From: a candidate division WOR-3 bacterium
Lineage (GTDB): Bacteria > Hydrothermota > Tepidihabitantia > Tepidihabitantales > Tepidihabitantaceae
DNA: 64,000 nt
Direction of reading: 5' to 3'
NCBI GenBank assembly: GCA_016867815.1
Contig: VGIR01000005.1
Span: 779-64,778 of the forward strand
A program made the position numbers and the translations under genes. Shown here one piece after another: positions 1 to 64,000 of the stretch. The notes beneath the pieces are model-generated. The model was given only the letters and a program-made list of their open reading frames with translations. It was not told the DNA's origin and did no database searches. Within the stretch, counting starts at the first letter, position 1, and each line of letters starts with the position of its first letter.

Positions 1-226
1 CCGAGTACTCCTTCCGTAATGGAACCAGCCACGAGTTCAGGTCGTGCTGCGATTCACGTTTGTAGCCGAACCCAACCAGGGCGATACTGCCGCTGGCGGA
101 GTCCGGCAGTACCAGCCGACTGCCGTCCAGCAACCCCGCGTCCAAACGCGGCAGCTTCGACCAAAGCAAAGGCGCAGCGCTAGCACCTATGAAGCTGGCA
201 AGCAAGATGGAGCTGATGCGAATCAC
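1..226 (-). CDS. Partial exported hypothetical protein, possibly ATP10/thioredoxin-like; runs off the left edge
   Basis: Not in the ORF track. GTG at 226 opens a frame to position 1: MIRISSILLASFIGASAAPLLWSKLPRLDAGLLDGSRLVLPDSASGSIALVGFGYKRESQHDLNSWLVPLRKEYS. It has a signal-peptide-like N-terminus and is divergent from the symporter gene. Confidence 0.55.
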   Translation of the reverse strand, partial: MIRISSILLASFIGASAAPLLWSKLPRLDAGLLDGSRLVLPDSASGSIALVGFGYKRESQHDLNSWLVPLRKEYS

Positions 227-318
227 CCTTGTATTCGACCTTAGTCCCTGCGCAATCGGTTCCTGTCACCAGATGGCCGCACCAGCTCCGTCGCTTGCGT
301 TGTGGCAGTGTGCGCAGC

Positions 319-346
319 TTGACCCCGCGGCCAGGGATTCTAGACT
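319..346 (+). promoter_or_regulatory. Sigma70-like promoter TTGACC-N16-TAGACT
   Basis: Directly upstream of the symporter ATG at 357; the same form recurs at three other + strand sites. Confidence 0.55.
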
Positions 347-356
347 GGCGTTCGTG

Positions 357-1460
357 ATGAAGCTCCCCGACTACCGGAAACTCCATACGGTCCCGCGCAT
401 CATCATCTTCCTCGTCGGGGTCTACGTCTTCCTTTTCTCAATCGAGCTTATGGGCAAAGGCTTCAACGGGCTGGGCGCCGGGTTCACCCGAACGCTCTTT
501 TCGCTGACCGCCACCCCGCTTACCGGCCTCTTCATCGGCCTGCTGGTCACCTCCATTTGCCAGAGCTCGTCCTCGACGACTTCGGTCGTGGTCGGACTGG
601 TTGCCTGCGGCTCGCTCGATATCACCCACGCCATCCCCATCGTGATGGGTGCGAACATCGGAACGACTGTCACGAGCACGATCGTCTCGTTTGCCCACGT
701 CGGACGCAGACAGGAGTTCGAACGGGCATTCCCGGCCGCCATGGTCCACGATATCTTCAACATCCTGACGGTCATGACCCTGATGCCACTGGAGGCCCTC
801 TTCCACCCGCTGGCGCGTGGGTCGGCCCTGCTCGCCCGGGCGTTCCAAGGCGTCGGAGGGCTCTCCGTTTCCAGTCCCTTGCAGTTCGTCACCGGACCGC
901 CGCTCCACGCTGTCAGCCGGCTCGTGGGTCGCATTGCGTGGATCGAGCTTGCCGTAGCTCTCTTCCTGCTTTTCTCCGCCCTCAAGGTGATGGTGGACAT
1001 GCTCCGCTCGCTCATCAGCCGGCGCTTCGAGGTCATCCTCGACAAGTACCTGTTCGGCAACGCGGGCCGGGCGTTCCTGCTCGGCCTCTTCTTCACTGCA
1101 CTCATCCAGTCCAGCTCGGTCACCATATCCATGGCCGTGCCGCTGGCGGGCGCGGGCCTGCTGACACTCCGCCAGCTCTTCCCCTACGCCCTCGGCGCCA
1201 ACATCGGCACGACGGTCACTGCGGTTCTCGCTGCGCTCGTTACCGGCTCGATTTCGGCCGTGCAAGTCGCGTTCGCCCACACCCTCTTCAACAGCTTCGG
1301 CACAGCAATATGGTATCCGCTGCGCATCGTGCCGCTGTCGATTGCCGGCTGGCTGGGCGGCTTCTGTGCCCGGCACCGCGTGTTCGCCGTGCTTTTCGTG
1401 ATAGTCGTGTTCTTTGCCATACCGCTGGTTGCGGTTATACTTTTGAGGAGGACAGTATGA
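357..1460 (+). CDS. Na+/phosphate cotransporter family protein (NptA/NaPi-II type)
   Basis: Two copies of the QSSS...GANIGTT signature (QSSSSTTS/GANIGTTVT and QSSSVT/GANIGTTVT) and many hydrophobic segments. Start moved to ATG 357. Confidence 0.9.
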   Translation: MKLPDYRKLHTVPRIIIFLVGVYVFLFSIELMGKGFNGLGAGFTRTLFSLTATPLTGLFIGLLVTSICQSSSSTTSVVVGLVACGSLDITHAIPIVMGANIGTTVTSTIVSFAHVGRRQEFERAFPAAMVHDIFNILTVMTLMPLEALFHPLARGSALLARAFQGVGGLSVSSPLQFVTGPPLHAVSRLVGRIAWIELAVALFLLFSALKVMVDMLRSLISRRFEVILDKYLFGNAGRAFLLGLFFTALIQSSSVTISMAVPLAGAGLLTLRQLFPYALGANIGTTVTAVLAALVTGSISAVQVAFAHTLFNSFGTAIWYPLRIVPLSIAGWLGGFCARHRVFAVLFVIVVFFAIPLVAVILLRRTV

Positions 1461-2134
1461 TATTGACCGACCTCCTGAAGCTCTGGAAGAAAACGTCGCT
1501 GGTTGACGAAGCCACCGCGCAGTGTGTCGAGATGCTGCGCATCGGCCAGCAGATGTTCGCCTACTCGCTCGGCGTCCTGATGGACAACGAGTGCGAGGTC
1601 GAGGACATCTACGCGATGGACCGCACCCTGAACCATGGCGAGATTGCGGTTCGCCGCATGATAGCCGAGCACCTCGCGGTCAATCCGCAGGAAGATGCGA
1701 TTCCGGCGCTGTTCCTTGCAACGATTGTCGGCGACATCGAACGGATCGGCGACTACTGCAAGAACCTGATCGAGCTGGCCCACCACTACCCGGAGAAGCT
1801 CGAGGGCCCGTACATCGACCGCATCCGAGCGGTCAAACTGGACGTTGCCAGGATGTACGATGATACCATGAAAGCCTACGCTGAAAACGACGCCTCGCTT
1901 GCCGCCTCGGTGATGGAGCGGCACGCCGAACTCGCCCGGACCTGCGACGGACTGACCGACCGGCTGCTGGCCGAGCAGCAGATGTGCGGACGCGACGCCA
2001 TCATCCGGGCGCTACTGATCCGCTTCCTGAAGCGTGTGTCCGCCCACCTGAAGAACGTCGCCTCGTCGCTGGTGAACCCGTACCACAAGCTCGGCTACAA
2101 GCCGGACGGGACACCCGACGACCGCGACGAATGA
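1457..2134 (+). CDS. PhoU-domain protein
   Basis: ATGA overlap with the symporter stop and RBS GAGGAG at 1445-1450; PhoU repeat motifs DIERIGDYCKN and FLKRVSAHLKNVA. This is the 3' part of track ORF 557..2134. Confidence 0.85.
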   Translation: MILTDLLKLWKKTSLVDEATAQCVEMLRIGQQMFAYSLGVLMDNECEVEDIYAMDRTLNHGEIAVRRMIAEHLAVNPQEDAIPALFLATIVGDIERIGDYCKNLIELAHHYPEKLEGPYIDRIRAVKLDVARMYDDTMKAYAENDASLAASVMERHAELARTCDGLTDRLLAEQQMCGRDAIIRALLIRFLKRVSAHLKNVASSLVNPYHKLGYKPDGTPDDRDE

Positions 2135-2436
2135 CGCGCCCCTGCTGAGAACATAGCCCGCGTCGGCGGGCCTTCGCACGCGCCCGCTCTCACTGTCCCG
2201 CCACACGCCTCCGGGTATCGGCATCTGCACCCCGGCTTCCAGATTCGTCCTCCGCGCCGACTAGCCGAATCCTGACAATTGGCCTATCCGCGCCTGGCAG
2301 ATCGGCCCTAGGCTGTTGCCGCATGTTTGCGGCGGCGCCATCCAGCAGAAGAGCGTGCGTCAGCACACCCAGCAATATTTCGCTTGAATCTGTCAAGGAA
2401 TTGGCCATAATGGTGAGCCTACCAAGGAACGCGGTC

Positions 2437-3120
2437 TTGACTACAGTACTTGAAGACAAAATCGCCGGATTGAAGCAGCAGCTCTTCACGATGGCCGGTA
2501 TCGTGGAAGAGATGATCGGCAACAGCGTCAAGGCGCTGGTCCACAGGGAACCGGCGCTGGCCGAGCAGGTGATCGGCCCGGACGAAGACCGCGTCAACCG
2601 GCTGGAAATCGAGAACGAGGACGCGGCCATCAACCTGATGGCGCTCTACCAGCCCGAGGCTTCGAACCTGCGCGCCATTGCCATGATCATCAAGATCAAC
2701 AACGACCTTGAGCGGCTTGGCGACCATGCGGTCAACATCGCTGAGGCGGCCCAGTTCCTGATGACGCGGCCTGCGGTGAAGCCGCTGGTCGACATCCCGA
2801 AGATGGCCGACTACGCCATCGCCATGCTCAAGGACTCGCTCGACGCCTTCACGCGCACTGATGCCGAACTGGCACGTTCGGTCTGTGGCCGCGACAACAT
2901 CGTCGACGAGCTGAACGACACGGTGAAGACCGATCTCGCCCGGGTCATGAGCGCCGACGCCGCGACCATCGAGCGGGCCCTCAAACTGATGATGGTGTCG
3001 CTGAACCTCGAACGGATCGCCGACCTTGCCACCAACATAGCCGAGGACACCATCTACATCGCGACCGGACAAGTGATTAAGCACCACTGCAAGAACGAGG
3101 CACAGAACCCCGACCATTGA
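2437..3120 (+). CDS. phoU: Phosphate signalling protein PhoU
   Basis: Motifs INNDLERLGDHAVNIAE and NLERIADLATNIAEDTIY; TTG start after AAGGA is probable. Confidence 0.92.
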   Translation: MTTVLEDKIAGLKQQLFTMAGIVEEMIGNSVKALVHREPALAEQVIGPDEDRVNRLEIENEDAAINLMALYQPEASNLRAIAMIIKINNDLERLGDHAVNIAEAAQFLMTRPAVKPLVDIPKMADYAIAMLKDSLDAFTRTDAELARSVCGRDNIVDELNDTVKTDLARVMSADAATIERALKLMMVSLNLERIADLATNIAEDTIYIATGQVIKHHCKNEAQNPDH

Positions 3121-3797
3121 GTCGTCTGATAGCGGTCGTAGACGACGAGCCGGATATCCGTGACCTGGTTGCTCTCCATCTAAAGGGGGCCGGCTTCAGC
3201 GTCCGCGCCTTCCCCGACGCCACGCAGTTCCAGAAGTCGCTCGCCGGCAGCCTGCCGGACTTGGTCATCCTTGACCTGATGCTGCCCGATGCCGACGGAA
3301 TCGATGTCTGCAAGGACATGAAACGCGGCGCCCGTACTACCGACATTCCCATCGTCATGCTGACAGCACGGGGCGACGAACTCGACCGTGTGCTGGGCCT
3401 GGAAATCGGCGCCGACGACTACATCACCAAGCCGTTCTCGCCCAAAGAGCTGGTCGCCCGCGTGAAAGCCGTTCTCCGCCGCCGCGACAAGGGCGGCCGG
3501 CAGGCTACGGTTGAGCTGACCGAAGGCGTAGTCATGGACCCGAACCGCTACGAAGTCTCGGTTAACGGCCGGAAGCTGGAGCTGACGACTACCGAGTTCA
3601 AGCTCCTCGCAATCCTGGCGGAGCGCCGCGGCTGGGTTTTCTCCCGCGACGAGATCTTGGGCCGCCTGTGGGGTGACGAGAAGGCGGTTATCGACCGCAC
3701 GATTGACGTCCACGTGACGAACCTGCGAAGGAAGCTGGGGAAGGCGGGCCGGCTCATCGAGAACGTACGCGGCGTCGGCTACAAGCTTACCGACTGA
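3117..3797 (+). CDS. phoB: OmpR/PhoB-family response regulator
   Basis: Receiver (VVDDE, LDLMLP, LTA, KPF) plus winged helix (RTIDVHVTNLRRKL, VRGVGY); overlaps the phoU stop. The symbol is inferred from context. Confidence 0.85.
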   Translation: MSRLIAVVDDEPDIRDLVALHLKGAGFSVRAFPDATQFQKSLAGSLPDLVILDLMLPDADGIDVCKDMKRGARTTDIPIVMLTARGDELDRVLGLEIGADDYITKPFSPKELVARVKAVLRRRDKGGRQATVELTEGVVMDPNRYEVSVNGRKLELTTTEFKLLAILAERRGWVFSRDEILGRLWGDEKAVIDRTIDVHVTNLRRKLGKAGRLIENVRGVGYKLTD

Positions 3798-3799
3798 AC

Positions 3800-3897
3800 A
3801 GGAATCAAGGAATCGAGGATTCAAGGAACCCAGTGAACGGATTGCCCGAGTCAGGCTCTCACATGAATCCTGGAATCCTGGGATCCTCGTATCCTCT
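3800..3897. repeat. Inverted pair of 8-mer micro-repeat tracts, AGGAATC(A/G)-like on the left and GAATCCTG-like on the right
   Basis: aggaatcaaggaatcgaggattcaaggaacc ... gaatcctggaatcctgggatcctcgtatcct, between the regulator and kinase genes. Confidence 0.7.
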
Positions 3898-3906
3898 GCC
3901 CCGTCT

Positions 3907-5238
3907 TTGAAGCGCTACATCCTGCTGCGGTTGCTCGCCCTCCAGCTGGCGATAGTCATTGTGCTGCTCGTCGCAGGCCTGGCCGCGCGCGGCACGCGGC
4001 ACAACACGATCCTCTGGGTCACAGCCGCGGTTGTCACGGTGGCCACCGGCGCGGTGTCATATCTGGTCGCCCGCAGCACGGTGCGGCCGCTTCGTGACCT
4101 GACTGCGGCGTTTCGCCGGCTGAGTGCCGGCGACTTCGACGTCCGCGTGCTTCCCGCCAAGCGTGGCCGGCTGCGCGAACTTGGCGATGACTTCAACCAG
4201 ATGGTATTCAGGACCAAGACGCTGGTAGACGAACTGCGCCAGCAGCGCGAGGCTCTGGACGCAATCGTTGCGTCGATCCAAGAAGGCCTGGCCGTGGTGG
4301 ACGGGCAGGGCCGAATCGTCCTTGCCAACGCCAGCTTCCGCCGCCTGGCTGGTGAATCCAAGATCGAAGGCCGCTACTACTGGGAGATAATCCGCGAGCC
4401 GGATTTCGTCGAACTCGTTCGCTCAGTGACGGCCGGGGCCCCGTTGGCTACCCGACAGATCGAGATCGCCGACCGTATCTACGCCTGCAGCGCTAACTAC
4501 CTCGCGACCGCGCAACAGGTCGTTCTGACCCTCCACGACGACACCGAGGTCGCGCGGGCCGCGCAGATGAAGAAGGACTTCGTCCAGAACGTTTCCCACG
4601 AACTCCGAACGCCGCTCACCGCCATCAAGGGCTTCGCCGAGACCATGGAAGCGACCATTGACAACGGCAGCCGGCCGTACCTCGAGACCATCATCCGCAA
4701 CACTGACCGGCTCGTCAGTCTCGTGCAGGACCTGCTCACGCTCTCTGAACTGGAGGAACGCGGAGCCGGGCTCCAACTTGAGGACGTCGATCTGCGGGCC
4801 ATCGCCGCGCAGATGCTTCCGCTCTTCGACAAGGCGGCAAAAGACAAAGGACTCGAACTGAAGCTCTCGTTGTCCGGGGACGGTGTCCCGCTCCGCGCCG
4901 ACCGGTTCAAGCTTGAGCAGGTCTTCATCAACCTGCTCGACAACGCGGTCAAGTACACCGACAAAGGAGAGGTCGAACTCGCCATCAGTCGTGAGGACGG
5001 CAAGATCGTTATCGAGGTCCGCGACACCGGACCCGGTATTGCGGCCGAGCACCTGCCCCGGCTGTTCGAGCGCTTCTACGTGGTGGATAAAGGCCGCTCC
5101 CGCCGGCTCGGAGGCACCGGGCTCGGCCTGTCGATAGTGAAACACATCGTCCTCCTTCACTCTGGCGACATCTCGGTGCGTAGTACGCCCGGTGCGGGCA
5201 CGGCTTTCACCATCTCGCTACCGATCGGGACAACATAG
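3907..5238 (+). CDS. phoR: PhoR-like sensor histidine kinase (2 TM, HAMP, PAS, HisKA, HATPase)
   Basis: H-box NVSHELRTPLTAIKG, N-box NLLDNAVKY, G-boxes DTGPGI and GTGLGLSIVKH, and the PhoR-typical RFYVVDKGRSR. Confidence 0.88.
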   Translation: MKRYILLRLLALQLAIVIVLLVAGLAARGTRHNTILWVTAAVVTVATGAVSYLVARSTVRPLRDLTAAFRRLSAGDFDVRVLPAKRGRLRELGDDFNQMVFRTKTLVDELRQQREALDAIVASIQEGLAVVDGQGRIVLANASFRRLAGESKIEGRYYWEIIREPDFVELVRSVTAGAPLATRQIEIADRIYACSANYLATAQQVVLTLHDDTEVARAAQMKKDFVQNVSHELRTPLTAIKGFAETMEATIDNGSRPYLETIIRNTDRLVSLVQDLLTLSELEERGAGLQLEDVDLRAIAAQMLPLFDKAAKDKGLELKLSLSGDGVPLRADRFKLEQVFINLLDNAVKYTDKGEVELAISREDGKIVIEVRDTGPGIAAEHLPRLFERFYVVDKGRSRRLGGTGLGLSIVKHIVLLHSGDISVRSTPGAGTAFTISLPIGTT

Positions 5239-5395
5239 CCCGGCCACCGGATAGAAGCCGTATTGGCTGCGCGCTGCCCGGAATCGACGGTCACCATTCC
5301 GGACAAGCGACCACGACTGCAACGAAGGCGCTTGGGCGGCAGTTCCGGCCGCAACCATATCCGGAGTAGCCTCCGAGTCGCTACCTTCTCCGTCG

Positions 5396-5423
5396 TTGAC
5401 AAACAGAGGGGGAGGGCTAGACT
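5396..5423 (+). promoter_or_regulatory. Sigma70-like promoter TTGACA-N16-TAGACT
   Basis: Intergenic, upstream of the kinase at 5660. Confidence 0.5.
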
Positions 5424-5659
5424 TCCCGATACTGATGCTGGGTCGCATCCTCGGTCACGACTGGCCGTGTGCTCCGGGTTTGCGTCTCAACATAGGGAGC
5501 ATCTAACGACTTGTGATTAATGCAGATACCGTTGACTGACGCGACGAAGTGCAACCCGGAGCTCGCGCTGAAGCTGCAAGCGGGCATCTGGATGGCTGAG
5601 GACCTCACTCCCCATGACGCCGACGCGAGCGCGCCGCTCGTCGGCTCAACCTCGTAGAC

Positions 5660-6436
5660 ATGCTAGCAGGATCTCAGGCCCCGCCAGCGGGACTGCCCGG
5701 GCAGCCGGAACCTGCGTACGCCGACTCGCTGGCTATGGTCTGCCACGACCTGCGTACGCCGCTGGCGGCAATCAAAGAGGCACTGGCGCTGCTGACGGAG
5801 ACCGCAACCAGCCAGCTCGACGACCGTCAGCACCGCTACCTGGCCGTTGCCCGCGAGGAGATCAACCGGCTCAACCGGATGATCGACGACCTTGTTGAAG
5901 TTTCCCGAATGGAATCAGGCAAGGTTGTCCTGCATCCCAAGGCGGTGGACTTGTCCGAACTGCTCTCCGCTGCGACTGAGAGCCTGTCGCCGCTTGCGGG
6001 CAAGCGCAACCTGACAATCCGGCGCGACGTGCCGTCACTCCTGCCGCAGGTGACCGGTGACCGCGATCAACTGCTCCGCGTCTTCGGCAACCTCCTCGAC
6101 AATGCCATTAAGCATTCGCCTGTGGGCGGGACGGTTCGCGTGGGGATAACCCCTGTAGACCCGCGCTCGGGCGCACCTGCCGGAGATGGTAGCACTGCTC
6201 GCGACGGCTACGTCCAGGTCACGGTTTCGAACGACGGCCCCGGTATCCCGCCAGAGGCAATCGACCGGATCTTCGAGAAGTTCGAGCGTGCGGACTCGCG
6301 CTGCCCGGGAAGCGGGTTGGGCCTGGCAGTAGTCCGCTCGATAGTTGAGATGCACCACGGCAGGGTCTGGGCGGAAAGCACCTCAGGCCAGGGGGCGCGG
6401 TTCCAGTTCACGCTGCCCATCAGGGAGGCTTCGTGA
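5660..6436 (+). CDS. Cytoplasmic histidine kinase with no recognisable sensor domain
   Basis: HDLRTPL H-box about 25 aa from the start; NLLDNAIKH, NDGPGI, GSGLGL; no TM segment. An in-frame stop at 5615 limits N-terminal extension. Confidence 0.85.
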   Translation: MLAGSQAPPAGLPGQPEPAYADSLAMVCHDLRTPLAAIKEALALLTETATSQLDDRQHRYLAVAREEINRLNRMIDDLVEVSRMESGKVVLHPKAVDLSELLSAATESLSPLAGKRNLTIRRDVPSLLPQVTGDRDQLLRVFGNLLDNAIKHSPVGGTVRVGITPVDPRSGAPAGDGSTARDGYVQVTVSNDGPGIPPEAIDRIFEKFERADSRCPGSGLGLAVVRSIVEMHHGRVWAESTSGQGARFQFTLPIREAS

Positions 6437-6480
6437 ACACAGCCCGAGACCTTTGCGCCGGCGGCGGCCTTGCGCAGAGT

Positions 6481-6510
6481 TTGACTATCCCACTGGCCGC
6501 ACGGTATACT
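6481..6510 (+). promoter_or_regulatory. Sigma70-like promoter TTGACT-N18-TATACT
   Basis: Upstream of the response regulator at 6652. Confidence 0.5.
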
Positions 6511-6651
6511 GCAGTCGATGCAGCCGTGCCGAAGTCAGGACCTGACCGCAGGCGGTTCAATGACTAAGATGCGCCGCCGCAAGTTTGGGGTTCGGAGCAA
6601 CTCAGGCGAGACAGCCTTGTTCGATTTCATCCTGCCAGTCAAGGAGGACGC

Positions 6652-8901
6652 GTGACCAACACCAAGAAGAAGATACTCGTAGTTGAGGACGATGCCGGCC
6701 TGCGTGAAATGGTCAAGAGTAGGCTCGAGAAGGAAGGGTTTGACGTAGTCACCGCGACCGATGGGTTCCAGGCCGTCGTCACGGCACGCCAGGGCGACCT
6801 CGACCTGATTGTTCTCGATTTGATACTCCCCAAGATGGACGGCTACTCGGTATGCCAGCTGCTCAAGTCGAGCGGGGCAAAGACCCCGATCATCATCCTC
6901 AGTGCCCGTTCGTCGCCGGAGGACATACGCCGAGCCCTCGACATGGGAGCGAACGCCTTTGTTCCCAAGCCGTACGACGCGCCGGTGCTGGTGAGCAAGG
7001 TCCGCGAGATCCTGTTCCCCGGGGAACAGGCCAAGACGTCGGTGGCCGCACCCGTAGCAGCTCCTCCGAAACCGGCGCCGGTAGTTGAGGCGCCGAAACC
7101 GGCTCCAGCAGCGGCGGTTATGACGCCCCCCGCCCTGGACAAAGCGAAGGCGGAACGCGAGGCGGCGGAACGGCGGGCGAAAGAGGAAGCCGAAGCCAGG
7201 GCACGTGCCGCCGACGCTGAACGCAGGCGGCAGGAAGAAGCCCGGAAGACAACGCCGACACCCACCAAGGAAGAGCTCGAACTCATAGAAGAAGAGAAGA
7301 GACTCGCCCAGAAACGAGCCAAGCTGCAGGCTGAGGCCCAGGCTCGCGCCGAAGCGGAACGGAAGCGGCAGGAAGAAGAACAGAAACTCGCGGCGCAGCG
7401 CGCCCGCGAGGAAGCCGAAGCCAAGGCTCGCGCCGAAGCCGAACGTAAGCGCAGGGAAGAGGAAGAGAGACTTGCCGCGCAGCGCGCCAAGGAAGAGGCC
7501 GATGCCAAGGCTCGCGCCGAGGCCGAACGCAAACGCCGGGAAGAAGAACAGAAGATCGCGGCGCAGCGCGCTCGCGAGGAAGCTGAAGCCAAGGCCCGCG
7601 CCGAAGCCGAGCGCAGGAAGCGTGAGGAAGAGGAACGCAGAATCGCCGCCCAGCGGGCCAAGGAAGAAGCCGAAGCCAGGGCTCGCGCCGAGGCCGAACG
7701 CAAACGCCGGGAAGAAGAACAGAGGATCGCGGCGCAGCGCGCCAAGGAAGAAGCCGAGGCCAAAGCGCGCGTTGAGGCGGAACGCAGGAAGAAGGAAGAG
7801 GAACGAAGACTCGCCGAGCAACGCGCCCGCGAGGAAGCCGAAGCCAAGGCTCGCGCCGAAGCCGAACGCAAGCGGAAAGAAGAAGAAGCTCGCCGACTCG
7901 CCGAGCAGCGAGCCCGCGAGGAAGCCGAGGCTCGGGCACGCTCAGAGGCCGAGATCAAGCGGCTCGATGAGCAGGAACGCAGACTCGCCCAGCAACGCGA
8001 GAAGGACGACGCCAAGACCAAATCCCGCTTCGACGGAGAACGGCGAAAACTCGAGGAAGAGGAGCGAAAGCTCGCCGAGAGACGGGCGCAGTTTGAAGCC
8101 CAGGTGAAAGCCTACGCTGATGAGGATCGCAAGCGCAAGGATGAGGAACGGAAACTCGCCGAGAAGCGCGGGCAACTTGAAGCCCAGGTGAAGGCCTACG
8201 CCGAAGCGGAACGCAAACGGAGAGAAGAGGAACAGCGGATCGCTGCGCAGCGCGCCAAGGAAGAAGCTGAGGCCAGAGCACGGGCCGAAGCAGAACGCAA
8301 GCGGAAAGAGGAAGAGGAGCGCCGGAGACGGGAAGAGGAGCAGCGAGCCAAAGAGGAAGCCGAGGCCAGGGCACGCGCCGAAGCAGAACGGAAGCGAATC
8401 GAGGAAGAGGAGCACAAACTGGCCGAGAAGCGTGCCCGCCTCCAGGCCGATGCCAAGGCACGCGCTGATGAGGAGCGCAAGGTGGCCGAGCGGCGAGCCA
8501 AAGAGGAAACCGAGGCCAAGGCACGCGCCGAAGCGGAACGCAAGCGACTCGAGGAAGAGGAACGTTTGCTGGCCGAGCACCGCGCCAAGGAGGAGGCGGA
8601 AGCGAAGGCCCGCGCCGAGGCGGAGCGCAAGCTGGCCGAAATGCGCGCCAATGAGACAGCCAAGGCCAAGGCTCGGGCCGAAAAGGAGCGCCAGGTTGCC
8701 GAGCAGCGTGCCAAGCTCGAAGCCGAAACCAAGGCCCGCACCGAGGCCCAACGCAAGCGCACGCAGGAGGAAGCCGAAGCCAAGGCCCGCGCCGAAGCGC
8801 TGCAACGGGAATGCGAAGAAGAGGAACGCAAGCTCGCCGAACGGAAAGCCCGGCTGGAGGCCGAAGCCAAGGCCCGCGCCGACAAGAACCGCAAAGCATA
8901 G
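6652..8901 (+). CDS. Response-regulator receiver fused to a P/A linker and a very long E/R/K/A charged helical repeat
   Basis: Intact receiver residues (EDD, LDLILP, LSA, PKPY), then ~590 aa of 28-29-aa repeats such as EEEQRIAAQRAKEEAEARARAEAERKRR; RBS AGGAGG before the GTG. Confidence 0.85.
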   Translation: MTNTKKKILVVEDDAGLREMVKSRLEKEGFDVVTATDGFQAVVTARQGDLDLIVLDLILPKMDGYSVCQLLKSSGAKTPIIILSARSSPEDIRRALDMGANAFVPKPYDAPVLVSKVREILFPGEQAKTSVAAPVAAPPKPAPVVEAPKPAPAAAVMTPPALDKAKAEREAAERRAKEEAEARARAADAERRRQEEARKTTPTPTKEELELIEEEKRLAQKRAKLQAEAQARAEAERKRQEEEQKLAAQRAREEAEAKARAEAERKRREEEERLAAQRAKEEADAKARAEAERKRREEEQKIAAQRAREEAEAKARAEAERRKREEEERRIAAQRAKEEAEARARAEAERKRREEEQRIAAQRAKEEAEAKARVEAERRKKEEERRLAEQRAREEAEAKARAEAERKRKEEEARRLAEQRAREEAEARARSEAEIKRLDEQERRLAQQREKDDAKTKSRFDGERRKLEEEERKLAERRAQFEAQVKAYADEDRKRKDEERKLAEKRGQLEAQVKAYAEAERKRREEEQRIAAQRAKEEAEARARAEAERKRKEEEERRRREEEQRAKEEAEARARAEAERKRIEEEEHKLAEKRARLQADAKARADEERKVAERRAKEETEAKARAEAERKRLEEEERLLAEHRAKEEAEAKARAEAERKLAEMRANETAKAKARAEKERQVAEQRAKLEAETKARTEAQRKRTQEEAEAKARAEALQRECEEEERKLAERKARLEAEAKARADKNRKA

Positions 8902-8955
8902 CGCTCCCCACGGCAGATCTTCGCCGCCTGCCGAGCAACCGTTAGCCCGCAGACC

Positions 8956-9771
8956 GTGACAACACCACAGTTGATCAGATTCGCGCTGGCGGAAGATGTC
9001 GGCACGGGTGACGTCACCTCCCGACTTGCGGTTCCTGCTCGCCGGCTTGCCTCTGCCCGGCTGGTCGCTCGCGCAGCCGGAGTAATTGCCGGCCTCGATG
9101 TGTGCTGCCGGGTCTTCCTTACCGTTGACTCGTCTGTCCGCTTCGCGCCCAGGTTGGAGGATGGCGCTCGGTACCGCAGGAACCAGGTGCTTGCTGTCGT
9201 CAGCGGCCGGGCCCGGTCGATTCTCACCGCCGAACGCACCGCCCTCAACTTCATCCAGCGGCTGTCCGGCATCGCCACGGCAACCCGCAGATTCGTCGAC
9301 GCAGCCCGCGGGACCAAGGCCGTCATCCTCGATACGCGCAAGACGACGCCGGGCTGGAGAGTGCTGGAGAAGTTCGCGGTCCGCTGCGGCGGCGGCACCA
9401 ATCACCGTGCCGGCCTCTACGACATGATTCTCATCAAGGATAACCACATCGCGGCTGCCGGCTCGATCACGGCGGCCCTCGAGCGTTGCCGCTCCAGCCG
9501 ACTATCGACTGAGGTCGAGACGCAGACCCTGGCTGATGTCAAAGAGGCCCTGGCCGGTGGAGCGAAGCGCATACTGCTCGACAACATGACTGTGGCAGAG
9601 ATGAAGAAAGCGGTTGCGCTCGCCCGCGGCAAGGCGCAGCTCGAGGCCTCGGGCGGAGTCACTTTGCGGAACGTGCGCCGGGTTGCGCACACCGGGGTTG
9701 ACTACATCTCAGTCGGAGCCATAACCCATTCGGCTCCGGCCGCGGACATCGCGCTCGATTTCGAAGGGTGA
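8956..9771 (+). CDS. nadC: Nicotinate-nucleotide diphosphorylase (quinolinate phosphoribosyltransferase)
   Basis: Motifs LAEDVGTGDVT, LDTRKTTPG, NHRAGLYDMILIKDNH, LLDNM, EASGG, DYISVGAITHS. Confidence 0.96.
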   Translation: MTTPQLIRFALAEDVGTGDVTSRLAVPARRLASARLVARAAGVIAGLDVCCRVFLTVDSSVRFAPRLEDGARYRRNQVLAVVSGRARSILTAERTALNFIQRLSGIATATRRFVDAARGTKAVILDTRKTTPGWRVLEKFAVRCGGGTNHRAGLYDMILIKDNHIAAAGSITAALERCRSSRLSTEVETQTLADVKEALAGGAKRILLDNMTVAEMKKAVALARGKAQLEASGGVTLRNVRRVAHTGVDYISVGAITHSAPAADIALDFEG

Positions 9772-9850
9772 TCGAGTGTCCCAGTGATCCAGTGCGCGAC
9801 GCTGGACGCCGGTTCCTCCACTCGATCACTAGACCACTAGACCACTGGTC
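9768..9850. repeat. Inverted micro-repeat tracts between the convergent nadC and dprA
   Basis: gtgatcgagtgtcccagtgatccagtg ... cactcgatcactagaccactagaccactgg. Confidence 0.6.
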
Positions 9851-9859
9851 CTGTCCCGG

Positions 9860-10930
9860 TCAGATCTCCTTCACGAAGTACTTGCCCGGCAATTGCCGTA
9901 CCAGGCCCTTGATCTCGAGCTGCATTAATACGGAAAGCAGGCCTGCCATCGGTATCCCAAGCCCCTCACAGATCTCGTCCACGTGCGCCGGTTCAGCGGT
10001 CAGAAACTCCATCACCGGCTTCTCCTCAGCCGCGACCTCAACCTTCGACCGCTCCTCGGCTCGCTTCGCCACTCCCAGTTGGCGCAGGACATCGTCGACC
10101 GAGAGCATCGGCCTTGCCCCGTTCTTCAGCAGCCGATTGATACCGAGGCTCTGCTCTGACGTGATGTTGCCCGGCACCGCGAACACGGCCCTGCCCTGAT
10201 CGGCCGCCCAGGCCACGGTGTTCAGGACGCCTGACTTCTCCCCTGCCTCGACGGCCACGACTGCCTGAGACAGGCCGGATACGACCCGGTTACGCTTCGG
10301 GAAATTCATCGCCAGCGGCTCGACCCCGAGCGAGAACTCGGAGATGACCGCGCCCTGAGCGCTGACGGCGTCGTACAACTTCCGATTCTCCGGCGGGTAG
10401 TAGACGTCAATGCCGCAGCCGAGCACGGCCACTGTCCGGCCGCCGCCATCAAGCGCACCTTTGTGCGCGAACGTATCAACACCCCGCGCCAGCCCGCTCA
10501 CGACCGTGACGCCATGCTGGGCCAGTTCGCGTCCCAGCTTCTCCGCCACTTGCCGGCCGTAGTGCGACGGCACGCGCGTACCCACGACCGCGGCGGCGGT
10601 CGTATCCTGGGGCCGAATCTCGCCCCGCAAGAACAGCACCGGTGGCATATGCGCAAGCTGCTTCAGATTCTCCGGGTAGTCTTCATCGGTGTAGCCGATG
10701 GTCCGGATACCAAGCGCCTGCGCCGCCTTCAAACGGCGCTCGGTCTCGTCGCTCCGCCGGTACGAGCGGATGGCCGTGGCAAGCTCTTTGTCTATCCCTT
10801 TCACCTCGAGCAGGTCATCCTGGCCCGCCTTGAACACGGCTTCGGGAGTCCGGAACCGGGCCAGCAGATTCTTCAGCCGCGTCTCGTTCATCCGCGGCAC
10901 TGCATACAGGTCGACGAACCCCGCGTTCAT
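9860..10930 (-). CDS. dprA: DNA-processing protein DprA
   Basis: AVVGTR, VVSGLARGVDTFAH, AVLGCGID, FPKRNRVVSGLS, VEAGEKSG; C-terminal winged helix. Confidence 0.95.
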   Translation of the reverse strand: MNAGFVDLYAVPRMNETRLKNLLARFRTPEAVFKAGQDDLLEVKGIDKELATAIRSYRRSDETERRLKAAQALGIRTIGYTDEDYPENLKQLAHMPPVLFLRGEIRPQDTTAAAVVGTRVPSHYGRQVAEKLGRELAQHGVTVVSGLARGVDTFAHKGALDGGGRTVAVLGCGIDVYYPPENRKLYDAVSAQGAVISEFSLGVEPLAMNFPKRNRVVSGLSQAVVAVEAGEKSGVLNTVAWAADQGRAVFAVPGNITSEQSLGINRLLKNGARPMLSVDDVLRQLGVAKRAEERSKVEVAAEEKPVMEFLTAEPAHVDEICEGLGIPMAGLLSVLMQLEIKGLVRQLPGKYFVKEI

Positions 10931-10936
10931 GCCGGC

Positions 10937-11908
10937 CTAGGTTGTCCTTGGGAACAGCCGGTTGATCGACTCCCGCAGTTCCTCGATCCCCTGCCCGGTC
11001 AAACCCGACACCCAGACCCGCTCGGCGTCCCAGCGGGCGGTAGACTTGCGCCCGGCCAGAAGGTCCACCTTGTTGAGAGCAATGATCCGCGGCCGCTTCA
11101 GGATCTCCCCGTTGTAGTCGCCGATCTCGCCCACCAACTCGTCGTAGTCACGCTTGGGGTGCCCCGCCGACGCGTCAATGACGAACACGAGCATCCGCGT
11201 CCGTTCGATGTGCCGCAGGAACGCGAGGCCCAGTCCTTTGCCTTCGTGCGCACCCTTGATGATACCGGGCATGTCTGCGACCGTGAACCGCACGTCCTTG
11301 GTCTGCATCACGCCGAGGTTCGGAGTCAGCGTGGTGAACGGGTAGCTCGCGACCTTGGGATTGGCCCGCGTCAGCCGCGACAACAGCGTTGACTTGCCGG
11401 CATTGGGAAGCCCGACGATTCCGACATCGGCCACCAGTCTCAGGACCAGCCTGATCTTGCGCTCCTCGGCGGCTTCACCCGGATCGAAACGGCGGGGCGC
11501 CTGGTCGGTCGAGGATGCGAACCTGGCGTTACCCCGGCCACCTCTGCCACCGCGCGCCACGACCAGTTCCTGATTCGACCTCAGGATCTCCCCCAACTTC
11601 GCGCCGGTGCCGGCATCGAATACGTCGGTGCCCAGCGGCACGGGCACGCGCACACCTTCTCCATTCCGGCCGTGTCGGTTCGCGCCCCTGCCGTGGCCCC
11701 CCGCGCCTGCCTTGTAGAATCGGTGATACTCGAGGTCGGCCAGCGTCTGGAGATAGTGGTTACCCCAGAGCACGACCGAGCCACCGTCGCCGCCGTCGCC
11801 GCCATCCGGCCCGCCCTTGGGCACGAACTTCTCTCGTCGAAACGAGACGCAGCCGTCGCCGCCTGAACCGGCCCGCACCTGGATTGTTACTACGTCAATG
11901 AATCGCAT
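10937..11908 (-). CDS. obgE: GTPase Obg/CgtA
   Basis: Gly-rich Obg domain (FRREKFVPKGGPDGGDGG), G1 GLPNAGKST, YPFTTL, DMPG, NKVD. Confidence 0.96.
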   Translation of the reverse strand: MRFIDVVTIQVRAGSGGDGCVSFRREKFVPKGGPDGGDGGDGGSVVLWGNHYLQTLADLEYHRFYKAGAGGHGRGANRHGRNGEGVRVPVPLGTDVFDAGTGAKLGEILRSNQELVVARGGRGGRGNARFASSTDQAPRRFDPGEAAEERKIRLVLRLVADVGIVGLPNAGKSTLLSRLTRANPKVASYPFTTLTPNLGVMQTKDVRFTVADMPGIIKGAHEGKGLGLAFLRHIERTRMLVFVIDASAGHPKRDYDELVGEIGDYNGEILKRPRIIALNKVDLLAGRKSTARWDAERVWVSGLTGQGIEELRESINRLFPRTT

Positions 11909-11954
11909 GTCCGCAGAGGGATGAAGTGCGACGAGTAGCGGTCACTCTTTAGCC

Positions 11955-12512
11955 CTATCCGCTGCTCCGCGTCTCCCCGACCTTCCGTCGCAGCGCACTT
12001 ATCACCTGTTCAGGTACGAAACAGGCAAGTTCGCCGCCCTTGGCAGCGAGTTCGCGCACCAGCGACGAACTGAGGTAGAAGTATCGTTCCGACGGAACGA
12101 AGAAGATAGTCTCGACTGCCGGGGCGAGCTTGCGGTTGGTGAGCGCCATCTGGAACTCGTAGTCAAAGTCCATCACGGCCCGCATGCCGCGGATGATGGC
12201 TTGCGCGCGTTGCTGCTGCACGAAGTCCACGAGCAGGCAATCGAATCCCTGCACGACGACTCGATCCATACCCCTCGTGACGTCCTTTGCCAGCTGCATG
12301 CGCTCCTTCCAGGAGAACAGGGGATTCTTCTCCTGCCGGCTCGCAACACCGACGACCACCTTGTCGAATAGATGCGCTGCCCGTTTGACCACATCCAGGT
12401 GCCCGAGTGTGATCGGGTCAAAGCTGCCGGGATACACGGCAATCCTCTGCCCACCCGCAGCCTGTGTTTCCGTATTCGTCATTCGAGCTTCGGCCTTCGT
12501 CAGTCTCCTCAC
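11955..12512 (-). CDS. coaD: Phosphopantetheine adenylyltransferase
   Basis: YPGSFDPITLGHLD, IRGMRAVMDFDYE, LSSSLVRE. Start is GTG 12512 (overlapping the rsmD stop) or ATG 12482. Confidence 0.96.
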   Translation of the reverse strand: MRRLTKAEARMTNTETQAAGGQRIAVYPGSFDPITLGHLDVVKRAAHLFDKVVVGVASRQEKNPLFSWKERMQLAKDVTRGMDRVVVQGFDCLLVDFVQQQRAQAIIRGMRAVMDFDYEFQMALTNRKLAPAVETIFFVPSERYFYLSSSLVRELAAKGGELACFVPEQVISALRRKVGETRSSG

Positions 12513-13042
12513 GCCATCCTCCTCATCACACTCACCATGGTGTCGCCGTAGTCTCCCTGCTTCACCATCTCCCAGCCAGCCGGAGCCAGCGGCATCTCGC
12601 GCCGGTGGTGCTCCGCAACAAACCAGCCGTCCGGACCCAGAACGCCGAACTCGGCTGACCGGTCGATGGTCGCCTGCACCAGCTCGTGCAGGTAGGGAGG
12701 GTCGGCCAGAACCAGATCGAAGCCGGCGTCAGCCAGCTTCTTCAGGACCCGCAGCACGTCGCCTCGTATCACCGTCGCATCCGGCAGACCCCTCACGTTT
12801 GCGCGCAGGAACCGCAGCACCGTCGCCTGCTGCTCTATGAAGACCACCGATGCCGCGCCCCGCGACAGCGCCTCGATGCCAAGCGATCCGCCGCCGGCGT
12901 ACAGGTCACACGCCCTGGCCCCGCGCACCCGCGTCCCGATGATGTTGAACATTGCCTGTCGCGTTATCGCCTTGGTCGGCCGCAGGCCGGCGCGTGGATA
13001 CTCAAGCTCTCTACCCTTGTACCGGCCGCTACTAACACGCAT
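12509..13042 (-). CDS. rsmD: 16S rRNA m2G966 methyltransferase RsmD
   Basis: GRYKGREL..LRPT, DLYAGGGSLGIEALSRGA, DPPY; usual position next to coaD. Confidence 0.9.
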   Translation of the reverse strand: MRVSSGRYKGRELEYPRAGLRPTKAITRQAMFNIIGTRVRGARACDLYAGGGSLGIEALSRGAASVVFIEQQATVLRFLRANVRGLPDATVIRGDVLRVLKKLADAGFDLVLADPPYLHELVQATIDRSAEFGVLGPDGWFVAEHHRREMPLAPAGWEMVKQGDYGDTMVSVMRRMA

Positions 13043-13092
13043 TACAGGACTATACCGCCCGACCTCAGTCTGTCAAACTAGGACTGGGGTAA

Positions 13093-13140
13093 CCCTCCTC
13101 ACCCTGGCGCCGCTCGCCCTCTCCCCGCCAGGGAGAGGGT
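13093..13140. repeat. Palindromic element family A (CCCTCACCC..CCCTCTCCC..GGGAGAGGG), intergenic copy
   Basis: ccctcctcaccctggcgccgctcgccctctccccgccagggagaggg; related copies at 60008 and 62439. Confidence 0.7.
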
Positions 13141-13161
13141 CGGCGTGAAGAGCTGGAGTGC

Positions 13162-13202
13162 GGGACACGACCCAGTTCCGTTGGGCAGATGGAGTCGTGC
13201 CC
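13162..13202. repeat. Palindromic element family B (GGGACACGA..TCRTGYCCC), intergenic copy
   Basis: gggacacgacccagttccgttgggcagatggagtcgtgccc; related copies at 53869 and 59023. Confidence 0.55.
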
Positions 13203-13292
13203 AATCCCGACTTGGTCGCCTGATCGAGAGCTCCGGCTCAGGCTTGGCTGGAGTCTCTTCGAATCAGTCGAGGCAATAGAACGTGCAAAGAA

Positions 13293-13316
13293 CGGCGGGG
13301 AGTAACCTCCCCGCCG
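13293..13316 (-). terminator. Stem-loop downstream of secreted paralog 1
   Basis: Perfect 10-bp stem cggcggggag-taac-ctccccgccg, 20 bp past the stop; only a short T-run follows on the - strand. Confidence 0.6.
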
Positions 13317-13336
13317 CAGTGTGTAGGACCAGCTCC

Positions 13337-15160
13337 TCAGTGCGTCACGATGACCTTGGCGACAGGCGCCTCGGCCTCGGCGACGCGCGCGAAGTAGACT
13401 CCGTCTGCCAGCTGCCGGCCGTCGAGGATGGCCCGGTCGCGGCTGAGGACTAGCGTACGGACGACGCTACCGGTTGCGTCATAGAGCTCGATCGCTTTCT
13501 CCGCCCCGGTCGGGTTGAGCAGACGTAGCGTCGTCAGGCCCCGGAACGGACTCGGACTGACGTCGATGCGCGCCGGCGCCGGGGCCGGGGTCGGCTCTAC
13601 CGACTCGAAGATCCCGACCGGACCCGAGATCGTTGCGTTCGCCATGAAATCGCGCACCCCGGCGTCCCGGTCCAGGCTCCAGCCTCCGAAGTGCTCCCAT
13701 TTCTGGAACGACAGTGGCGGGACCGAATCCATGCCGAACGTCGGTTCGCTGTCCGCGACGGATATCGCGGCCACGAAGAAAGCGCCCTCACCGATGACCA
13801 CCGGGCTTGACGGAGTCACAGTAAACCAGCTATCGCCCGCCACGTTGACTGTCGCTTTGTACAGCGTGTCCCCGGGTGTGCCGGCCGGACCATTGTCATC
13901 GAAGATAGCGATGTAGGGACTCGAAGGTACCGACCGCATGCCCAGATAGACCCGTGCGCTCTGCACCGAGCAAGGATAGACCGGCGGTACGAAACGGTTG
14001 CCCCACCCTCCGCCGGCGGAGTAGAAGTACCACATGCTGCCCGGTGTGCCGCCGTCGTAGGAGAGCAACGCCGGCATCGTGACCACGCGGAGTTCAAGCT
14101 TCACCGTGTCGTTTGCGGCCAGCATGTCACCGGCTAACCTGGTGTAGATCTTGAGGATGTATGTGCCGTTGGTGACCGGGCGCCAGGTGCTGCCAAGTGC
14201 CAGTGATTCGGTTTCGCCCGGGGCCGACGCCATCGTCATCATCGAATCGGAGAAGACGACGGCATTGTTCTGCCGCGTGACCTTGAAATGGGTCTGGTAG
14301 GCAGCTTCGGATTGGTTGCCGTAGTTCTTGACAACTGCCCAGAACGAAAGCGGGCGGCCATTGACGGCGAACAGGCCACCGCTGCGGTCGTTCATCGCGT
14401 TGCGAATGCCCACGTCATGGATCTGCAGCGTACTGGAGTCGGGCGGGAAGAAGCGGACCGCCAGGTCGGGATGGAGCAGGTTGCCCGACGGAGTTGCGCC
14501 CGAAAGGTAGTTGAGACCGATGGCACCGGATATGTTCTCGATGCCGGTCTGGTTGTTGGTCGCACCCCAGCCTTGGTAGGGAGCGCCGCTCTGCTCCTTG
14601 TACTGGAACGTGATGGACGAGTCCGCCTTGGTCAGGATGACCTGAAAGGTGTTGTTGCCACCCGTGCTCCAGAACGCGATGCTGTCGTACTCGACGATGA
14701 AGCTGTCAGCGCCGTTGGACCAGTACCAGATGGAACCGTTGGGCGAAGCGCCCGTGGTGCAGTCAAGGTCACTGAGGAGCATGGCAAGCTGGTTATTCGG
14801 CTTCTGAGTACTCGGAACGGCCTTGAACGGCGAAGCGTTGGCGGTAGCATCGCCGAATGTGATGTAGCCGTTTGACCCGACGATGACCGAATTGACATTG
14901 TACCAGTAGTAGGGGAAGTTGAATCCGACGGAGAACGGCCCGGCGGTATTGTCATCCAGGAGTGTCGTTATCTCGGTACCAACTCCTTTGATGCTCACCC
15001 AGTTGTAGGTCGGAGCGCCCGAACCGGTGGTATCCGAGTCCAGGTACTTGTAGCCATAGGTATCCGGCCCGCCGCCACCGAGCACCGCGGGCGCACTCGA
15101 CGGAGCAATGCCGCCCGGGGTGAACGCTACCAACGCGATCGACAGAATCGCCACCAACAT
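13337..15160 (-). CDS. Secreted multidomain beta-rich protein (GPD-x-YGY/nidogen-like domain, CARDB-like Ig, variable domain, T9SS-CTD-like C-terminus), paralog 1
   Basis: Start moved to ATG 15160 (RBS AAAGGAGG); signal peptide MLVAILSIALVA; C-terminus DGVYFARV...KVIVTH. Confidence 0.85.
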   Translation of the reverse strand: MLVAILSIALVAFTPGGIAPSSAPAVLGGGGPDTYGYKYLDSDTTGSGAPTYNWVSIKGVGTEITTLLDDNTAGPFSVGFNFPYYWYNVNSVIVGSNGYITFGDATANASPFKAVPSTQKPNNQLAMLLSDLDCTTGASPNGSIWYWSNGADSFIVEYDSIAFWSTGGNNTFQVILTKADSSITFQYKEQSGAPYQGWGATNNQTGIENISGAIGLNYLSGATPSGNLLHPDLAVRFFPPDSSTLQIHDVGIRNAMNDRSGGLFAVNGRPLSFWAVVKNYGNQSEAAYQTHFKVTRQNNAVVFSDSMMTMASAPGETESLALGSTWRPVTNGTYILKIYTRLAGDMLAANDTVKLELRVVTMPALLSYDGGTPGSMWYFYSAGGGWGNRFVPPVYPCSVQSARVYLGMRSVPSSPYIAIFDDNGPAGTPGDTLYKATVNVAGDSWFTVTPSSPVVIGEGAFFVAAISVADSEPTFGMDSVPPLSFQKWEHFGGWSLDRDAGVRDFMANATISGPVGIFESVEPTPAPAPARIDVSPSPFRGLTTLRLLNPTGAEKAIELYDATGSVVRTLVLSRDRAILDGRQLADGVYFARVAEAEAPVAKVIVTH

Positions 15161-15342
15161 CAGACCTCCTTTGGACCCTGCTCTGGCAGGGCCCTGGTTC
15201 TCTTGGCTCCTAACGTTGCGCGGCATCCGACCCGGAACAACGACGGTGCCTGGTCGTGACCGCAGCTTTGGGATTCTACCCCGTCCGCGGCTCTGGTCAA
15301 GGAGGCGGGAAGGCGGGCGACAGACGTCGAGGCAACAAAGGA

Positions 15343-15368
15343 GCGGCGGGGATTCTCCTCCCCGCCGC
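15343..15368 (-). terminator. Stem-loop downstream of secreted paralog 2
   Basis: gcggcgggga-ttctcc-tccccgccgc, homologous to the hairpin at 13293. Confidence 0.55.
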
Positions 15369-15387
15369 AATCTGCAAAGCCGTCGGC

Positions 15388-17202
15388 CTAGTGCGTAACG
15401 ATGACCTTGGCCACGGGCGCATCGGTACCGGCGACCCGCGCGAAGTAGATCCCGTCAGCGAGCAGCCGACCATCAAGGACAACCTGGTCGCGGCTGAGGT
15501 CCAGCGTGCGCACGACGCTGCCGGTCGCGTCGTAGAGATCGATCGCCCTCTCCGCCCCGGTCGGGTTGAGTAGACGAAGAGTGGTGACGCTGCCGAACGG
15601 GTTGGGATTGACGTCAATCCGTACCGGCACGCGCGCCGGCGCCGGCTCCAGCCACTCCAGGATACCGACTGGCCCGGAAACCGTCGCATTAGCGCAGACA
15701 TCACGCACCACTGCGTCGCGGCTCGGTCCCCAGACGCCGGTGTTCTCCCAGCCCTGGTAGCAGAGCGGCGGCACTGAGTCCATACCGTACGACGGGTCGC
15801 TGGCCGTCTCAGAGGTCGAGCCGACGAAGAACGCGCCTTCCGTAACGACGACCGGCGTCGCCAGATTGACTGAGTACCAGTTGGCCGCGGAGACGGAAAC
15901 CGTGTCCGCGAACAGGATAGTCCCAGGGCCTTCGCCCGGACCGTCGTCGTCGTATATCGCCATCAGGACGTCGACCGTGCCGGCCGAGGTCATGTGCTGG
16001 CGGATGGCGCTGATCGAGCATGGATAGACCGGCGGCACGAAACGATTGCCGAACCCGCCCGGACCGTTCCAGGACATGGAGTTGCCAGGCGTACCGCTGT
16101 CAAAGGTAAGCATCCCCGGCAGGGTGACCACGCGGAGTTCGATCATCGCGGTGTCGTTCGCGGCCAGCATATCGCCGGTCATCTTGGTGATTATCTTGAT
16201 GATGTACGTGCCGTTGGTGACCGGACGCCAGGTGCTGCCGAGGGCGAGCGATTCGGTCTCGCCCGGGCCCGTTGCCATCGCTGTCATCGAGTCGGAGAAG
16301 ACAACCGCGTTGTTCTGCCTGGTTACCTTGAAGTACGTGGTGTAGGATGCTTCCGGCTGATTGCCGAAGTTCTTGACCACCGCCCAGAATGAAAGCGGCC
16401 GGTCGTTGATGGCGAACAGGCCGCCGCTACGGTCGTTCATCGCGTTGCGGACGCCCACGTCATGGATCTGCAGCGAGGTTGACTCGGGCGGGAAGAAACG
16501 AACCGCAAGATCGGGGTGGAGCACATTGCCCGACGGGGTCGTACCCGAAAGGTAGTTCAGACCTATCGCGCCCGATATGTTCTCGATGCCGGTCTGGTTG
16601 GCATCCGGCCCCCAGCCGTTGAACGGCGCGCCACTCTGTTCCTTGTACTGGAACGTGACCGAGGAGTCGGCCTTGGTCAGAATCATCTGGAATGTGTTGT
16701 TCCCGCCGGTACTCCAGAAAGTGATGCTGTCGTACTCCACGATGAAGCTGTCCGTCCCATTCGACCAGTACCAAACCGAACCGTTCGGGGAGCCGGTCGC
16801 GCTGCAGTCGAGGTCACTCAGCAGCGCCGCCAACTGGTTGTTCGGCTTGCCCGTGCCCGGGACCGGCTTGAACGGCGACGCGTTCGCCGACTTGTCACCG
16901 AACGCTATGTAGCCGTTGGACCCGACAATTACCGAGTTGACCTTATACCAGTAGTACGGGAAATCGAATCCGATCGGGAACGGCCCGGCATTGTTGTCAT
17001 CACCGAGGGTCGTTATCTCGGTACCGACACCCTTGATGCTCACCCAATTGTAGGTTGGAGCGCCCGAGCCGGTGGTGTCCGAGTCCAGATACTTGTAGCC
17101 ATATGTATCCGGGCCACCGCCACCAAGCACGGGAGCGCTGGACGGCAACATGCCCCCCGGGGTCAGCGCCACCAGCACGATTGACAGAATAGTTACGAAC
17201 AT
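15388..17202 (-). CDS. Secreted multidomain protein, paralog 2 (tandem duplicate of 13337..15160)
   Basis: RBS AAAAGGAGG; N-terminal ~360 aa nearly identical to paralog 1; same C-terminal KVIVTH. Confidence 0.88.
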   Translation of the reverse strand: MFVTILSIVLVALTPGGMLPSSAPVLGGGGPDTYGYKYLDSDTTGSGAPTYNWVSIKGVGTEITTLGDDNNAGPFPIGFDFPYYWYKVNSVIVGSNGYIAFGDKSANASPFKPVPGTGKPNNQLAALLSDLDCSATGSPNGSVWYWSNGTDSFIVEYDSITFWSTGGNNTFQMILTKADSSVTFQYKEQSGAPFNGWGPDANQTGIENISGAIGLNYLSGTTPSGNVLHPDLAVRFFPPESTSLQIHDVGVRNAMNDRSGGLFAINDRPLSFWAVVKNFGNQPEASYTTYFKVTRQNNAVVFSDSMTAMATGPGETESLALGSTWRPVTNGTYIIKIITKMTGDMLAANDTAMIELRVVTLPGMLTFDSGTPGNSMSWNGPGGFGNRFVPPVYPCSISAIRQHMTSAGTVDVLMAIYDDDGPGEGPGTILFADTVSVSAANWYSVNLATPVVVTEGAFFVGSTSETASDPSYGMDSVPPLCYQGWENTGVWGPSRDAVVRDVCANATVSGPVGILEWLEPAPARVPVRIDVNPNPFGSVTTLRLLNPTGAERAIDLYDATGSVVRTLDLSRDQVVLDGRLLADGIYFARVAGTDAPVAKVIVTH

Positions 17203-17457
17203 CAGTCCTCCTTTTCAGCCCCGCCTGGGCAGGGCTGTAGTTCGCTCTACTTGATGACTGCCCGGCCGCTAACCGGGCAGCACCGTATCATCTGCGGGCT
17301 CTTAGCAGAGTTGAATATAGGCCGTCCGTCCCGGAAGTCAAGGAGAAGTGGACACGGGTAACGACGTTGAGGACCATGCCACGGCACTGCCGCCGTCACT
17401 CACGCTCGCGAGGCTACTACTTGACTTTGCGCGATAAGGACCAAGAATATCACGCAA

Positions 17458-18717
17458 ATGGACAAGTTCATCGTCCGCGGCCCGACCAGGCTTGAAGGAA
17501 CGGTCTCGACCGCAGCCGCCAAGAACGCGGTACTGCCCATCCTCGCCGCCTGTCTGCTGACCGAGGAACCTTGCGTTATCCGGGACGTGCCCCTGCTCGA
17601 AGACGTTAAGACAATGGCCCGGCTCCTGCGGTCATTGGGCGTGCAGGTTGAGCAGCGGAAGCATACCATCAAGCTCGCGGCTGCTGGCAAGATAGAACGG
17701 ACCGCGACCTATGACATCGTGCGCAAGATGCGGGCCAGCTACTACGTGCTCGGACCCCTGCTCGGTCGATTCGGGGACGCGCGAGTCTCGCTGCCCGGCG
17801 GCTGCGCCATCGGCCCGCGGCCGGTTGACCTCCATCTCAAAGGCATCGCGGCGCTGGGTGCCGAAGTCGATCTTGAGCACGGCTATATCCATGCTACCGG
17901 CCGCCTGCGCGGCGGCACCATGCTGCTGGAAGGGACTTCTGGCCCGAGTGTCGGCGCCACTGCGAACACGATGATGGCCGCCGTGCTCGCCGAGGGCGAA
18001 ACCGTCATCCAGGGAGCGGCCTGCGAGCCCGAGGTTTCAGACCTCGCCGGCTTCCTCACTGTCATGGGCGCGAAGATCGAGGGCTGCGGCACGCCGGTCG
18101 TGAGAATCAGAGGCGTGAAGCGCCTGCACGGTGCCGACTACCGGCCGATCCCAGACCGGATTGAAGCCGGGACGCTCGCCGTTGCCGCCGCCATCACGCG
18201 CGGCCAACTGGAGATCACCGGCTGCGAACCCGCGCACCTCGTCGCGGCAATCGACTGCCTGCGCCAGGCCGGCGTGACCGTCGAGACGGGCAAACGTCGA
18301 ATGGTCGTCAGCGCCGAACGACGCCCCGAGGCAGTCACGGTCGCAACCGCGCCGTACCCGGGATTTCCTACCGATCTGCAGGCGCAGTTCACCGCGCTGC
18401 TGGCGACCGGCCATGGCACCAGCATCGTCACCGAGAACGTATTCGAATCGCGCTTCCTGCACGCGTTGGAACTGAACCGCATGGGTGCGAAGATCGACAT
18501 CAACGGGCGGATGGCGGTTATCCAGGGATCGGAGTACCTGTCCGGTGCTCAGGTGATGGCCTCGGACTTGCGGGCATCGGCCGCGCTGGTGCTGGCCGGG
18601 CTCGCCGCAAGGGGCGAGACCGAAGTCCAGCGCATCTACCACCTGGACCGGGGATATGAATCGATGGAGCTGAAGCTGGGCGGGGTCGGAGCGAAGATCG
18701 AGCGCGTCAGTTACTGA
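17458..18717 (+). CDS. murA: UDP-N-acetylglucosamine 1-carboxyvinyltransferase
   Basis: AKNAVLPILAA, MRAS, SLPGGCAIGPRPVDLH (catalytic Cys), PYPGFPTDLQAQ, DLRASAAL, HLDRGY. Confidence 0.97.
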   Translation: MDKFIVRGPTRLEGTVSTAAAKNAVLPILAACLLTEEPCVIRDVPLLEDVKTMARLLRSLGVQVEQRKHTIKLAAAGKIERTATYDIVRKMRASYYVLGPLLGRFGDARVSLPGGCAIGPRPVDLHLKGIAALGAEVDLEHGYIHATGRLRGGTMLLEGTSGPSVGATANTMMAAVLAEGETVIQGAACEPEVSDLAGFLTVMGAKIEGCGTPVVRIRGVKRLHGADYRPIPDRIEAGTLAVAAAITRGQLEITGCEPAHLVAAIDCLRQAGVTVETGKRRMVVSAERRPEAVTVATAPYPGFPTDLQAQFTALLATGHGTSIVTENVFESRFLHALELNRMGAKIDINGRMAVIQGSEYLSGAQVMASDLRASAALVLAGLAARGETEVQRIYHLDRGYESMELKLGGVGAKIERVSY

Positions 18718-18733
18718 AGAAGCTGAACGCTTC

Positions 18734-19825
18734 ATGCTTCACGCATCACGCAATGAACGGCCGGCGTCAAGCCTAGGACGCAGAGCTTCGTCCGTCCGTG
18801 TGGGCTCGCTCGTCATTGGCGGGGGCTCGCCGGTATCAGTTCAATCCATGACCAAGACCCGCACCGACGATGTCAGGGCAACCGTCCGCCAGATAAGACG
18901 ACTCGAACGAGCCGGCTGCGAAATGGTGCGCCTGGCAGTCCCGGACACCGCGGCTGCCGCGGCCCTGCCGGAGATCCGCAAGCGCATCGCCCTGCCGCTT
19001 GTTGCCGACGTCCACTTCGACTATCGCCTGGCGCTGAACGCGCTCAAGGCCGGTTTCGACAAAGTACGCATCAACCCCGGCAACATCGGCGCGGTCTGGA
19101 AGGTGCGCGAGATCATCAGCGCGGCTGAGAGCTCCGGTGCGGCGATACGGGTCGGAGTCAACGCCGGTTCCGTCGAGAAATCGATACTGCGCAGACACCG
19201 CCGCCCATCGGTCGCGGCCATGGTCGAAAGCATGGCCGTCTGCCTTGCGCCGTTCGAGAAGCTACGGTTCAAGAACATCGTGCTGTCGGCCAAGTCCACC
19301 GATGTGTCCGAGACTATTGCCGTGTATCGTGAGCTGTCACGGCACTGGTCGTACCCGCTTCACCTCGGGTTGACCGAGGCCGGACCGCCCTTCGAGGGCG
19401 CAATCCGTTCCGCCGCCGCGCTCGCGGTTCTGCTTCTGGAGGGCATCGGCGACACGATTCGCATCTCACTGACCGGAGACCCGGTGCAGGAGGTCACGGC
19501 CGCGTACGAACTGCTGGGGGCTCTGGGCCTGCGCCGCCGCGGCCCGCTGGTCTACTCCTGCCCCACCTGCGGCCGGACCGGTATCAACATTGTTAGACTA
19601 ACGCGGGACGTGAAGCAGGCGCTACGCGATCACCCCTCGCCGCTCAAGGTCGCGGTGATGGGCTGCGTGGTGAACGGGCCGGGCGAGGCGCGAGAGGCGG
19701 ACTTCGGGATTGCCGGCGGCAAGGGCCGCGGCATTGTCTTCGCTCATGGCCGTGTGGTCAAGACCTGCGCCGAAGACCAGCTGGTTCAGTCCCTGCTGCA
19801 CGAAGTCCGGAAGTCCCGTCCCTAG
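18734..19825 (+). CDS. ispG: 4-hydroxy-3-methylbut-2-en-1-yl diphosphate synthase
   Basis: VQSMT, LVADVHFDY, RINPGNIG, IRVGVNAGS, LHLGLTEAG, SCPTCGRT, AVMGCVVNGPGE. Confidence 0.96.
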   Translation: MLHASRNERPASSLGRRASSVRVGSLVIGGGSPVSVQSMTKTRTDDVRATVRQIRRLERAGCEMVRLAVPDTAAAAALPEIRKRIALPLVADVHFDYRLALNALKAGFDKVRINPGNIGAVWKVREIISAAESSGAAIRVGVNAGSVEKSILRRHRRPSVAAMVESMAVCLAPFEKLRFKNIVLSAKSTDVSETIAVYRELSRHWSYPLHLGLTEAGPPFEGAIRSAAALAVLLLEGIGDTIRISLTGDPVQEVTAAYELLGALGLRRRGPLVYSCPTCGRTGINIVRLTRDVKQALRDHPSPLKVAVMGCVVNGPGEAREADFGIAGGKGRGIVFAHGRVVKTCAEDQLVQSLLHEVRKSRP

Positions 19826-20592
19826 TCCGCGGCTGACAGCGCCGCACCGAGCGCCGCAGCCAGCAGCGGCTTACGGGCAACCGTGATCGGCATACCGAGC
19901 GCCTTCTCCAAAGCTGCCCCCATCCCCGGGTTCTGCGCGACTCCACCCGTGAAGACGACGTCAGGCTCAACCCGTAGCCGCGCTGCCATGTTGGCGACCC
20001 GTCTGGCAAGCGCCTCGTGCAGACCGGCAATCACGTCCGCAACCGGAGTGTCGGCTGCAAGCAGCGACAGTATCTCCGACTCGGCCATCACCACACAGAG
20101 GCTGGAGACCGGCACGGGCCTTCGCGACTCAAGGCTCAGCCGGCCGAAATCCTCGAGCGGAACTGACAGTGTCCTTGACAGCACCGACAGAAAATGCCCG
20201 GTCCCGGCTGCGCAGCGGTCGTTCATTACGAAGTCACGCACCTTGCCCGACTCTTCGAGGCTGAGGACCTTTGAGTCCTGTCCACCGATGTCGATGACGG
20301 TGCGGCACGTCGGGTGCCAGTAGCGGATACCCAGGGCCGCGGCCTTGATCTCGGTGATGGTCCCTTCGACCTTGTCCACGACGTGTCGGGCATACCCGGT
20401 CGCTACCACTCCCCGCACATGTCCGGAGAGATCTCTGTGCTCGCTGCGGCACTCAGCCATGACCTGGTGAGCAGTCTCCTTCGGCCTCGGCCCGGTCGGG
20501 ACGACCTTCTCGCAGAAGACCTGTTGGCTCGCGCGGTCGAACACAACCAGCTTGGTGTTGACCGAACCCACGTCTATTCCTGCAGTGATCAC
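19822..20592 (-). CDS. Acyl-CoA dehydratase activase (HgdC/BcrAD/BadFG ASKHA ATPase)
   Basis: GIDVGSVNTK, ATGYAR, IDIGGQDSK, MNDRCAAGTG, SSLCVVMAESE (two cluster Cys), TGGVAQN. Confidence 0.92.
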   Translation of the reverse strand: MITAGIDVGSVNTKLVVFDRASQQVFCEKVVPTGPRPKETAHQVMAECRSEHRDLSGHVRGVVATGYARHVVDKVEGTITEIKAAALGIRYWHPTCRTVIDIGGQDSKVLSLEESGKVRDFVMNDRCAAGTGHFLSVLSRTLSVPLEDFGRLSLESRRPVPVSSLCVVMAESEILSLLAADTPVADVIAGLHEALARRVANMAARLRVEPDVVFTGGVAQNPGMGAALEKALGMPITVARKPLLAAALGAALSAAD

Positions 20593-21641
20593 GCTCTCCT
20601 CCTCCGGCCGTAGTCGGGGTTGACTCCGACCTGCCTGGCCGCACGCACGAACGCCCGGACGTTCTCGGGTGGAGTCTCGACCGGTACTTCACATCCCGTG
20701 GCGGCGACGAACCCCCTCGGACACTTCCGCCCGGCCATGACCATCTCCGCTACTGCGGACTCAATGGTCGTCGGGCCCGAGAGCAGGATGGCCGAAGTAT
20801 CGTAGTTACCGATGATGCGGCACGTATCACCAGCACCGGCCTCGGCGTCGGCCATCTCGATCCGGTCGATGCTCAGCAGGTCGGCGCCGGTCTCAGCCAT
20901 CATGCCGATAGTTGCGCGGGTGTCGCCGCAGATGTGCAGGACGACGTCGAGGTCGTACCGATGCAGGTAGCGAATCACCTCCGCCTCGGAAGGAAGAGCG
21001 AACTCGCGGTAGTGCTCGGCCGAGATGACGCTGCCCGAGGCCAGCGGGTCGACGAGAATCGGCAGGCCGCCCGCGCCGATAATCGCCCGGCAGAATCGAA
21101 CGATGGAGCGCGTCGCGTAGGCAAGCAGGCCCTTCACCCGTTCCGGCTCGGTCAGCAGACCAAGCAGGAAAGCCTCCTGGTCTACCAGCTGCTGGGCGGT
21201 TGTGAATGGTGCCGGAACGTAGGCGAGAATCGGCACCGTGTCTCCCCTGGCCTCGTAGGCGTAGGCTACGGCGTCGAGGTAGACTCGCAGCCGTCCGTCT
21301 CGCAGCGGGTCAGCCAGGCGGTCGTCCAACGTGGTGAGATCCGTCCACTTCGGTTTCGCCAGCAGCGGCAGGTCGTCCTCGGGGTAGTCGAACCGGGAAC
21401 CCAGCGCCTCGGCAACCATCCCCACCTCGGAGAAGAACGAGATGAAGTCGATGCCATAGGTCTCCTGCGCGACGAGCTGGCTCCGCGCCATTGCCATCCC
21501 GTCGGTGTAGTATTCACGTACGGGGATGCCGGCGATCCGCGCCGCGTGGGCAGTGACCAGCGGGAACACCGGCACCCGGTCCTGCGGTTCGTCGATGACG
21601 AGCAGGCCGAAGCGCTCGCGCGGGGTCAGCAGGTCTTTCAG
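20589..21641 (-). CDS. UroD/MtaA-family methylcobamide:acceptor methyltransferase, copy 2
   Basis: DRVPVFP, EVGMVAEALG, Zn motif LHICG...GCEVP. The frame extends to CTG 21641, which overlaps the upstream TGA and has GAGGAG upstream; the track start is GTG 21575. Confidence 0.85.
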   Translation of the reverse strand: MKDLLTPRERFGLLVIDEPQDRVPVFPLVTAHAARIAGIPVREYYTDGMAMARSQLVAQETYGIDFISFFSEVGMVAEALGSRFDYPEDDLPLLAKPKWTDLTTLDDRLADPLRDGRLRVYLDAVAYAYEARGDTVPILAYVPAPFTTAQQLVDQEAFLLGLLTEPERVKGLLAYATRSIVRFCRAIIGAGGLPILVDPLASGSVISAEHYREFALPSEAEVIRYLHRYDLDVVLHICGDTRATIGMMAETGADLLSIDRIEMADAEAGAGDTCRIIGNYDTSAILLSGPTTIESAVAEMVMAGRKCPRGFVAATGCEVPVETPPENVRAFVRAARQVGVNPDYGRRRRA

Positions 21642-23041
21642 CGGCGGCTCCTCAGCACTTCGAGGAAAGCCTCGATCCGGGTTTGCAGCTGCAGCCCAAT
21701 CTCGTTTGAGGGCGGCGCGACGTCGAACTCCAGTACCGGCAGATCGAGTTCCTGCTTCACGAAGTCGGATATCAGCCGCGCTTCCATCGCACAGTGCGAG
21801 CCGCCAAGGATACCGGAGATGATCACACCTTCGGCCTGTCGCTCCCGCGCCTGCCGTATCACCGACGCGGCCCGCTGCCGCGAGGTGCCGATCAGCGAAG
21901 CGGCCAGGAACGACCCGGCAATCGCCTGGAGTGGCGGCCTCGCTTCGTCCATCACTTCGAGCGCCTGATTGATGACGTACTCGGTGCCGACGACGCGCGC
22001 CCCCGCGTCTTCGACGTAGGTGAGTAGCAGCGGGTCGGCCGGCGGCGTGACCCAGACCAACCGAAGCGCATCCTCAGGAAGCACCCTCTGCCCACTTGCC
22101 AAGCGGCGCTCGGCCGTGGCCAGCAGGTGCTCCAGCACCTCCGTCCACTCCTCCATATCCGAGTAGTAGTGCAGATTGCCAAACTCGACAACCATCATCT
22201 CAAGAGCAGCCAGCGCCGCGTCCCGGAACGATAACTCGCGCAGCCTCGCGACCAGTCTCCTCACTCGGTTCGCCCGCCGCACGCCTTCGCGCAGTTCGTC
22301 CTCAGTGATCGAGTGATCCGTGAGCTTCTCCAACCGCTCGACGACACGCTCGTACTCCTTCACCAGCAACTCTTCCAGCGGTCCCGTGGGCCTTGCGTCG
22401 CAGCGCATCGGCTCCTCGACCCACAGCATGTCGGACGCGAATGACTCCACCAATTGCTCGACCCCGGAGTAGTCGTCGCAGGACGCGCCGGTAGAGGCAA
22501 TGACCAGGTCTGGATTGGGGAAGTACGAGTGCTTGGAGAACGCGCCCAGGGCGGCACGCGAGAAGCAGGTTGCATCGCCGACGCCCAGTTCGGCGGCAGC
22601 ATCAAAGAGCACGCGGCTCTCCATCGCGAACGGAGTCCACCAGATGCAGTCGGGGTAGAACGCCACCGAGTTTGGAAACGAATTGACTATCACCGGCACT
22701 GCGCCAAGGTCGCCCATCGTCGCGATGACCCGCCGCCCGGTCTGCCGGGCGCGGAACAACCGCTCGGTCTCATTCTGCACAAACCCCCACATCCGCAGGG
22801 CCGCCAGGGAGTTGTCGAACTTGAGACGGCGCAGGTGACGCGTACCATAGATGGCGAATGTCTGGGGAGGGAACAGGTACTTGGACCAGGCCTCGCCGTT
22901 GCCATAGTAGTGGTAGCGTTCAATCAGCTCGTCCGGCACGCGGTCGAACAAGTCCATCCACTCATCGAACCCGACCCGCGCCGGCTGCGGGTCGCTGTAC
23001 CCGACATTCGACATTCGACATTCGGACTTCGGACTTCGCAT
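21638..23041 (-). CDS. 2-hydroxyacyl-CoA dehydratase-family Fe-S subunit (HgdA/BcrB-like)
   Basis: ATG 23041 follows the upstream stop directly; PDCIWW, DATCFSRA, GASCDDY, SHCAME, LPVLEFD...QTRIEAFLE C-terminus. Confidence 0.8.
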   Translation of the reverse strand: MRSPKSECRMSNVGYSDPQPARVGFDEWMDLFDRVPDELIERYHYYGNGEAWSKYLFPPQTFAIYGTRHLRRLKFDNSLAALRMWGFVQNETERLFRARQTGRRVIATMGDLGAVPVIVNSFPNSVAFYPDCIWWTPFAMESRVLFDAAAELGVGDATCFSRAALGAFSKHSYFPNPDLVIASTGASCDDYSGVEQLVESFASDMLWVEEPMRCDARPTGPLEELLVKEYERVVERLEKLTDHSITEDELREGVRRANRVRRLVARLRELSFRDAALAALEMMVVEFGNLHYYSDMEEWTEVLEHLLATAERRLASGQRVLPEDALRLVWVTPPADPLLLTYVEDAGARVVGTEYVINQALEVMDEARPPLQAIAGSFLAASLIGTSRQRAASVIRQARERQAEGVIISGILGGSHCAMEARLISDFVKQELDLPVLEFDVAPPSNEIGLQLQTRIEAFLEVLRSRR

Positions 23042-23042
23042 G

Positions 23043-24155
23043 CTAAAGCGTCTCCAGGAACGCCTCGACCCGGGTGCGCATCTGCTCCCGGTTCTCGGTC
23101 GAGTAGTCAGTGTCAAGATGCAGCATGGGCAGACCGAGCGCCTCCTGCAGTCGCCTGACCTCGAAACTCCATGGGTCGCAGTAGAGCAAGGTCTTGTACA
23201 CAAGCCCCACTACCCGGAACTCGCGGGCGAGCTTCTGCGCGTACTCGTACGTGGCCGAGTTCGGTCGGCGATGCATGCAGGGCCGGCTGAAGTAGAAGCG
23301 GGCGATCCGGTTTATCGGCGCACCGTCTGCAGGCACGTCCTCCGAGAACCAGCGCGTCCCCGTGCAGAGTATGTCGGTCACGATGTCCGCCCTCTCTTCG
23401 ACGAGGTCCAGCAGCCATCGGTCATCCTCGGTCAACATGCTGCCGCCGAGCATAAGTCGCGGCCGTCGTCCTTCCGGTCGCGGCCGAGCGGCTACCATCC
23501 GCAGCACCTCCTCGACAAGCGAGACCGCCTTGACCGGGCCCAGCAGCCACGCAGTCGCCGCAAGGTCGAGCATCGTGCTGCCGGAGAGCAACGGCCCGTT
23601 CATCCGTCGCGTGTCGCTTGCCTGCCGCAGCATTCCCCGCATCCGGTTGAACGCGGCAATCTCGGATTCCAGCCGATCTGTGACGATGGCGGTGCCGGTC
23701 AGGGTTTCCATCTTCCCGGTCAGCAACTCCAATTGCCGCCTGAACTCCGCTACCCGATGCGGCAGAGGCTCGGACGTTCGCGGCAGGTAGAGCTGGAACA
23801 CCGGGATGCCGAAGTGCTTTTCAATCGACTCCGGCAGCCGGCGCATCATGTCGCACGTGTTTACGCTGAGCACGGCGTCCACCTGCTGGTACAACCGGTC
23901 GCGACCGAAGTTGCCCATGCACGCATTGCAGAATGAACAGGCGTCGGCCCGCAGGTACTGCTCTCCCGCCTCCTCGGCCGCTTGCCCCCCACGCATCAAG
24001 CGGACTGGAATGGCACCGGCCGCCTGAACCAGTTCCACCGGCGCGTAGATGCAGAAGTAGCCGACAACCTTCACGCCTGCTTTCCGGGCGGCGGATATCT
24101 CCTCTATCCTCTCCTGCCGTATCTGTTCGAGGGTCGCGCGCGGTATCAGTTCCAT
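23043..24155 (-). CDS. 2-hydroxyacyl-CoA dehydratase-family protein with Cys in both halves (double-cubane-like)
   Basis: GYFCIYAPVEL, ACSFC, NTCDMMRR, ILCTGTR, RPC, YCDPW, LHLDTDYS...RTRVEAFLE; start ATG 24155. Confidence 0.85.
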   Translation of the reverse strand: MELIPRATLEQIRQERIEEISAARKAGVKVVGYFCIYAPVELVQAAGAIPVRLMRGGQAAEEAGEQYLRADACSFCNACMGNFGRDRLYQQVDAVLSVNTCDMMRRLPESIEKHFGIPVFQLYLPRTSEPLPHRVAEFRRQLELLTGKMETLTGTAIVTDRLESEIAAFNRMRGMLRQASDTRRMNGPLLSGSTMLDLAATAWLLGPVKAVSLVEEVLRMVAARPRPEGRRPRLMLGGSMLTEDDRWLLDLVEERADIVTDILCTGTRWFSEDVPADGAPINRIARFYFSRPCMHRRPNSATYEYAQKLAREFRVVGLVYKTLLYCDPWSFEVRRLQEALGLPMLHLDTDYSTENREQMRTRVEAFLETL

Positions 24156-25555
24156 GATTCGAGCCCCATCGATTCGACGAATATCTGCTCGAACTGCGGG
24201 TGACTGCTCAGCACCACTTCGCGGCACTTGGCGGCGAACCGTTCCGCTTCCGTGAACAGACTGGTGTCCAGTGTGGCCCGGACAGCCCCGAGCAAAGCCA
24301 AGTTGCCGTGCTGGCGAATGCGGTCAAGCGGTGTCCGCGGCAGCAATCCGATTCTCACGGCCGCGCCGGGGTTCATCGCGGCGCCGAACTTCCCCGTCAC
24401 GTGCACACGTTCGATATCCGAGGCGGCCGCACCCCACTCAGCCAGCAGCACTCTGATGGCTGCGGCAATCGCGCCCTTGGCAAGCTGCATCTCACGCAGG
24501 TCGGCCTGGGTGAGGTAGATAGGCTTGTGTCCCTGCTTCAGTTCCAGACGGTCGTGGCCGGCAATCCTGCCGGAAGGATCCACCTTGCCGACCCGGACCG
24601 CTTCGGCCACGGCGTCGAGTACGCCCGAACCGCAGATGCTCTTCGGCTCTCCGCCGCCGATGACGTCCAGTTTGAATCTGCCGCGGCTGAACCGCGCCGC
24701 CTTCACCGCACCGGCCTGTGCCAGGCTACCGCACTCCAGGGTCGCGCCCTCGAATGCCGGGCCGGCTGCGGTCGAGGTCACGAGCATCCGCTCCCGGCTA
24801 CCCAGTACCACCTCGCCGTTGGTCCCGGCGTCAACCAGCAGCGACAGACGCCTGGTCCGATGCATGCCGGCGGCCAGGATCGCCGCAGCGCAGTCCGAGC
24901 CGACGAAGCTGCCGAGCAGCGGCAGCATCCTCGTCCAACGGCCGTCCCGCTGGCTCGTGAGGGACTCGCGCAGCGTCAGCTCCGGCTCATAGGGGAACTC
25001 ACCCAGCGTCGCCGCGCTCTTGCCCATCAGGAAGTGAGCCATCGCGGTATTGCCCACCGCGATGATCGGGCGCTCCCGCGGGATTCCCGCATCGTCGATG
25101 AACCTGTGCAGCACCGGCGTCAGCGGAGTCCGGCTGAGCTTTGCGCCGGCGGCGATCCGGCTCATCACATCCGCGCCAAAGACAATCTGCGGGTTCAGCT
25201 CCTCACGACGGGCCGCGATCCGGCGCCGCTCCACGTCGACTGCGGCGAGCGAGATCGTCGTAGTGCCGATGTCAACGGCAAGGCGGAGACTTGCCGAGTT
25301 TCCGGTGCGCCTGACACCTCTGCCCCGTACGACCGGTACGTCTCTCGCTACCTTCACCGAGACGGGCAAAGCCGGCGCATACTGACAGGCAAGAACGCTG
25401 CTCCAGCCTCCGACATCTAGAACCTGGGCTCTGCACTTGCCACAGGTGCCCGCGCCCCCACAGTCCGAAGGAAGCCGCACACCGGCGCCGAGGAGAAGTT
25501 CACGCAGGTTCTGTCCGCCATGCGGCGCGATCGTCACCCTCAAGCCGACCTCCAC
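24146..25555 (-). CDS. ASKHA-domain corrinoid reductive activator with N-terminal 2Fe-2S domain (RACo/RamA-like)
   Basis: SDCGGAGTCGKC...LACQ, AVDIGTTT, FGADVMSRI, GSFVGSD, DAGTNGE, STAAGPAFEG, SICGSG, LTQADLREMQLAKGAI. Confidence 0.92.
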   Translation of the reverse strand: MEVGLRVTIAPHGGQNLRELLLGAGVRLPSDCGGAGTCGKCRAQVLDVGGWSSVLACQYAPALPVSVKVARDVPVVRGRGVRRTGNSASLRLAVDIGTTTISLAAVDVERRRIAARREELNPQIVFGADVMSRIAAGAKLSRTPLTPVLHRFIDDAGIPRERPIIAVGNTAMAHFLMGKSAATLGEFPYEPELTLRESLTSQRDGRWTRMLPLLGSFVGSDCAAAILAAGMHRTRRLSLLVDAGTNGEVVLGSRERMLVTSTAAGPAFEGATLECGSLAQAGAVKAARFSRGRFKLDVIGGGEPKSICGSGVLDAVAEAVRVGKVDPSGRIAGHDRLELKQGHKPIYLTQADLREMQLAKGAIAAAIRVLLAEWGAAASDIERVHVTGKFGAAMNPGAAVRIGLLPRTPLDRIRQHGNLALLGAVRATLDTSLFTEAERFAAKCREVVLSSHPQFEQIFVESMGLESWN

Positions 25556-26544
25556 TCTCTCGCCGTTGCCACCAGTGCCCGGACATTCTCCTTCGGGCTC
25601 TCGGTCGGCACATCACAACTCGATGAGAGGATAAGACTCTGTCCGCCGCGATCGAGGCACGTTGTCGCCGCGGCCGTGACCTGTTCCGGCGGGCCTTCCA
25701 GCAGGAGATTGGTCGAGACGTTGCCCATGAGAACCACGCGGTCGCCGACTTCCTGTCTCGCCAGCGCCAGGTCCATTTCGTCGATGCTCAGAAAGTCCGC
25801 CCCGGTGGCGGCCATGTCGCGAAGCAGGCCTTTGGTCTCGCCGCAGATGTGTAGCCCGGCCTTGGCGCCGGCCTCGTGGATCGAGCGGACCAACTGCTCA
25901 AGGTACGGACGGGCGAATTCGCGAAACATCTCCGGGCTCACCAGGCTGCCGGACGCCACCGGGTCGCCGATGAACGGAATCCCACCCGCCTTCACGACGG
26001 CGTCGGCGTAGGCGAGCTGGTTGTCGGTTGCGATTCGAAGGAACTGGTGTGCCCGTCCGGGGTCGGTTAGCAGATCCTCCAGGAACTTGTCGATGCCGTG
26101 CAAGAAGGATGCGAGGGAGAAGGGGCCTTTGAGAGAGGTCAGAATCGGCGCTTCGTCTTCGAGCAACGCCTTGAGCCGACTGGTGGCCTCGAGTACGACC
26201 GGCATTCGGCCATCCTTCTCCGGGTCTGCCGGTTCGAGCCTGGAAAGACGCGGCGGCTCGAGCAGGAACGGGTCATCATCCTCGGGAATCAGCACCTGCG
26301 CCCCCATCGCCTCCGCCTCAACCATCGTATCGGTGAAAACCATGATGAGGTCGTAGCCATAGAACCGATACGCCGAGTAGAGCACCCGCGCCAGTGTGTC
26401 CGGCTGGGTCACGGCCTCGGAGATGGAGAACCCCTCCAGCCGCGCGGCATGGTTCGCCGCAACCATCGGGAAGACCACGGGCCGGGCCGGCTTCTCGCCG
26501 CGCATCAGCGCGGCAAACCGCCTGCTCCGGTTCTGCTCGCCCAC
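25540..26544 (-). CDS. UroD/MtaA-family methylcobamide:acceptor methyltransferase, copy 1
   Basis: DTMVEAEAMGA, GPFSLA, DPVASGSLVSP, Zn motif LHICG...SSSCDVP. Confidence 0.9.
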   Translation of the reverse strand: MGEQNRSRRFAALMRGEKPARPVVFPMVAANHAARLEGFSISEAVTQPDTLARVLYSAYRFYGYDLIMVFTDTMVEAEAMGAQVLIPEDDDPFLLEPPRLSRLEPADPEKDGRMPVVLEATSRLKALLEDEAPILTSLKGPFSLASFLHGIDKFLEDLLTDPGRAHQFLRIATDNQLAYADAVVKAGGIPFIGDPVASGSLVSPEMFREFARPYLEQLVRSIHEAGAKAGLHICGETKGLLRDMAATGADFLSIDEMDLALARQEVGDRVVLMGNVSTNLLLEGPPEQVTAAATTCLDRGGQSLILSSSCDVPTESPKENVRALVATAREWRSA

Positions 26545-26560
26545 GCCTAACTCCTAACTG

Positions 26561-27211
26561 CTACCTGCTGGCCTGCCCTGCCAGCCGCTCTATCTCCAGC
26601 ACCGCTGTGTGCGCGTCGGGTGCGAACGCGTCCGCGCCGATGTTACCGGCAAACTGCGCAGTGACCGGCGCACCCCCGACGATCACCTTCACGCCGGGGC
26701 GCAGTCCTACCTTGTCCAGCGCTTCGACCACCTTGCCCATCCTTGGCATGGTGGTGGTCATCAGCGACGAAACGCCGAGCACTGCGGCACCGTTCTCAGC
26801 CGCCTTGACGAACTCCGGCAGCGGGACATTTCGGCCGAGGTCGACAACCTCGAATCCGGCCGCCTGAACCATCACCTTCACTATGTTCTTGCCGATGTCG
26901 TGGATATCGCCCTGCACCACGCCCAGAATGACCTTGCCCTTTGTAGCCTGCGGCTTGTAGCTTGCGGCCTTCGACAGTATGTCGAACCCGGCGTACATCG
27001 CCTTGGAGGCGAGCAGCACCTCCGGGACGAAGCACTCCTTGGCCGCGAACTTCTCCCCCATCCGGCGCATGCCGGCGGCAAGGCCTTGCGTCATTGCGTC
27101 CTGCGGCGACAAACCCTGCTCAAGCACCTTGCGCGCCAGCTCGGCCACCAGTTCCGGCTTCATCGTAGTGACGGCATCAGCCAGTCGGGCGAAGAGATCT
27201 TTCTCAGCCAT
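26561..27211 (-). CDS. Cognate corrinoid protein (MtbC/MttC/MtaC-like; four-helix cap plus Rossmann B12 domain)
   Basis: GLAAGMRRMGEKF...FVPEVL cap; B12 motif GDIHDIGKNIV, VDLGRNVP, SSLMTTT, VGGAP; start ATG 27211 with RBS GAAGG. Confidence 0.93.
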   Translation of the reverse strand: MAEKDLFARLADAVTTMKPELVAELARKVLEQGLSPQDAMTQGLAAGMRRMGEKFAAKECFVPEVLLASKAMYAGFDILSKAASYKPQATKGKVILGVVQGDIHDIGKNIVKVMVQAAGFEVVDLGRNVPLPEFVKAAENGAAVLGVSSLMTTTMPRMGKVVEALDKVGLRPGVKVIVGGAPVTAQFAGNIGADAFAPDAHTAVLEIERLAGQASR

Positions 27212-27319
27212 ACCTTCTATGATAGTTGTCCGGATAGCTTCGGGCAAAGGAAACCGCGGGCGAGCCACAATCGCGTGCAGCCCGCCCGCAGACTGACCGT
27301 CGCTAGCCCGTCCTATGCA

Positions 27320-28114
27320 CTATTTCTCGGCCATGTACCAGCCGCGACCAACCTGGTGAGCATGAGCCGCGTCGCGCCACAGGTTCACCAGCCCGGTAGC
27401 GAAGCCGAACAGGTCCGGCCCGAAGTTCTTCAGGATGGTCGGCTTCAGATCCACCTCCACCATCTTCTTGTACTCGTCGAAGCACTTCGCGTACTCCGCC
27501 GTCTGGTCCTCGACCTTGATGTTCACGAACCCGTGCTTCTTCATCAGGTCGCCCCAGCCCTGCAAGGTCTCCATGTACGGGAAGGCCATCGACTCGTTCA
27601 GCTTGGCCATAAGCGGCTCGTCAACCTTGCCAGTAACGACCCAGTCGGTGAAGATGATCTTCCCGCCCGGGGCCAGCACGCGAAAGGCCTCGGCCATGAG
27701 CTGGTCCTTGTCGGTGACATAGCACCACGCTTCCTGGCCCCAGACCACACAGAACGTGTCCTTCTTGAATGGCATATCGAGCGCCGTGCCGTCGACGAAG
27801 GACACCAGGTTATCGAGACCCGCCACCTTGGTGCGCTCAATCGCCTTGGTGAGCATCGTCTTGGTGAAGTCGAGCCCGGTCACTTTCACGCCGTACTTCT
27901 TCGCGATGTGCCGCGCCGGCGCGCCCAGGGCCGAGCAGACGTCGAGCACGTGCATGCCCGGCTTCAGCCCGACCGCTGCGGCCATTCGGTCGGTCACCTC
28001 ATCCTTGCCCGAGTGAATCTGCTCGGACATAACTGCTTCCCACAGCAAGCCGCCCGGCCCGTCATAAACGTCCTGAACGTCCTTGCCTGTATAGTCGTAA
28101 CGTTTCGGCATCAT
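27320..28114 (-). CDS. Class I SAM-dependent methyltransferase, sarcosine/dimethylglycine N-methyltransferase-like
   Basis: Start ATG 28114 with RBS GAGGAGG; W...EQIHSG, VLDVCSALGAPAR (atypical motif I), TGLDF, DMPF...F, FRVLAPGGKIIFTDW. Confidence 0.85.
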   Translation of the reverse strand: MMPKRYDYTGKDVQDVYDGPGGLLWEAVMSEQIHSGKDEVTDRMAAAVGLKPGMHVLDVCSALGAPARHIAKKYGVKVTGLDFTKTMLTKAIERTKVAGLDNLVSFVDGTALDMPFKKDTFCVVWGQEAWCYVTDKDQLMAEAFRVLAPGGKIIFTDWVVTGKVDEPLMAKLNESMAFPYMETLQGWGDLMKKHGFVNIKVEDQTAEYAKCFDEYKKMVEVDLKPTILKNFGPDLFGFATGLVNLWRDAAHAHQVGRGWYMAEK

Positions 28115-28631
28115 GCCTCCTCGTGGAAACGGCGAACTCCGAGGTCCGAACGCCGAACTCCGGATCCGCCGTTTGTTGCTCCGCGGCGACGCTTGAAGCT
28201 CCAAAGGTCTCTTACCGAGCCTTGGCGCTCTTGGCGTCCTTGGCGGTTCTCTTCTAGTCTGGCCGGCAAACTGCCGGCACAAAGCCGGTCAATCATACCG
28301 CTTGTCTACCTAAGGTTGTGGTTGTGGTTCTGTAACAGCAAACTGGTAACTGGAAACTGGTAACTGAGTCCGTCTCGTCCGGTCTCCGAGGCGCACGGCC
28401 CCGGCACAAGTGCCGAGTCATGGCACGCGCCTCCGGCGCGTCACAAGAGACCTATCAACATTCACCGTACGATGATAGACACTCCCCCCGGACGAGTCAA
28501 ATGCCGCCGCGGCGTGACATCATCTGCAAGAATGTGGACCGCAGTGGATAGGTGTCTCTGGGCCTCGCGAGCCCCCCAGCGGTCAGTCCAGATTCTAGCC
28601 CCGTGGCAAGACTGAAGAGACTCGGCGGATT

Positions 28632-29741
28632 TCAGCGAAGTGAAAGAAGGCCGGAACTCGCAGGCACTCCGGCTTCCGGCTTCCCGCTCTTGGCGCGCGA
28701 GAGGCTCAAGCTGCATCTCCCCTGGAGGATTCCATTGAAGCCATCCATTGCCAGAATCGCGTGACGGCCTGTCGAAGCCAACCTCACTGTGTCGATTCTC
28801 GCATTGGTGGGATCTGTAACTCCCGCGATTCTAGTGCCGGCCGTATTGTAAAGTTCGACCCTGGGCCACAGGTTTCCCGAGTCTGCCGCCACGATTATCG
28901 TGACGACGTCGTCCGCGTTCCCGTCAAACGTATACGCATCAATCTGAGCCGTACTATCGATCAGTAGTCCGACCTTCGCCCCATAGGCAATAGAAGTGGC
29001 GTTTCCCGGGTCGGCGGTACGCTGCAAAGACAAGCCATACCTTCCTGTCATTTTGCCATCGAACCCGTCGGTAACCAAGATGGCATGGCGGCCTGTCGTC
29101 GCCAACCCTACGCCGTCGACCCGCGCATCGGACGGATCGATGGCTTCCGCGATTCTGGTTCCCGACGGATCGTAGATCTCGATCCCGCACCACAGAGTCC
29201 CCGAATCTACGGCCATGAGCATCGTGACGATGTCGCCCGCATTCCCCTCGAAAGTATAGGCGGCAATCTGGGCCGTACTGTCGATGGAGGATTGTACTCC
29301 TGACCCGTAGGTAATGGGAATCGCACTCCCGGGGTCTGCCGTCCGCTGAACGGACAGGCCGTATCTGCCCGTCCGCGTACTATCGAACCCATCCATCGCC
29401 AGGACCGCATAGCGACCCGTCTCTGTCAACCTGACGGTGTCTATCCTCGCCCGGGTCGGATGCCTGGCGTCGGTGATCTTCGTGCCGGACGGATCGAGGA
29501 GGTCGATCCGGGACCACATGGTCCCCGAGTCCACCACCATCACTAGCGTGACTACTTCGCCCGCGTTCCCATCAAACCCATACTCGTCTACCTCCGCCGC
29601 CATGCCGATAGACGCATGAGTGTTGTCGCCGTAGTGAATCAGTTGCTGTTCGGGCGGGTCCGGCGTCGTAACACAACCCGCAATGAACAGAGAAGCTGCC
29701 AGACAAAGATTACGCACTGCTATCCTCCTTGCCGATGTCAC
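28632..29741 (-). CDS. Lipoprotein with three ~103-aa PPC-like beta-sandwich repeats
   Basis: Lipobox LFIAGC; three repeats of Y.FDGNAG.VVT...DSG..W..I..YDPSGT.I....TGR.AIL..DGF; promoter TTGACA-N16-TATGAT on the - strand near 29945-29970. Confidence 0.8.
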   Translation of the reverse strand: MTSARRIAVRNLCLAASLFIAGCVTTPDPPEQQLIHYGDNTHASIGMAAEVDEYGFDGNAGEVVTLVMVVDSGTMWSRIDLLDPSGTKITDARHPTRARIDTVRLTETGRYAVLAMDGFDSTRTGRYGLSVQRTADPGSAIPITYGSGVQSSIDSTAQIAAYTFEGNAGDIVTMLMAVDSGTLWCGIEIYDPSGTRIAEAIDPSDARVDGVGLATTGRHAILVTDGFDGKMTGRYGLSLQRTADPGNATSIAYGAKVGLLIDSTAQIDAYTFDGNADDVVTIIVAADSGNLWPRVELYNTAGTRIAGVTDPTNARIDTVRLASTGRHAILAMDGFNGILQGRCSLSLSRAKSGKPEAGVPASSGLLSLR

Positions 29742-30046
29742 GGCTGACGCCTGCCGGCTTCGGTCCGTACCACCGCGCCGGTCCGAAACGACGTACTACT
29801 GCCTGTGGTTCGACCCGCAGTAGCCACGCCGCCAGGCGCATGAGGCATCGGTTCCCGAGCGGGAAGTCTCTCAGCCAAGGCCGGCGTCACGGTCTCCTCA
29901 AGTCAGGAACACCAAACCGAGAATCCACTTTCGACGGCAATCATAGTTCCTACAGCAACCGTGTCAAGCCTGCTGGAAGCGAGAGGGCCCGCCCCTGCTC
30001 TCATGACGCCTGCCGCGACCAGCGGGCCCGGATTGACCGGCCGCAA

Positions 30047-30140
30047 GCTGTCGGCCGCCCTCATCCGCTCCGCCTATCGGCAATCGACATCCGCTCTCGA
30101 CTTACAGCTCACGGCTTGCCGCTCCGGCAATCTACAATGG
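30047..30140. repeat. Direct repeat, left copy, flanking the GNAT gene
   Basis: gctgtcggccg...ccgctccgcctatcggcaatcgacatccgctctcg; core 30065-30099 matches 30837-30871 at 33 of 35 positions. Confidence 0.75.
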
Positions 30141-30151
30141 ACTAACGGCCG

Positions 30152-30775
30152 TCATCCCGCCGAGTCAGTGATCGTCTGCGTCTCCCGAATGTCATTGCGG
30201 AGATCGAGATACCAGAGCAGCATCACTTCGTGAGCGACGGCCGGGCAGGCGGCGTAGCCGAAGAGGTTAATGCCTCCGAGCACGCAACCCTGCCGCGCGT
30301 AGAAGCGGCAAGCCGGCACGTTCGTGTTCTGCGTCTCGACCTTGAGCTGATGGCAGCCTCTGCGGTGCGCCCAGTCTGCGGCACGCTGGAACAGGGCGGT
30401 GCCGACGCCATGTCTACGCCTATCCGGACGGACCCGAATGTCCCACAGGACCGCGAGGTCTGAGCGCCCCTCAAGCATGTGCACTGCAGGCGTGTGCACA
30501 GCTACGGTTGCCGCCCCGAGATCATCGCTACCTTCGCGGGCAATGAAGAAGCCCCACTTCGAGACGTCGAAGTGCGCGGGCCAATTCAGGACACGGCCAT
30601 CAGGGTCTTCAGAAGCGTCGTAGTCCTTCACGTAGGGTTCTGGCACGGGTTCCTCGACCAGGCGAAACCCAGGGTCGAGTGGTTCGACACGGTATGCCGA
30701 ACGCACTTCGAATGCGATTGGGATCCGCGCGTACTCGGGCAGCCGGTCCGCACCGACCTCCTGTATGTCAATCAT
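30152..30775 (-). CDS. GNAT-family N-acetyltransferase (streptothricin acetyltransferase-like)
   Basis: LWDIRVRPDRRRHGVGTALF (motif A), KVETQNTNVPACRFYARQG. Confidence 0.85.
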   Translation of the reverse strand: MIDIQEVGADRLPEYARIPIAFEVRSAYRVEPLDPGFRLVEEPVPEPYVKDYDASEDPDGRVLNWPAHFDVSKWGFFIAREGSDDLGAATVAVHTPAVHMLEGRSDLAVLWDIRVRPDRRRHGVGTALFQRAADWAHRRGCHQLKVETQNTNVPACRFYARQGCVLGGINLFGYAACPAVAHEVMLLWYLDLRNDIRETQTITDSAG

Positions 30776-30820
30776 GCCGTCCGGCCCGTGCCGCTAGCTG
30801 TAGGCTGTAGACCCTCATCG

Positions 30821-30920
30821 CTGTCGGCCGTCAGAACCGCTCCGCCAATCAGCAATCGACATCCGCTCTCGGCTTGAGGCTTGAGGCCCGCGGGCAGCGC
30901 CCGCGTCGATCGGCAATCTG
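30821..30920. repeat. Direct repeat, right copy, flanking the GNAT gene
   Basis: gctgtcggccg...ccgctccgccaatcagcaatcgacatccgctctcgg. Confidence 0.75.
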
Positions 30921-31028
30921 GAATCGTCAATCCAAAGTGACTTGGGCCGTGTCAATAGCCATTTGCAGCCCACCGAATTCCCAGTCCGGATGCGACAGGG
31001 CATACAGGACAGACAAGCCGTACGGATG

Positions 31029-31574
31029 CTATCTCCTTTCCTGACGCATGCGGTACAGGCGTTCGGTCATTCCGCCCTCTTCGAGGAAACGACGGTCGAG
31101 TTGGCGCAGTTGCTGGTCGAGCAGGTAGTTGGTCTGGTTGACCAGGCAGACCAGGCAGTTGGCGGCAGTCTCCGCGTCACCGTCCTCAACGTACGTCCGG
31201 TATGTCCCGTACGACCTTTCCGGCGCCTGAGCCAACCTCCTGATGGCCTGTTTGCGTGGGTCGTCCTTCAACCACTCCGGCAGGTCGCGCTGCCGCAGGA
31301 AGTCCAGGTAGTCCTGAAGCAACTCCTCGAAGCTGGCTCTGGCCACGCCAACCAGCTTGAGCTCGGTCTTGCGCGAGGTCCCGGAGGCCATGCTTCCTTC
31401 CGCGATGTTCTGCTTCCCAGAACGGGCGGCCTGCACCATCTGGTCGTGCGTGCGCGAGCGCTTGTCGATGAACCGGTTGCAGAACGCCACGGTGGCATCA
31501 TAGGCGATGGTGGCGTTCTGGAACGACCTTAGGTCGCGATACCCGCCGTGCTTCGGAATCAGTGACTCTGACAC
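31029..31574 (-). CDS. Four-helix-bundle (IVP-like) protein, four helix bundle suffix family
   Basis: HGGYRDLRSF, RTHDQMVQAARSGKQNIAEGS, ELKLVGVARASFEELLQDY, AANCLVCLVNQTNYLLDQQ. Confidence 0.88.
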   Translation of the reverse strand: MSESLIPKHGGYRDLRSFQNATIAYDATVAFCNRFIDKRSRTHDQMVQAARSGKQNIAEGSMASGTSRKTELKLVGVARASFEELLQDYLDFLRQRDLPEWLKDDPRKQAIRRLAQAPERSYGTYRTYVEDGDAETAANCLVCLVNQTNYLLDQQLRQLDRRFLEEGGMTERLYRMRQERR

Positions 31575-31807
31575 CAGCCGCCCTCTCTTATCCGAATCTC
31601 GTCCTCCGTCAGTCCGTACAACTCATACACGAGCACGTCGATCTGGTTGTCGGTTGCCTCTATCGTCCGCTTGAGGGATTCTTGCTCTTGCGGGGTCTTG
31701 GCCTTGGGCAACTGCTCGTCCTTGTCGTCAAGGGACTGGAAGACCTCGCGGTCGCGGGAGAAGTGCTCGACAAGGTCAGCCACCAATGCGGGAGGAGAAG
31801 CTCCCAT
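31559..31807 (-). pseudogene. 82-aa remnant joining the N- and C-terminal ends of a type IIG restriction-modification-like protein
   Basis: N-terminal ALVADLVEHFSRDREVF and C-terminal KAKTPQEQESLKRTIEATDNQIDVLVYELYGLTEDEIRI resemble the termini of Eco57I/TaqI-like RM fusions; no methyltransferase motifs. Confidence 0.6.
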
Positions 31808-31876
31808 GGACGTCTAGAATATGCCTGCCTTGCCCCGAGTCAAGCCGAGGGCCGCAGCCCCAGAACCGAGATTGAT

Positions 31877-31960
31877 GGCCACGAAGACACGAGAGCGGAG
31901 TGAAACGGACATGTCGTATCCCGCACCCATTCGTTTCGTGTCCTTCGTGCTTTCGTGGCT
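31877..31960. repeat. MITE-like element family C (GCCACGAA..CACGA ... TTCGTG..TTCGTGGC inverted ends)
   Basis: Homologous copies at 54963 and, inverted, at 62864. Confidence 0.7.
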
Positions 31961-32164
31961 CCAAAGTCGGATCCAGGACCGCAGCCGCTGGACGGTTCTG
32001 CGGGCGGGGTGGGGCAAGATCCTTGCTCACCTGAAGCAGACGCAATGGCGGGCTGGTTCTGTCGTGCGCAGCCGCATCGCACGCACTTGCTGGAACAACT
32101 GATACACCAGGTCACCCCCCCTGCCCGAGTTTGCGGCCTGCTGTTTGAGCCTTGCGGCTTGCGT

Positions 32165-32404
32165 TTATCCACACGCTTCCGGAACAACAACAAAACTAGT
32201 TAGAAGAACCTGTTGCTGCTGTTGGGATGTGGATGGATGTGGATAGCTCCTCAGCCTGCACAACATCTTCCTCGGTGTGTCCGGGGGTCTCCACTACAGG
32301 TTGTGGTTAGTTATCCACATAGTTATCCACATTCTATCCACACTTTCCACACCCGCCGTGACTTGGGCGAACTACTATACGCTGTATCCACCGAGTTGTC
32401 CACA
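32165..32404. promoter_or_regulatory. DnaA-box cluster, candidate replication origin (oriC)
   Basis: Perfect TTATCCACA at 32165, 32311 and 32323; one-mismatch boxes at 32238 (reverse), 32334, 32343 and 32396; AT-richer non-coding context. Confidence 0.7.
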
Positions 32405-32685
32405 CCACTACATATAGGTGTTGACATTGAAATCCTGTCCGGCATCTTGAGTAGATGGCCGACAAAGACTCTGCTTCTTACGGCGGGCTACTCCCCGGGC
32501 AGTCCCGGGGCTTGCCCTCCCTGCGGACGGAAGTTCGAAGGTCGAAGCTCGAATGACGAATGGAAGTGCCCGAAAAGAACCGAGGAGTTAGTGCAAGACG
32601 CCCAGCAGGCGTAACTACCATATTATTGAAGCTTTAGGCCAGGTCGCAAGCCCGGGAGTTCGCATATAGGGGTCGCCTGGGGGCT

Positions 32686-32826
32686 AGCCCTTTGAGGAGC
32701 TTTCGACGAAGCCATGAGACGAGCCTTGAAATGAGCTTTGAGTTGAGCTTTCAGAGGAGCTTTGACCCGAGCTTTGCGTCGAGCTTTGAAGCAAGCAATC
32801 AAAGAAGCGACGCACTGAGCTTCTAG
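32686..32826 (+). repeat. 12-bp-period array with invariant AGC (GAGCTTT-N5 core)
   Basis: AGC recurs every 12 nt from 32686 to 32818; GAGCTTT at 32697, 32733, 32745, 32757, 32769 and 32781. Confidence 0.8.
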
Positions 32827-32925
32827 ATGAGCGATGCGGCGAGCGATGGACTATGGAGATTGAGGTCGAGGTTAAGGTCGAGTGCAGGATGAAGTTGCCG
32901 ACGCAGTCCAGTACACGGCGAGCGA

Positions 32926-32980
32926 TACTTCTGCCGGTGCTTCGAGCCGTGCTTCGGCTCCTGCTTCGCCGCGTGCTTCG
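32926..32980 (-). repeat. Second 12-bp-period array on the opposite strand (TGCTTCG-N5)
   Basis: TGCTTCG at 32938, 32950, 32962 and 32974; degenerate unit at 32926. Confidence 0.75.
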
Positions 32981-33074
32981 CGACGTCGTACGAGAGGCTG
33001 GAGAATCCGTCAGCCGACAACCGAAACGGCGCGGCAGAGCCGCGCCGTCACGAGTGAGTGGTTGCTCTTTGCGG

Positions 33075-35264
33075 CTACAGCTTGAGCAGGACGGCGGTCG
33101 CGCGGCGGTCGCCCGCGTCGAGCCGGCAGAAGTAGGCGCCGGAAGGCACGGCTCGGCCCTGGCCGTCGCGGCCGTCCCAGGTCAACCGGTGATCTCCGGC
33201 CGCCGCGGTACCGTTCCTGAGCTGTCTGACCAGCTTGCCGGCAGCATCGTAGAGAGACAAGGAGACGTCGGCCGCTTTCGGCAGCGCGAACGCGATGGCA
33301 ACGCTGCGGTCGAAGACGCTCGGGCGCGGCACATCGAGTCGGAACGGGGGCGGCGTTTGTTTCCCTTCCGCTATTCCGACCGGCACCACGAATGTCGTGC
33401 CGCCCATCGTGTCGTTGACGGGGTCAGCATCACCGGCGAAGTTCAGGCTGCACCGCAGCACGTGGCTGCCCAGCTCTTTGGGGACCCAGGTGGCAAACGT
33501 CACCGACATCTCTCCGTTGGACGGAACCGTGACGCGCGACTGCCTGAGGTAGCCCGCGTCGGGAATGCGGAAGGTGGCGGTCACGTATTCCGCCTGCGTG
33601 CCGTTGTTCCGAATTCTTACCGAGGGGTAGATGATCCTGCCGGAGTCGACGGTGTCGGCCGGGACGAGAATGTCGACCAGTCCCGCGTCGTGGTAGCGGG
33701 CCCACACCAGCGACGTAGCGACGTCATCCCCGTGGTACTCGTCGTTGCTGAGCGCGGTCGAGCACCGGACCACGGCGGTACAGCGGGCGGGAACAACCCA
33801 GGGCGCGAACTCGAGCGTCTCCGCGCTGGCCGGAGCGAGGCTGTTCACCTGTACGGTATCGGCGTAGCCGGCGCCGATGGAGACCATTGCCGGGAAGCTG
33901 GCCGTGGCCGTGCCGAAGTTACGCACCTCGGCGGTCGGCACGTAGGAGCTGTCCGGTTCGAGGATTCCCCTCGGGGCGAGGATTACGGTCGTGGAAACGT
34001 TGTTGTCCAGCTGGACCAGGCGATGGCCGAACGGGACCGCATTCCCGTTGTCGGGAATGGAACGCGGGCAGGACTCCGCGTAGAAGAGGGTGCCCCAGTC
34101 AAGCAATTGCACAGACGAACTGAGGACCGAGCCGGTCTTGCTGTCGCGCCTACCGTCCGTGGCGACGAAGTAGATGGAGTCGGTCTGTTTGCTCTCGATA
34201 AACGAGGCGGCGTCGGTGAGATCAAACACGATCTTGTTGTCCGGGAACGGCTGATCGGTTCTCGCGCGGGCCCAGGAGCGGAAGTTGTACAGCCAGAGCG
34301 CGCTCCAGCGCTTGCCGACCGAGAACTGGAGCCCGAACCGGTCACGCGTCGGATGGTCGATGTTCGCGCGCGCGAGCAGCCTGGGCACGTACCCGACGGT
34401 ATCGGTCAGGTACGCGACCTCCCGACCGGGACAGAGGAAGCTGTCCATCACCGCCTCGTAGGACATCCAGAAGTAGCCCGCCTGGCCCCAGCCCGGACCC
34501 CACGAATTGACCATCCGGAACGCGCCGGTTCCGTCGACCGTAGTCAGGGTATCGTTGTACCCGACAAAGGTTATCAGGTGCCCGCCCCGGTTCTCGCCTT
34601 CCCGGTCGGCGGAGCAGTACATGTAGTTGTGCGCGGCGATGTTGTCGAAATTGCCCCAGACGCCGATGGAGAGACACGACGTGCTGCCGTTGGCCAGCAA
34701 CTGCTTGATCATGTTCACGCCGGTCGTGTCGTCCGTATGGAACCACGCCCAGTCCTTGGTGCGGTACGGGGTGGCTTTCGAGTACGCTGATTCGGACGGC
34801 CAGCTGACCGGGTCGCCGTCGTTGTACGGACAGTCGGCCAAGCTGGCGACACCCGACTCGCAGATGAGCGGCATGTTGTTACCGAAGCCTGAGCCGTTGT
34901 CACCGCCGCCGTTCACCTGGTTGTAGCAGAAGGCCGGGCTGAACTGGTGGTGCGGGTCGTTCAGGTCCCAGTGCCGCTCGTGGTATTCGAGTTGGGTGCG
35001 GTGATAGTAGGCTATCGACCACGAAGCACAGGAACCCTGACCGCCCTGATTGCCGACCGGTGGCATCTCGCTGGTCAGGTCCACCACCGGCAGGTCAAGG
35101 AAGGACTTCGCGCCCAGCGCGGGCGGAATGCTCTTCACCTCGTGTTCGGGCGCGACCTTGCTCAGGTCCTCCCGGACAAAACCCAGGCGGTGCAATTCGG
35201 CTCGCGCGCCTGCGGCCCCCACCAGAAGACAGCAGCCCAATAGTACGGTCAACATTCGCGACAT
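33075..35264 (-). CDS. Secreted C1A (papain-family) cysteine peptidase with CARDB-like Ig domains and FlgD/T9SS-CTD-like C-terminus
   Basis: Start moved to ATG 35264; catalytic motifs NQGGQGSCASW, GGHLITFVGY, VNSWG. Confidence 0.9.
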   Translation of the reverse strand: MSRMLTVLLGCCLLVGAAGARAELHRLGFVREDLSKVAPEHEVKSIPPALGAKSFLDLPVVDLTSEMPPVGNQGGQGSCASWSIAYYHRTQLEYHERHWDLNDPHHQFSPAFCYNQVNGGGDNGSGFGNNMPLICESGVASLADCPYNDGDPVSWPSESAYSKATPYRTKDWAWFHTDDTTGVNMIKQLLANGSTSCLSIGVWGNFDNIAAHNYMYCSADREGENRGGHLITFVGYNDTLTTVDGTGAFRMVNSWGPGWGQAGYFWMSYEAVMDSFLCPGREVAYLTDTVGYVPRLLARANIDHPTRDRFGLQFSVGKRWSALWLYNFRSWARARTDQPFPDNKIVFDLTDAASFIESKQTDSIYFVATDGRRDSKTGSVLSSSVQLLDWGTLFYAESCPRSIPDNGNAVPFGHRLVQLDNNVSTTVILAPRGILEPDSSYVPTAEVRNFGTATASFPAMVSIGAGYADTVQVNSLAPASAETLEFAPWVVPARCTAVVRCSTALSNDEYHGDDVATSLVWARYHDAGLVDILVPADTVDSGRIIYPSVRIRNNGTQAEYVTATFRIPDAGYLRQSRVTVPSNGEMSVTFATWVPKELGSHVLRCSLNFAGDADPVNDTMGGTTFVVPVGIAEGKQTPPPFRLDVPRPSVFDRSVAIAFALPKAADVSLSLYDAAGKLVRQLRNGTAAAGDHRLTWDGRDGQGRAVPSGAYFCRLDAGDRRATAVLLKL

Positions 35265-35621
35265 CTTTTCTCCTTTAGAACGAATTCGCGGGTCGGCTCG
35301 ACCCCGGGGGCGGACCGGCCCGACATCATCACCTACGAGTGTATTTCGCCGCCGCAGCAAGTCAAGGATGCGGCAAGGAAGAAGTATGGAGGACTTGTCT
35401 ACTCGCCCGGCTCCGTAGGGACCGAGTCCGAGATCGAATCACTCAGCCGGGTTCAATCGACCTCTCAATTCGTGTGCATGCGTGGTTCGTCATACCGGGT
35501 TCGCAGTTCTGCAATCTGGCTTCTGACCTCGGCTGCGGCCTGTGCCCCGAGTTGACCCGCGCGCAGTTGGGAGTTAGCATCCCTTTGGTCCGGCCGCACA
35601 TGCGGAAGCGGAACACCGACA

Positions 35622-36638
35622 GTGAACGAACAACCCGCACCGACACCAAGCCTTACGCGCCGCACCATCGCCCGTGGGGTGCGGGTGTTTGTATTCATCG
35701 CGGTTGCTGCCGCGGTATTGTTGCTGGCGTTCACCGCCAGCAGCGAGACCCTGACCGGACTCGCCCACGTCAAGTGGTACTGGCTGGCCGCGACCTGCGC
35801 GCTCTGGCTGGTCGCGTCCATCTTCGACGGCCTGCGCCTCGCCGTGTTCTCCCGGGCGACCGAGCACCGGCTGTCGCTTCGCGCCTCAATCGAGATTATC
35901 TTCATCGGCTACTTCATGGCTGCCGTGACCCCGTTCCAGGTCGGCGGCCTGCCCCTCCAGCTCTACATCATGAACAGCCGTGGCATCTCCCCGGGCAAAG
36001 CGACCTCGCTGCTGCTGATGCGCGGCGTGGTATTCTACGGCCTGCTCTTCGCGGCCGCGCCGGTTGTCGCCATCCGGCTCAACGCCTCGACCGCAATCGT
36101 CAGGGTGCTGGCCGGCTACATCGGGGTGATTATCGCCGCCGGGGCGGCGCTGGTCATAGCGAGCGTGGCGTTTCCGGCCCGGTTCCGGCGGTGGCACGCC
36201 CGGCTGTCACAGACAGCGAAACCGGGGCTGATTCGTCGCGGCGTGATCTGGGTGCTGGATGAATTCGACGAGTTCGTGGACGGGCTCAAGGTCTACCGCC
36301 AGTCGCACAATCTCGGCTGGCTCGCCTTGGGCCTGCTGGTGACCGTGGTCTGCATCGTCTCGCTGTTCGGGATGAGCGCGACCCTGCTGGCCGGGCTAGG
36401 CGTGCAGACCGATGCGCTACGGGTGATGGCGCTCAACCTGCTGCTCACCGCGGTACTCTTGTTCGTACCCACTCCGGGCGCGAGCGGCGTGGCCGAGGTC
36501 GGCGCGGCGGGGCTGTACGCGGCGGTCTGCCCGAAGGCGATGCTCGGCGTCTACGTCGTGCTCTGGCGGCTCTTCAGCTTCTACGGCGGGGCGCTGGTCG
36601 GCGGCATCCTCGCCCTGCGCCATATCTCCAAGCGCTAG
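35622..36638 (+). CDS. Lysylphosphatidylglycerol-synthase TM / flippase-like (UPF0104) membrane protein
   Basis: GYFMAAVTPFQVGGLPLQLY, PTPGASGVAE, VLWRLFSFY; multiple TM segments. Confidence 0.88.
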   Translation: MNEQPAPTPSLTRRTIARGVRVFVFIAVAAAVLLLAFTASSETLTGLAHVKWYWLAATCALWLVASIFDGLRLAVFSRATEHRLSLRASIEIIFIGYFMAAVTPFQVGGLPLQLYIMNSRGISPGKATSLLLMRGVVFYGLLFAAAPVVAIRLNASTAIVRVLAGYIGVIIAAGAALVIASVAFPARFRRWHARLSQTAKPGLIRRGVIWVLDEFDEFVDGLKVYRQSHNLGWLALGLLVTVVCIVSLFGMSATLLAGLGVQTDALRVMALNLLLTAVLLFVPTPGASGVAEVGAAGLYAAVCPKAMLGVYVVLWRLFSFYGGALVGGILALRHISKR

Positions 36639-36804
36639 CCCGCTCCGGCCCCTGAACCGACGCTGCAGGCACGAGGCGAAACAGAAGAAGGGAATGGGTA
36701 CGCCCCCCTTGACACGCTGCCGGTCCGCGCTGTAACATTGTTCAGGTGCGGCCGAGGACCACAGGCTCGCCGCCCTTCTCTGTTTCTGTATCAATTGGAG
36801 GACT

Positions 36805-39411
36805 ATGCTGCGGAAATCCCTGTTCCTGATTATCGCGGTCGGGCTCTCTTTGTGCCTGGCCGGTGAATTCCTCGCCCTCGTTCCGAACACGGCCCCGGAC
36901 GACCTCGCCGGGCAATACACCGTCGTCGGCGTCACCGGCCGCGGCACGCTGGTGCTGGGGGACGAATCCGAGCTCGCCGACCTCTTCGCGCGCGACGGGT
37001 CCTGGCTCGCCGCTGACCCGAAGGACCACCTGTACTTCACCGTTCGCCTGTTCGCCCAGGCTTCGCGCACCGACCTGGCGGCGGTTTCCCGCATCCTTGA
37101 CTTCGACGGCGAGCAGTACCTGGTCGAAGTCGAGTCCGATGCCGTCGAGCGCTTCATCGCCGTGCCGGCAATGCGCGGCCGCATCAGCCTGAACGGCTGG
37201 GTCATGGACCGCCCGACACCGAAGCTACCTGTTGTTCTCTCCAACCCGTCGGTCGAGCAGATCGTGGCGCGCGTCTCGTCCGACTCGGTGCTCGCATTCG
37301 TACGCCGGCTGCAACAGTACCGCAACCGCTACTCGACCGGTGACTCCTGCAAAGCCGCCGCCCAGTGGATTGCGGCGACGTTCCGGGCTTACGGCTGCGA
37401 CACGGTCATCCTGCAGAACCATACTACCAACCACGCGCCCAACGTCGTCGGGGTCCGCTACGGCACTTCAGGACAACGTAGTCCGTATGCAATCATCGAC
37501 GGCCACTTCGATGCCTACGCCGCGTCGAACGCGCCCGGCGCGGACGACAACGCCTCGGGCACGGTGTCCGCAATCGAGGCCTGCCGGGTAACACAGGGCT
37601 TCCAGTTTCGGCACGACCTCAGGTTCATCGCTTTCTCGGGCGAGGAGTTCGGCCTGCTCGGCAGCGAGTACTACGCCGGGCGGGCGCGCAGCCAGGGAGA
37701 CTCGATTCTCGGCGTGCTGAACTTCGATATGATCGCCTACGAAGACAGCGCTCCCGAGGACCTCGAGGTGATAGGGAAGATCGCCAGCCCGGCCTGCGGG
37801 CCGTTCGTTGACTGGTTCATCGCGGTCGCCGACACCTACACGAGCCTGCCCTGCAGCAAAGAGATGGTCTCCGACATGCAGAGCTCCGACCAGGGGCCGT
37901 TCTGGAACAACGGCTACCTGGGATTCTGCGGCATCGAAGACTATTGGCCCGGCAACCCGTACTACCACACACCCGGCGACTCGATTGGCGCCGGGTACAA
38001 CAACAACAACTTCTGCACCGAAGTCATCCGGGCCGGCGTCGCTGCCCTCGCCACGATGGGCGAGCCGGTGCCGCAGAACGTGCCCTCGGTCGGCCTGCTG
38101 CACAAGCTGCTCGACGACTCTGCGGGCAACGACAACGGCAAGTGGGACGCGGGCGAATCGGTCGCCGTCTTTCTGACGCTGAAGAACTTCGGTATGGCCG
38201 GTGCCACCGGTGTGAGCGCTGCGGTCAGCTCCACCGATCCGTATGTCACGCTCTACAACGTGGACGCGGCCTACGGCGACATCGCCGGGCTGGACACAGC
38301 GGTCAACGCGGTGCCCTTCACGATGAAAGCCGCCCCCAACACTCCCCGCGAGCACGTGGCCGACTTCGACCTGACGATCTCCTCTGCCGAGTCGAGTTGG
38401 CAGACGACCTTCTCCTTCCCCATCGGCGAGTACCTGAACACGGACCCGATACCGGACGGGCCGCGCGTGCCCGCGCGCTACTGGGCCTACGACGACGTCG
38501 ATACGCTCTATCCCGAGCACCCGAACTACGAGTGGGTCGAAGTAAACGCGCAGGGTACGAGGCTCACATTCTCGGACAACGACGACGTCGTCCCGGTCAG
38601 CCTGCCGGCAGCATTCGGCCCGTTCCGGTACTACGGCCGGAGTTACAGCCAGATATCGGTATCTGCCGACGGCTGGATTGCGGCCGGAAACTACACCACG
38701 TCCAACTTCGACAACACCATCCTGCCCAGCACCTCGGCCCCGCGCGCCACGGTCTTCGCCAACTGGGACGACCTCTACCCGGTGTCGGGCAGCGGAGGAG
38801 CCGGCTACGTGTACTGGTTCCACGACTCGGCCAATCACCGCTTCATCGTTGAGTACGACAGCGTCAAGTACTACTCGGGCTCGAACCGAGACAAGTTCGA
38901 GGTCATCTTCTACGACACCACGGTTACGACTCCGACCGGCGACAACGTCATCGTCGCGCAATACAAGACCGCGGCCGGGTTCACGAGTTCCACAGTCGGT
39001 ATCCAGGACTCGACCCGGGCCATCGCGATCCAGGACCTTTTCAACGGCACGCTGGCCCACGGAGCATCGCCGATTGTCCCCGGCCGGGCCATCAAGTACA
39101 CGACGGCCCCCGGCACCGGGGTCGCCGAGCCGACCCGCCGCCTCACGCCGGACGCCTTTCACCTCACGCTCGACAGGAACCCGGTATGCGGGAGCGCACA
39201 AGTCCGGTTCAGCTTGCGTCAGGCGTCAAGCGTCAGGCTTGAGGCCTTTGACCGGACCGGCAGAAAGCTCACGACCCTGGTTTCCAGTTTCGCATCCGCC
39301 GGCTCGCACGCAACGACCTGGGACACCCGTGAAGTCCCGACCGGCATCTACTTCCTCCGGCTGACCGCTGCAGGCGGACAACGTTCGCTCAAAGTGGTAG
39401 TCGGCCGCTAG
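36805..39411 (+). CDS. Secreted M28 metallopeptidase with extra beta domains and T9SS-CTD-like C-terminus (long paralog)
   Basis: Signal peptide; IDGHFD, PGADDNASG, FSGEEFGLLGS, NFDMIAY, YYHTPGDS. Confidence 0.92.
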   Translation: MLRKSLFLIIAVGLSLCLAGEFLALVPNTAPDDLAGQYTVVGVTGRGTLVLGDESELADLFARDGSWLAADPKDHLYFTVRLFAQASRTDLAAVSRILDFDGEQYLVEVESDAVERFIAVPAMRGRISLNGWVMDRPTPKLPVVLSNPSVEQIVARVSSDSVLAFVRRLQQYRNRYSTGDSCKAAAQWIAATFRAYGCDTVILQNHTTNHAPNVVGVRYGTSGQRSPYAIIDGHFDAYAASNAPGADDNASGTVSAIEACRVTQGFQFRHDLRFIAFSGEEFGLLGSEYYAGRARSQGDSILGVLNFDMIAYEDSAPEDLEVIGKIASPACGPFVDWFIAVADTYTSLPCSKEMVSDMQSSDQGPFWNNGYLGFCGIEDYWPGNPYYHTPGDSIGAGYNNNNFCTEVIRAGVAALATMGEPVPQNVPSVGLLHKLLDDSAGNDNGKWDAGESVAVFLTLKNFGMAGATGVSAAVSSTDPYVTLYNVDAAYGDIAGLDTAVNAVPFTMKAAPNTPREHVADFDLTISSAESSWQTTFSFPIGEYLNTDPIPDGPRVPARYWAYDDVDTLYPEHPNYEWVEVNAQGTRLTFSDNDDVVPVSLPAAFGPFRYYGRSYSQISVSADGWIAAGNYTTSNFDNTILPSTSAPRATVFANWDDLYPVSGSGGAGYVYWFHDSANHRFIVEYDSVKYYSGSNRDKFEVIFYDTTVTTPTGDNVIVAQYKTAAGFTSSTVGIQDSTRAIAIQDLFNGTLAHGASPIVPGRAIKYTTAPGTGVAEPTRRLTPDAFHLTLDRNPVCGSAQVRFSLRQASSVRLEAFDRTGRKLTTLVSSFASAGSHATTWDTREVPTGIYFLRLTAAGGQRSLKVVVGR

Positions 39412-39425
39412 ACCGAGCCAAGCAC

Positions 39426-39453
39426 AGCGGGCGGGCGCAAGCGCCCGCCCGCT
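39426..39453. terminator. GC-rich hairpin between the convergent M28 and beta-barrel genes
   Basis: agcgggcgggcgc-aa-gcgcccgcccgct. Confidence 0.65.
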
Positions 39454-39528
39454 ACATCTTTACGGGACCGTCAGACGTCAAGAACCGGAGGAAAGGAAGA
39501 GGCAGCCGCCCGGTTGCGTCTAACCCTT

Positions 39529-40410
39529 TCAGTTTCTGCCGAACAGATTCTCGAACTGCCAGCCCACGTCAATCGCCAGGCGGCCGAACCTCTCCTCTCC
39601 GGAGTGAATCAGCCCCTCCAGCTTGCATACCGATACCTGTACGCTGACGGGACCATAGAATCCCTTGATCCCGGCGTTCGCGTCACGGCTGTTCGCTTCG
39701 ACACACAGGGCAATCTCAGGCGTGACGTACAACTCGAAGCCACCGAACAGCCCGAAAGTCCACTGGTGGTAGTCGTCAAAGAAGACGTCCGTATTCAGGT
39801 AGTCGTTGATGCCATCGTATCCGACAAACCGCCCGCGGCCGAGTCCCACGCTGACGCGGGCGGAACCGGTAATCGGAATGCTCGTCACGACGAACGCGGA
39901 GAGGTTTTCAAGCGGCCGGATGTACTTGCTGCCGTCATTGGAGTAGTACTGCCAGTCCGACCAGGCGACGGTGTCGCGCCCGATCGGAGAGACGTGGCCG
40001 TGGGTGCCGACATCGTAGACACCGAATGCGAGCGACAAGTGCTGGGCCGTTTCAACGGCCTGCCTCGTTTTCCAGGGGTCAAGTACATGGAACAGCTTGA
40101 GCAGACCGACCCGGTCGAACCGGCCGCTGACCAGCTGATAGGTCAGCCCCAGGACGTAGTCTCGTGGAGTGTAGGCGGTGAGGGCGACCTCCAGGCCTTT
40201 CAACGGCGCCACCCGCACGCTGCTGCCCCCTTCCCATCCGGGGTCCCGCGGTGAATCCACCAGCGAGAATGTCACGTTCGGGGCGATGGCGAGCGCGCCG
40301 GCCGGCATCACGTCCGCGGTCGGCGTATCCATCAGCAGCGTTGTACGATTGAAGTCGGCCCATGCCGGCGCGATTAGCGCCAGGAGCACGGCTGCGAGTA
40401 CGGGCTTCAC
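39529..40410 (-). CDS. Putative outer-membrane beta-barrel protein, YjbH-domain-like
   Basis: GTG 40410 with signal peptide MKPVLAAVLLALIAPAWA; MDTPTADV motif; alternating aromatic strands; C-terminal VGWQF. This is the 3' part of track ORF 39529..41361. Confidence 0.7.
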   Translation of the reverse strand: MKPVLAAVLLALIAPAWADFNRTTLLMDTPTADVMPAGALAIAPNVTFSLVDSPRDPGWEGGSSVRVAPLKGLEVALTAYTPRDYVLGLTYQLVSGRFDRVGLLKLFHVLDPWKTRQAVETAQHLSLAFGVYDVGTHGHVSPIGRDTVAWSDWQYYSNDGSKYIRPLENLSAFVVTSIPITGSARVSVGLGRGRFVGYDGINDYLNTDVFFDDYHQWTFGLFGGFELYVTPEIALCVEANSRDANAGIKGFYGPVSVQVSVCKLEGLIHSGEERFGRLAIDVGWQFENLFGRN

Positions 40411-40491
40411 AGGAGATGGCTTTGTCAACACTCTCGTCCCCAGAGTATAGCCGCGCCTCTGCGGCGCGCAAGCCAGGGAAGGGACCTCAAC

Positions 40492-40520
40492 TTGACACGC
40501 CGTCGGTGTCCAACTAGACT
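40492..40520 (+). promoter_or_regulatory. Sigma70-like promoter TTGACA-N17-TAGACT
   Basis: Upstream of the short M28 paralog. Confidence 0.55.
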
Positions 40521-40659
40521 GCTCCTCAAAGGAACGCCACTTGCGAAGAACTCTCGCAGTTGCGGCACCTGCGGCAGCGATTGCCTGCAGGATGACCCGG
40601 CTGCGGCTGAAGATCGCTGACCCGCCGTCCTTCTCATATGCAGAATCGCCTGGAGGGCT

Positions 40660-42222
40660 GTGCTGCGGAAGTCGTTTCTGCTGATCGTCACCGTCGCGGC
40701 TTCTCTGGCCGGGGCCGCTGAGTTCCTCGGACTGGTGCCGAACTCGACTCCGGAAGACCTGGCCGGCCGCTACACCATCGTCGGCGTCACCAGCCACGGC
40801 GTGCTGATCCTGTCCGGCGAAGCCGCCGACGGCGACTTCGCGGCGCTGCACGGGCGGCTCCTGGCCGAAAACCCGAAGGCACACCGCTACCACACCGTGC
40901 GCCTGCTCGCTGATTCGTCCCGCGCCGACCTTGCCGCGGTCTCCCGCATCCTCGACTTCGACGGCGAGCAGTACCTTGTCGAGGTCGATCCCGACGCGAT
41001 CGAGAGCTTCCTTGCCGTGCCGGCGATGCGCGGCCGAATCAGCCTGGACGGCTGGGTAATGGGCACGCCCGCACCCGAGCTGCCTCGCGTCCTGTCCAAT
41101 CCGACAATTGAACGGATCGTGGCGCGGGTCTCCCCGGACTCGGTGCTCGCGTTCGTGCAGCGGCTCCAGGATTTCGGCAACCGCTATGCGCTCGGAGAAT
41201 CGGGCAAGGCAGCTGCCCGGTGGATTGCCGGGAGGTTTCGAGACTGGGGATGCGACACGGTCATCCTCCAGGACCACGATGCGGACTACGCGCCCAACGT
41301 CGTCGGCGTCCGCTACGGCTCTGACGGCCGGCGCCAGACCTACGCGGTCATCGACGGTCACTTCGACGGCATCCCCTGGTCGCCCGGCGCCGACGACAAC
41401 GCCTCGGGCGCGGTCTCAGCAATCGAGGCTTGCCGCGTGACACAGGGCTTCCAGTTCCGTCGCGACCTCCGCTTCATCGCCTTCTCCGCCGAAGAACTGG
41501 GATTGGGTAGCCCCTACTATGCCGGCCAGGCGCGGAACCGGGGCGACTCTATCCTCGGCGTCCTCAACTTCGACATGATTGGCTACGCGGACTCCGTGCC
41601 CGAGGACCTCGAGGTCATCGGCAAGATCGCGAACCCGGCCTGCGAACCGCTGTGCGACTTGTTCATGGCAGCCGCCGACACGTACACCACACTCAACTGC
41701 AACAAACGGATGATGACGGACATGCCGTATTCGGATCATGCTTCGTTCTGGAACAACGGCTACGTGGCGCTCTGCGGCAGCGAGGACTTCTGGCCACCGA
41801 ACCCGTACTATCACTCACCCGGCGACTCGATTGGCGCCGGGTACAACGACAACGGCTTCTGCACCGAAGTCATCCGGGCCGGCGTCGCGGCCCTGGCGAC
41901 TCTGGGTGAGCCCTTGCCGGCGGGCGTGTCGTCATCCGCGCCCTTCGACCTCTTGTCCGGCAGCACTTATGGGCTCGTTCTCCAGCCGAACCCGGTACGC
42001 GGGACCGCACAAGTTCGATTCAGCTTGCGTCAGGCGTCAAGCGTCAAGCTGGAAGCTTATGACCGCTCCGGACGAGGACTGGCGACATTGGCTTCCGGCT
42101 CAGCTTCCGCCGGCGCGCACTCCGCGACCTGGGACACCCGTGACGTCCCGACCGGCATCTACTTTCTCCGGCTGACCGCTGCAGGCGGACAACGTTCGCT
42201 CAAGGTGGTAGTCGGCCGCTAG
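40660..42222 (+). CDS. Secreted M28 metallopeptidase with T9SS-CTD-like C-terminus (short paralog)
   Basis: IDGHFD, PGADDNASG, FSAEELGL, NFDMIGY, SDHASFW, YYHSPGDS; lacks the central domains of the long paralog. Confidence 0.9.
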   Translation: MLRKSFLLIVTVAASLAGAAEFLGLVPNSTPEDLAGRYTIVGVTSHGVLILSGEAADGDFAALHGRLLAENPKAHRYHTVRLLADSSRADLAAVSRILDFDGEQYLVEVDPDAIESFLAVPAMRGRISLDGWVMGTPAPELPRVLSNPTIERIVARVSPDSVLAFVQRLQDFGNRYALGESGKAAARWIAGRFRDWGCDTVILQDHDADYAPNVVGVRYGSDGRRQTYAVIDGHFDGIPWSPGADDNASGAVSAIEACRVTQGFQFRRDLRFIAFSAEELGLGSPYYAGQARNRGDSILGVLNFDMIGYADSVPEDLEVIGKIANPACEPLCDLFMAAADTYTTLNCNKRMMTDMPYSDHASFWNNGYVALCGSEDFWPPNPYYHSPGDSIGAGYNDNGFCTEVIRAGVAALATLGEPLPAGVSSSAPFDLLSGSTYGLVLQPNPVRGTAQVRFSLRQASSVKLEAYDRSGRGLATLASGSASAGAHSATWDTRDVPTGIYFLRLTAAGGQRSLKVVVGR

Positions 42223-42350
42223 ACCGAGCCGAACACAGGATGCGGGCGCAAGCGTCCGCCCGCTACTCTTCCGCGGAACAGGACATCCCCAGTCCGCGTG
42301 AACAACGGTCTGTCCATCGCGATCGCAGAGCGCAAACGCCGTCCGCTGCA

Positions 42351-42379
42351 TTGACTCGCGGGCAGGACCCCGCTAGACT
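42351..42379 (+). promoter_or_regulatory. Sigma70-like promoter TTGACT-N17-TAGACT
   Basis: Ends 9 bp before ATG 42389, so the transcript would be leaderless or nearly so. Confidence 0.55.
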
Positions 42380-42388
42380 GCCTCCCAA

Positions 42389-43033
42389 ATGAACTCACCC
42401 GTGAGAGGAATGTTCATCGTCGCAGCGACTGCAGCCGCAGTTCTGACCGGGATGAACTGCGATCCGAATGCCGGCTCCGTCTTCCCGCTGACACTCGGCA
42501 GCACCTGGAATACTGAATCCCGCAGTCTTGGGGGGCCATCCGGCGGCGTCCTGGATACGTCTCAGACGGCAGTGACCACGACCACTGCTCTGGAGAAAGC
42601 CGTCTTAACCAACGGCAAGGAGGTCGTGAGGTTCAGACACGAAAGCGCGGTCCACGAGTTCGATCCCGATTCCAGCTACTCTAGCACCACGGAGACGCTC
42701 CTGCGCGAAGAGAACGAGGTAATCATGGTGTACGCCGCGCTGGACGATACCACTGGTGATACCCTGATGTTGCTCAATCCCGCGGTCGGTCAGAACTGGG
42801 GCCAGGGCACCGCGACTGCCATCGTCATCGGCCAGGAGACCGTAACCGTTCCCGCCGGGACCTACAAGAAGGCGTGGAAGGTGAAAACCGTCGCCAACCT
42901 GGGGGTGATGACTGTCGAAGTCCACACCTGGTATGCCAGGGGTGTCGGCAACGTGAAGATGCACAGCGAAGCCGAGTTCATGGGATCCGTCGAGGTCATC
43001 GACGAGGAACTAACCTCGGCCACCATCAAGTAG
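42389..43033 (+). CDS. Hypothetical exported or lipoprotein, beta-rich
   Basis: Hydrophobic leader ending LTGMNC; FPLTLGSTW and TVPAGTY...WYARGVG motifs typical of such exported proteins. Confidence 0.75.
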   Translation: MNSPVRGMFIVAATAAAVLTGMNCDPNAGSVFPLTLGSTWNTESRSLGGPSGGVLDTSQTAVTTTTALEKAVLTNGKEVVRFRHESAVHEFDPDSSYSSTTETLLREENEVIMVYAALDDTTGDTLMLLNPAVGQNWGQGTATAIVIGQETVTVPAGTYKKAWKVKTVANLGVMTVEVHTWYARGVGNVKMHSEAEFMGSVEVIDEELTSATIK

Positions 43034-43100
43034 CCGCTCGCCCGTTCCGCTTTCGATGCCCTCCTCCGTGGAGGGCATCGCTGTTCTACGGCTGCGGGCC

Positions 43101-44441
43101 TTAGAAGACCGAAAGTTGGCTGGACTTGTAGTACTTGGCGGCGCGGCCCCAACCGCGGAGCACGAGCCGCTTCTTCCTGACCAGGCCGGACAGCACGTAC
43201 CCGGCCTGGGCCGGGCTTACCCGCAGCAGCGTGCGGACGATCTCGTTGGTGACGAACCGTTTCTCCTCGGGGCCGGGAAGCTCCTCGATGTAGCCCAGTA
43301 TCGCGGTCTCGGCAAACGCGGCCTCGGCCCGACGGAAGAGTGAGTAGCTCACGCTCTTCTTGAGCTGGTTGTACACCGCCTTGGACAGACGATAGACCCT
43401 GCCCTTCTTCTGGCCGAACGGCTCCAGAAGCCCGCGCAGCACCATCGAACTCAGTGTCTCACGCGCCTCGTTCTCGCTCCGCTGGAGTATCCGCTCCGCC
43501 TCGGACAGGTCGATCTCTCGGTTCCGCTTGAGGAAGGAGAAGACGAGCAGGTCGTGCAGTGTCAGTTCGCGCCCCTCCTGGTGCCGGTTGACAACAAACC
43601 GGGCGAAGTTCTCGTCGAAACCGGACTCGTCGCGGTTGCCCGGCGCAGCCTCGACCCGGCCGTTGCGCAGGATGAGCCGGACATAATCAGGTCCTGACTC
43701 GTAGCTGGGCGGCTCCTTCCCGTACGATAGCAGGATGTGAAACATGCGCTTCACTCCCATGCCGGCGCGCTCGACCATCCTGGTCTTCTGCAGGCTCTCG
43801 GCCAGCAGCCGGTTGCGCGACGCCGGTTCGTGCCCGAGTATGTTCTGCGGGTTGACGTCGCCGAAGAACCCACCCGGGTTTGAAATCTCGAGCCGGTCCG
43901 GGAAGTGACGCACGTAGATGGGCCCGCTCACACTATAGTCACGGTGGACGAACGCGTTCAGGAGCGCCTCGCGGCAGACTTCCTCCGGGAAGTCGGGGAT
44001 CTCGAAGTGAAACAGCCCGAGCTTCAGGGTATAGATGCGGTTGTGTGGTTCGAGCGCCTGCGTGAATTGCTCGAGTATCGCGAGCAGAGGTCTGGCCGAG
44101 TCGACCCGCTTGTCGTACTCGGTGTCGCTCTTCATGTGCAGGTAGATGGCCTCGTGCCCGGGCAGTTGCTGTTTGAGCACGTCCTCCTTGCCAACGAGCA
44201 GGAGCCCGGCCACCGTCAGCCGCAGCACTCCCGACCCCCCACTCCCGACTCCCTCTGCCCTCACCAGCACTCCAAGCCGCTCCAGCAGCTCGTCGTTTGA
44301 GAACCCGAGCAGGGACGAAGCCGGCTCCTTGGCTGCGAGGATGCGACGGAGCCGCTCGACCTCCAGGCCGTCCACGCCTTCCGGCCCAAGATCGAGGATT
44401 CGTGCAGAGAAGTCGGGGTTGGGCTCGAGCATCGCCGTCAT
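43101..44441 (-). CDS. ATP-binding/RecG-C-like protein (HATPase_c_4 plus winged helices), apparently lacking its N-terminal AlbA_2 domain
   Basis: REALLNAFVHRDY, RLEISNPGGF, SRNRLLA, VERAGMGV; begins near the PDFSA linker motif. Confidence 0.75.
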   Translation of the reverse strand: MTAMLEPNPDFSARILDLGPEGVDGLEVERLRRILAAKEPASSLLGFSNDELLERLGVLVRAEGVGSGGSGVLRLTVAGLLLVGKEDVLKQQLPGHEAIYLHMKSDTEYDKRVDSARPLLAILEQFTQALEPHNRIYTLKLGLFHFEIPDFPEEVCREALLNAFVHRDYSVSGPIYVRHFPDRLEISNPGGFFGDVNPQNILGHEPASRNRLLAESLQKTRMVERAGMGVKRMFHILLSYGKEPPSYESGPDYVRLILRNGRVEAAPGNRDESGFDENFARFVVNRHQEGRELTLHDLLVFSFLKRNREIDLSEAERILQRSENEARETLSSMVLRGLLEPFGQKKGRVYRLSKAVYNQLKKSVSYSLFRRAEAAFAETAILGYIEELPGPEEKRFVTNEIVRTLLRVSPAQAGYVLSGLVRKKRLVLRGWGRAAKYYKSSQLSVF

Positions 44442-44548
44442 CTTAGCCCGGGTGGCTCCCCAGTCAAGCGTCTGCAGCCCGGCTGACTCCCGTTCCCCGC
44501 TAGACCACTTCTCCGGCCCGCTGTAGAATCTCCTCCGCTCAGACACGC

Positions 44549-45418
44549 ATGCGCTACATAGGCAACATCTTCCGCCCGCCCTCTGAAGCCGATTCCCTGC
44601 TCCTGCAGGCGACCATCGGCTGTTCGCACAATCGCTGCACGTTCTGCGCGATGTATCGGGACAAGCAGTTCCGCGTGCGCGCGATTGAAGACGTACTGGA
44701 AGATATCGAGGCAGCGCGCGCGTACTACGGCCCCGAGGTCAGGCGTGTGTTCCTCTGCGACGGCAACGCACTCATCCTGCCGACGCCGCATTTGCTCAAG
44801 ATCCTTGCCACCCTCGAGCAAACGTTCCCTGACCTGCAGCGCGTCGGAGTGTATGCCAACGCTCGCGACCTTGTCTCGAAGTCGGTCGCGGAGCTGCAGG
44901 AAATGGTGGCGCACCGGCTTGCCATTTTCTATCTCGGGCTCGAGTCCGGCTCGGATGAGATACTCAAGCAGATTGACAAGGAGGCTGCTGCCGACGAGAT
45001 GATCGCCGCCGTCCGGCACGGTATGTCGGCCGGGATGAAGTCATCGGTCATCTTCCTGCTCGGACTGGGCGGCAGGAAACTCTGGCGCGAGAACGCTATC
45101 GAGTCAGCCCGGGCCGTATCGCAGATGAACCCGAACTACCTGTCAGCCCTGACCGTGACGGTGGTTCCCGGCACCCCGCTTGCCCGGCAGCTCAAGTCCG
45201 GGGAGTTCGAACTGCCCGAGCCGCACGAATTCGCGGCCGAGCTCAGACTGTTCCTCGAACAGGTTGACGTGAAGGCAACCGTCTTCCGCTCCAACCACGC
45301 CTCCAACTACGTACCGCTTGAGGGCCGCCTGCCAAAGGACAAAGAACGCATGGTCGCCGAACTGACCGAGGCAATCAAACACCACCGCTTCAAGCCTGAA
45401 TACCTGCGCGGCCTCTAG
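44549..45418 (+). CDS. Radical SAM protein of unknown function
   Basis: RPPSEA...QATIGCSHNRCTFC (CxxxCxxC), YLGLESG, FRSNHASNY. Confidence 0.9.
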   Translation: MRYIGNIFRPPSEADSLLLQATIGCSHNRCTFCAMYRDKQFRVRAIEDVLEDIEAARAYYGPEVRRVFLCDGNALILPTPHLLKILATLEQTFPDLQRVGVYANARDLVSKSVAELQEMVAHRLAIFYLGLESGSDEILKQIDKEAAADEMIAAVRHGMSAGMKSSVIFLLGLGGRKLWRENAIESARAVSQMNPNYLSALTVTVVPGTPLARQLKSGEFELPEPHEFAAELRLFLEQVDVKATVFRSNHASNYVPLEGRLPKDKERMVAELTEAIKHHRFKPEYLRGL

Positions 45419-45533
45419 CGACGGGCCAGGCATCCGACCACCAAGACACAAAGACACCAAGTGTGCGGACTGCTGGACACACGTCTGACGACGACCTAGA
45501 ATCTGGGGTCTTCTCCTAACGAAAGGAAGTTTC

Positions 45534-46865
45534 TTGAGAACCGCCATCGTACTAGCTTTCCTTGCCGTAGCGTTGGCATGCCCGGCCCGCGCCGCGATCT
45601 GGCCTGTCGTGCCGCTTGATTCCGTCCACCCGCTCGGCAACAACTGGGGGAACTACCAGGACTACGGCGGCAGCCCGTACTTCCACAACGGCATCGACGT
45701 CATCACACCTGATGTCCAGGGACGCCGAGTTCACGCAGTCCGGCACGGATGGGTGAAGGGCTGGGGCACAATCCAGGCTGAACTCCACTACCGGCTCGCG
45801 ATCTGCGACACCAACTCCGACTTCACCGAGCGGGCCGAGGGTTGGCTCTACGCCCACATCGACCCCTATCGCTGGCACCGCAGCCTCGGCGACGAAGTCC
45901 AGGAAGGCGACTCCATCGGCTACCTGGTAGCGTGGCCGATCGCCTCGACGTTCGACCACCTCCACTTCGCGCGCATCTCCGACACGGGCGCGACCTGGAT
46001 GCGTTTCCCGGACGTTACCTGGTGGTTCATCCAGAATCCTCTCACCATCATCCAGCCCAACACCGATCTGCTCGCACCGGTAATCGAGAACGCTCGTACG
46101 AATCAGAAGTTCGCCTTCTGCCGAAACAACCGGAACAACCGCTACCTTGGCTATGACAGCTTGGTCGGTGAAGTCGACATCATCGCCAAGGTCTATGACA
46201 AGACCGGGTACACGACCGGACAGGACACCTGGGACAAGCTCGCCCCATTCCAGGTCGACTACTCCATCAAGCGGGAGGACGGACTGGTGGTGGTGCCCTG
46301 GACCATCGGCGTCCAGTTCTCGAACCGACTCGACGGCGCGCTCGTTCACGTCGTCTATAAGAACGACAATACCTGCAATACGCAGGGCGACTACGAGTAC
46401 CGGGAGTACTACTATGTCGTCACCAACACCGACGCTGACTCGGTAATCGAGGCATCAGACACGAGCGGCATGTGGAACACCGGGCTCGTGGGCGATACAA
46501 CCTACTGGGTATATGTACGCGCGAGCGACGTCTACGGCAATACGACGCTAGATTCGATGCAGGTCAGGACCCGCAACGGCGTGGCGGTCGCTGAGCCGCC
46601 GTTTGCGGTGCTGTCGCGGCCCCTGCGTGCGGTGCAGACTGCGGCCCGCAGCGGACTGATTAGCTTCGGCACCAGCGGTTCCGGGCTGGCCCGGCTGCGC
46701 GTACTTGACCCGTCCGGCCGCGTCGTGGCGAACCTGATGGATGGCAGGCTCAGCGCGGGAGAACACAGCTTCCCGTACACGCCGCCGGCCAACGGCGTGT
46801 ACATCGTCAAGCTGACGCTCGCCGGCAGGGACGACTACAACACCAAGTTGGTGGTTCTCAGATAG
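45534..46865 (+). CDS. Secreted M23-like metallopeptidase-domain protein with T9SS-CTD-like C-terminus
   Basis: TTG start and signal peptide; HNGID (HxxxD) and HLHF (HxH) Zn motifs; C-terminus NGVYIVKL...TKLVVLR. Confidence 0.75.
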   Translation: MRTAIVLAFLAVALACPARAAIWPVVPLDSVHPLGNNWGNYQDYGGSPYFHNGIDVITPDVQGRRVHAVRHGWVKGWGTIQAELHYRLAICDTNSDFTERAEGWLYAHIDPYRWHRSLGDEVQEGDSIGYLVAWPIASTFDHLHFARISDTGATWMRFPDVTWWFIQNPLTIIQPNTDLLAPVIENARTNQKFAFCRNNRNNRYLGYDSLVGEVDIIAKVYDKTGYTTGQDTWDKLAPFQVDYSIKREDGLVVVPWTIGVQFSNRLDGALVHVVYKNDNTCNTQGDYEYREYYYVVTNTDADSVIEASDTSGMWNTGLVGDTTYWVYVRASDVYGNTTLDSMQVRTRNGVAVAEPPFAVLSRPLRAVQTAARSGLISFGTSGSGLARLRVLDPSGRVVANLMDGRLSAGEHSFPYTPPANGVYIVKLTLAGRDDYNTKLVVLR

Positions 46866-48111
46866 AGGAAACCCGGCCCAGGCTGGCGGCGACCGATTCC
46901 GCAACCGTGATTCCGGTCGCCCAGGCGAAGTGCAGGTTGTACCCGCCGGTTTCGGCCCATACGTCAAGCACCTCTCCCGCGAAGTAGAGCCCGGAAAAGC
47001 GCCGCGCCGCCATCGTCTTCAGGTCAACCTCGTCCAAGCTCACACCACCACCGGTCACAGTTGCTCGCTCAATCGGCTCGGTGCCGACGATGGCGAACTC
47101 GGTCGAGCCAAGCTGACGGATGATACTCTCCTGCTCTGCCCGGCTCAGGTCGGTGAGGATGCGGCCAGACGGAACTCCGGCAAGCACGCAAAGCCGTGTT
47201 GCCAGTCGCCGGGCGACGAACGAACCGAGGAACGTACCAAGCTGCCTCTTGGGATGTCCGGCGCGGGCAGCTGCAAACTCCTCGGACAGCTTTGACTCGC
47301 TCCTGTCCGGCGCCCAGTTGATTCGCAGAACCACCTGCCTCTTCTCCGCCAGGGCTCGCGCCGCGTGCCCGCACAGATTGAGTACGCTCGAACCCGACAC
47401 GTGGGCATGGGCAAAGATGAAGTGCCCGGTCGCAGTCCTGGGTTCATCCCCGGCGACAAGCAACGTCATCTCCACTCGAGGTTGGGTGACCCCGGCCAGT
47501 TCGCTCAGGTCGTCCTTTGTCCGCAAAGAAGCAAGTGCAGGAAACCACTCTACCGTCGCGAGGCCGAGGCCACGGCAGAGCGCCAGTCCATCACCGGTCG
47601 AACCGGTCCGAGGATAGCTCGCACCACCAGTCGCAACGCAGACGTTACGTGCGGCTACGATGCTGCCATCCACCAGCCGAACTCGCCAGCCCGGCTCAAG
47701 ACCGGCTACCCGGCAACCGACTCTCACATTCCCGCCATGCTCCGCTATCTCCCTCAGAAGCGCATCCCTGATACCGGCCGCATCGGTCCCCTTCGGCCAG
47801 ACGCACCCTTCGTCGTCGGTCCAAGCCTCGATTCCCAGGCTCGAGAAGAACTGAGTGATGCGCTGGTAGGGGAACCCACGCAGCAGCGGCATGATGAGCC
47901 GGACATCGCAGTCGAACCGGCCAGCCATCATCCTCGGCGATTCAGCATGGGTGAAGTTGCCCTTCCCGCCGCCGGTCACCATGAGCTTCTTGCCGCACCG
48001 GTCGGTGCGCTCCAGGACCGTCACCTTCATGCCCAGCCTGCCCGCCGCAACCGCGCAGGCCAGACCCGCGGCCCCGCCGCCGATGACCACCAGATCGGCA
48101 ACCTCTTGCAC
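46858..48111 (-). CDS. HI0933/YhiN/BaiN-family flavoprotein
   Basis: GGGAAG, GKKLMVTGGG.GNFT, ATGGASYPRTGSTGDG, GLYFAGEVLDV...GGYNL. Confidence 0.92.
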   Translation of the reverse strand: MQEVADLVVIGGGAAGLACAVAAGRLGMKVTVLERTDRCGKKLMVTGGGKGNFTHAESPRMMAGRFDCDVRLIMPLLRGFPYQRITQFFSSLGIEAWTDDEGCVWPKGTDAAGIRDALLREIAEHGGNVRVGCRVAGLEPGWRVRLVDGSIVAARNVCVATGGASYPRTGSTGDGLALCRGLGLATVEWFPALASLRTKDDLSELAGVTQPRVEMTLLVAGDEPRTATGHFIFAHAHVSGSSVLNLCGHAARALAEKRQVVLRINWAPDRSESKLSEEFAAARAGHPKRQLGTFLGSFVARRLATRLCVLAGVPSGRILTDLSRAEQESIIRQLGSTEFAIVGTEPIERATVTGGGVSLDEVDLKTMAARRFSGLYFAGEVLDVWAETGGYNLHFAWATGITVAESVAASLGRVSSI

Positions 48112-48286
48112 TACATAGACCTAGCTACAATCTTGTGAAGCAGCACCGCGGACAAGGAGATTCAGCCGGACCCTTCTGAACCCCTACGCACCTAGACTGA
48201 CTGAGAGCACGGCAGTTCGGTATCATGAACCGTTTCGGTCAACACATTGCCGCCACACTGGTCTGCCCGTGACTCTCTCTTTCTTG

Positions 48287-49510
48287 CTACTTCCAGAATC
48301 TCGCCCAATCCAAGTGGTCCTTGTAGGCTACGGCATCGACACCGAGTGGTAGGCCTGCCGTGTCAGCGTAGATAGTATCGCTCGTCCATCCCAGTCTCTT
48401 CCAGAATATCGGGCGTCCGCCGAGGTCCGGGTCAAGATAGACGAGGATCGAATCGAGCGGTGAGCAAGCTATGGCTGCAGATGGTACTGGCAGCCCCGTG
48501 ATCGCGTGCCCGCTCATGTTGGCCGCACACACACCATGGGGGTTGTGGCCCGTTCCCACTCGAAACATGACCCACTTGCCGTCGAACGTCCAAGTGAAAC
48601 TCGAGAATTCGGCATCGTCCACGCCCGCGGTCAGGTTGAGCGGGTTGCCGCCGTCGCTGTTCATCACGAACGCATCCTTCCGGGTCTCGAGATGGTGCGG
48701 GTCCCCCGATACGAGACACTTGCTCCTGCGGAAGTAGGCGAGCTTCGTACCATCCGGTGAGAACACCGGCGCCGAGTTCTCGATGCAGGTGAAACGACTG
48801 GAGTCGATGATGACGTAGTCACTGTCATGCGTCAGCTGGGACTGGTTGCCGGAGCCGTCCACCGTGAACAAGTGCCCGGTTCCGGCCGGGTAGCCCACGA
48901 ATGCGACCAGATCGGATACCGGTGACGCGTCACAGCCATAGATGCCGTTGGCGACCCGGGCGAGCAACTGCGCTTGTCGACCGACTACCAGTGATTCCCT
49001 GTAGAGTTCGTGGTCCGCTATGTAGACAATCGACCGGGAGCCGGGGCCTAGCCTGGGAGATGACGGGTTCACATCCTGTATCGGGCTGATTGTTTGTTCC
49101 AGCTTGCCATCGGGTAGATAGGCATAGAAGGAATCGTCCAGCCCGTCGACGATCAGCCGGGATCGAAACCCGACCCAGACCTGCAGTTCGGGCGAGACGT
49201 ACTCGCGGCTGCCGGAAATCGCCTTGCCCTGCAGTTTGTGCATGCTGGCCTCAGGCAACTGCCTCAAGTCCCACTCGAAGCCTGATACCGGACCCGGAAA
49301 AGTATCCGCGCCCGCGAGCACTCCATCAATCCACAGCTCCACGAAGTTGACGTTGCGGAAAGGCCTGCACGACACCAAGACCGTCTCCACTCCATCTGCG
49401 GCATATCGGCCCTCCACGACATCCCATGAGCCGCATTGGACACGGACTTCGACTTTCTCACCACAAGCGACGGGCAGGAGAAGCAACAGCAACGGGAGCA
49501 GGCGTTTCAT
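48287..49510 (-). CDS. Lipoprotein with Ig-like N-domain and TolB/PD40-like beta-propeller
   Basis: Start ATG 49510, lipobox LPVAC; PVFSPDGTKLAY, FTWTFDGKWV, MNSDGGNP. Confidence 0.75.
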   Translation of the reverse strand: MKRLLPLLLLLLPVACGEKVEVRVQCGSWDVVEGRYAADGVETVLVSCRPFRNVNFVELWIDGVLAGADTFPGPVSGFEWDLRQLPEASMHKLQGKAISGSREYVSPELQVWVGFRSRLIVDGLDDSFYAYLPDGKLEQTISPIQDVNPSSPRLGPGSRSIVYIADHELYRESLVVGRQAQLLARVANGIYGCDASPVSDLVAFVGYPAGTGHLFTVDGSGNQSQLTHDSDYVIIDSSRFTCIENSAPVFSPDGTKLAYFRRSKCLVSGDPHHLETRKDAFVMNSDGGNPLNLTAGVDDAEFSSFTWTFDGKWVMFRVGTGHNPHGVCAANMSGHAITGLPVPSAAIACSPLDSILVYLDPDLGGRPIFWKRLGWTSDTIYADTAGLPLGVDAVAYKDHLDWARFWK

Positions 49511-49614
49511 GCCCACAACGTAGCCCCGCCTCGGCCGTTTGTCAATCCCGGCGGGGGATCGGTTCGGCACGGGTTCGTCTCGGAAATCAGTAGCGAAGGT
49601 CAGGACTCTCCGCG

Positions 49615-50034
49615 TCAGTCGTCGAGGCCCATCTGCATGCGCCAGCGTTTCTCCATCCGTTGCCGCAGCTTATGGTCTTTGATGCTGGGCAGCGCGCGTC
49701 GCGACCGATACAGAAGATCGTACTGCTGCCGGGCTGTGCTCGCGATGCTGTCGAGTGCGAGCCGGTCCCTGGCCGAATCCGGCTGCGGCAGGTAGTTCTG
49801 CCGGTTCAACTCCGCCTTCCAGCGAAGGGCCCGGCCCTCCAGCCATCGCATCTCCGGCACGAAGCTCTCCACGACCACCCTGAGGTGCCATTGTGCCGCA
49901 CCGGTCTGAACCCAGCGGAAGAAGCGGTCCATCTCGCGCCGGCGCCGCCATTCGGCCCGGACATACAGGCCTACTTCCACGAGGTTCGCGGCAAGGGAAA
50001 CCACCAGCAGAAGCGCGAGCCACTTCGGCTTCAC
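49615..50034 (-). CDS. Membrane-anchored periplasmic helical protein (CnrX/ZraP-like), copy 2
   Basis: N-terminal LLVVSLAANL anchor, similar to that of the upstream gene; 4-nt overlap. Confidence 0.6.
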   Translation of the reverse strand: MKPKWLALLLVVSLAANLVEVGLYVRAEWRRRREMDRFFRWVQTGAAQWHLRVVVESFVPEMRWLEGRALRWKAELNRQNYLPQPDSARDRLALDSIASTARQQYDLLYRSRRALPSIKDHKLRQRMEKRWRMQMGLDD

Positions 50035-50495
50035 CGCTTGCCCCCGGTTACCTCGGCCGCACTGGATTCGGCCCGGAGAATCGAGTCGAGCTCGGCCTCG
50101 GACATTCTCCTGTAGAACTCAAGCCGCTCCGGCTGGTAGAGCCGCCCGAACTCGCGCGTGTTCTCGTGCAGGAGCCGTTGCTGCTCCCGCGCCGCCCGGG
50201 CAATCCGGTCGAGGGCCGCGTTCACCTGCGCCGAATCCGGGCTCGGCTCAGTGGCCAGCATGCCAAGCTCCCTGGTCGCCGTGCGCAGGGAATCGAACCA
50301 CGGCTTGCGGGTCTTTGTCAGGTCGGAGAAGAGCCGGTCGATCTGAGCCGGCGTGGTCCCGGGCTTGAACCACTTGCCGACATAGCTTCGGAAGTGACGA
50401 TCGTCCCTGTACTTCTTCACGCCGTAGAATCCGATCGCCCCGGCGTTCACCGCGAGCGACAGGATCAGGACCGCGTAGAGCCACCGCTGTTTCAC
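50031..50495 (-). CDS. Membrane-anchored periplasmic heavy-metal-sensor-like protein (CnrX/ZraP/Spy-like), copy 1
   Basis: LILSLAVNAG anchor; EPSPDSAQVNAALDRIA helix pattern; PERLEFY. Confidence 0.7.
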   Translation of the reverse strand: MKQRWLYAVLILSLAVNAGAIGFYGVKKYRDDRHFRSYVGKWFKPGTTPAQIDRLFSDLTKTRKPWFDSLRTATRELGMLATEPSPDSAQVNAALDRIARAAREQQRLLHENTREFGRLYQPERLEFYRRMSEAELDSILRAESSAAEVTGGKR

Positions 50496-50914
50496 AGGCC
50501 TTGCTCCGCGACCCGGATTCCGTACGCCGCCAACTGCTGGTCCAGGCTCGGCTGGTTACCCATTATGCCACGGCCCAGCGCGACCCCGAGCCAGATTCCG
50601 ACCGCGACCAGCACTACAGCCGCGACCCGGGCCAGTGCCGGGCTCGGGCCGGACCAGAGCTCGGCTCGCCGCTCACGGGCTCTGACCTCGGCCATTATCC
50701 TGGTCGCAAGCCCGTCCGTAGCTTCCGGAGCCGGCTCCCGGCGCAGCAACTCGGCGTCGGCTCGAAGCTGCTCCAGCAGCCTCCGGCAGCCCTCGCAGCC
50801 GGCCAGGTGCCCACGCACCTCTTCAGCCTCGCCTGCACTGAGTGCGCCATCGGCCAGGCTCACGAGCCGGAGTCTCACCTCGTCGCAGTTCATACTCATC
50901 ACCTTCATAGACAC
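50492..50914 (-). CDS. zf-HC2 anti-sigma factor with one TM helix
   Basis: CDEV...HLAGCEGC (HxxxCxxC); TM segment AAVVLVAVGIWLGVALG. Confidence 0.85.
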   Translation of the reverse strand: MSMKVMSMNCDEVRLRLVSLADGALSAGEAEEVRGHLAGCEGCRRLLEQLRADAELLRREPAPEATDGLATRIMAEVRARERRAELWSGPSPALARVAAVVLVAVGIWLGVALGRGIMGNQPSLDQQLAAYGIRVAEQGL

Positions 50915-50942
50915 GGCCGGGCCTCCCAGCTTTCGCCCGACA

Positions 50943-51494
50943 TCATATCAGTCCCCGTTTTCTGAAATCCTCGAGCGTCTGCCGCACGCTCATGCGTGCC
51001 CGGTAGAGCAACATGTTAACGGAGGCCAGGGAACGGCCCATTACCGCGGCGATCTCTTCGTGGCTCATCTCATCGTAGATGGAAAGCACGAGCGCCGACC
51101 GTTGATCAGCAGGGAGCACCGCCAGCGCATGCGAAATGGACTCTGCCAAAGCCCGCCTACGGAACACCTCCTCCGGTTCATCCCGGCGCGCCGCGGGGAT
51201 TTCGTCGCTTAGCGGGTCATTGGGCCTCCGCCGCGACAGCCGATTGATACAGAGGTTCGTGGCGATCCGGTACAGCCAGGTCTTGAAACTCGCCGCGCCC
51301 CGGAAGCGGCCCAGCCCATCCCACGCCTTCACAAAAGCCTCCTGTGTCATCTCCTCGGCTTCGGCCGCGTTACGGCACGTCCTATAGAGGTAGCAGTAGA
51401 GCCGGTATTGGTGCTCCCGAACCAGTGCGTCGAACGCAGCCAGGTCTCCGGCCTGTGCCTGCTCGACCAGCAGCCGGTCCTCGCTCTGGATCAC
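50943..51494 (-). CDS. ECF RNA polymerase sigma factor
   Basis: GDLAAFDALV, AEEMTQEAFVKAW, FKTWLYRIATN, LPADQRSAL, MSHEEIA, YRAR. Confidence 0.93.
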   Translation of the reverse strand: MIQSEDRLLVEQAQAGDLAAFDALVREHQYRLYCYLYRTCRNAAEAEEMTQEAFVKAWDGLGRFRGAASFKTWLYRIATNLCINRLSRRRPNDPLSDEIPAARRDEPEEVFRRRALAESISHALAVLPADQRSALVLSIYDEMSHEEIAAVMGRSLASVNMLLYRARMSVRQTLEDFRKRGLI

Positions 51495-51742
51495 ATCACT
51501 GTAGACACGCAGCCCCGCCGCACCTCTCGCCGGGTCAGACCATTGCGCCGCGTTGTCGCTTCCGAACCCTGGAATCCGCGACCGCTCTTTCCCTCCGCAG
51601 CCCCGTACTCAGGTACCTGGCTTGTGATTTCTACTCTCCCCGCCCTTTGCGTCCTGATGCTTCTGTGGCGAGCTCCGCGTCCGCAACCCTGATTTCCGGT
51701 CTCTGGTTTCTGAATTCTCCTCTGTCCGATTCCTCTTGTTGC

Positions 51743-52159
51743 CTACTCGCCGACGACAGACACGACGAGTTTCCGGCTGCGCGGGCGGTTGTCGAAATCG
51801 AGCAGCACGATCTGCTGCCACGTTCCCAGCGCAACCTTGCCTTCGCGTACCGGGAAAGACTGCGATGCTCCGATCAGGGCGCTACGGAGATGGGCAAAGC
51901 CGTTGCCGTCGTCCCAGGTATCGTTGTGGCGGTAGTGCCCGTCCTCGGGCGCAAGCTTCTCCAACGCAGCCTTCAGATCACCGACCGCCCCCGGCTCGAA
52001 CTCAATTGTCGTGATGCCGGCTGTTGACCCCGGGTTCGCGATGCATACGATCCCGCTCTTGATGCCTGACTTCTCGACGACAGCAATGACCTGGGGCGTG
52101 ACGTCAATCACGTCGCAGAACCCCTGCGTCGAGACCTCAATCGTAATGCTGTGCACCAT
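51743..52159 (-). CDS. yjbQ: YjbQ/UPF0047 family protein
   Basis: GSTAGITTIE, YRHN, NGFAHLRSALIG, LGTWQQIVLLDFD; start ATG 52159. Confidence 0.9.
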   Translation of the reverse strand: MVHSITIEVSTQGFCDVIDVTPQVIAVVEKSGIKSGIVCIANPGSTAGITTIEFEPGAVGDLKAALEKLAPEDGHYRHNDTWDDGNGFAHLRSALIGASQSFPVREGKVALGTWQQIVLLDFDNRPRSRKLVVSVVGE

Positions 52160-52532
52160 CGGTAGAAGCAAGGGTTCTTGGGTTCAGAGGTTCTGGATTC
52201 CTGGTCGCTCTTCCGCCGGAGCGGCAATCCTCGGCGCTCTTGACTATTTCCCGATGTCCGGAGGTCAGCAATTCCGGATTCCGGTATCCTAGTTCTGACT
52301 TCTGAATGCTCCGGTCAAAGGGAAAAGGGGTCACGCTTGGTCGCGAGTCTGGCTGCAATCTTGTAGATGACCGAGCCTTTGGCGAGTACGCTTCCATCGT
52401 GCCCCGGCGCGAAGAATACCAACCCCTCTTTCGATGTCAAGTAGCAGCCGTCGTCTCGAGCAGCGACGGCAACATGTCCGGTGCCAACTGAAGCAAGGAC
52501 CGGTCGCGGCTGCGGCCCGCAGCCAAGAGCGG

Positions 52533-53771
52533 CTAGCGGCTGAGGTACGAAGCGGGGTCGCGCAGGAAGTCGGTGGCGAGAGTCACCAGCGCTTTGGTGC
52601 CCGTGGCCAGCACCGCCTCGTCCATGTCGAACCGGTCGGAGTGGTTCATCGCGGTGATGCCGCGCTCGGGGTTCGCGCCGCCGAGGAAAAGGAACATGCC
52701 GGGAACCTTGTCGAGGTAGCAGGCGAAGTCCTCGGCCCCGAGGTTGGGCTCCATGTCATCGTCCACGTCCGGGAAGCTCCTTTTCAGCACTTCCGAGGCC
52801 CGCTTGGTGAACGCCGGGTTGTTCACCAGCGGCGGATAGGCCGGCTCGGCGTCGAGAGTATAGGAAGGGACGGGGGACGAGGGGTGAGGGGTGAGCGATG
52901 AACCGAAAGAGAGCATCAGGCCGTCGAGGTTGGACTTGATTGCGCCCGCGATTGTCTCCGAGTCACGTAGATCGTACGCACGAAAGGTCCCGACGACCTC
53001 GGCCTCGGCCGGAGTCTGGTTGTGCTGCATCCCTGAGTGCACTTCGCCGAACCCCAACACGTATCTGGCGTTCGGATTCAACCGTTGACGGATGTCGGTC
53101 TGAATGGTGCTGATGAACCGGGCTGCAATCTGGATAGGGTCGATGTTCTCCTGCGGGCACATATGGTGTCCCGGCTTGCCCTTGATACTCACCTTGAATG
53201 TACGGCTGGAAGCCATGAACGGACCGGGCCTGAAACCGATTCGCGAAAGGGGCATGTTGCCGAAAATGTGAGCGGCGATGATGGCATCGACGCCATCAAG
53301 GCAACCGTCGGCAATCATGGAGACGGCGCCGCCGGGCGGTACCTCCTCGGCCGGCTGGAAGATGAGGCGGACATTGCCCGCCAGCTTGTCCCAGTGTTCC
53401 TGCAGCCAGCGAGCCGCACCTAGGAGCATCGCCATATGCCCGTCGTGCCCGCACGCGTGCATCACGCCGGCGTTCTGCGATCGGTACTCGCCGTTGAGTT
53501 CGGTCTCGGCCTCCTGGATACGGAGCGCGTCCATGTCGCTCCTGAGCGCAATCGTCCTGCCCGTGCCGTTGCCGCGGATGTCGGCAATCACGCCGGTCTC
53601 CCCTGCCCGCCGGTTTTCGATGCCGAGCCCATTCAGTACTTCCACGATTCTGTCCTGCGTCTTGCGCTCCTCGAAGCTCGGCTCCGGGTGCTGGTGGAAC
53701 CAGCGCCTCAGGTTCTTGACCCCCGACACAAGACTATCGTCAAGCTCGATCATCGTTGGACCTCCACTCAC
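52533..53771 (-). CDS. M20D-family amidohydrolase
   Basis: HQHPEPSFEE, ALRSDMDAL, MHACGHDGH, IFQPAEE, AEDFACY, HSDRFDMDE. Confidence 0.93.
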   Translation of the reverse strand: MSGGPTMIELDDSLVSGVKNLRRWFHQHPEPSFEERKTQDRIVEVLNGLGIENRRAGETGVIADIRGNGTGRTIALRSDMDALRIQEAETELNGEYRSQNAGVMHACGHDGHMAMLLGAARWLQEHWDKLAGNVRLIFQPAEEVPPGGAVSMIADGCLDGVDAIIAAHIFGNMPLSRIGFRPGPFMASSRTFKVSIKGKPGHHMCPQENIDPIQIAARFISTIQTDIRQRLNPNARYVLGFGEVHSGMQHNQTPAEAEVVGTFRAYDLRDSETIAGAIKSNLDGLMLSFGSSLTPHPSSPVPSYTLDAEPAYPPLVNNPAFTKRASEVLKRSFPDVDDDMEPNLGAEDFACYLDKVPGMFLFLGGANPERGITAMNHSDRFDMDEAVLATGTKALVTLATDFLRDPASYLSR

Positions 53772-53868
53772 TGATGTCGTGACTTCGGCCTGCGAAAAGG
53801 GAGACAGCCCCCGGCCGCGAGAACGCGACCGCAGTCAGGTACAGTCACCCATTTTCGGGCGTCGGCTT

Positions 53869-53914
53869 GGTACACGATCCGGATTGAGGGCAATTGGGTC
53901 ATGTCCCCGCCGGC
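53869..53914. repeat. Palindromic element family B copy overlapping the Fpg-like stop codon
   Basis: 24 nt caattgggtcatgtccccgccggc (53891-53914) are identical to 59045-59068. Confidence 0.75.
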
Positions 53915-54738
53915 TGGCACTTCGGGCAGAAATAGCACGCTCCGCCGAGAAAGGCAATCTTCTGTATCTTGGCGCCGCAAGCTGGACAGGGCTTGCCCGC
54001 CGTCTTCACCGACATGATGCGCTCGTATCCGCCCGGCTTGCCGAAGAGGTCGAGTTCGTCACTCCGGCCGCCCCGGGCCGCGACCTCGCGCACCGTCTTG
54101 ATAATCGCCTCGTGCAGATTCCGGCGCTGGACCGGCGAAAGGTCGGATATTGGTCGGCGTGGGTGCAGACGGGCGCGGAACATGATATCCTGCACAACCG
54201 AGTTACCCAGGCCGGCGACTAACTGGTCCTGCGTCAATAGCCCCTTCACGCTTCGCTTCTCCCCTGCGAGCAGTTCATCCACCAACCCGGAGAAGTACCG
54301 GAACGTGAACTCCTTGTCCACCGGAGTCGGCCGCATCCCTTTGATGTACTTCCGCTCCTGCTCTCTGCCCTTCTCGAACAGCTCCATCGCGCCCCACATC
54401 TGGGTTGTCACCGACAGGGCCGACTTGTCTTCGAACTCGATGAACAGGTGGTACTTCTGCGGCAGGTCGCTGCCCGGTTGGTGGTACAGCAATCGGCCAC
54501 CGCACTCGCCAAGCACGAGCACGTAGCCCGGCTCAAACGGAATGAACATCCAGCGTCCCTTGGCAACGGCGGCCCCTACCTTCCTACTCCTGGTCAGGCG
54601 CTCGAACTCGGCCGGCTTGCGGTTGTACCAGACGAACTTGTGCGGCGAGTTGCCCAGCCGGCCGCGCTCGATGGTCTTGCCGCGCACGGTGTCGTTCATC
54701 TGCCGGACGAGCGTGGCGCACTCGGGTAGCTCGAACAT
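53899..54738 (-). CDS. Fpg/Nei-family H2TH and zinc-finger protein with non-canonical catalytic residues
   Basis: Start ATG 54738 (MFELPE); AGLGNSVVQDIMFRARLHP H2TH; CPAC...CPKC zinc finger. Confidence 0.85.
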   Translation of the reverse strand: MFELPECATLVRQMNDTVRGKTIERGRLGNSPHKFVWYNRKPAEFERLTRSRKVGAAVAKGRWMFIPFEPGYVLVLGECGGRLLYHQPGSDLPQKYHLFIEFEDKSALSVTTQMWGAMELFEKGREQERKYIKGMRPTPVDKEFTFRYFSGLVDELLAGEKRSVKGLLTQDQLVAGLGNSVVQDIMFRARLHPRRPISDLSPVQRRNLHEAIIKTVREVAARGGRSDELDLFGKPGGYERIMSVKTAGKPCPACGAKIQKIAFLGGACYFCPKCQPAGT

Positions 54739-54742
54739 GTTT

Positions 54743-54925
54743 CTACTTCGAGCTGCCCCGCTTTGCGGTCCAGGCGGGCAGCCGGTCGTCGCAGCGGACG
54801 TCCTCGGCCGTGTACGCCTGTTGGCCGAACAGCTTGCGCCAGCCGTCAACCAGCTTGTGCCGCACGGCCGGGTCATCCGACCGCGCCGCACACGCATCGC
54901 TGTTGTACCCGCAGTAGCCAATCAT
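54743..54925 (-). pseudogene. Degenerate DUF3795-family fragment
   Basis: IGYCGYN start and EDVRCD, but the following GC lies in another frame; removing 4 nt (gacc) restores CDGC. An expected Cys is missing. Confidence 0.55.
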
Positions 54926-54962
54926 CTTCTCCGTGTCTGCCTCCTGCCCTGATTCCTAATCA

Positions 54963-55034
54963 GATGGCCACGAAACCACCGAGACGGATGAAACGGGCCC
55001 GGACTCCTCTTCGCGTCTTTCGTGCTTTCGTGGC
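54963..55034. repeat. MITE-like element family C copy
   Basis: gatggccacgaaaccacc ... tttcgtgctttcgtggct. Confidence 0.65.
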
Positions 55035-55060
55035 TTCGCTCTCTACTCCGTGTTCCGGTC

Positions 55061-55435
55061 CTACTTTGCCCGGGCACCGAGCTTCGCCCGCAGCTTCTCA
55101 AGGCGCGGCTGCGCGTCCTTGAACACAGTTATCTTCCAGATGTCCTGCAGCCGCTCGCACGGGAACTTGTCGCAGTGCGCGCAGTTCTCAACTCCCGTCT
55201 CCATCGCGCAACAGCGCACCGGACAGGTCAGACAGTGCTGTACGCATCGTGCATCAATCGTTGTGCATCCATCACAAATGATGTAACCCTCAGGCTTCGA
55301 GTTCATCCGGCTCTTGAGCAGCCATTGGAAGAACCGCTTCATATGCAGCTTCTCCCCCAGCCGCGGGAACCGATAGGCCGGGCACTTTGCGCAGTCTATG
55401 CCACAGTAGGCAATTGCCTTTCTAGCCATCTCCAA
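55061..55435 (-). CDS. DUF3795-domain Cys-rich protein
   Basis: IAYCGIDCAKCPAY, CDGC, CPVRCCA, NCAHCDKFPC. Confidence 0.85.
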   Translation of the reverse strand: MEMARKAIAYCGIDCAKCPAYRFPRLGEKLHMKRFFQWLLKSRMNSKPEGYIICDGCTTIDARCVQHCLTCPVRCCAMETGVENCAHCDKFPCERLQDIWKITVFKDAQPRLEKLRAKLGARAK

Positions 55436-55515
55436 AGCATCGGCGCGGGCCGCCGCAAGTCAAGTCAGTCGCAGATGGGGAGCAACCGCAGATTGTTGCC
55501 GACGGCCCGGGCGGC

Positions 55516-55926
55516 TCAGGGCCGGCCCGGCTGTGCCAGCTTGCGGCATATAAACGCGGCGCCGAGGGCCTCCACGAAGCTGAATGGAACCGCAATCGGG
55601 AGGATTCCGAGAGGCAGGACCGAGAGGTTCCCGATGACGACCCACATCATCACGAAGCCCATTACCCAGGCGATGAGCGCAGTCTGCCACAGACTGAACC
55701 GCCGCGAGATGGCAAAGGTCGTTCCCGCCATCAAGAACGACCAGACCATCCACATCATTCCGTTCACCGGCTTGGACGGAAACTCGAGGTCCATCCCCCG
55801 GTAATGGTTCTGCCACCACGATACCAGCACCAACTGGTTCCGCACGAACTCGCAAAGCCCGACCCAGATCCCCGCCACCACGACGGGCAGAACTGTCTTG
55901 CCCATCCCCGACTTCGCTGCGCTCAC
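55516..55926 (-). CDS. Small four-TM hypothetical membrane protein
   Basis: GTG 55926 after AGGAG (alternative ATG 55905); four hydrophobic segments. Confidence 0.7.
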   Translation of the reverse strand: MSAAKSGMGKTVLPVVVAGIWVGLCEFVRNQLVLVSWWQNHYRGMDLEFPSKPVNGMMWMVWSFLMAGTTFAISRRFSLWQTALIAWVMGFVMMWVVIGNLSVLPLGILPIAVPFSFVEALGAAFICRKLAQPGRP

Positions 55927-56137
55927 TTTCTTCTCCTGTTGTTTCGGGTGCTTGCTGCGTTGCTGAGCAGGCACGCTGCCCGGCAGCGTTCTCGGGCGAT
56001 TGTAGGCAACCGCAAAGAACGGGTCAAGGAAGGCTCGCAACGGCCGGAGCCGCCAAACCTGTGGTCACGGACGCAACTTGACCGGCGATGATTGCGTCCT
56101 ATGCTCTGCTGAGTCACAAAGATGAAGAGGAGGTCGT

Positions 56138-57502
56138 GTGTTTGACCGATTGGATAAAATGCTCGGACTCGTTCGGGCCGACTATGCGGACCTACGCTAC
56201 GAACTGGCGCGCGCGACCAGCATCGATTTCAGCGGCCGCGAACTCACCGGGCTCTCGGCCAGTTCGACTGACGGATTTGTCTGGCGCGTGCTCAAGAACG
56301 GCGGCTGGTCCCAGGTCTCCTTCACCAAGCCCGAGGACGCGGAGCGGGCTGCCCGCTCGGCCGTGGAGAACGCGGATCTGCTGGCGCGCGGCGGGGCCCG
56401 GCCGGTCCGGCTTGCCCCGGTACCGCCGGCCAGAGATGAGGTCCATCCCGGGCTGAACGAGGACCCGCGCACGGTTCCGGCTGAGGAGAAACTGGACCTG
56501 CTGCGCAAGTACAACGATATTGCGCTCGACAATTCCAGAGTGGCGACAACTCAGGCAGCCTATTGGGACCTGACGCGCGACAAGTACTTTGTGTCGACCG
56601 AGGGAGCTCGGCTGCGCGAGGAATTGATTACGACTCGCATATTGGGTTCGATTGTGACCAAGGAGGGCAGCCTGACCCAGACGGTGCGATTCGGTTTCGG
56701 CGGCAGTGACGGGCTTGCCCGGCTGCGCGGACGCGAGGCCGAGATGGCTGACCGGGTCAGAATCTGCGTAGACCTGCTGAAGGCGGAATCGGTCAAAGCC
56801 GGGGAGTACCGTGCCGTGCTCGACCAGTCACTCGCCGGTGTTTTCACCCACGAGGCCTTCGGCCACTTCTCGGAAGCCGACATCATCGAAGATTCGCCGA
56901 CCATGCGGGAGAAGATGCGCATCGGGGCGCAGCTCGGTAGCGCCGTACTCTCGATAACCGACGACCCGACCCGGCCCGGACAACTCGGGTTCTACCGCTA
57001 TGACGACGAGGGCGTGGCGGTGCGTCCGGTGGCACTGATGAAGGACGGCGTGCTCAGCGGCCGCCTCCACTCGCGCCGGACCGCCACTGAGTTCGGCGAG
57101 CCGGTCAGCGGCCATTGCGTGGCTGAGGACTACCGCTACGAGCCCATCATCCGCATGGGCTGCATCTACATCGAACCGCGCGATCAGACCAGAGACGGCC
57201 TCCTCGCCAGGCTCGGTGATGGGCTGTACCTGTGTAACCACATGGGCGGCCAGACCACCGGCGAGAACTTCACGTTCGGCGCCCAGTTCGGGTTCGAGGT
57301 GAAGAACGGCAAGCCGGGCCGGATGCTCCGCGACATCAACATCTCCGGCAACCTGTACGCGACTCTGAAGAACATCAGCGCGGTAGGCAATGACCTTACC
57401 CTGCGCGAAGTGGGCGGCTGCGGCAAGGGCCAGACCAACCCCCGCTCCTGCAACGGTGCGCCCCACGTGCTGGTCGAGAGTCTCGTGGTAGGAGGCAGAT
57501 AA
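56138..57502 (+). CDS. tldD: TldD metalloprotease
   Basis: HEAFGHFSE (HExxxH), DDPT, YDDEGV, IIRMGC.YI, GGCGKGQ C-terminal Cys motif. Confidence 0.9.
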   Translation: MFDRLDKMLGLVRADYADLRYELARATSIDFSGRELTGLSASSTDGFVWRVLKNGGWSQVSFTKPEDAERAARSAVENADLLARGGARPVRLAPVPPARDEVHPGLNEDPRTVPAEEKLDLLRKYNDIALDNSRVATTQAAYWDLTRDKYFVSTEGARLREELITTRILGSIVTKEGSLTQTVRFGFGGSDGLARLRGREAEMADRVRICVDLLKAESVKAGEYRAVLDQSLAGVFTHEAFGHFSEADIIEDSPTMREKMRIGAQLGSAVLSITDDPTRPGQLGFYRYDDEGVAVRPVALMKDGVLSGRLHSRRTATEFGEPVSGHCVAEDYRYEPIIRMGCIYIEPRDQTRDGLLARLGDGLYLCNHMGGQTTGENFTFGAQFGFEVKNGKPGRMLRDINISGNLYATLKNISAVGNDLTLREVGGCGKGQTNPRSCNGAPHVLVESLVVGGR

Positions 57503-58788
57503 TGGAACGCCTGCTGGATATCGCCCGCAAGCACGCCGATGCCGTAACCGTGTACCAGGTTGACGGAACCCAGGACGGCGTCGGGTTCGAAAACGGCCGG
57601 TTGAAGAACGCGGACAGCGCGATGAGTTCGGGAACGGCCCTCACCATCATCAAGGACGGCAGACAGGGCTTCGCCTACACCCGCAATCTCATCGACCGCG
57701 AAGGCCTCGTGCGGGATGCTCTCGCGGCGCTCGCTGGCGGAGTCGAGGCCCCGGGTGAGCTGCCGCAGCCGGTCAAGCTGCCGCAACTCGACACGACGGC
57801 GGAACAGGTCGGCGGCAATGCTCTTCTGGCCGAAGAGTGCCGCCGCATGACCGACTACCTGTCGAACCGCGTGAAGGGACAGGTCAACGTCGGGGCCAGC
57901 CGAAGCGAGGACGAAGTCCGCCTGCTCACCAGCAGCGGCGTGGACGCGCGGTCGCGTTCGACCCAGTATTTCGCGATGGCCGGCGTGCTCTACCCCGGCA
58001 CCTACTCAGGCATCAACCGTGTGTTCGAGGCCAAGAGGCTGACGCCTTTCCCTGACGCCGACCTCAAGTTCATTGCCGACACCTACAACGTTTCGCTGAA
58101 TGAGGCGAAAGGGGTACCGGGCCGCAGCCGGGTCTTGTTCCTGCCGGGCGCGGTCTATGCGCTCGCGTGGCGACTGACCGCCGCGACCAATGCCAGGGCA
58201 GTCTACCAGAAGGTGTCGCCGCTGGTCGGCCGGATCGGAGAGAAGATACTGAGCGACAAGCTGACGCTCGCGGACGAACCACTGAACGACCGTCTGCCGG
58301 GCGCGCGTGCTTTCGACGACGAAGGAACTCCCTGCCGCGACTCCCGCCTGTTCGAACGCGGCGTGCTCGAAGGCTTCTACAATGACCGGTTCTATGCCCG
58401 CAAGACCGGAACCCGGCCCACCGGGCATGGCTACCGTGACACGGTAACCTCGCGGCCTATGCCGTCGCTCCGCCATCTGACGATCGCTCCGGGCGACCGG
58501 TCTCTGGACGGCCTGCTCAAGTTGATGGGCCGCGGCGTCGTCGTGGCGGGAGTGATGGGCGCGCACTCGGGCAACATCCTGCACGGCGACTACTCGGTCG
58601 GACTCGCGCCCGGGCTCTGGGTGGAGAACGGCGAGATTGTCGGCGTGGTCAAAGACGCGATGGTCGCGGGGAATGTCTACGAGGATCTGACAAACATCAT
58701 CGCTGTCGGCGACACCGTGTACCCCGGGCCTATGGGCCGTTTTCCCGCTCTGCTCCTCGACAACATCAGCTTCTCGGCCCGAGCTTAG
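57502..58788 (+). CDS. pmbA: TldE/PmbA family partner
   Basis: Coupled to tldD; FDDEGTP, TGHG, GAHSGN..GDYS, MVAGNVY; no HExxH. Confidence 0.88.
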   Translation: MERLLDIARKHADAVTVYQVDGTQDGVGFENGRLKNADSAMSSGTALTIIKDGRQGFAYTRNLIDREGLVRDALAALAGGVEAPGELPQPVKLPQLDTTAEQVGGNALLAEECRRMTDYLSNRVKGQVNVGASRSEDEVRLLTSSGVDARSRSTQYFAMAGVLYPGTYSGINRVFEAKRLTPFPDADLKFIADTYNVSLNEAKGVPGRSRVLFLPGAVYALAWRLTAATNARAVYQKVSPLVGRIGEKILSDKLTLADEPLNDRLPGARAFDDEGTPCRDSRLFERGVLEGFYNDRFYARKTGTRPTGHGYRDTVTSRPMPSLRHLTIAPGDRSLDGLLKLMGRGVVVAGVMGAHSGNILHGDYSVGLAPGLWVENGEIVGVVKDAMVAGNVYEDLTNIIAVGDTVYPGPMGRFPALLLDNISFSARA

Positions 58789-58807
58789 ACGGAGTTCGTG
58801 AGAGAAA

Positions 58808-58833
58808 CGAGGGGCGGCCTGCGCCGCCCCTCG
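58808..58833. terminator. Hairpin between the convergent pmbA and trmB-like genes
   Basis: cgaggggcggc-ctgc-gccgcccctcg. Confidence 0.65.
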
Positions 58834-58858
58834 CGCCGTCGAAACTCTGAGCGCGTCC

Positions 58859-59950
58859 TCAGTATAGCGGTTCGATGTAGGCGTCCGGATCCAGCGGAAG
58901 CTGCTTGACCTTTTCCGCCTGCTGACTCGGCCCGGTGATGTCCGCCGACTCCATGACTACCGTGCGCGAAGTTGCCACCATGATGTACTCGATCTCGCGC
59001 AACGTTACCCGCCTGCCGGCCTGGGACACGATCCCAGTTGGGGACAATTGGGTCATGTCCCCGCCGGCCAGCGCCTTCCGCCGCTTCGGAATTCCCTTTC
59101 TCGCGTCGGTCAGCACCCACTCTCGCGGCAGGAGTTCCGGCAGGGCCGGCACCTCGGCCATGCGTGTCAGCCGGTTCATCTCCCGGCCGATCTCCTTGAC
59201 CTCCTTGCCGGCCTGAACCAGCGCTCGGACCTTGGTCAGGGTGAAGTCGCTCTGGAACAGGTAGCAGACCTGCCGAGCCAGGCGGGGTTGCCGGACCCAG
59301 ATGGCTTCCTCGACGCCTGAGCCGTCGCTCTTGATGAACGCCTGCACGTACTCCCGGTAGTCGACGGCGACACCGAGCTCGTCGCCGCTCTGGGCGTCGG
59401 CTTGGATCGCCTTGTCCGGCGCCATGACTCCGCACCCGGGAACCCTGGCCGGCGCGCGAGTCTTGACGAGCACCTTGACGCCACGGTCTGCTGCCGCCAC
59501 CAGCTCGCTGCGGAGTTCTTCCAGGGGCCGCGCGTCGACGTTGAGCAGGACAACGTCTTTCGCTCCGCGCAGCAGGTTCCGGCAGCGTTCGTAGACCTGC
59601 GCGATGCTGTCCAGCTCGAAGATGCCGCCGTGCGCGGGCTGGGCCGCCATGTCCTCCATCTCGCGCTCAATCCGTGCCTGGAGGTCTTCGAGGTCGCGCC
59701 TCCGCGCATCCATGTATTCACTGATCGACAGCCCTACGAACGTCGTCGGCCGCGCGGTCTCGTTCGCCACGACAGCGCCCTTGGCCCGCAGCGAGTCCAG
59801 CGCCTTGTAGGTGCTGCCTACCAGCTTTCCGATCTGCTGGGCCACCTGGTACCCGGATGCGTTGGGCTGCTCCAGCAGTGCCAGGTAGACGTCTACCTCC
59901 AGCCCGCTGAAACCAATGCTGCTGAGCAGCGGCCGCATCCGCTCTTTCAT
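58859..59950 (-). CDS. TrmB-family transcriptional regulator with a C-terminal extension
   Basis: Start ATG 59950; IGFSGLEVDVYLALL...SGYQVAQQIG...TYKALDSL HTH, followed by an effector-like domain. Confidence 0.82.
   Translation of the reverse strand: MKERMRPLLSSIGFSGLEVDVYLALLEQPNASGYQVAQQIGKLVGSTYKALDSLRAKGAVVANETARPTTFVGLSISEYMDARRRDLEDLQARIEREMEDMAAQPAHGGIFELDSIAQVYERCRNLLRGAKDVVLLNVDARPLEELRSELVAAADRGVKVLVKTRAPARVPGCGVMAPDKAIQADAQSGDELGVAVDYREYVQAFIKSDGSGVEEAIWVRQPRLARQVCYLFQSDFTLTKVRALVQAGKEVKEIGREMNRLTRMAEVPALPELLPREWVLTDARKGIPKRRKALAGGDMTQLSPTGIVSQAGRRVTLREIEYIMVATSRTVVMESADITGPSQQAEKVKQLPLDPDAYIEPLY
59023..59061. repeat. Palindromic element family B, in frame inside the TrmB-like gene
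   Basis: gggacacgatcccagtt-ggggac-aattgggtcatgtccc, encoding GDMTQLSPTGIVS. Confidence 0.7.
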
Positions 59951-60007
59951 GGCGAAGAACGTCCCTTGTCGCCTGGTCCTTCGTCCCCTACCGCTGGACG
60001 CGCGATT

Positions 60008-60090
60008 CCCCTCACCCCGACCCTCTCCCCATACGCGGGGCGAGGGGGAATCTCCTCTCCCCTTGATGGGGAGAGGAAGAAGGTGAGGGG
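60008..60090. repeat. Palindromic element family A, intergenic double copy
   Basis: ccctcaccccgaccctctcccc...ggggcgaggggg...cctctcccc...ggggagagg...ggtgagggg. Confidence 0.75.
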
Positions 60091-60098
60091 TGCATTCG

Positions 60099-61541
60099 TC
60101 ATCGGTCATTCCCCTCGGGCTGTGACGCTTCAGACGAGGGACGGTGGACGAGACTACGAAGAACCTCGATTCCCTTCTCGAGGATCTCGTCCCGGCCGGC
60201 GCGAACTCCCTCGACAGTCGGCGCGGCCTGAACGTCAGGTATGATGCCGACATTCTGGAACCGGCTGCCATCTCCGAACTTCACCCGCATGCCGGTGAAC
60301 CAGAGGCGCCCGCCGCCCGGCAGGCTAATCCAGGTTCGGTTGCCGTTGCAGCCCGCGGTCGTTCCACCCACGAACGTCCCTCGCCCGGCGTTCTTGAGAT
60401 AGATGCAGACGTCTTCGGCGCTGCCGATGGTCTTCTCGTTGACAAGGACCACGACCGGTCCGCCATAGTGCGCCTTCGCATCCGGCTGGACATCATACTG
60501 ACCGGTGCTTACGACCTGTTCCTGGCTATCAAAGCCGGACACGACGCGTATCTCGTAGATCGCCGACTTCACCGGCCGGTCACTCAGCCTTGAAGCTAGC
60601 GCGAGCTGCATAGTGAATCCCGGATGCCGCCGGATGTCGACGATCAGACCATTTGTTCCGCGCAGCGCCTCGAACGCGCGCTCGAACTCCCGCAGGCTTG
60701 CCAGCCGGCCGAGGTCCATGTAGCCGACGTTCTCTTCCAGAACCCGGTACCCGCTCGACTCACCTCTGCGTGCCGAATAGGCAATCCGCGCCTCGCGGGT
60801 TAAGGTACGCTTCAGACAGAGCGACAAGCAAGGGATCGAGGGATCAAGGGATCGAGGAATCGAGGGGCCGGAGTCCGATACCGGAGCCTCGCCTGACTCT
60901 ATCCCTTTGTCCCTTTGTCCCTTCACTCCCTTCCGTCTGATCACCAGCTTCACTTCGCTACCGGCCTGTCCAAGGACCAGCATTTCGCACATCCGCTGAT
61001 AGAACGCGCCCTCGGTGGAGTACGAAACCTGCAGCCGGTGCTCAGTAACCAGTTCCTGCACCGTCTTCCCGTCGAATTCAACCACTTCGTCGCCGACCTG
61101 CAGAGAAGGGACCGAGGGATCAAGGGATCGAGGGATCAAGTGATCCGGGCCTGAATCCGAAGCCCCAATCTGTGCAATCTGCGAAATCTGTGGATGCTCC
61201 ATCACATCCGTGACAATGATCTTGCCTTCGACCCAGGCGAAGAACACCGGCAGCGACTGCGATTCGGGCAGGTTCGGGAAGAAGTAGAAGACGTTGTTGT
61301 CGTGCAGATGAGCGGTCAGCATCCGGAGCGTGCGCGCGTACGCAAGCAGGCTCTCGGCTTCCTCGACCTTGGGAATCCACTCCGCCAGGCAGGCACTCCA
61401 GTCCATGTCGCACAGCTCGACGTGCGGGTCAAGATAGCGTATCACGCTCCAGACTTTGAACAGGCCCAGTAACCGCTCCTCACGAGACGGAGTCCTGCCG
61501 GTCTCTTGCAGCGGCGCCGGCAGCCTCAGATCCACCAGCAC
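60099..61541 (-). CDS. S41-family peptidase, C-terminal module (helical domain, PDZ, catalytic domain)
   Basis: VWSVIRYLDPH, LQVGDEVVEFDG (PDZ), GYMDLG, LIVDIR, VLVNEKTIGSAE (catalytic Ser), GIIPDV..PT..GVRAGRDEILEKG. Confidence 0.85.
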   Translation of the reverse strand: MLVDLRLPAPLQETGRTPSREERLLGLFKVWSVIRYLDPHVELCDMDWSACLAEWIPKVEEAESLLAYARTLRMLTAHLHDNNVFYFFPNLPESQSLPVFFAWVEGKIIVTDVMEHPQISQIAQIGASDSGPDHLIPRSLDPSVPSLQVGDEVVEFDGKTVQELVTEHRLQVSYSTEGAFYQRMCEMLVLGQAGSEVKLVIRRKGVKGQRDKGIESGEAPVSDSGPSIPRSLDPSIPCLSLCLKRTLTREARIAYSARRGESSGYRVLEENVGYMDLGRLASLREFERAFEALRGTNGLIVDIRRHPGFTMQLALASRLSDRPVKSAIYEIRVVSGFDSQEQVVSTGQYDVQPDAKAHYGGPVVVLVNEKTIGSAEDVCIYLKNAGRGTFVGGTTAGCNGNRTWISLPGGGRLWFTGMRVKFGDGSRFQNVGIIPDVQAAPTVEGVRAGRDEILEKGIEVLRSLVHRPSSEASQPEGNDR

Positions 61542-62629
61542 GGCGGGCGACTCTCGACTCTCGACTCTCGACTTTCTGCCGCCAACGCTCGCTCCGCAAC
61601 CGCAGCAAGTTGGTCTGGAGCAATCGGTCCATCCGTGACAATGTCGGGACGGAATCCGGCCTGCCCACTGTGCCCGACCAGCAGATCCGTGCTGAGCTGC
61701 ACGGCGACGCCCTCAGGGAATGCCAATCGGAACGGCGGCTCTCCCAGTGGCGGGCCGCTCGGTTCGAACACTACTGCAACCCCCGGCTGAGACTGCAGCG
61801 CGTCGAGCGCCCGGTAGTATCTGGATGCGAACGGCCGATTGACCAACAAGACGGTCGGCGTGTCAATTGGCTTCAGCTTTGAAAAGTCTGTGCCGGGAGA
61901 CAGGGCAGCCACGAACCACTCGGCCTGCTGTATCGGACGCAACCCGGTCCCGGCACTCACTTCCCACTTCTGCTGGTATGCGCTGTGGCTGTTGTCCTCA
62001 TTCCAGCCCAGATGGACTCGTCTCATCACCGGGCTCATCTGCAGCCGCCCGCGGACGAAGAACTGAAGCACCGGGTCGATCACGCGGTAGCCGAGCGCGA
62101 CCGGCCAACGCAGGTCCACGATGAGCGTCTTGACATCTCCCAGGCCCTCGACCGTGGCCTGGAAGTCAGCAAGGAACTCGGATCCCCGCGCCGTCGGCGG
62201 CGGAACCCGCACGTAGCCAACCGAGTCCGCAATCCGCTTCGCTTCGAGGCGCCCGTCTTTCACTCTATCCCTTGATCCCTCTATCGCTCTATCCCTTCTC
62301 GCTTCCGCAAACGTCAGCGGATCATCCAGCCCCTGCAGTAACTCCTCGTTGATAGCTGCGGCCAAGTCCTCAGGCGTTTGCGCAGCCTCGACGCGGGGAA
62401 TGGCCCGGACCAAGGCCTGATGCCAGTCTAACTCAGCTCCCTCACCCTCTCTCCCTCTCCCACCGGGAGAGGGACGGTTCTCTTCGCTCTGTTCCCCTCT
62501 CCCTCTGGGAGAGGGTTGGGGTGAGGGCGCAACAACCGCAGGATGGAACAGATAGACCTTGCCCCACAGTTCGGCTAGCGCCTCAAGGCGCTTGAGCCGA
62601 ACTGAGGATTCTGGGGTCCTGGGGCTCAC
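61526..62629 (-). CDS. S41-like peptidase, N-terminal module, probably non-catalytic
   Basis: LWGKVYLFHP, DWHQAL, GYVRV, LIVDLR, LLVN, GFRPDI; no SA(S/G)E motif. Confidence 0.75.
   Translation of the reverse strand: MSPRTPESSVRLKRLEALAELWGKVYLFHPAVVAPSPQPSPRGRGEQSEENRPSPGGRGREGEGAELDWHQALVRAIPRVEAAQTPEDLAAAINEELLQGLDDPLTFAEARRDRAIEGSRDRVKDGRLEAKRIADSVGYVRVPPPTARGSEFLADFQATVEGLGDVKTLIVDLRWPVALGYRVIDPVLQFFVRGRLQMSPVMRRVHLGWNEDNSHSAYQQKWEVSAGTGLRPIQQAEWFVAALSPGTDFSKLKPIDTPTVLLVNRPFASRYYRALDALQSQPGVAVVFEPSGPPLGEPPFRLAFPEGVAVQLSTDLLVGHSGQAGFRPDIVTDGPIAPDQLAAVAERALAAESRESRVESRPPCWWI
61549..61576. repeat. Heptamer tandem repeat (GACTCTC)3-GACTTTC at the junction of the two S41 ORFs
   Basis: Read directly from the sequence: units start at 61549, 61556, 61563 and 61570. 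Confidence 0.9.
62439..62527. repeat. Palindromic element family A, in frame inside the S41 N-module
   Basis: Encodes PSPQPSPRGRGEQSEENRPSPGGRGREGEG between FHP and DW. Confidence 0.8.
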
Positions 62630-62863
62630 GGGTTCAAGTGTCGTGGCAAAGCCATGTTGCGGTCAGGGCCGGGGCACAGACCCTTCCATGCCTGAACCTG
62701 AACCTTGGCCTCTGCCTCTACCTTTGCCTGTCTACTGTTGTTCTCTTCTGCGAGTAACATGGAGATGCGACTATCATAGCGCACCGGCCTGGAATCGGCA
62801 AGCTAGGCAGAAAGCCCTAGAGCCGACGCTAGAGCCACGCGCTGTCAGACAGGGGCCGTTGAA

Positions 62864-62946
62864 GCCAAGGCACGAAGGACACGAAGCGAATCGGTGTAGA
62901 ACGACAGGAATCCGCTTCACTCCGTTTTCGTGCCTTCGTGGCCATC
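62864..62946. repeat. MITE-like element family C, inverted relative to the copy at 31877
   Basis: Track peptides show the homology: RKHEGHETN...RFTPLSCLRGH versus RHEGHEAN...RFTPFSCLRGH. Confidence 0.7.
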
Positions 62947-62964
62947 CAGATCGGAATCAGGAAG

Positions 62965-62996
62965 GAGCGGGCGGGGCGATGGAACCCCGCCCGCTC
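62965..62996 (-). terminator. Hairpin downstream of the repeat-protein gene
   Basis: gagcgggcgggg-cgatggaa-ccccgcccgctc. Confidence 0.6.
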
Positions 62997-63018
62997 TCAG
63001 GGCCTGAGTCGAGCAGGG

Positions 63019-64000
63019 TTACTCGATGACGACCTTTCGGGTCAGGTTGCCGGCGTCGCTCTCCAGCTTCACGATGTAGACGCCACGGGCAAGACGGCTT
63101 GCGTCCACAGTCGCGGCGTAGCGGCCCGGCTCACACCAGCCGTCCCGCAGCACCGCGGCACAGCGGCCCGTGACATCGAAGAGTCTGAGTCGCGTGTCGC
63201 CGGCCTTGGGTAGCGCGTAGCTCACCCGCGCCCGGCTGTTCGTTACACTCGAGCTCACCACCAGCGAGAACTGGATTGGCGTCGGCACCGATGCTGCCTC
63301 CATCGGACCAGTGAAGTTCGAGAGCCGGCCATAGGACCAGAACTCGAGGCAGTTGCCCTTGGTGGCAAACAAGTACCGCGAGTTGCGGCAGTAGACGAGC
63401 GCGCCGCCGTCCTGCACCCGGGTTTTGCGTGGTCCGAGCGTCACGTCCGGGCCCTGCGCCCAAGTCCCCGCGTTGCAGTTGTAGACCCAGAACTCCTGGC
63501 TGTTGCTGCCCTTGATGCAGTAGACGTTGCGCAGGTGGTAGCAGATGGCCGCGCCACCCTTGGCCTTCTTGTTCTTAGGACCCAAGGGCAGGTCTTGCTT
63601 TGCCAGCCACGTGCCGGTGGAGACGACGTAGGCGTAGAACTCACTGTGCTCACCCTTGAGCGCGTATAATGTATCAACGCCGTTGGAGGTCACGCAGGAG
63701 CCCTCAGCCCATTTCTTGTTCTTGTCACCCGGGGCGTCGGCGCAGGCCCACCAGTAGTCGTAATCGACGTCATACGCGTAGAACTCAAAGGTCTCAGACG
63801 CCTTGAGTAGGTAGACGTTGCAGTGCGGACCGTATTGGACCCCGGTCGCGCCCGCGCCGTTGCTCACGCCCTTAGTACCGGGCACATCTGCCTTCTGGGT
63901 CCAGCGGGACCCCGACGTGGCAACCGGGTCGTACTCCCAGAACTCAGGAGAGTTCCCGCCCTTGGTGGCGTAGAACTTACCGCCCACCTGAGCAAGAGTG
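63019..64000 (-). CDS. Partial C-terminal part of a Kelch-like beta-propeller repeat protein with T9SS-CTD-like C-terminus
   Basis: The frame is open to the window edge; repeats YA.KG..T.EF..Y.....W...AD.P; C-terminus RGVYIVKL...RKVVIE. Confidence 0.85.
   Translation of the reverse strand, partial: TLAQVGGKFYATKGGNSPEFWEYDPVATSGSRWTQKADVPGTKGVSNGAGATGVQYGPHCNVYLLKASETFEFYAYDVDYDYWWACADAPGDKNKKWAEGSCVTSNGVDTLYALKGEHSEFYAYVVSTGTWLAKQDLPLGPKNKKAKGGAAICYHLRNVYCIKGSNSQEFWVYNCNAGTWAQGPDVTLGPRKTRVQDGGALVYCRNSRYLFATKGNCLEFWSYGRLSNFTGPMEAASVPTPIQFSLVVSSSVTNSRARVSYALPKAGDTRLRLFDVTGRCAAVLRDGWCEPGRYAATVDASRLARGVYIVKLESDAGNLTRKVVIE

Follow-up and report, generated by a model that had tools for sequence, protein, structure and literature searches.

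Results

Organization of the S41 locus

The window is the whole 64,000-nt stretch of WOR-3 DNA analyzed here. Its S41 locus consists of two ORFs that overlap by 16 nt, and its genes and repeat features are as follows:

61526..62629, minus strand: ORF2, 367 aa, the N-terminal module with an S41/IRBP-like fold
60099..61541, minus strand: ORF1, 480 aa, the C-terminal module with PDZ and Peptidase_S41 catalytic domain
62439..62527: site A, an 89-nt REPIN-like double-hairpin palindrome in the N-terminal module, read as PSPQPSPRGRGEQSEENRPSPGGRGREGEGA
62263..62296: site B, an octamer tract x4.2 (coding strand AGGGATAG/AGGGATCA) in the N-terminal module, read as RDRAIEGSRDRV
61548..61573: site C, a heptamer tract (CGACTCT x3.7) in the inter-module linker, read as ESRESRVESR; the frameshift site
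61106..61192: site D, a composite inside the PDZ domain (pLDDT 43-54), read as HPQISQIAQIGASDSGPDHLIPRSLDPSVP
60831..60923: site E, a composite after the last PDZ strands (pLDDT 47-50), read as KGVKGQRDKGIESGEAPVSDSGPSIPRSLDPSIP
60008..60090: an intergenic palindrome of the site-A family (z = -5.0), directly after the S41 stop and before a TrmB-family gene

ORF1 is a predicted peptidase of family S41 (C-terminal processing / tricorn-core type), with an S41 domain (PF03572, E 1.4e-18, 67.5 bits, exceeding the cut-off of 24) and a PDZ domain. The PDZ_4 score of 22.1 bits was slightly under its cut-off, and both PDZ and S41 domains are also present in the AF2 model. The ORF2 N-terminal module had no match in Pfam; its model matched the S41 peptidases 4l8k and 8vcb (E 5e-9), and also IRBP, in Foldseek. 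The locus would specify a two-module S41-family protein, in which a non-catalytic S41-like module precedes a PDZ and S41 peptidase module. The pLDDT of the AF2 models was 85.7 for ORF2 and 86.8 for ORF1, and the repeat sequences, read in frame, are modelled as low-confidence coil at every site (pLDDT 43-76). A preliminary description of this DNA had placed the repeats at loops or domain borders around the PDZ domain; the models bear out the disordered coil, and the PDZ location applies to sites D and E only, with sites A and B lying in the N-terminal module. No RNA run that holds the S41 locus was found.

The locus is present as two overlapping ORFs because the frame is lost at the heptamer tract of site C. 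Both reading frames are open through this tract: the ORF2 stop lies 20 nt beyond it, the ORF1 frame stays open upstream across it, and a GTG start precedes the ORF2 stop codon by 13 nt. Addition of one heptamer unit, or removal of two, would restore a single ORF. The linker tract in the window appears to be one unit off its in-frame length, which would split the gene exactly at the module boundary. Reading of the tract revealed no slippery X XXY YYZ motif. The preliminary description had missed this fifth tract, and its statement that all repeats keep the frame holds for the four blocks that it listed but not for the entire locus.

Repeat blocks at the five sites

TRF and hairpin folding confirmed those four blocks at their places, and the translations match the peptides given for them. 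Besides the period-8 tract at 62263-62296 (x4.2), TRF resolved site D into octamers at 61106-61145 (GGGATCRA x5.0) and nonamers at 61166-61192 (CAATCTGTG, period 9 x3.0) separated by a spacer (61146-61165), and site E into octamers at 60831-60866 (GGGATCGA x4.5) and 60902-60923 (TCCCTTTG x2.8) around a spacer at 60867-60901. The block at 60828-60935 had been described as 7-mer plus 8-mer; its place stands, and the supposed 7-mer, TCCCTTTG, is an 8-mer. Sites D and E have a common tract-spacer-tract layout built on one octamer, GGGATCRA.

Site A has outer arms CCCTCACCC/GGGTGAGGG around two inner GGGAGAGGG hairpins and folds as one long hairpin (-32.2 kcal/mol, z = -6.5; none of 200 shuffles equalled it). 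The intergenic palindrome at 60008-60090 folds at -29.1 kcal/mol, and both elements consist of two inverted imperfect palindromes that form a single long hairpin, as in REP/REPIN sequences. This family occupies three places in the 64 kb, one of them coding, and five copies were aligned. The intergenic copies listed previously proved to be of different kinds: 60008-60090 belongs to the same palindrome family, 13117-13139 is a single hairpin of the family, and 3800-3897 holds related, non-identical octamers. Tract-spacer-tract modules were rejected as structured hairpin elements, with z values of about -2 (60826-60936, 3796-3899, and 9764-9850; marginally better than shuffles) to -0.06 (site D region, 61100-61196).

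That the assembler stitched repeats into the gene is extremely improbable. Low-depth unitigs do link tract to tract (e.g., 60852 to 61114), but in 8 runs zero-difference unitigs at genome depth cross every site, and genes assembled independently from other samples and species share this architecture and keep their frames open. Local depth at site A was 20-300x in 8 metagenomes, a community-wide rather than per-genome depth.

Hot spots in orthologues

We aligned 31 full-length WOR-3 orthologues (at least 740 aa). All are single proteins of 747-840 aa that are 47-75% identical to ORF1. The T9SS-tail protein / S41 / TrmB neighbourhood is kept in 8 of the 9 related loci with readable flanks (L001-L007 and L011); in L008 the genes upstream of S41 gave no Por_Secre_tail match. 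Neither neighbour is present in the outgroup L009, and L010 does not extend far enough to reveal the neighbourhood.

The orthologues have six hot spots in common, which hold different repeat families or nothing. Site A is empty (0 aa) in 14 of the 31 proteins and in the others carries sequence of four families that contributes 13, 15-17, 25, or 30 aa; in the window it adds a net 30 aa in frame. Site D is 4-9 aa in 6 orthologues and 31 aa in the window (overall range 4-50 aa), and site E is 7 aa in 10 orthologues and 38 aa in the window (overall range 7-56 aa). The short or empty A, D, and E loops of many orthologues imply that the window has gained 30, about 25, and 31 aa, respectively, by true insertion. 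The earlier claim of repeat-derived insertions is thereby upheld for these three sites and fails for site B (62260-62300), where all close orthologues have a repeat-filled loop of equal length. At sites B and C, length is constant among close orthologues and the repeat unit differs by species; the site B loop of the outgroup P0039 is shorter by about 6 aa.

Tracts are visible in the DNA of 10 orthologous genes (e.g., GCCTCAA x4.6, AGGGACC x4.6, and GGGACAGTCCCC hairpins), and the alignments indicate that one site can hold different repeat families in different species. The site D composite is common to P0002, P0003, P0006, and P0007, and the window copy is 88.5% identical to that of L005 in global alignment (90.4% over 94 nt by blastn). 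Among the sampled orthologues, the site E composite occurs in the window alone. The site A hairpin is far more conserved than the surrounding gene, being 93% identical to the L004 copy versus just 71-75% for flanking CDS. Hot-spot content is unlike even between proteins that are 98% identical elsewhere. P0017 matches P0022 at 100% DNA identity for 1300 nt and then matches P0018 across site D, a pattern indicating that homologous recombination exchanges hot-spot alleles between strains.

Variable content in otherwise 98% identical proteins, together with a heptamer tract exactly at the frameshift and restoration of the frame by one added unit, could also mean that non-triplet tracts are kept for on/off or loop switching, with the window caught in an 'off' or 'split' phase. 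We regard such a contingency locus as improbable. A single copy number was found at 61548-61573, identical in the contigs of all 8 independent lake-water runs, in place of the copy-number polymorphism of phase-variable loci; this counts weakly, since the runs were seen as assembled contigs rather than reads, which could hide rare or minor in-frame heptamer variants. The tracts are short (3-6 copies), and a surface role is not indicated because no signal peptide was evident at the N-terminus by inspection. Moreover, close relatives differ by recombination mosaicism, flanking SNPs included, rather than by changes in unit number.

The preliminary description had also raised the alternative of a dead gene that passively gathers repeat insertions, and the broken frame at 61548-61573 and the failure to find an intact allele in the protein database fit this idea. 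Against it, the lesion is the only one in 2.5 kb and falls exactly at the module linker, with the GTG start close by. Comparison of the window with orthologues gives a Ka/Ks of 0.13-0.17 for each module, similar to intact orthologue pairs (0.14-0.23), which implies no long-term decay of the locus. Given that insertions of these kinds are found at the same sites in intact orthologues and that Ka/Ks is this low, we conclude that decay is not the explanation for the repeats, and a pseudogene seems as improbable as a switch. The split of the window gene represents recent inactivation or else a fission that the organism tolerates, and it is the failure mode of a non-triplet repeat arrangement.

Relation of coding tracts to intergenic repeats

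In 212 kb of DNA (the window and 10 related loci), TRF, with tracts counted from 2.8 copies upward, detected 64 of period 7, 30 of period 8, and 9 of period 9, compared to about 1.2, 0.6, and 0.8 in first-order Markov shuffles, so that period-7 and period-8 tracts are >35-fold above the shuffles. By a home-made gene caller, 46 of 110 tracts fall in intergenic DNA, which makes up ~13% of the total; the S41 and TPR genes are exceptions to this preference. In the window, the 2.5-kb S41 locus has 6 tracts, whereas the remaining ~52 kb of roughly called genes contain about 6. As in heptamer-type long simple repeats, the units are 7-9 nt, come in 3-6 copies, and recur at many, mostly intergenic, loci.

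Units of the S41 locus are also present in intergenic DNA of relatives, and coding tracts in the window share exact matches of 23 nt and 19 nt with intergenic tracts in L004 and L001. We used these exact matches in place of unit sharing at ≤1 mismatch, which was dropped as evidence: coding and intergenic tracts share a unit at this level in 29 of 58 cases, near a rough chance rate of about one third. Enrichment of coding tracts for stop-free units was likewise set aside as an uninformative filter, because, in DNA this GC-rich, 71% of random 7/8-mers lack stops on both strands.

The octamer GGGATCRA forms at least 120 stretches in GTDB genomes. It did not stand out in viral contigs, where it forms 3 tracts compared to 4 and 5 for two permuted control octamers, which implies that de novo slippage can generate such tracts. 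Urocanate hydratase provides an independent in-frame case, with a 21-aa GGGATCRA-derived insert relative to PDB 1x87. The site E junction shares GGCCGGAGTCCG with this insert, so that the tract and the first 12 nt of the spacer recur in an unrelated gene. A metagenome scan for the exact 19-mer of the site E tract/spacer junction returned 35 matches, with tract context in urocanase alone, and mobility of a composite element was rejected on this basis.

The window lacks a RAYT gene by tblastn. The sole RAYT (Y1_Tnp) gene found, at 10774-11439 of L006, is flanked by inverted REP-like hairpins of a different family, GGGACGCTACCC, which the GGGACAGTCCCC hairpins at orthologue site E resemble. We found neither a transposase nor a target-site duplication or clean insertion boundary for the tandem tracts.

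The missing insertion signatures, the constant length of sites B and C in all close orthologues, the equal frequency of permuted octamer tracts in viral contigs, and the near-chance sharing of units all accord with purely local slippage, by which the linkers arose in place in each lineage without exchange with intergenic repeats, and shared units reflect coincidence or compositional bias. We consider this account unlikely. The 89-nt double hairpin at site A, conserved well beyond its flanks, is no slippage product; hairpins at orthologue site E resemble REPs beside a RAYT gene; exact 23-nt and 19-nt matches link coding and intergenic tracts; many orthologues have empty sites; and a tract with its spacer start recurs in an unrelated gene.

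Discussion

We favor the interpretation that the loops, inter-module linker, and C-terminal tail of this S41 protein have been colonized by the intergenic-type repeat DNA of this WOR-3 lineage. The colonizing DNA would comprise tandem tracts of 7-, 8-, or 9-nt units in 3-6 copies and REP/REPIN-like hairpins, which may arrive through insertion or through ectopic recombination with copies elsewhere and later be altered by slippage. Selection would retain only versions that lack stop codons and have a net length divisible by three, and these in tolerant loops alone. Most units are 7 or 8 nt, for which three-unit steps alone preserve the frame; permitted changes in length would therefore be limited to such steps, and the constant length of sites B and C would follow.

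More tentatively, seeding and replacement of non-triplet tracts and REP hairpins at fixed protein loops may be ongoing in WOR-3, and possibly in Phycisphaerae and others. If so, disordered segments would be length-quantized with fast turnover, and genes would sometimes be split at linkers. This would constitute a general way for bacteria to gain new disordered regions and to undergo gene fission, distinct from Rickettsia palindromic elements (RPEs) and from triplet-unit repeats, and its footprint would be the GGGATCRA tract in frame in S41, urocanate hydratase, and a ValRS-like synthetase of another phylum.

Tandem repeats within genes usually have units divisible by three, and the S41 locus breaks this rule with intergenic-type repeats at fixed, structurally tolerant sites of a conserved enzyme. 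The 31 orthologues amount to a natural experiment, in which loops are empty or differently filled by species and alleles recombine between strains. They make testable both the origin of disordered loops and linkers in bacteria and the cost of the arrangement, a one-unit slip at a module boundary. For annotation, strings such as IPRSLDPSIP, SSLKPQASS, GTVP, and GEGRGEG in MAG proteins are read-through repeat DNA rather than conserved motifs.

Comparison with known systems

RPEs are ~150 bp (Ogata et al. 2000, summarized in PMC10969869). Like site A, they are palindromic DNA in frame in conserved genes that adds a fold-compatible extra peptide, and site A is likewise an in-frame palindrome that many orthologues lack (14 of 31 empty, +30 aa). 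The earlier parallel with RPEs is therefore apt for how site A works; its addition of several unrelated repeat types in one gene overstates their number, as sites D and E share an octamer. RPEs differ in that Rickettsia belongs to another phylum and site A is 89 nt instead of ~150 bp, the likeness being one of description rather than of sequence comparison. In addition, several families, including non-palindromic tandem tracts, swap sites within the one S41 gene.

REP/REPIN sequences are mobilized by RAYT (Y1) transposases, and REPs are by definition mainly extragenic (PMC3116915). Site A and 60008-60090 resemble them in their paired inverted short hairpins that form one long hairpin, in the high abundance of the site A sequence in the community, and in the Y1_Tnp with REP-like hairpins of the relative L006. 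In contrast, the site A copy is coding, the window has no RAYT, and the L006 RAYT is flanked by the GGGACGCTACCC family.

Heptamer-type long simple repeats, cyanobacterial STRR, and Beggiatoa TAACTGA are essentially intergenic, and coding units are expected to be multiples of three (PMC4679880, PMC4692102). The WOR-3 tracts are alike in their 7-9-nt units, 3-6 copies, many loci, many units, and intergenic enrichment, but differ in that non-triplet units occupy fixed loops of conserved enzymes.

Borg tandem repeats evolve fast, lie in ORFs, and make intrinsically disordered regions, and their homologues bear repeats at the same places (PMC9879509). The S41 sites are similar in having in-ORF tandem repeats that give disordered segments at shared places. 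However, the in-ORF units of Borg aaTR are divisible by three and give perfect amino-acid repeats (PMC9879509), whereas the S41 units are 7, 8, and 9 nt; each tract of 7- or 8-nt units passes through all three reading phases, and slippage by a single unit is enough to break the gene. The arrangement at the S41 locus is a variant on RPEs, REP/REPIN sequences, and heptamer simple repeats.

An S41 peptidase gene split at a heptamer tract

The S41 locus contains two ORFs that overlap by 16 nt:

61526-62629, minus strand: ORF2, N-terminal module, 367 aa; no Pfam match
60099-61541, minus strand: ORF1, C-terminal module, 480 aa; Peptidase_S41 (E 1.4e-18) and a weak PDZ_4 match

The AlphaFold model of ORF2 (pLDDT 85.7) matched S41 peptidases and IRBP modules in Foldseek (E 5e-9). 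A protein search with ORF1 as the query returned 154 homologues, and each of the 31 close full-length relatives that were aligned (2 labeled candidate division WOR-3) is one protein of 747-840 aa spanning ORF1 and ORF2. Eleven related loci (L001-L011) were fetched for comparison. The window's gene order of T9SS-tail protein, S41, and TrmB-family regulator is kept in L001-L007 and L011; L008 shows no Por_Secre_tail match among the genes upstream of S41, the outgroup L009 has neither neighbor at S41, and L010 is too short for this comparison.

The CGACTCT tract (3.7 copies) at 61548-61573 is open in both reading frames. ORF2 stops 20 nt past this tract, the ORF1 frame across it reads ...SRVESRESPAVLVDL..., and gain of one heptamer or loss of two restores a single ORF. 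The corresponding orthologue linkers carry heptamer tracts of about 4.4-4.6 copies. A unitig over 61111-62524 with zero differences from the window was present in contigs of 8 independent lake-water metagenome runs. Therefore, we conclude that the split is genuine in this lake population, at the level of contigs, where rare variants are invisible. Ka/Ks was 0.13-0.17 in both modules for the window compared to four orthologues and 0.14-0.23 among intact orthologue pairs, and no lesion besides the frameshift was found in the S41 gene.

Six variable sites in a conserved protein

When the 31 orthologues were aligned to the window protein, read through the frameshift, six sites, A-F, proved variable in an otherwise well conserved protein.

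Variable sites of the S41 protein (pLDDT as block mean; lengths across orthologues)
Site A: 62439-62527; after FHPAIV; ORF2 34-67, pLDDT 51-67; 0 aa in 14/31, otherwise 13, 15-17, 25, or 30 aa in four unrelated families
Site B: 62263-62296; after PLTFA; ORF2 111-123, pLDDT 60-76; length equal in all close orthologues; units GGGATCRA-like, GCAAGCC-like, and others
Site C: 61548-61573; inter-module linker; ORF2 352-361, pLDDT 67 dropping to 43; length equal in all close orthologues; units AAGCCTC, AGGGACC, AGGGGCG
Site D: 61106-61192; inside PDZ; ORF1 114-146, pLDDT 43-77; 4-50 aa
Site E: 60831-60923; after the last PDZ strands; ORF1 204-238, pLDDT 47-79; 7-56 aa
Site F: C-terminal tail; ORF1 469-480, pLDDT 51; variable

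The repeat blocks reported in the preliminary description were all recovered by TRF and folding, except that the supposed 7-mer at 60902-60923 is an octamer. Their reading as insertions relative to orthologues applies to sites A, D, and E, which differ in length, but not to site B, whose length is constant in close orthologues. The site B loop is about 6 aa shorter in the outgroup, and CGACTCT occurs at site C in the window alone. At the DNA level, the site peptides of ten orthologous genes are encoded by heptamer, octamer, and nonamer tracts and by GGGACAGTCCCC-type hairpins.

In two AlphaFold models (pLDDT 85.7 for ORF2 and 86.8 for ORF1; pTM 0.85), sites A-F are all coil of lowered confidence. 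The weak PDZ_4 match of an orthologue with empty sites extends across site D, which therefore lies inside the PDZ domain rather than at its border.

Repeat units within and outside the S41 gene

The GGGATCRA octamer occurs three times in the window S41 gene, once in reverse orientation, and reads as RDRAIEGSRDR one way and IPRSLDPSIP the other. Sites D and E share a tract-spacer-tract layout, and the double hairpin of site A and the intergenic copy at 60008-60090 are members of one family. Intergenic modules at 3800-3895 and 9768-9846, the latter between convergent genes, have the layout of sites D and E, with pairs such as AGGAATCA x3.6 ... GAATCCTG x3.9 and GTGATCCA ... CCACTAGA; both show marginal potential for hairpin formation (z about -1.9).

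In GTDB genomes, at least 120 stretches match GGGATCRA x3; MAGs of Phycisphaerae, Planctomycetota, and WOR-3 often contain several copies each. Two other conserved enzymes carry the octamer in frame. In a urocanate hydratase of an uncultured bacterium (L063, 6137-7876; also L055 and L144), a 21-aa in-frame insert relative to PDB 1x87, LPESEIRTPATRSLDPLIPGS, consists of a GGGATCRA tract and a spacer starting GGCCGGAGTCCG, as in site E. In an AT-rich Saganbacteria MAG (L012, 4242-6995), a class I aminoacyl-tRNA synthetase, which we take to be ValRS-like from recognized motifs, contains GGGATCAA x3 in frame (GTEGSRDQGIKGEE). The generality of GGGATCRA is tempered by two permuted control octamers, which are equally common in viral contigs, and by a junction scan in which the site E tract/spacer junction was not widely dispersed.

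Tracts of period 7, 8, and 9 numbered 64, 30, and 9 in 212 kb (the window and ten loci), compared to about one each in shuffled sequences. Of 110 tracts, a rough gene calling of our own places 46 in intergenic DNA, which makes up ~13% of the total, and 55 within genes. The eleven S41 genes account for about 30 of these 55, a share biased by the choice of loci containing S41; TPR genes are likewise tract-rich. In the window itself, the S41 gene contains as many tracts as all the remaining coding DNA (~52 kb).

Allelic exchange and hairpin pools

Away from the hot spots, the orthologues P0017 and P0022 share 98% identity, but their sites D, E, and F are wholly different. Their DNA is 100% identical over 1300 nt, after which P0017 matches P0018 over site D, flanking SNPs included. 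Thus, P0017 is a homologous-recombination mosaic. At site F of P0022 (S41 gene of L008, about 5880-5910), a 27-nt insert, GGCCGCAGCGGCCCCTGTCGGACAGTG, absent from the otherwise near-identical P0017, lies inside an octamer tract and is reminiscent of small dispersed repeats reported within cyanobacterial heptamer tracts.

The window and L004 copies of the site A hairpin share 93% identity, compared to 71-75% for adjoining coding DNA, and the depth of this hairpin in metagenomes is 20-300 times the local depth. We therefore conclude that it belongs to a conserved, abundant pool and does not diverge with its gene. In Logan contigs, depth over 62444-62537 was 200-5000, compared to about 15-20 in the flanking gene; this GGGAGAGGG/GGGTGAGGG hairpin is common to many organisms of these lake communities. 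In L006, a Y1_Tnp (RAYT-like) gene (10774-11439) is flanked by inverted GGGACGCTACCC / GGGTAGCGTCCC hairpins, an arrangement that points to a RAYT-type system behind at least one of the clade's hairpin families. Similar hairpins, of the GGGACAGTCCCC type, are read as GTVP/GDSP at sites A and E of several orthologues.

Other repeats in the window

A DnaA-box cluster at 32165-32404 (three exact TTATCCACA boxes and three single-mismatch boxes) falls in ~1.3 kb of non-coding DNA (31808-33074), where several tandem tracts also occur; this region looks like a replication origin. ORF 6652-8901 contains an A/E/K/R-rich coding repeat at 7333-8313 (on to 8798) of 84-nt period and about 11.6 copies, a triplet unit unlike the 7/8-nt tracts. 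The heptamer tract GCGTCAG/GCGTCAA x3.3 occurs with similar flanks at 39216-39238 and 42027-42049, in two different long ORFs (36805-39411 and 40660-42222), in each case about 60 aa before the C-terminus; the two are probably paralogues with a common repeat-bearing tail.

Interpretation and comparison with known systems

As a description, the read-through of intergenic-type repeats in tolerant loops, with many families at fixed sites and alleles shuffled by recombination, is well supported. In-place slippage, insertion, or ectopic conversion could each have given rise to the tandem tracts. With unit lengths that are not multiples of three, the frame is kept only by three-unit length changes, a rule that probably underlies both the constant length with changing unit at sites B and C and the splitting of the window gene by one slip.

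In the way it works, the locus parallels Rickettsia palindromic elements (PMC10969869), as the preliminary description already noted, and it brings together features of both REP/REPINs (PMC3116915) and heptamer simple repeats (PMC4679880). Borg repeats, by contrast, have in-ORF units whose lengths are always multiples of three (PMC9879509). We regard the S41 locus as akin to known systems without belonging to any single one.
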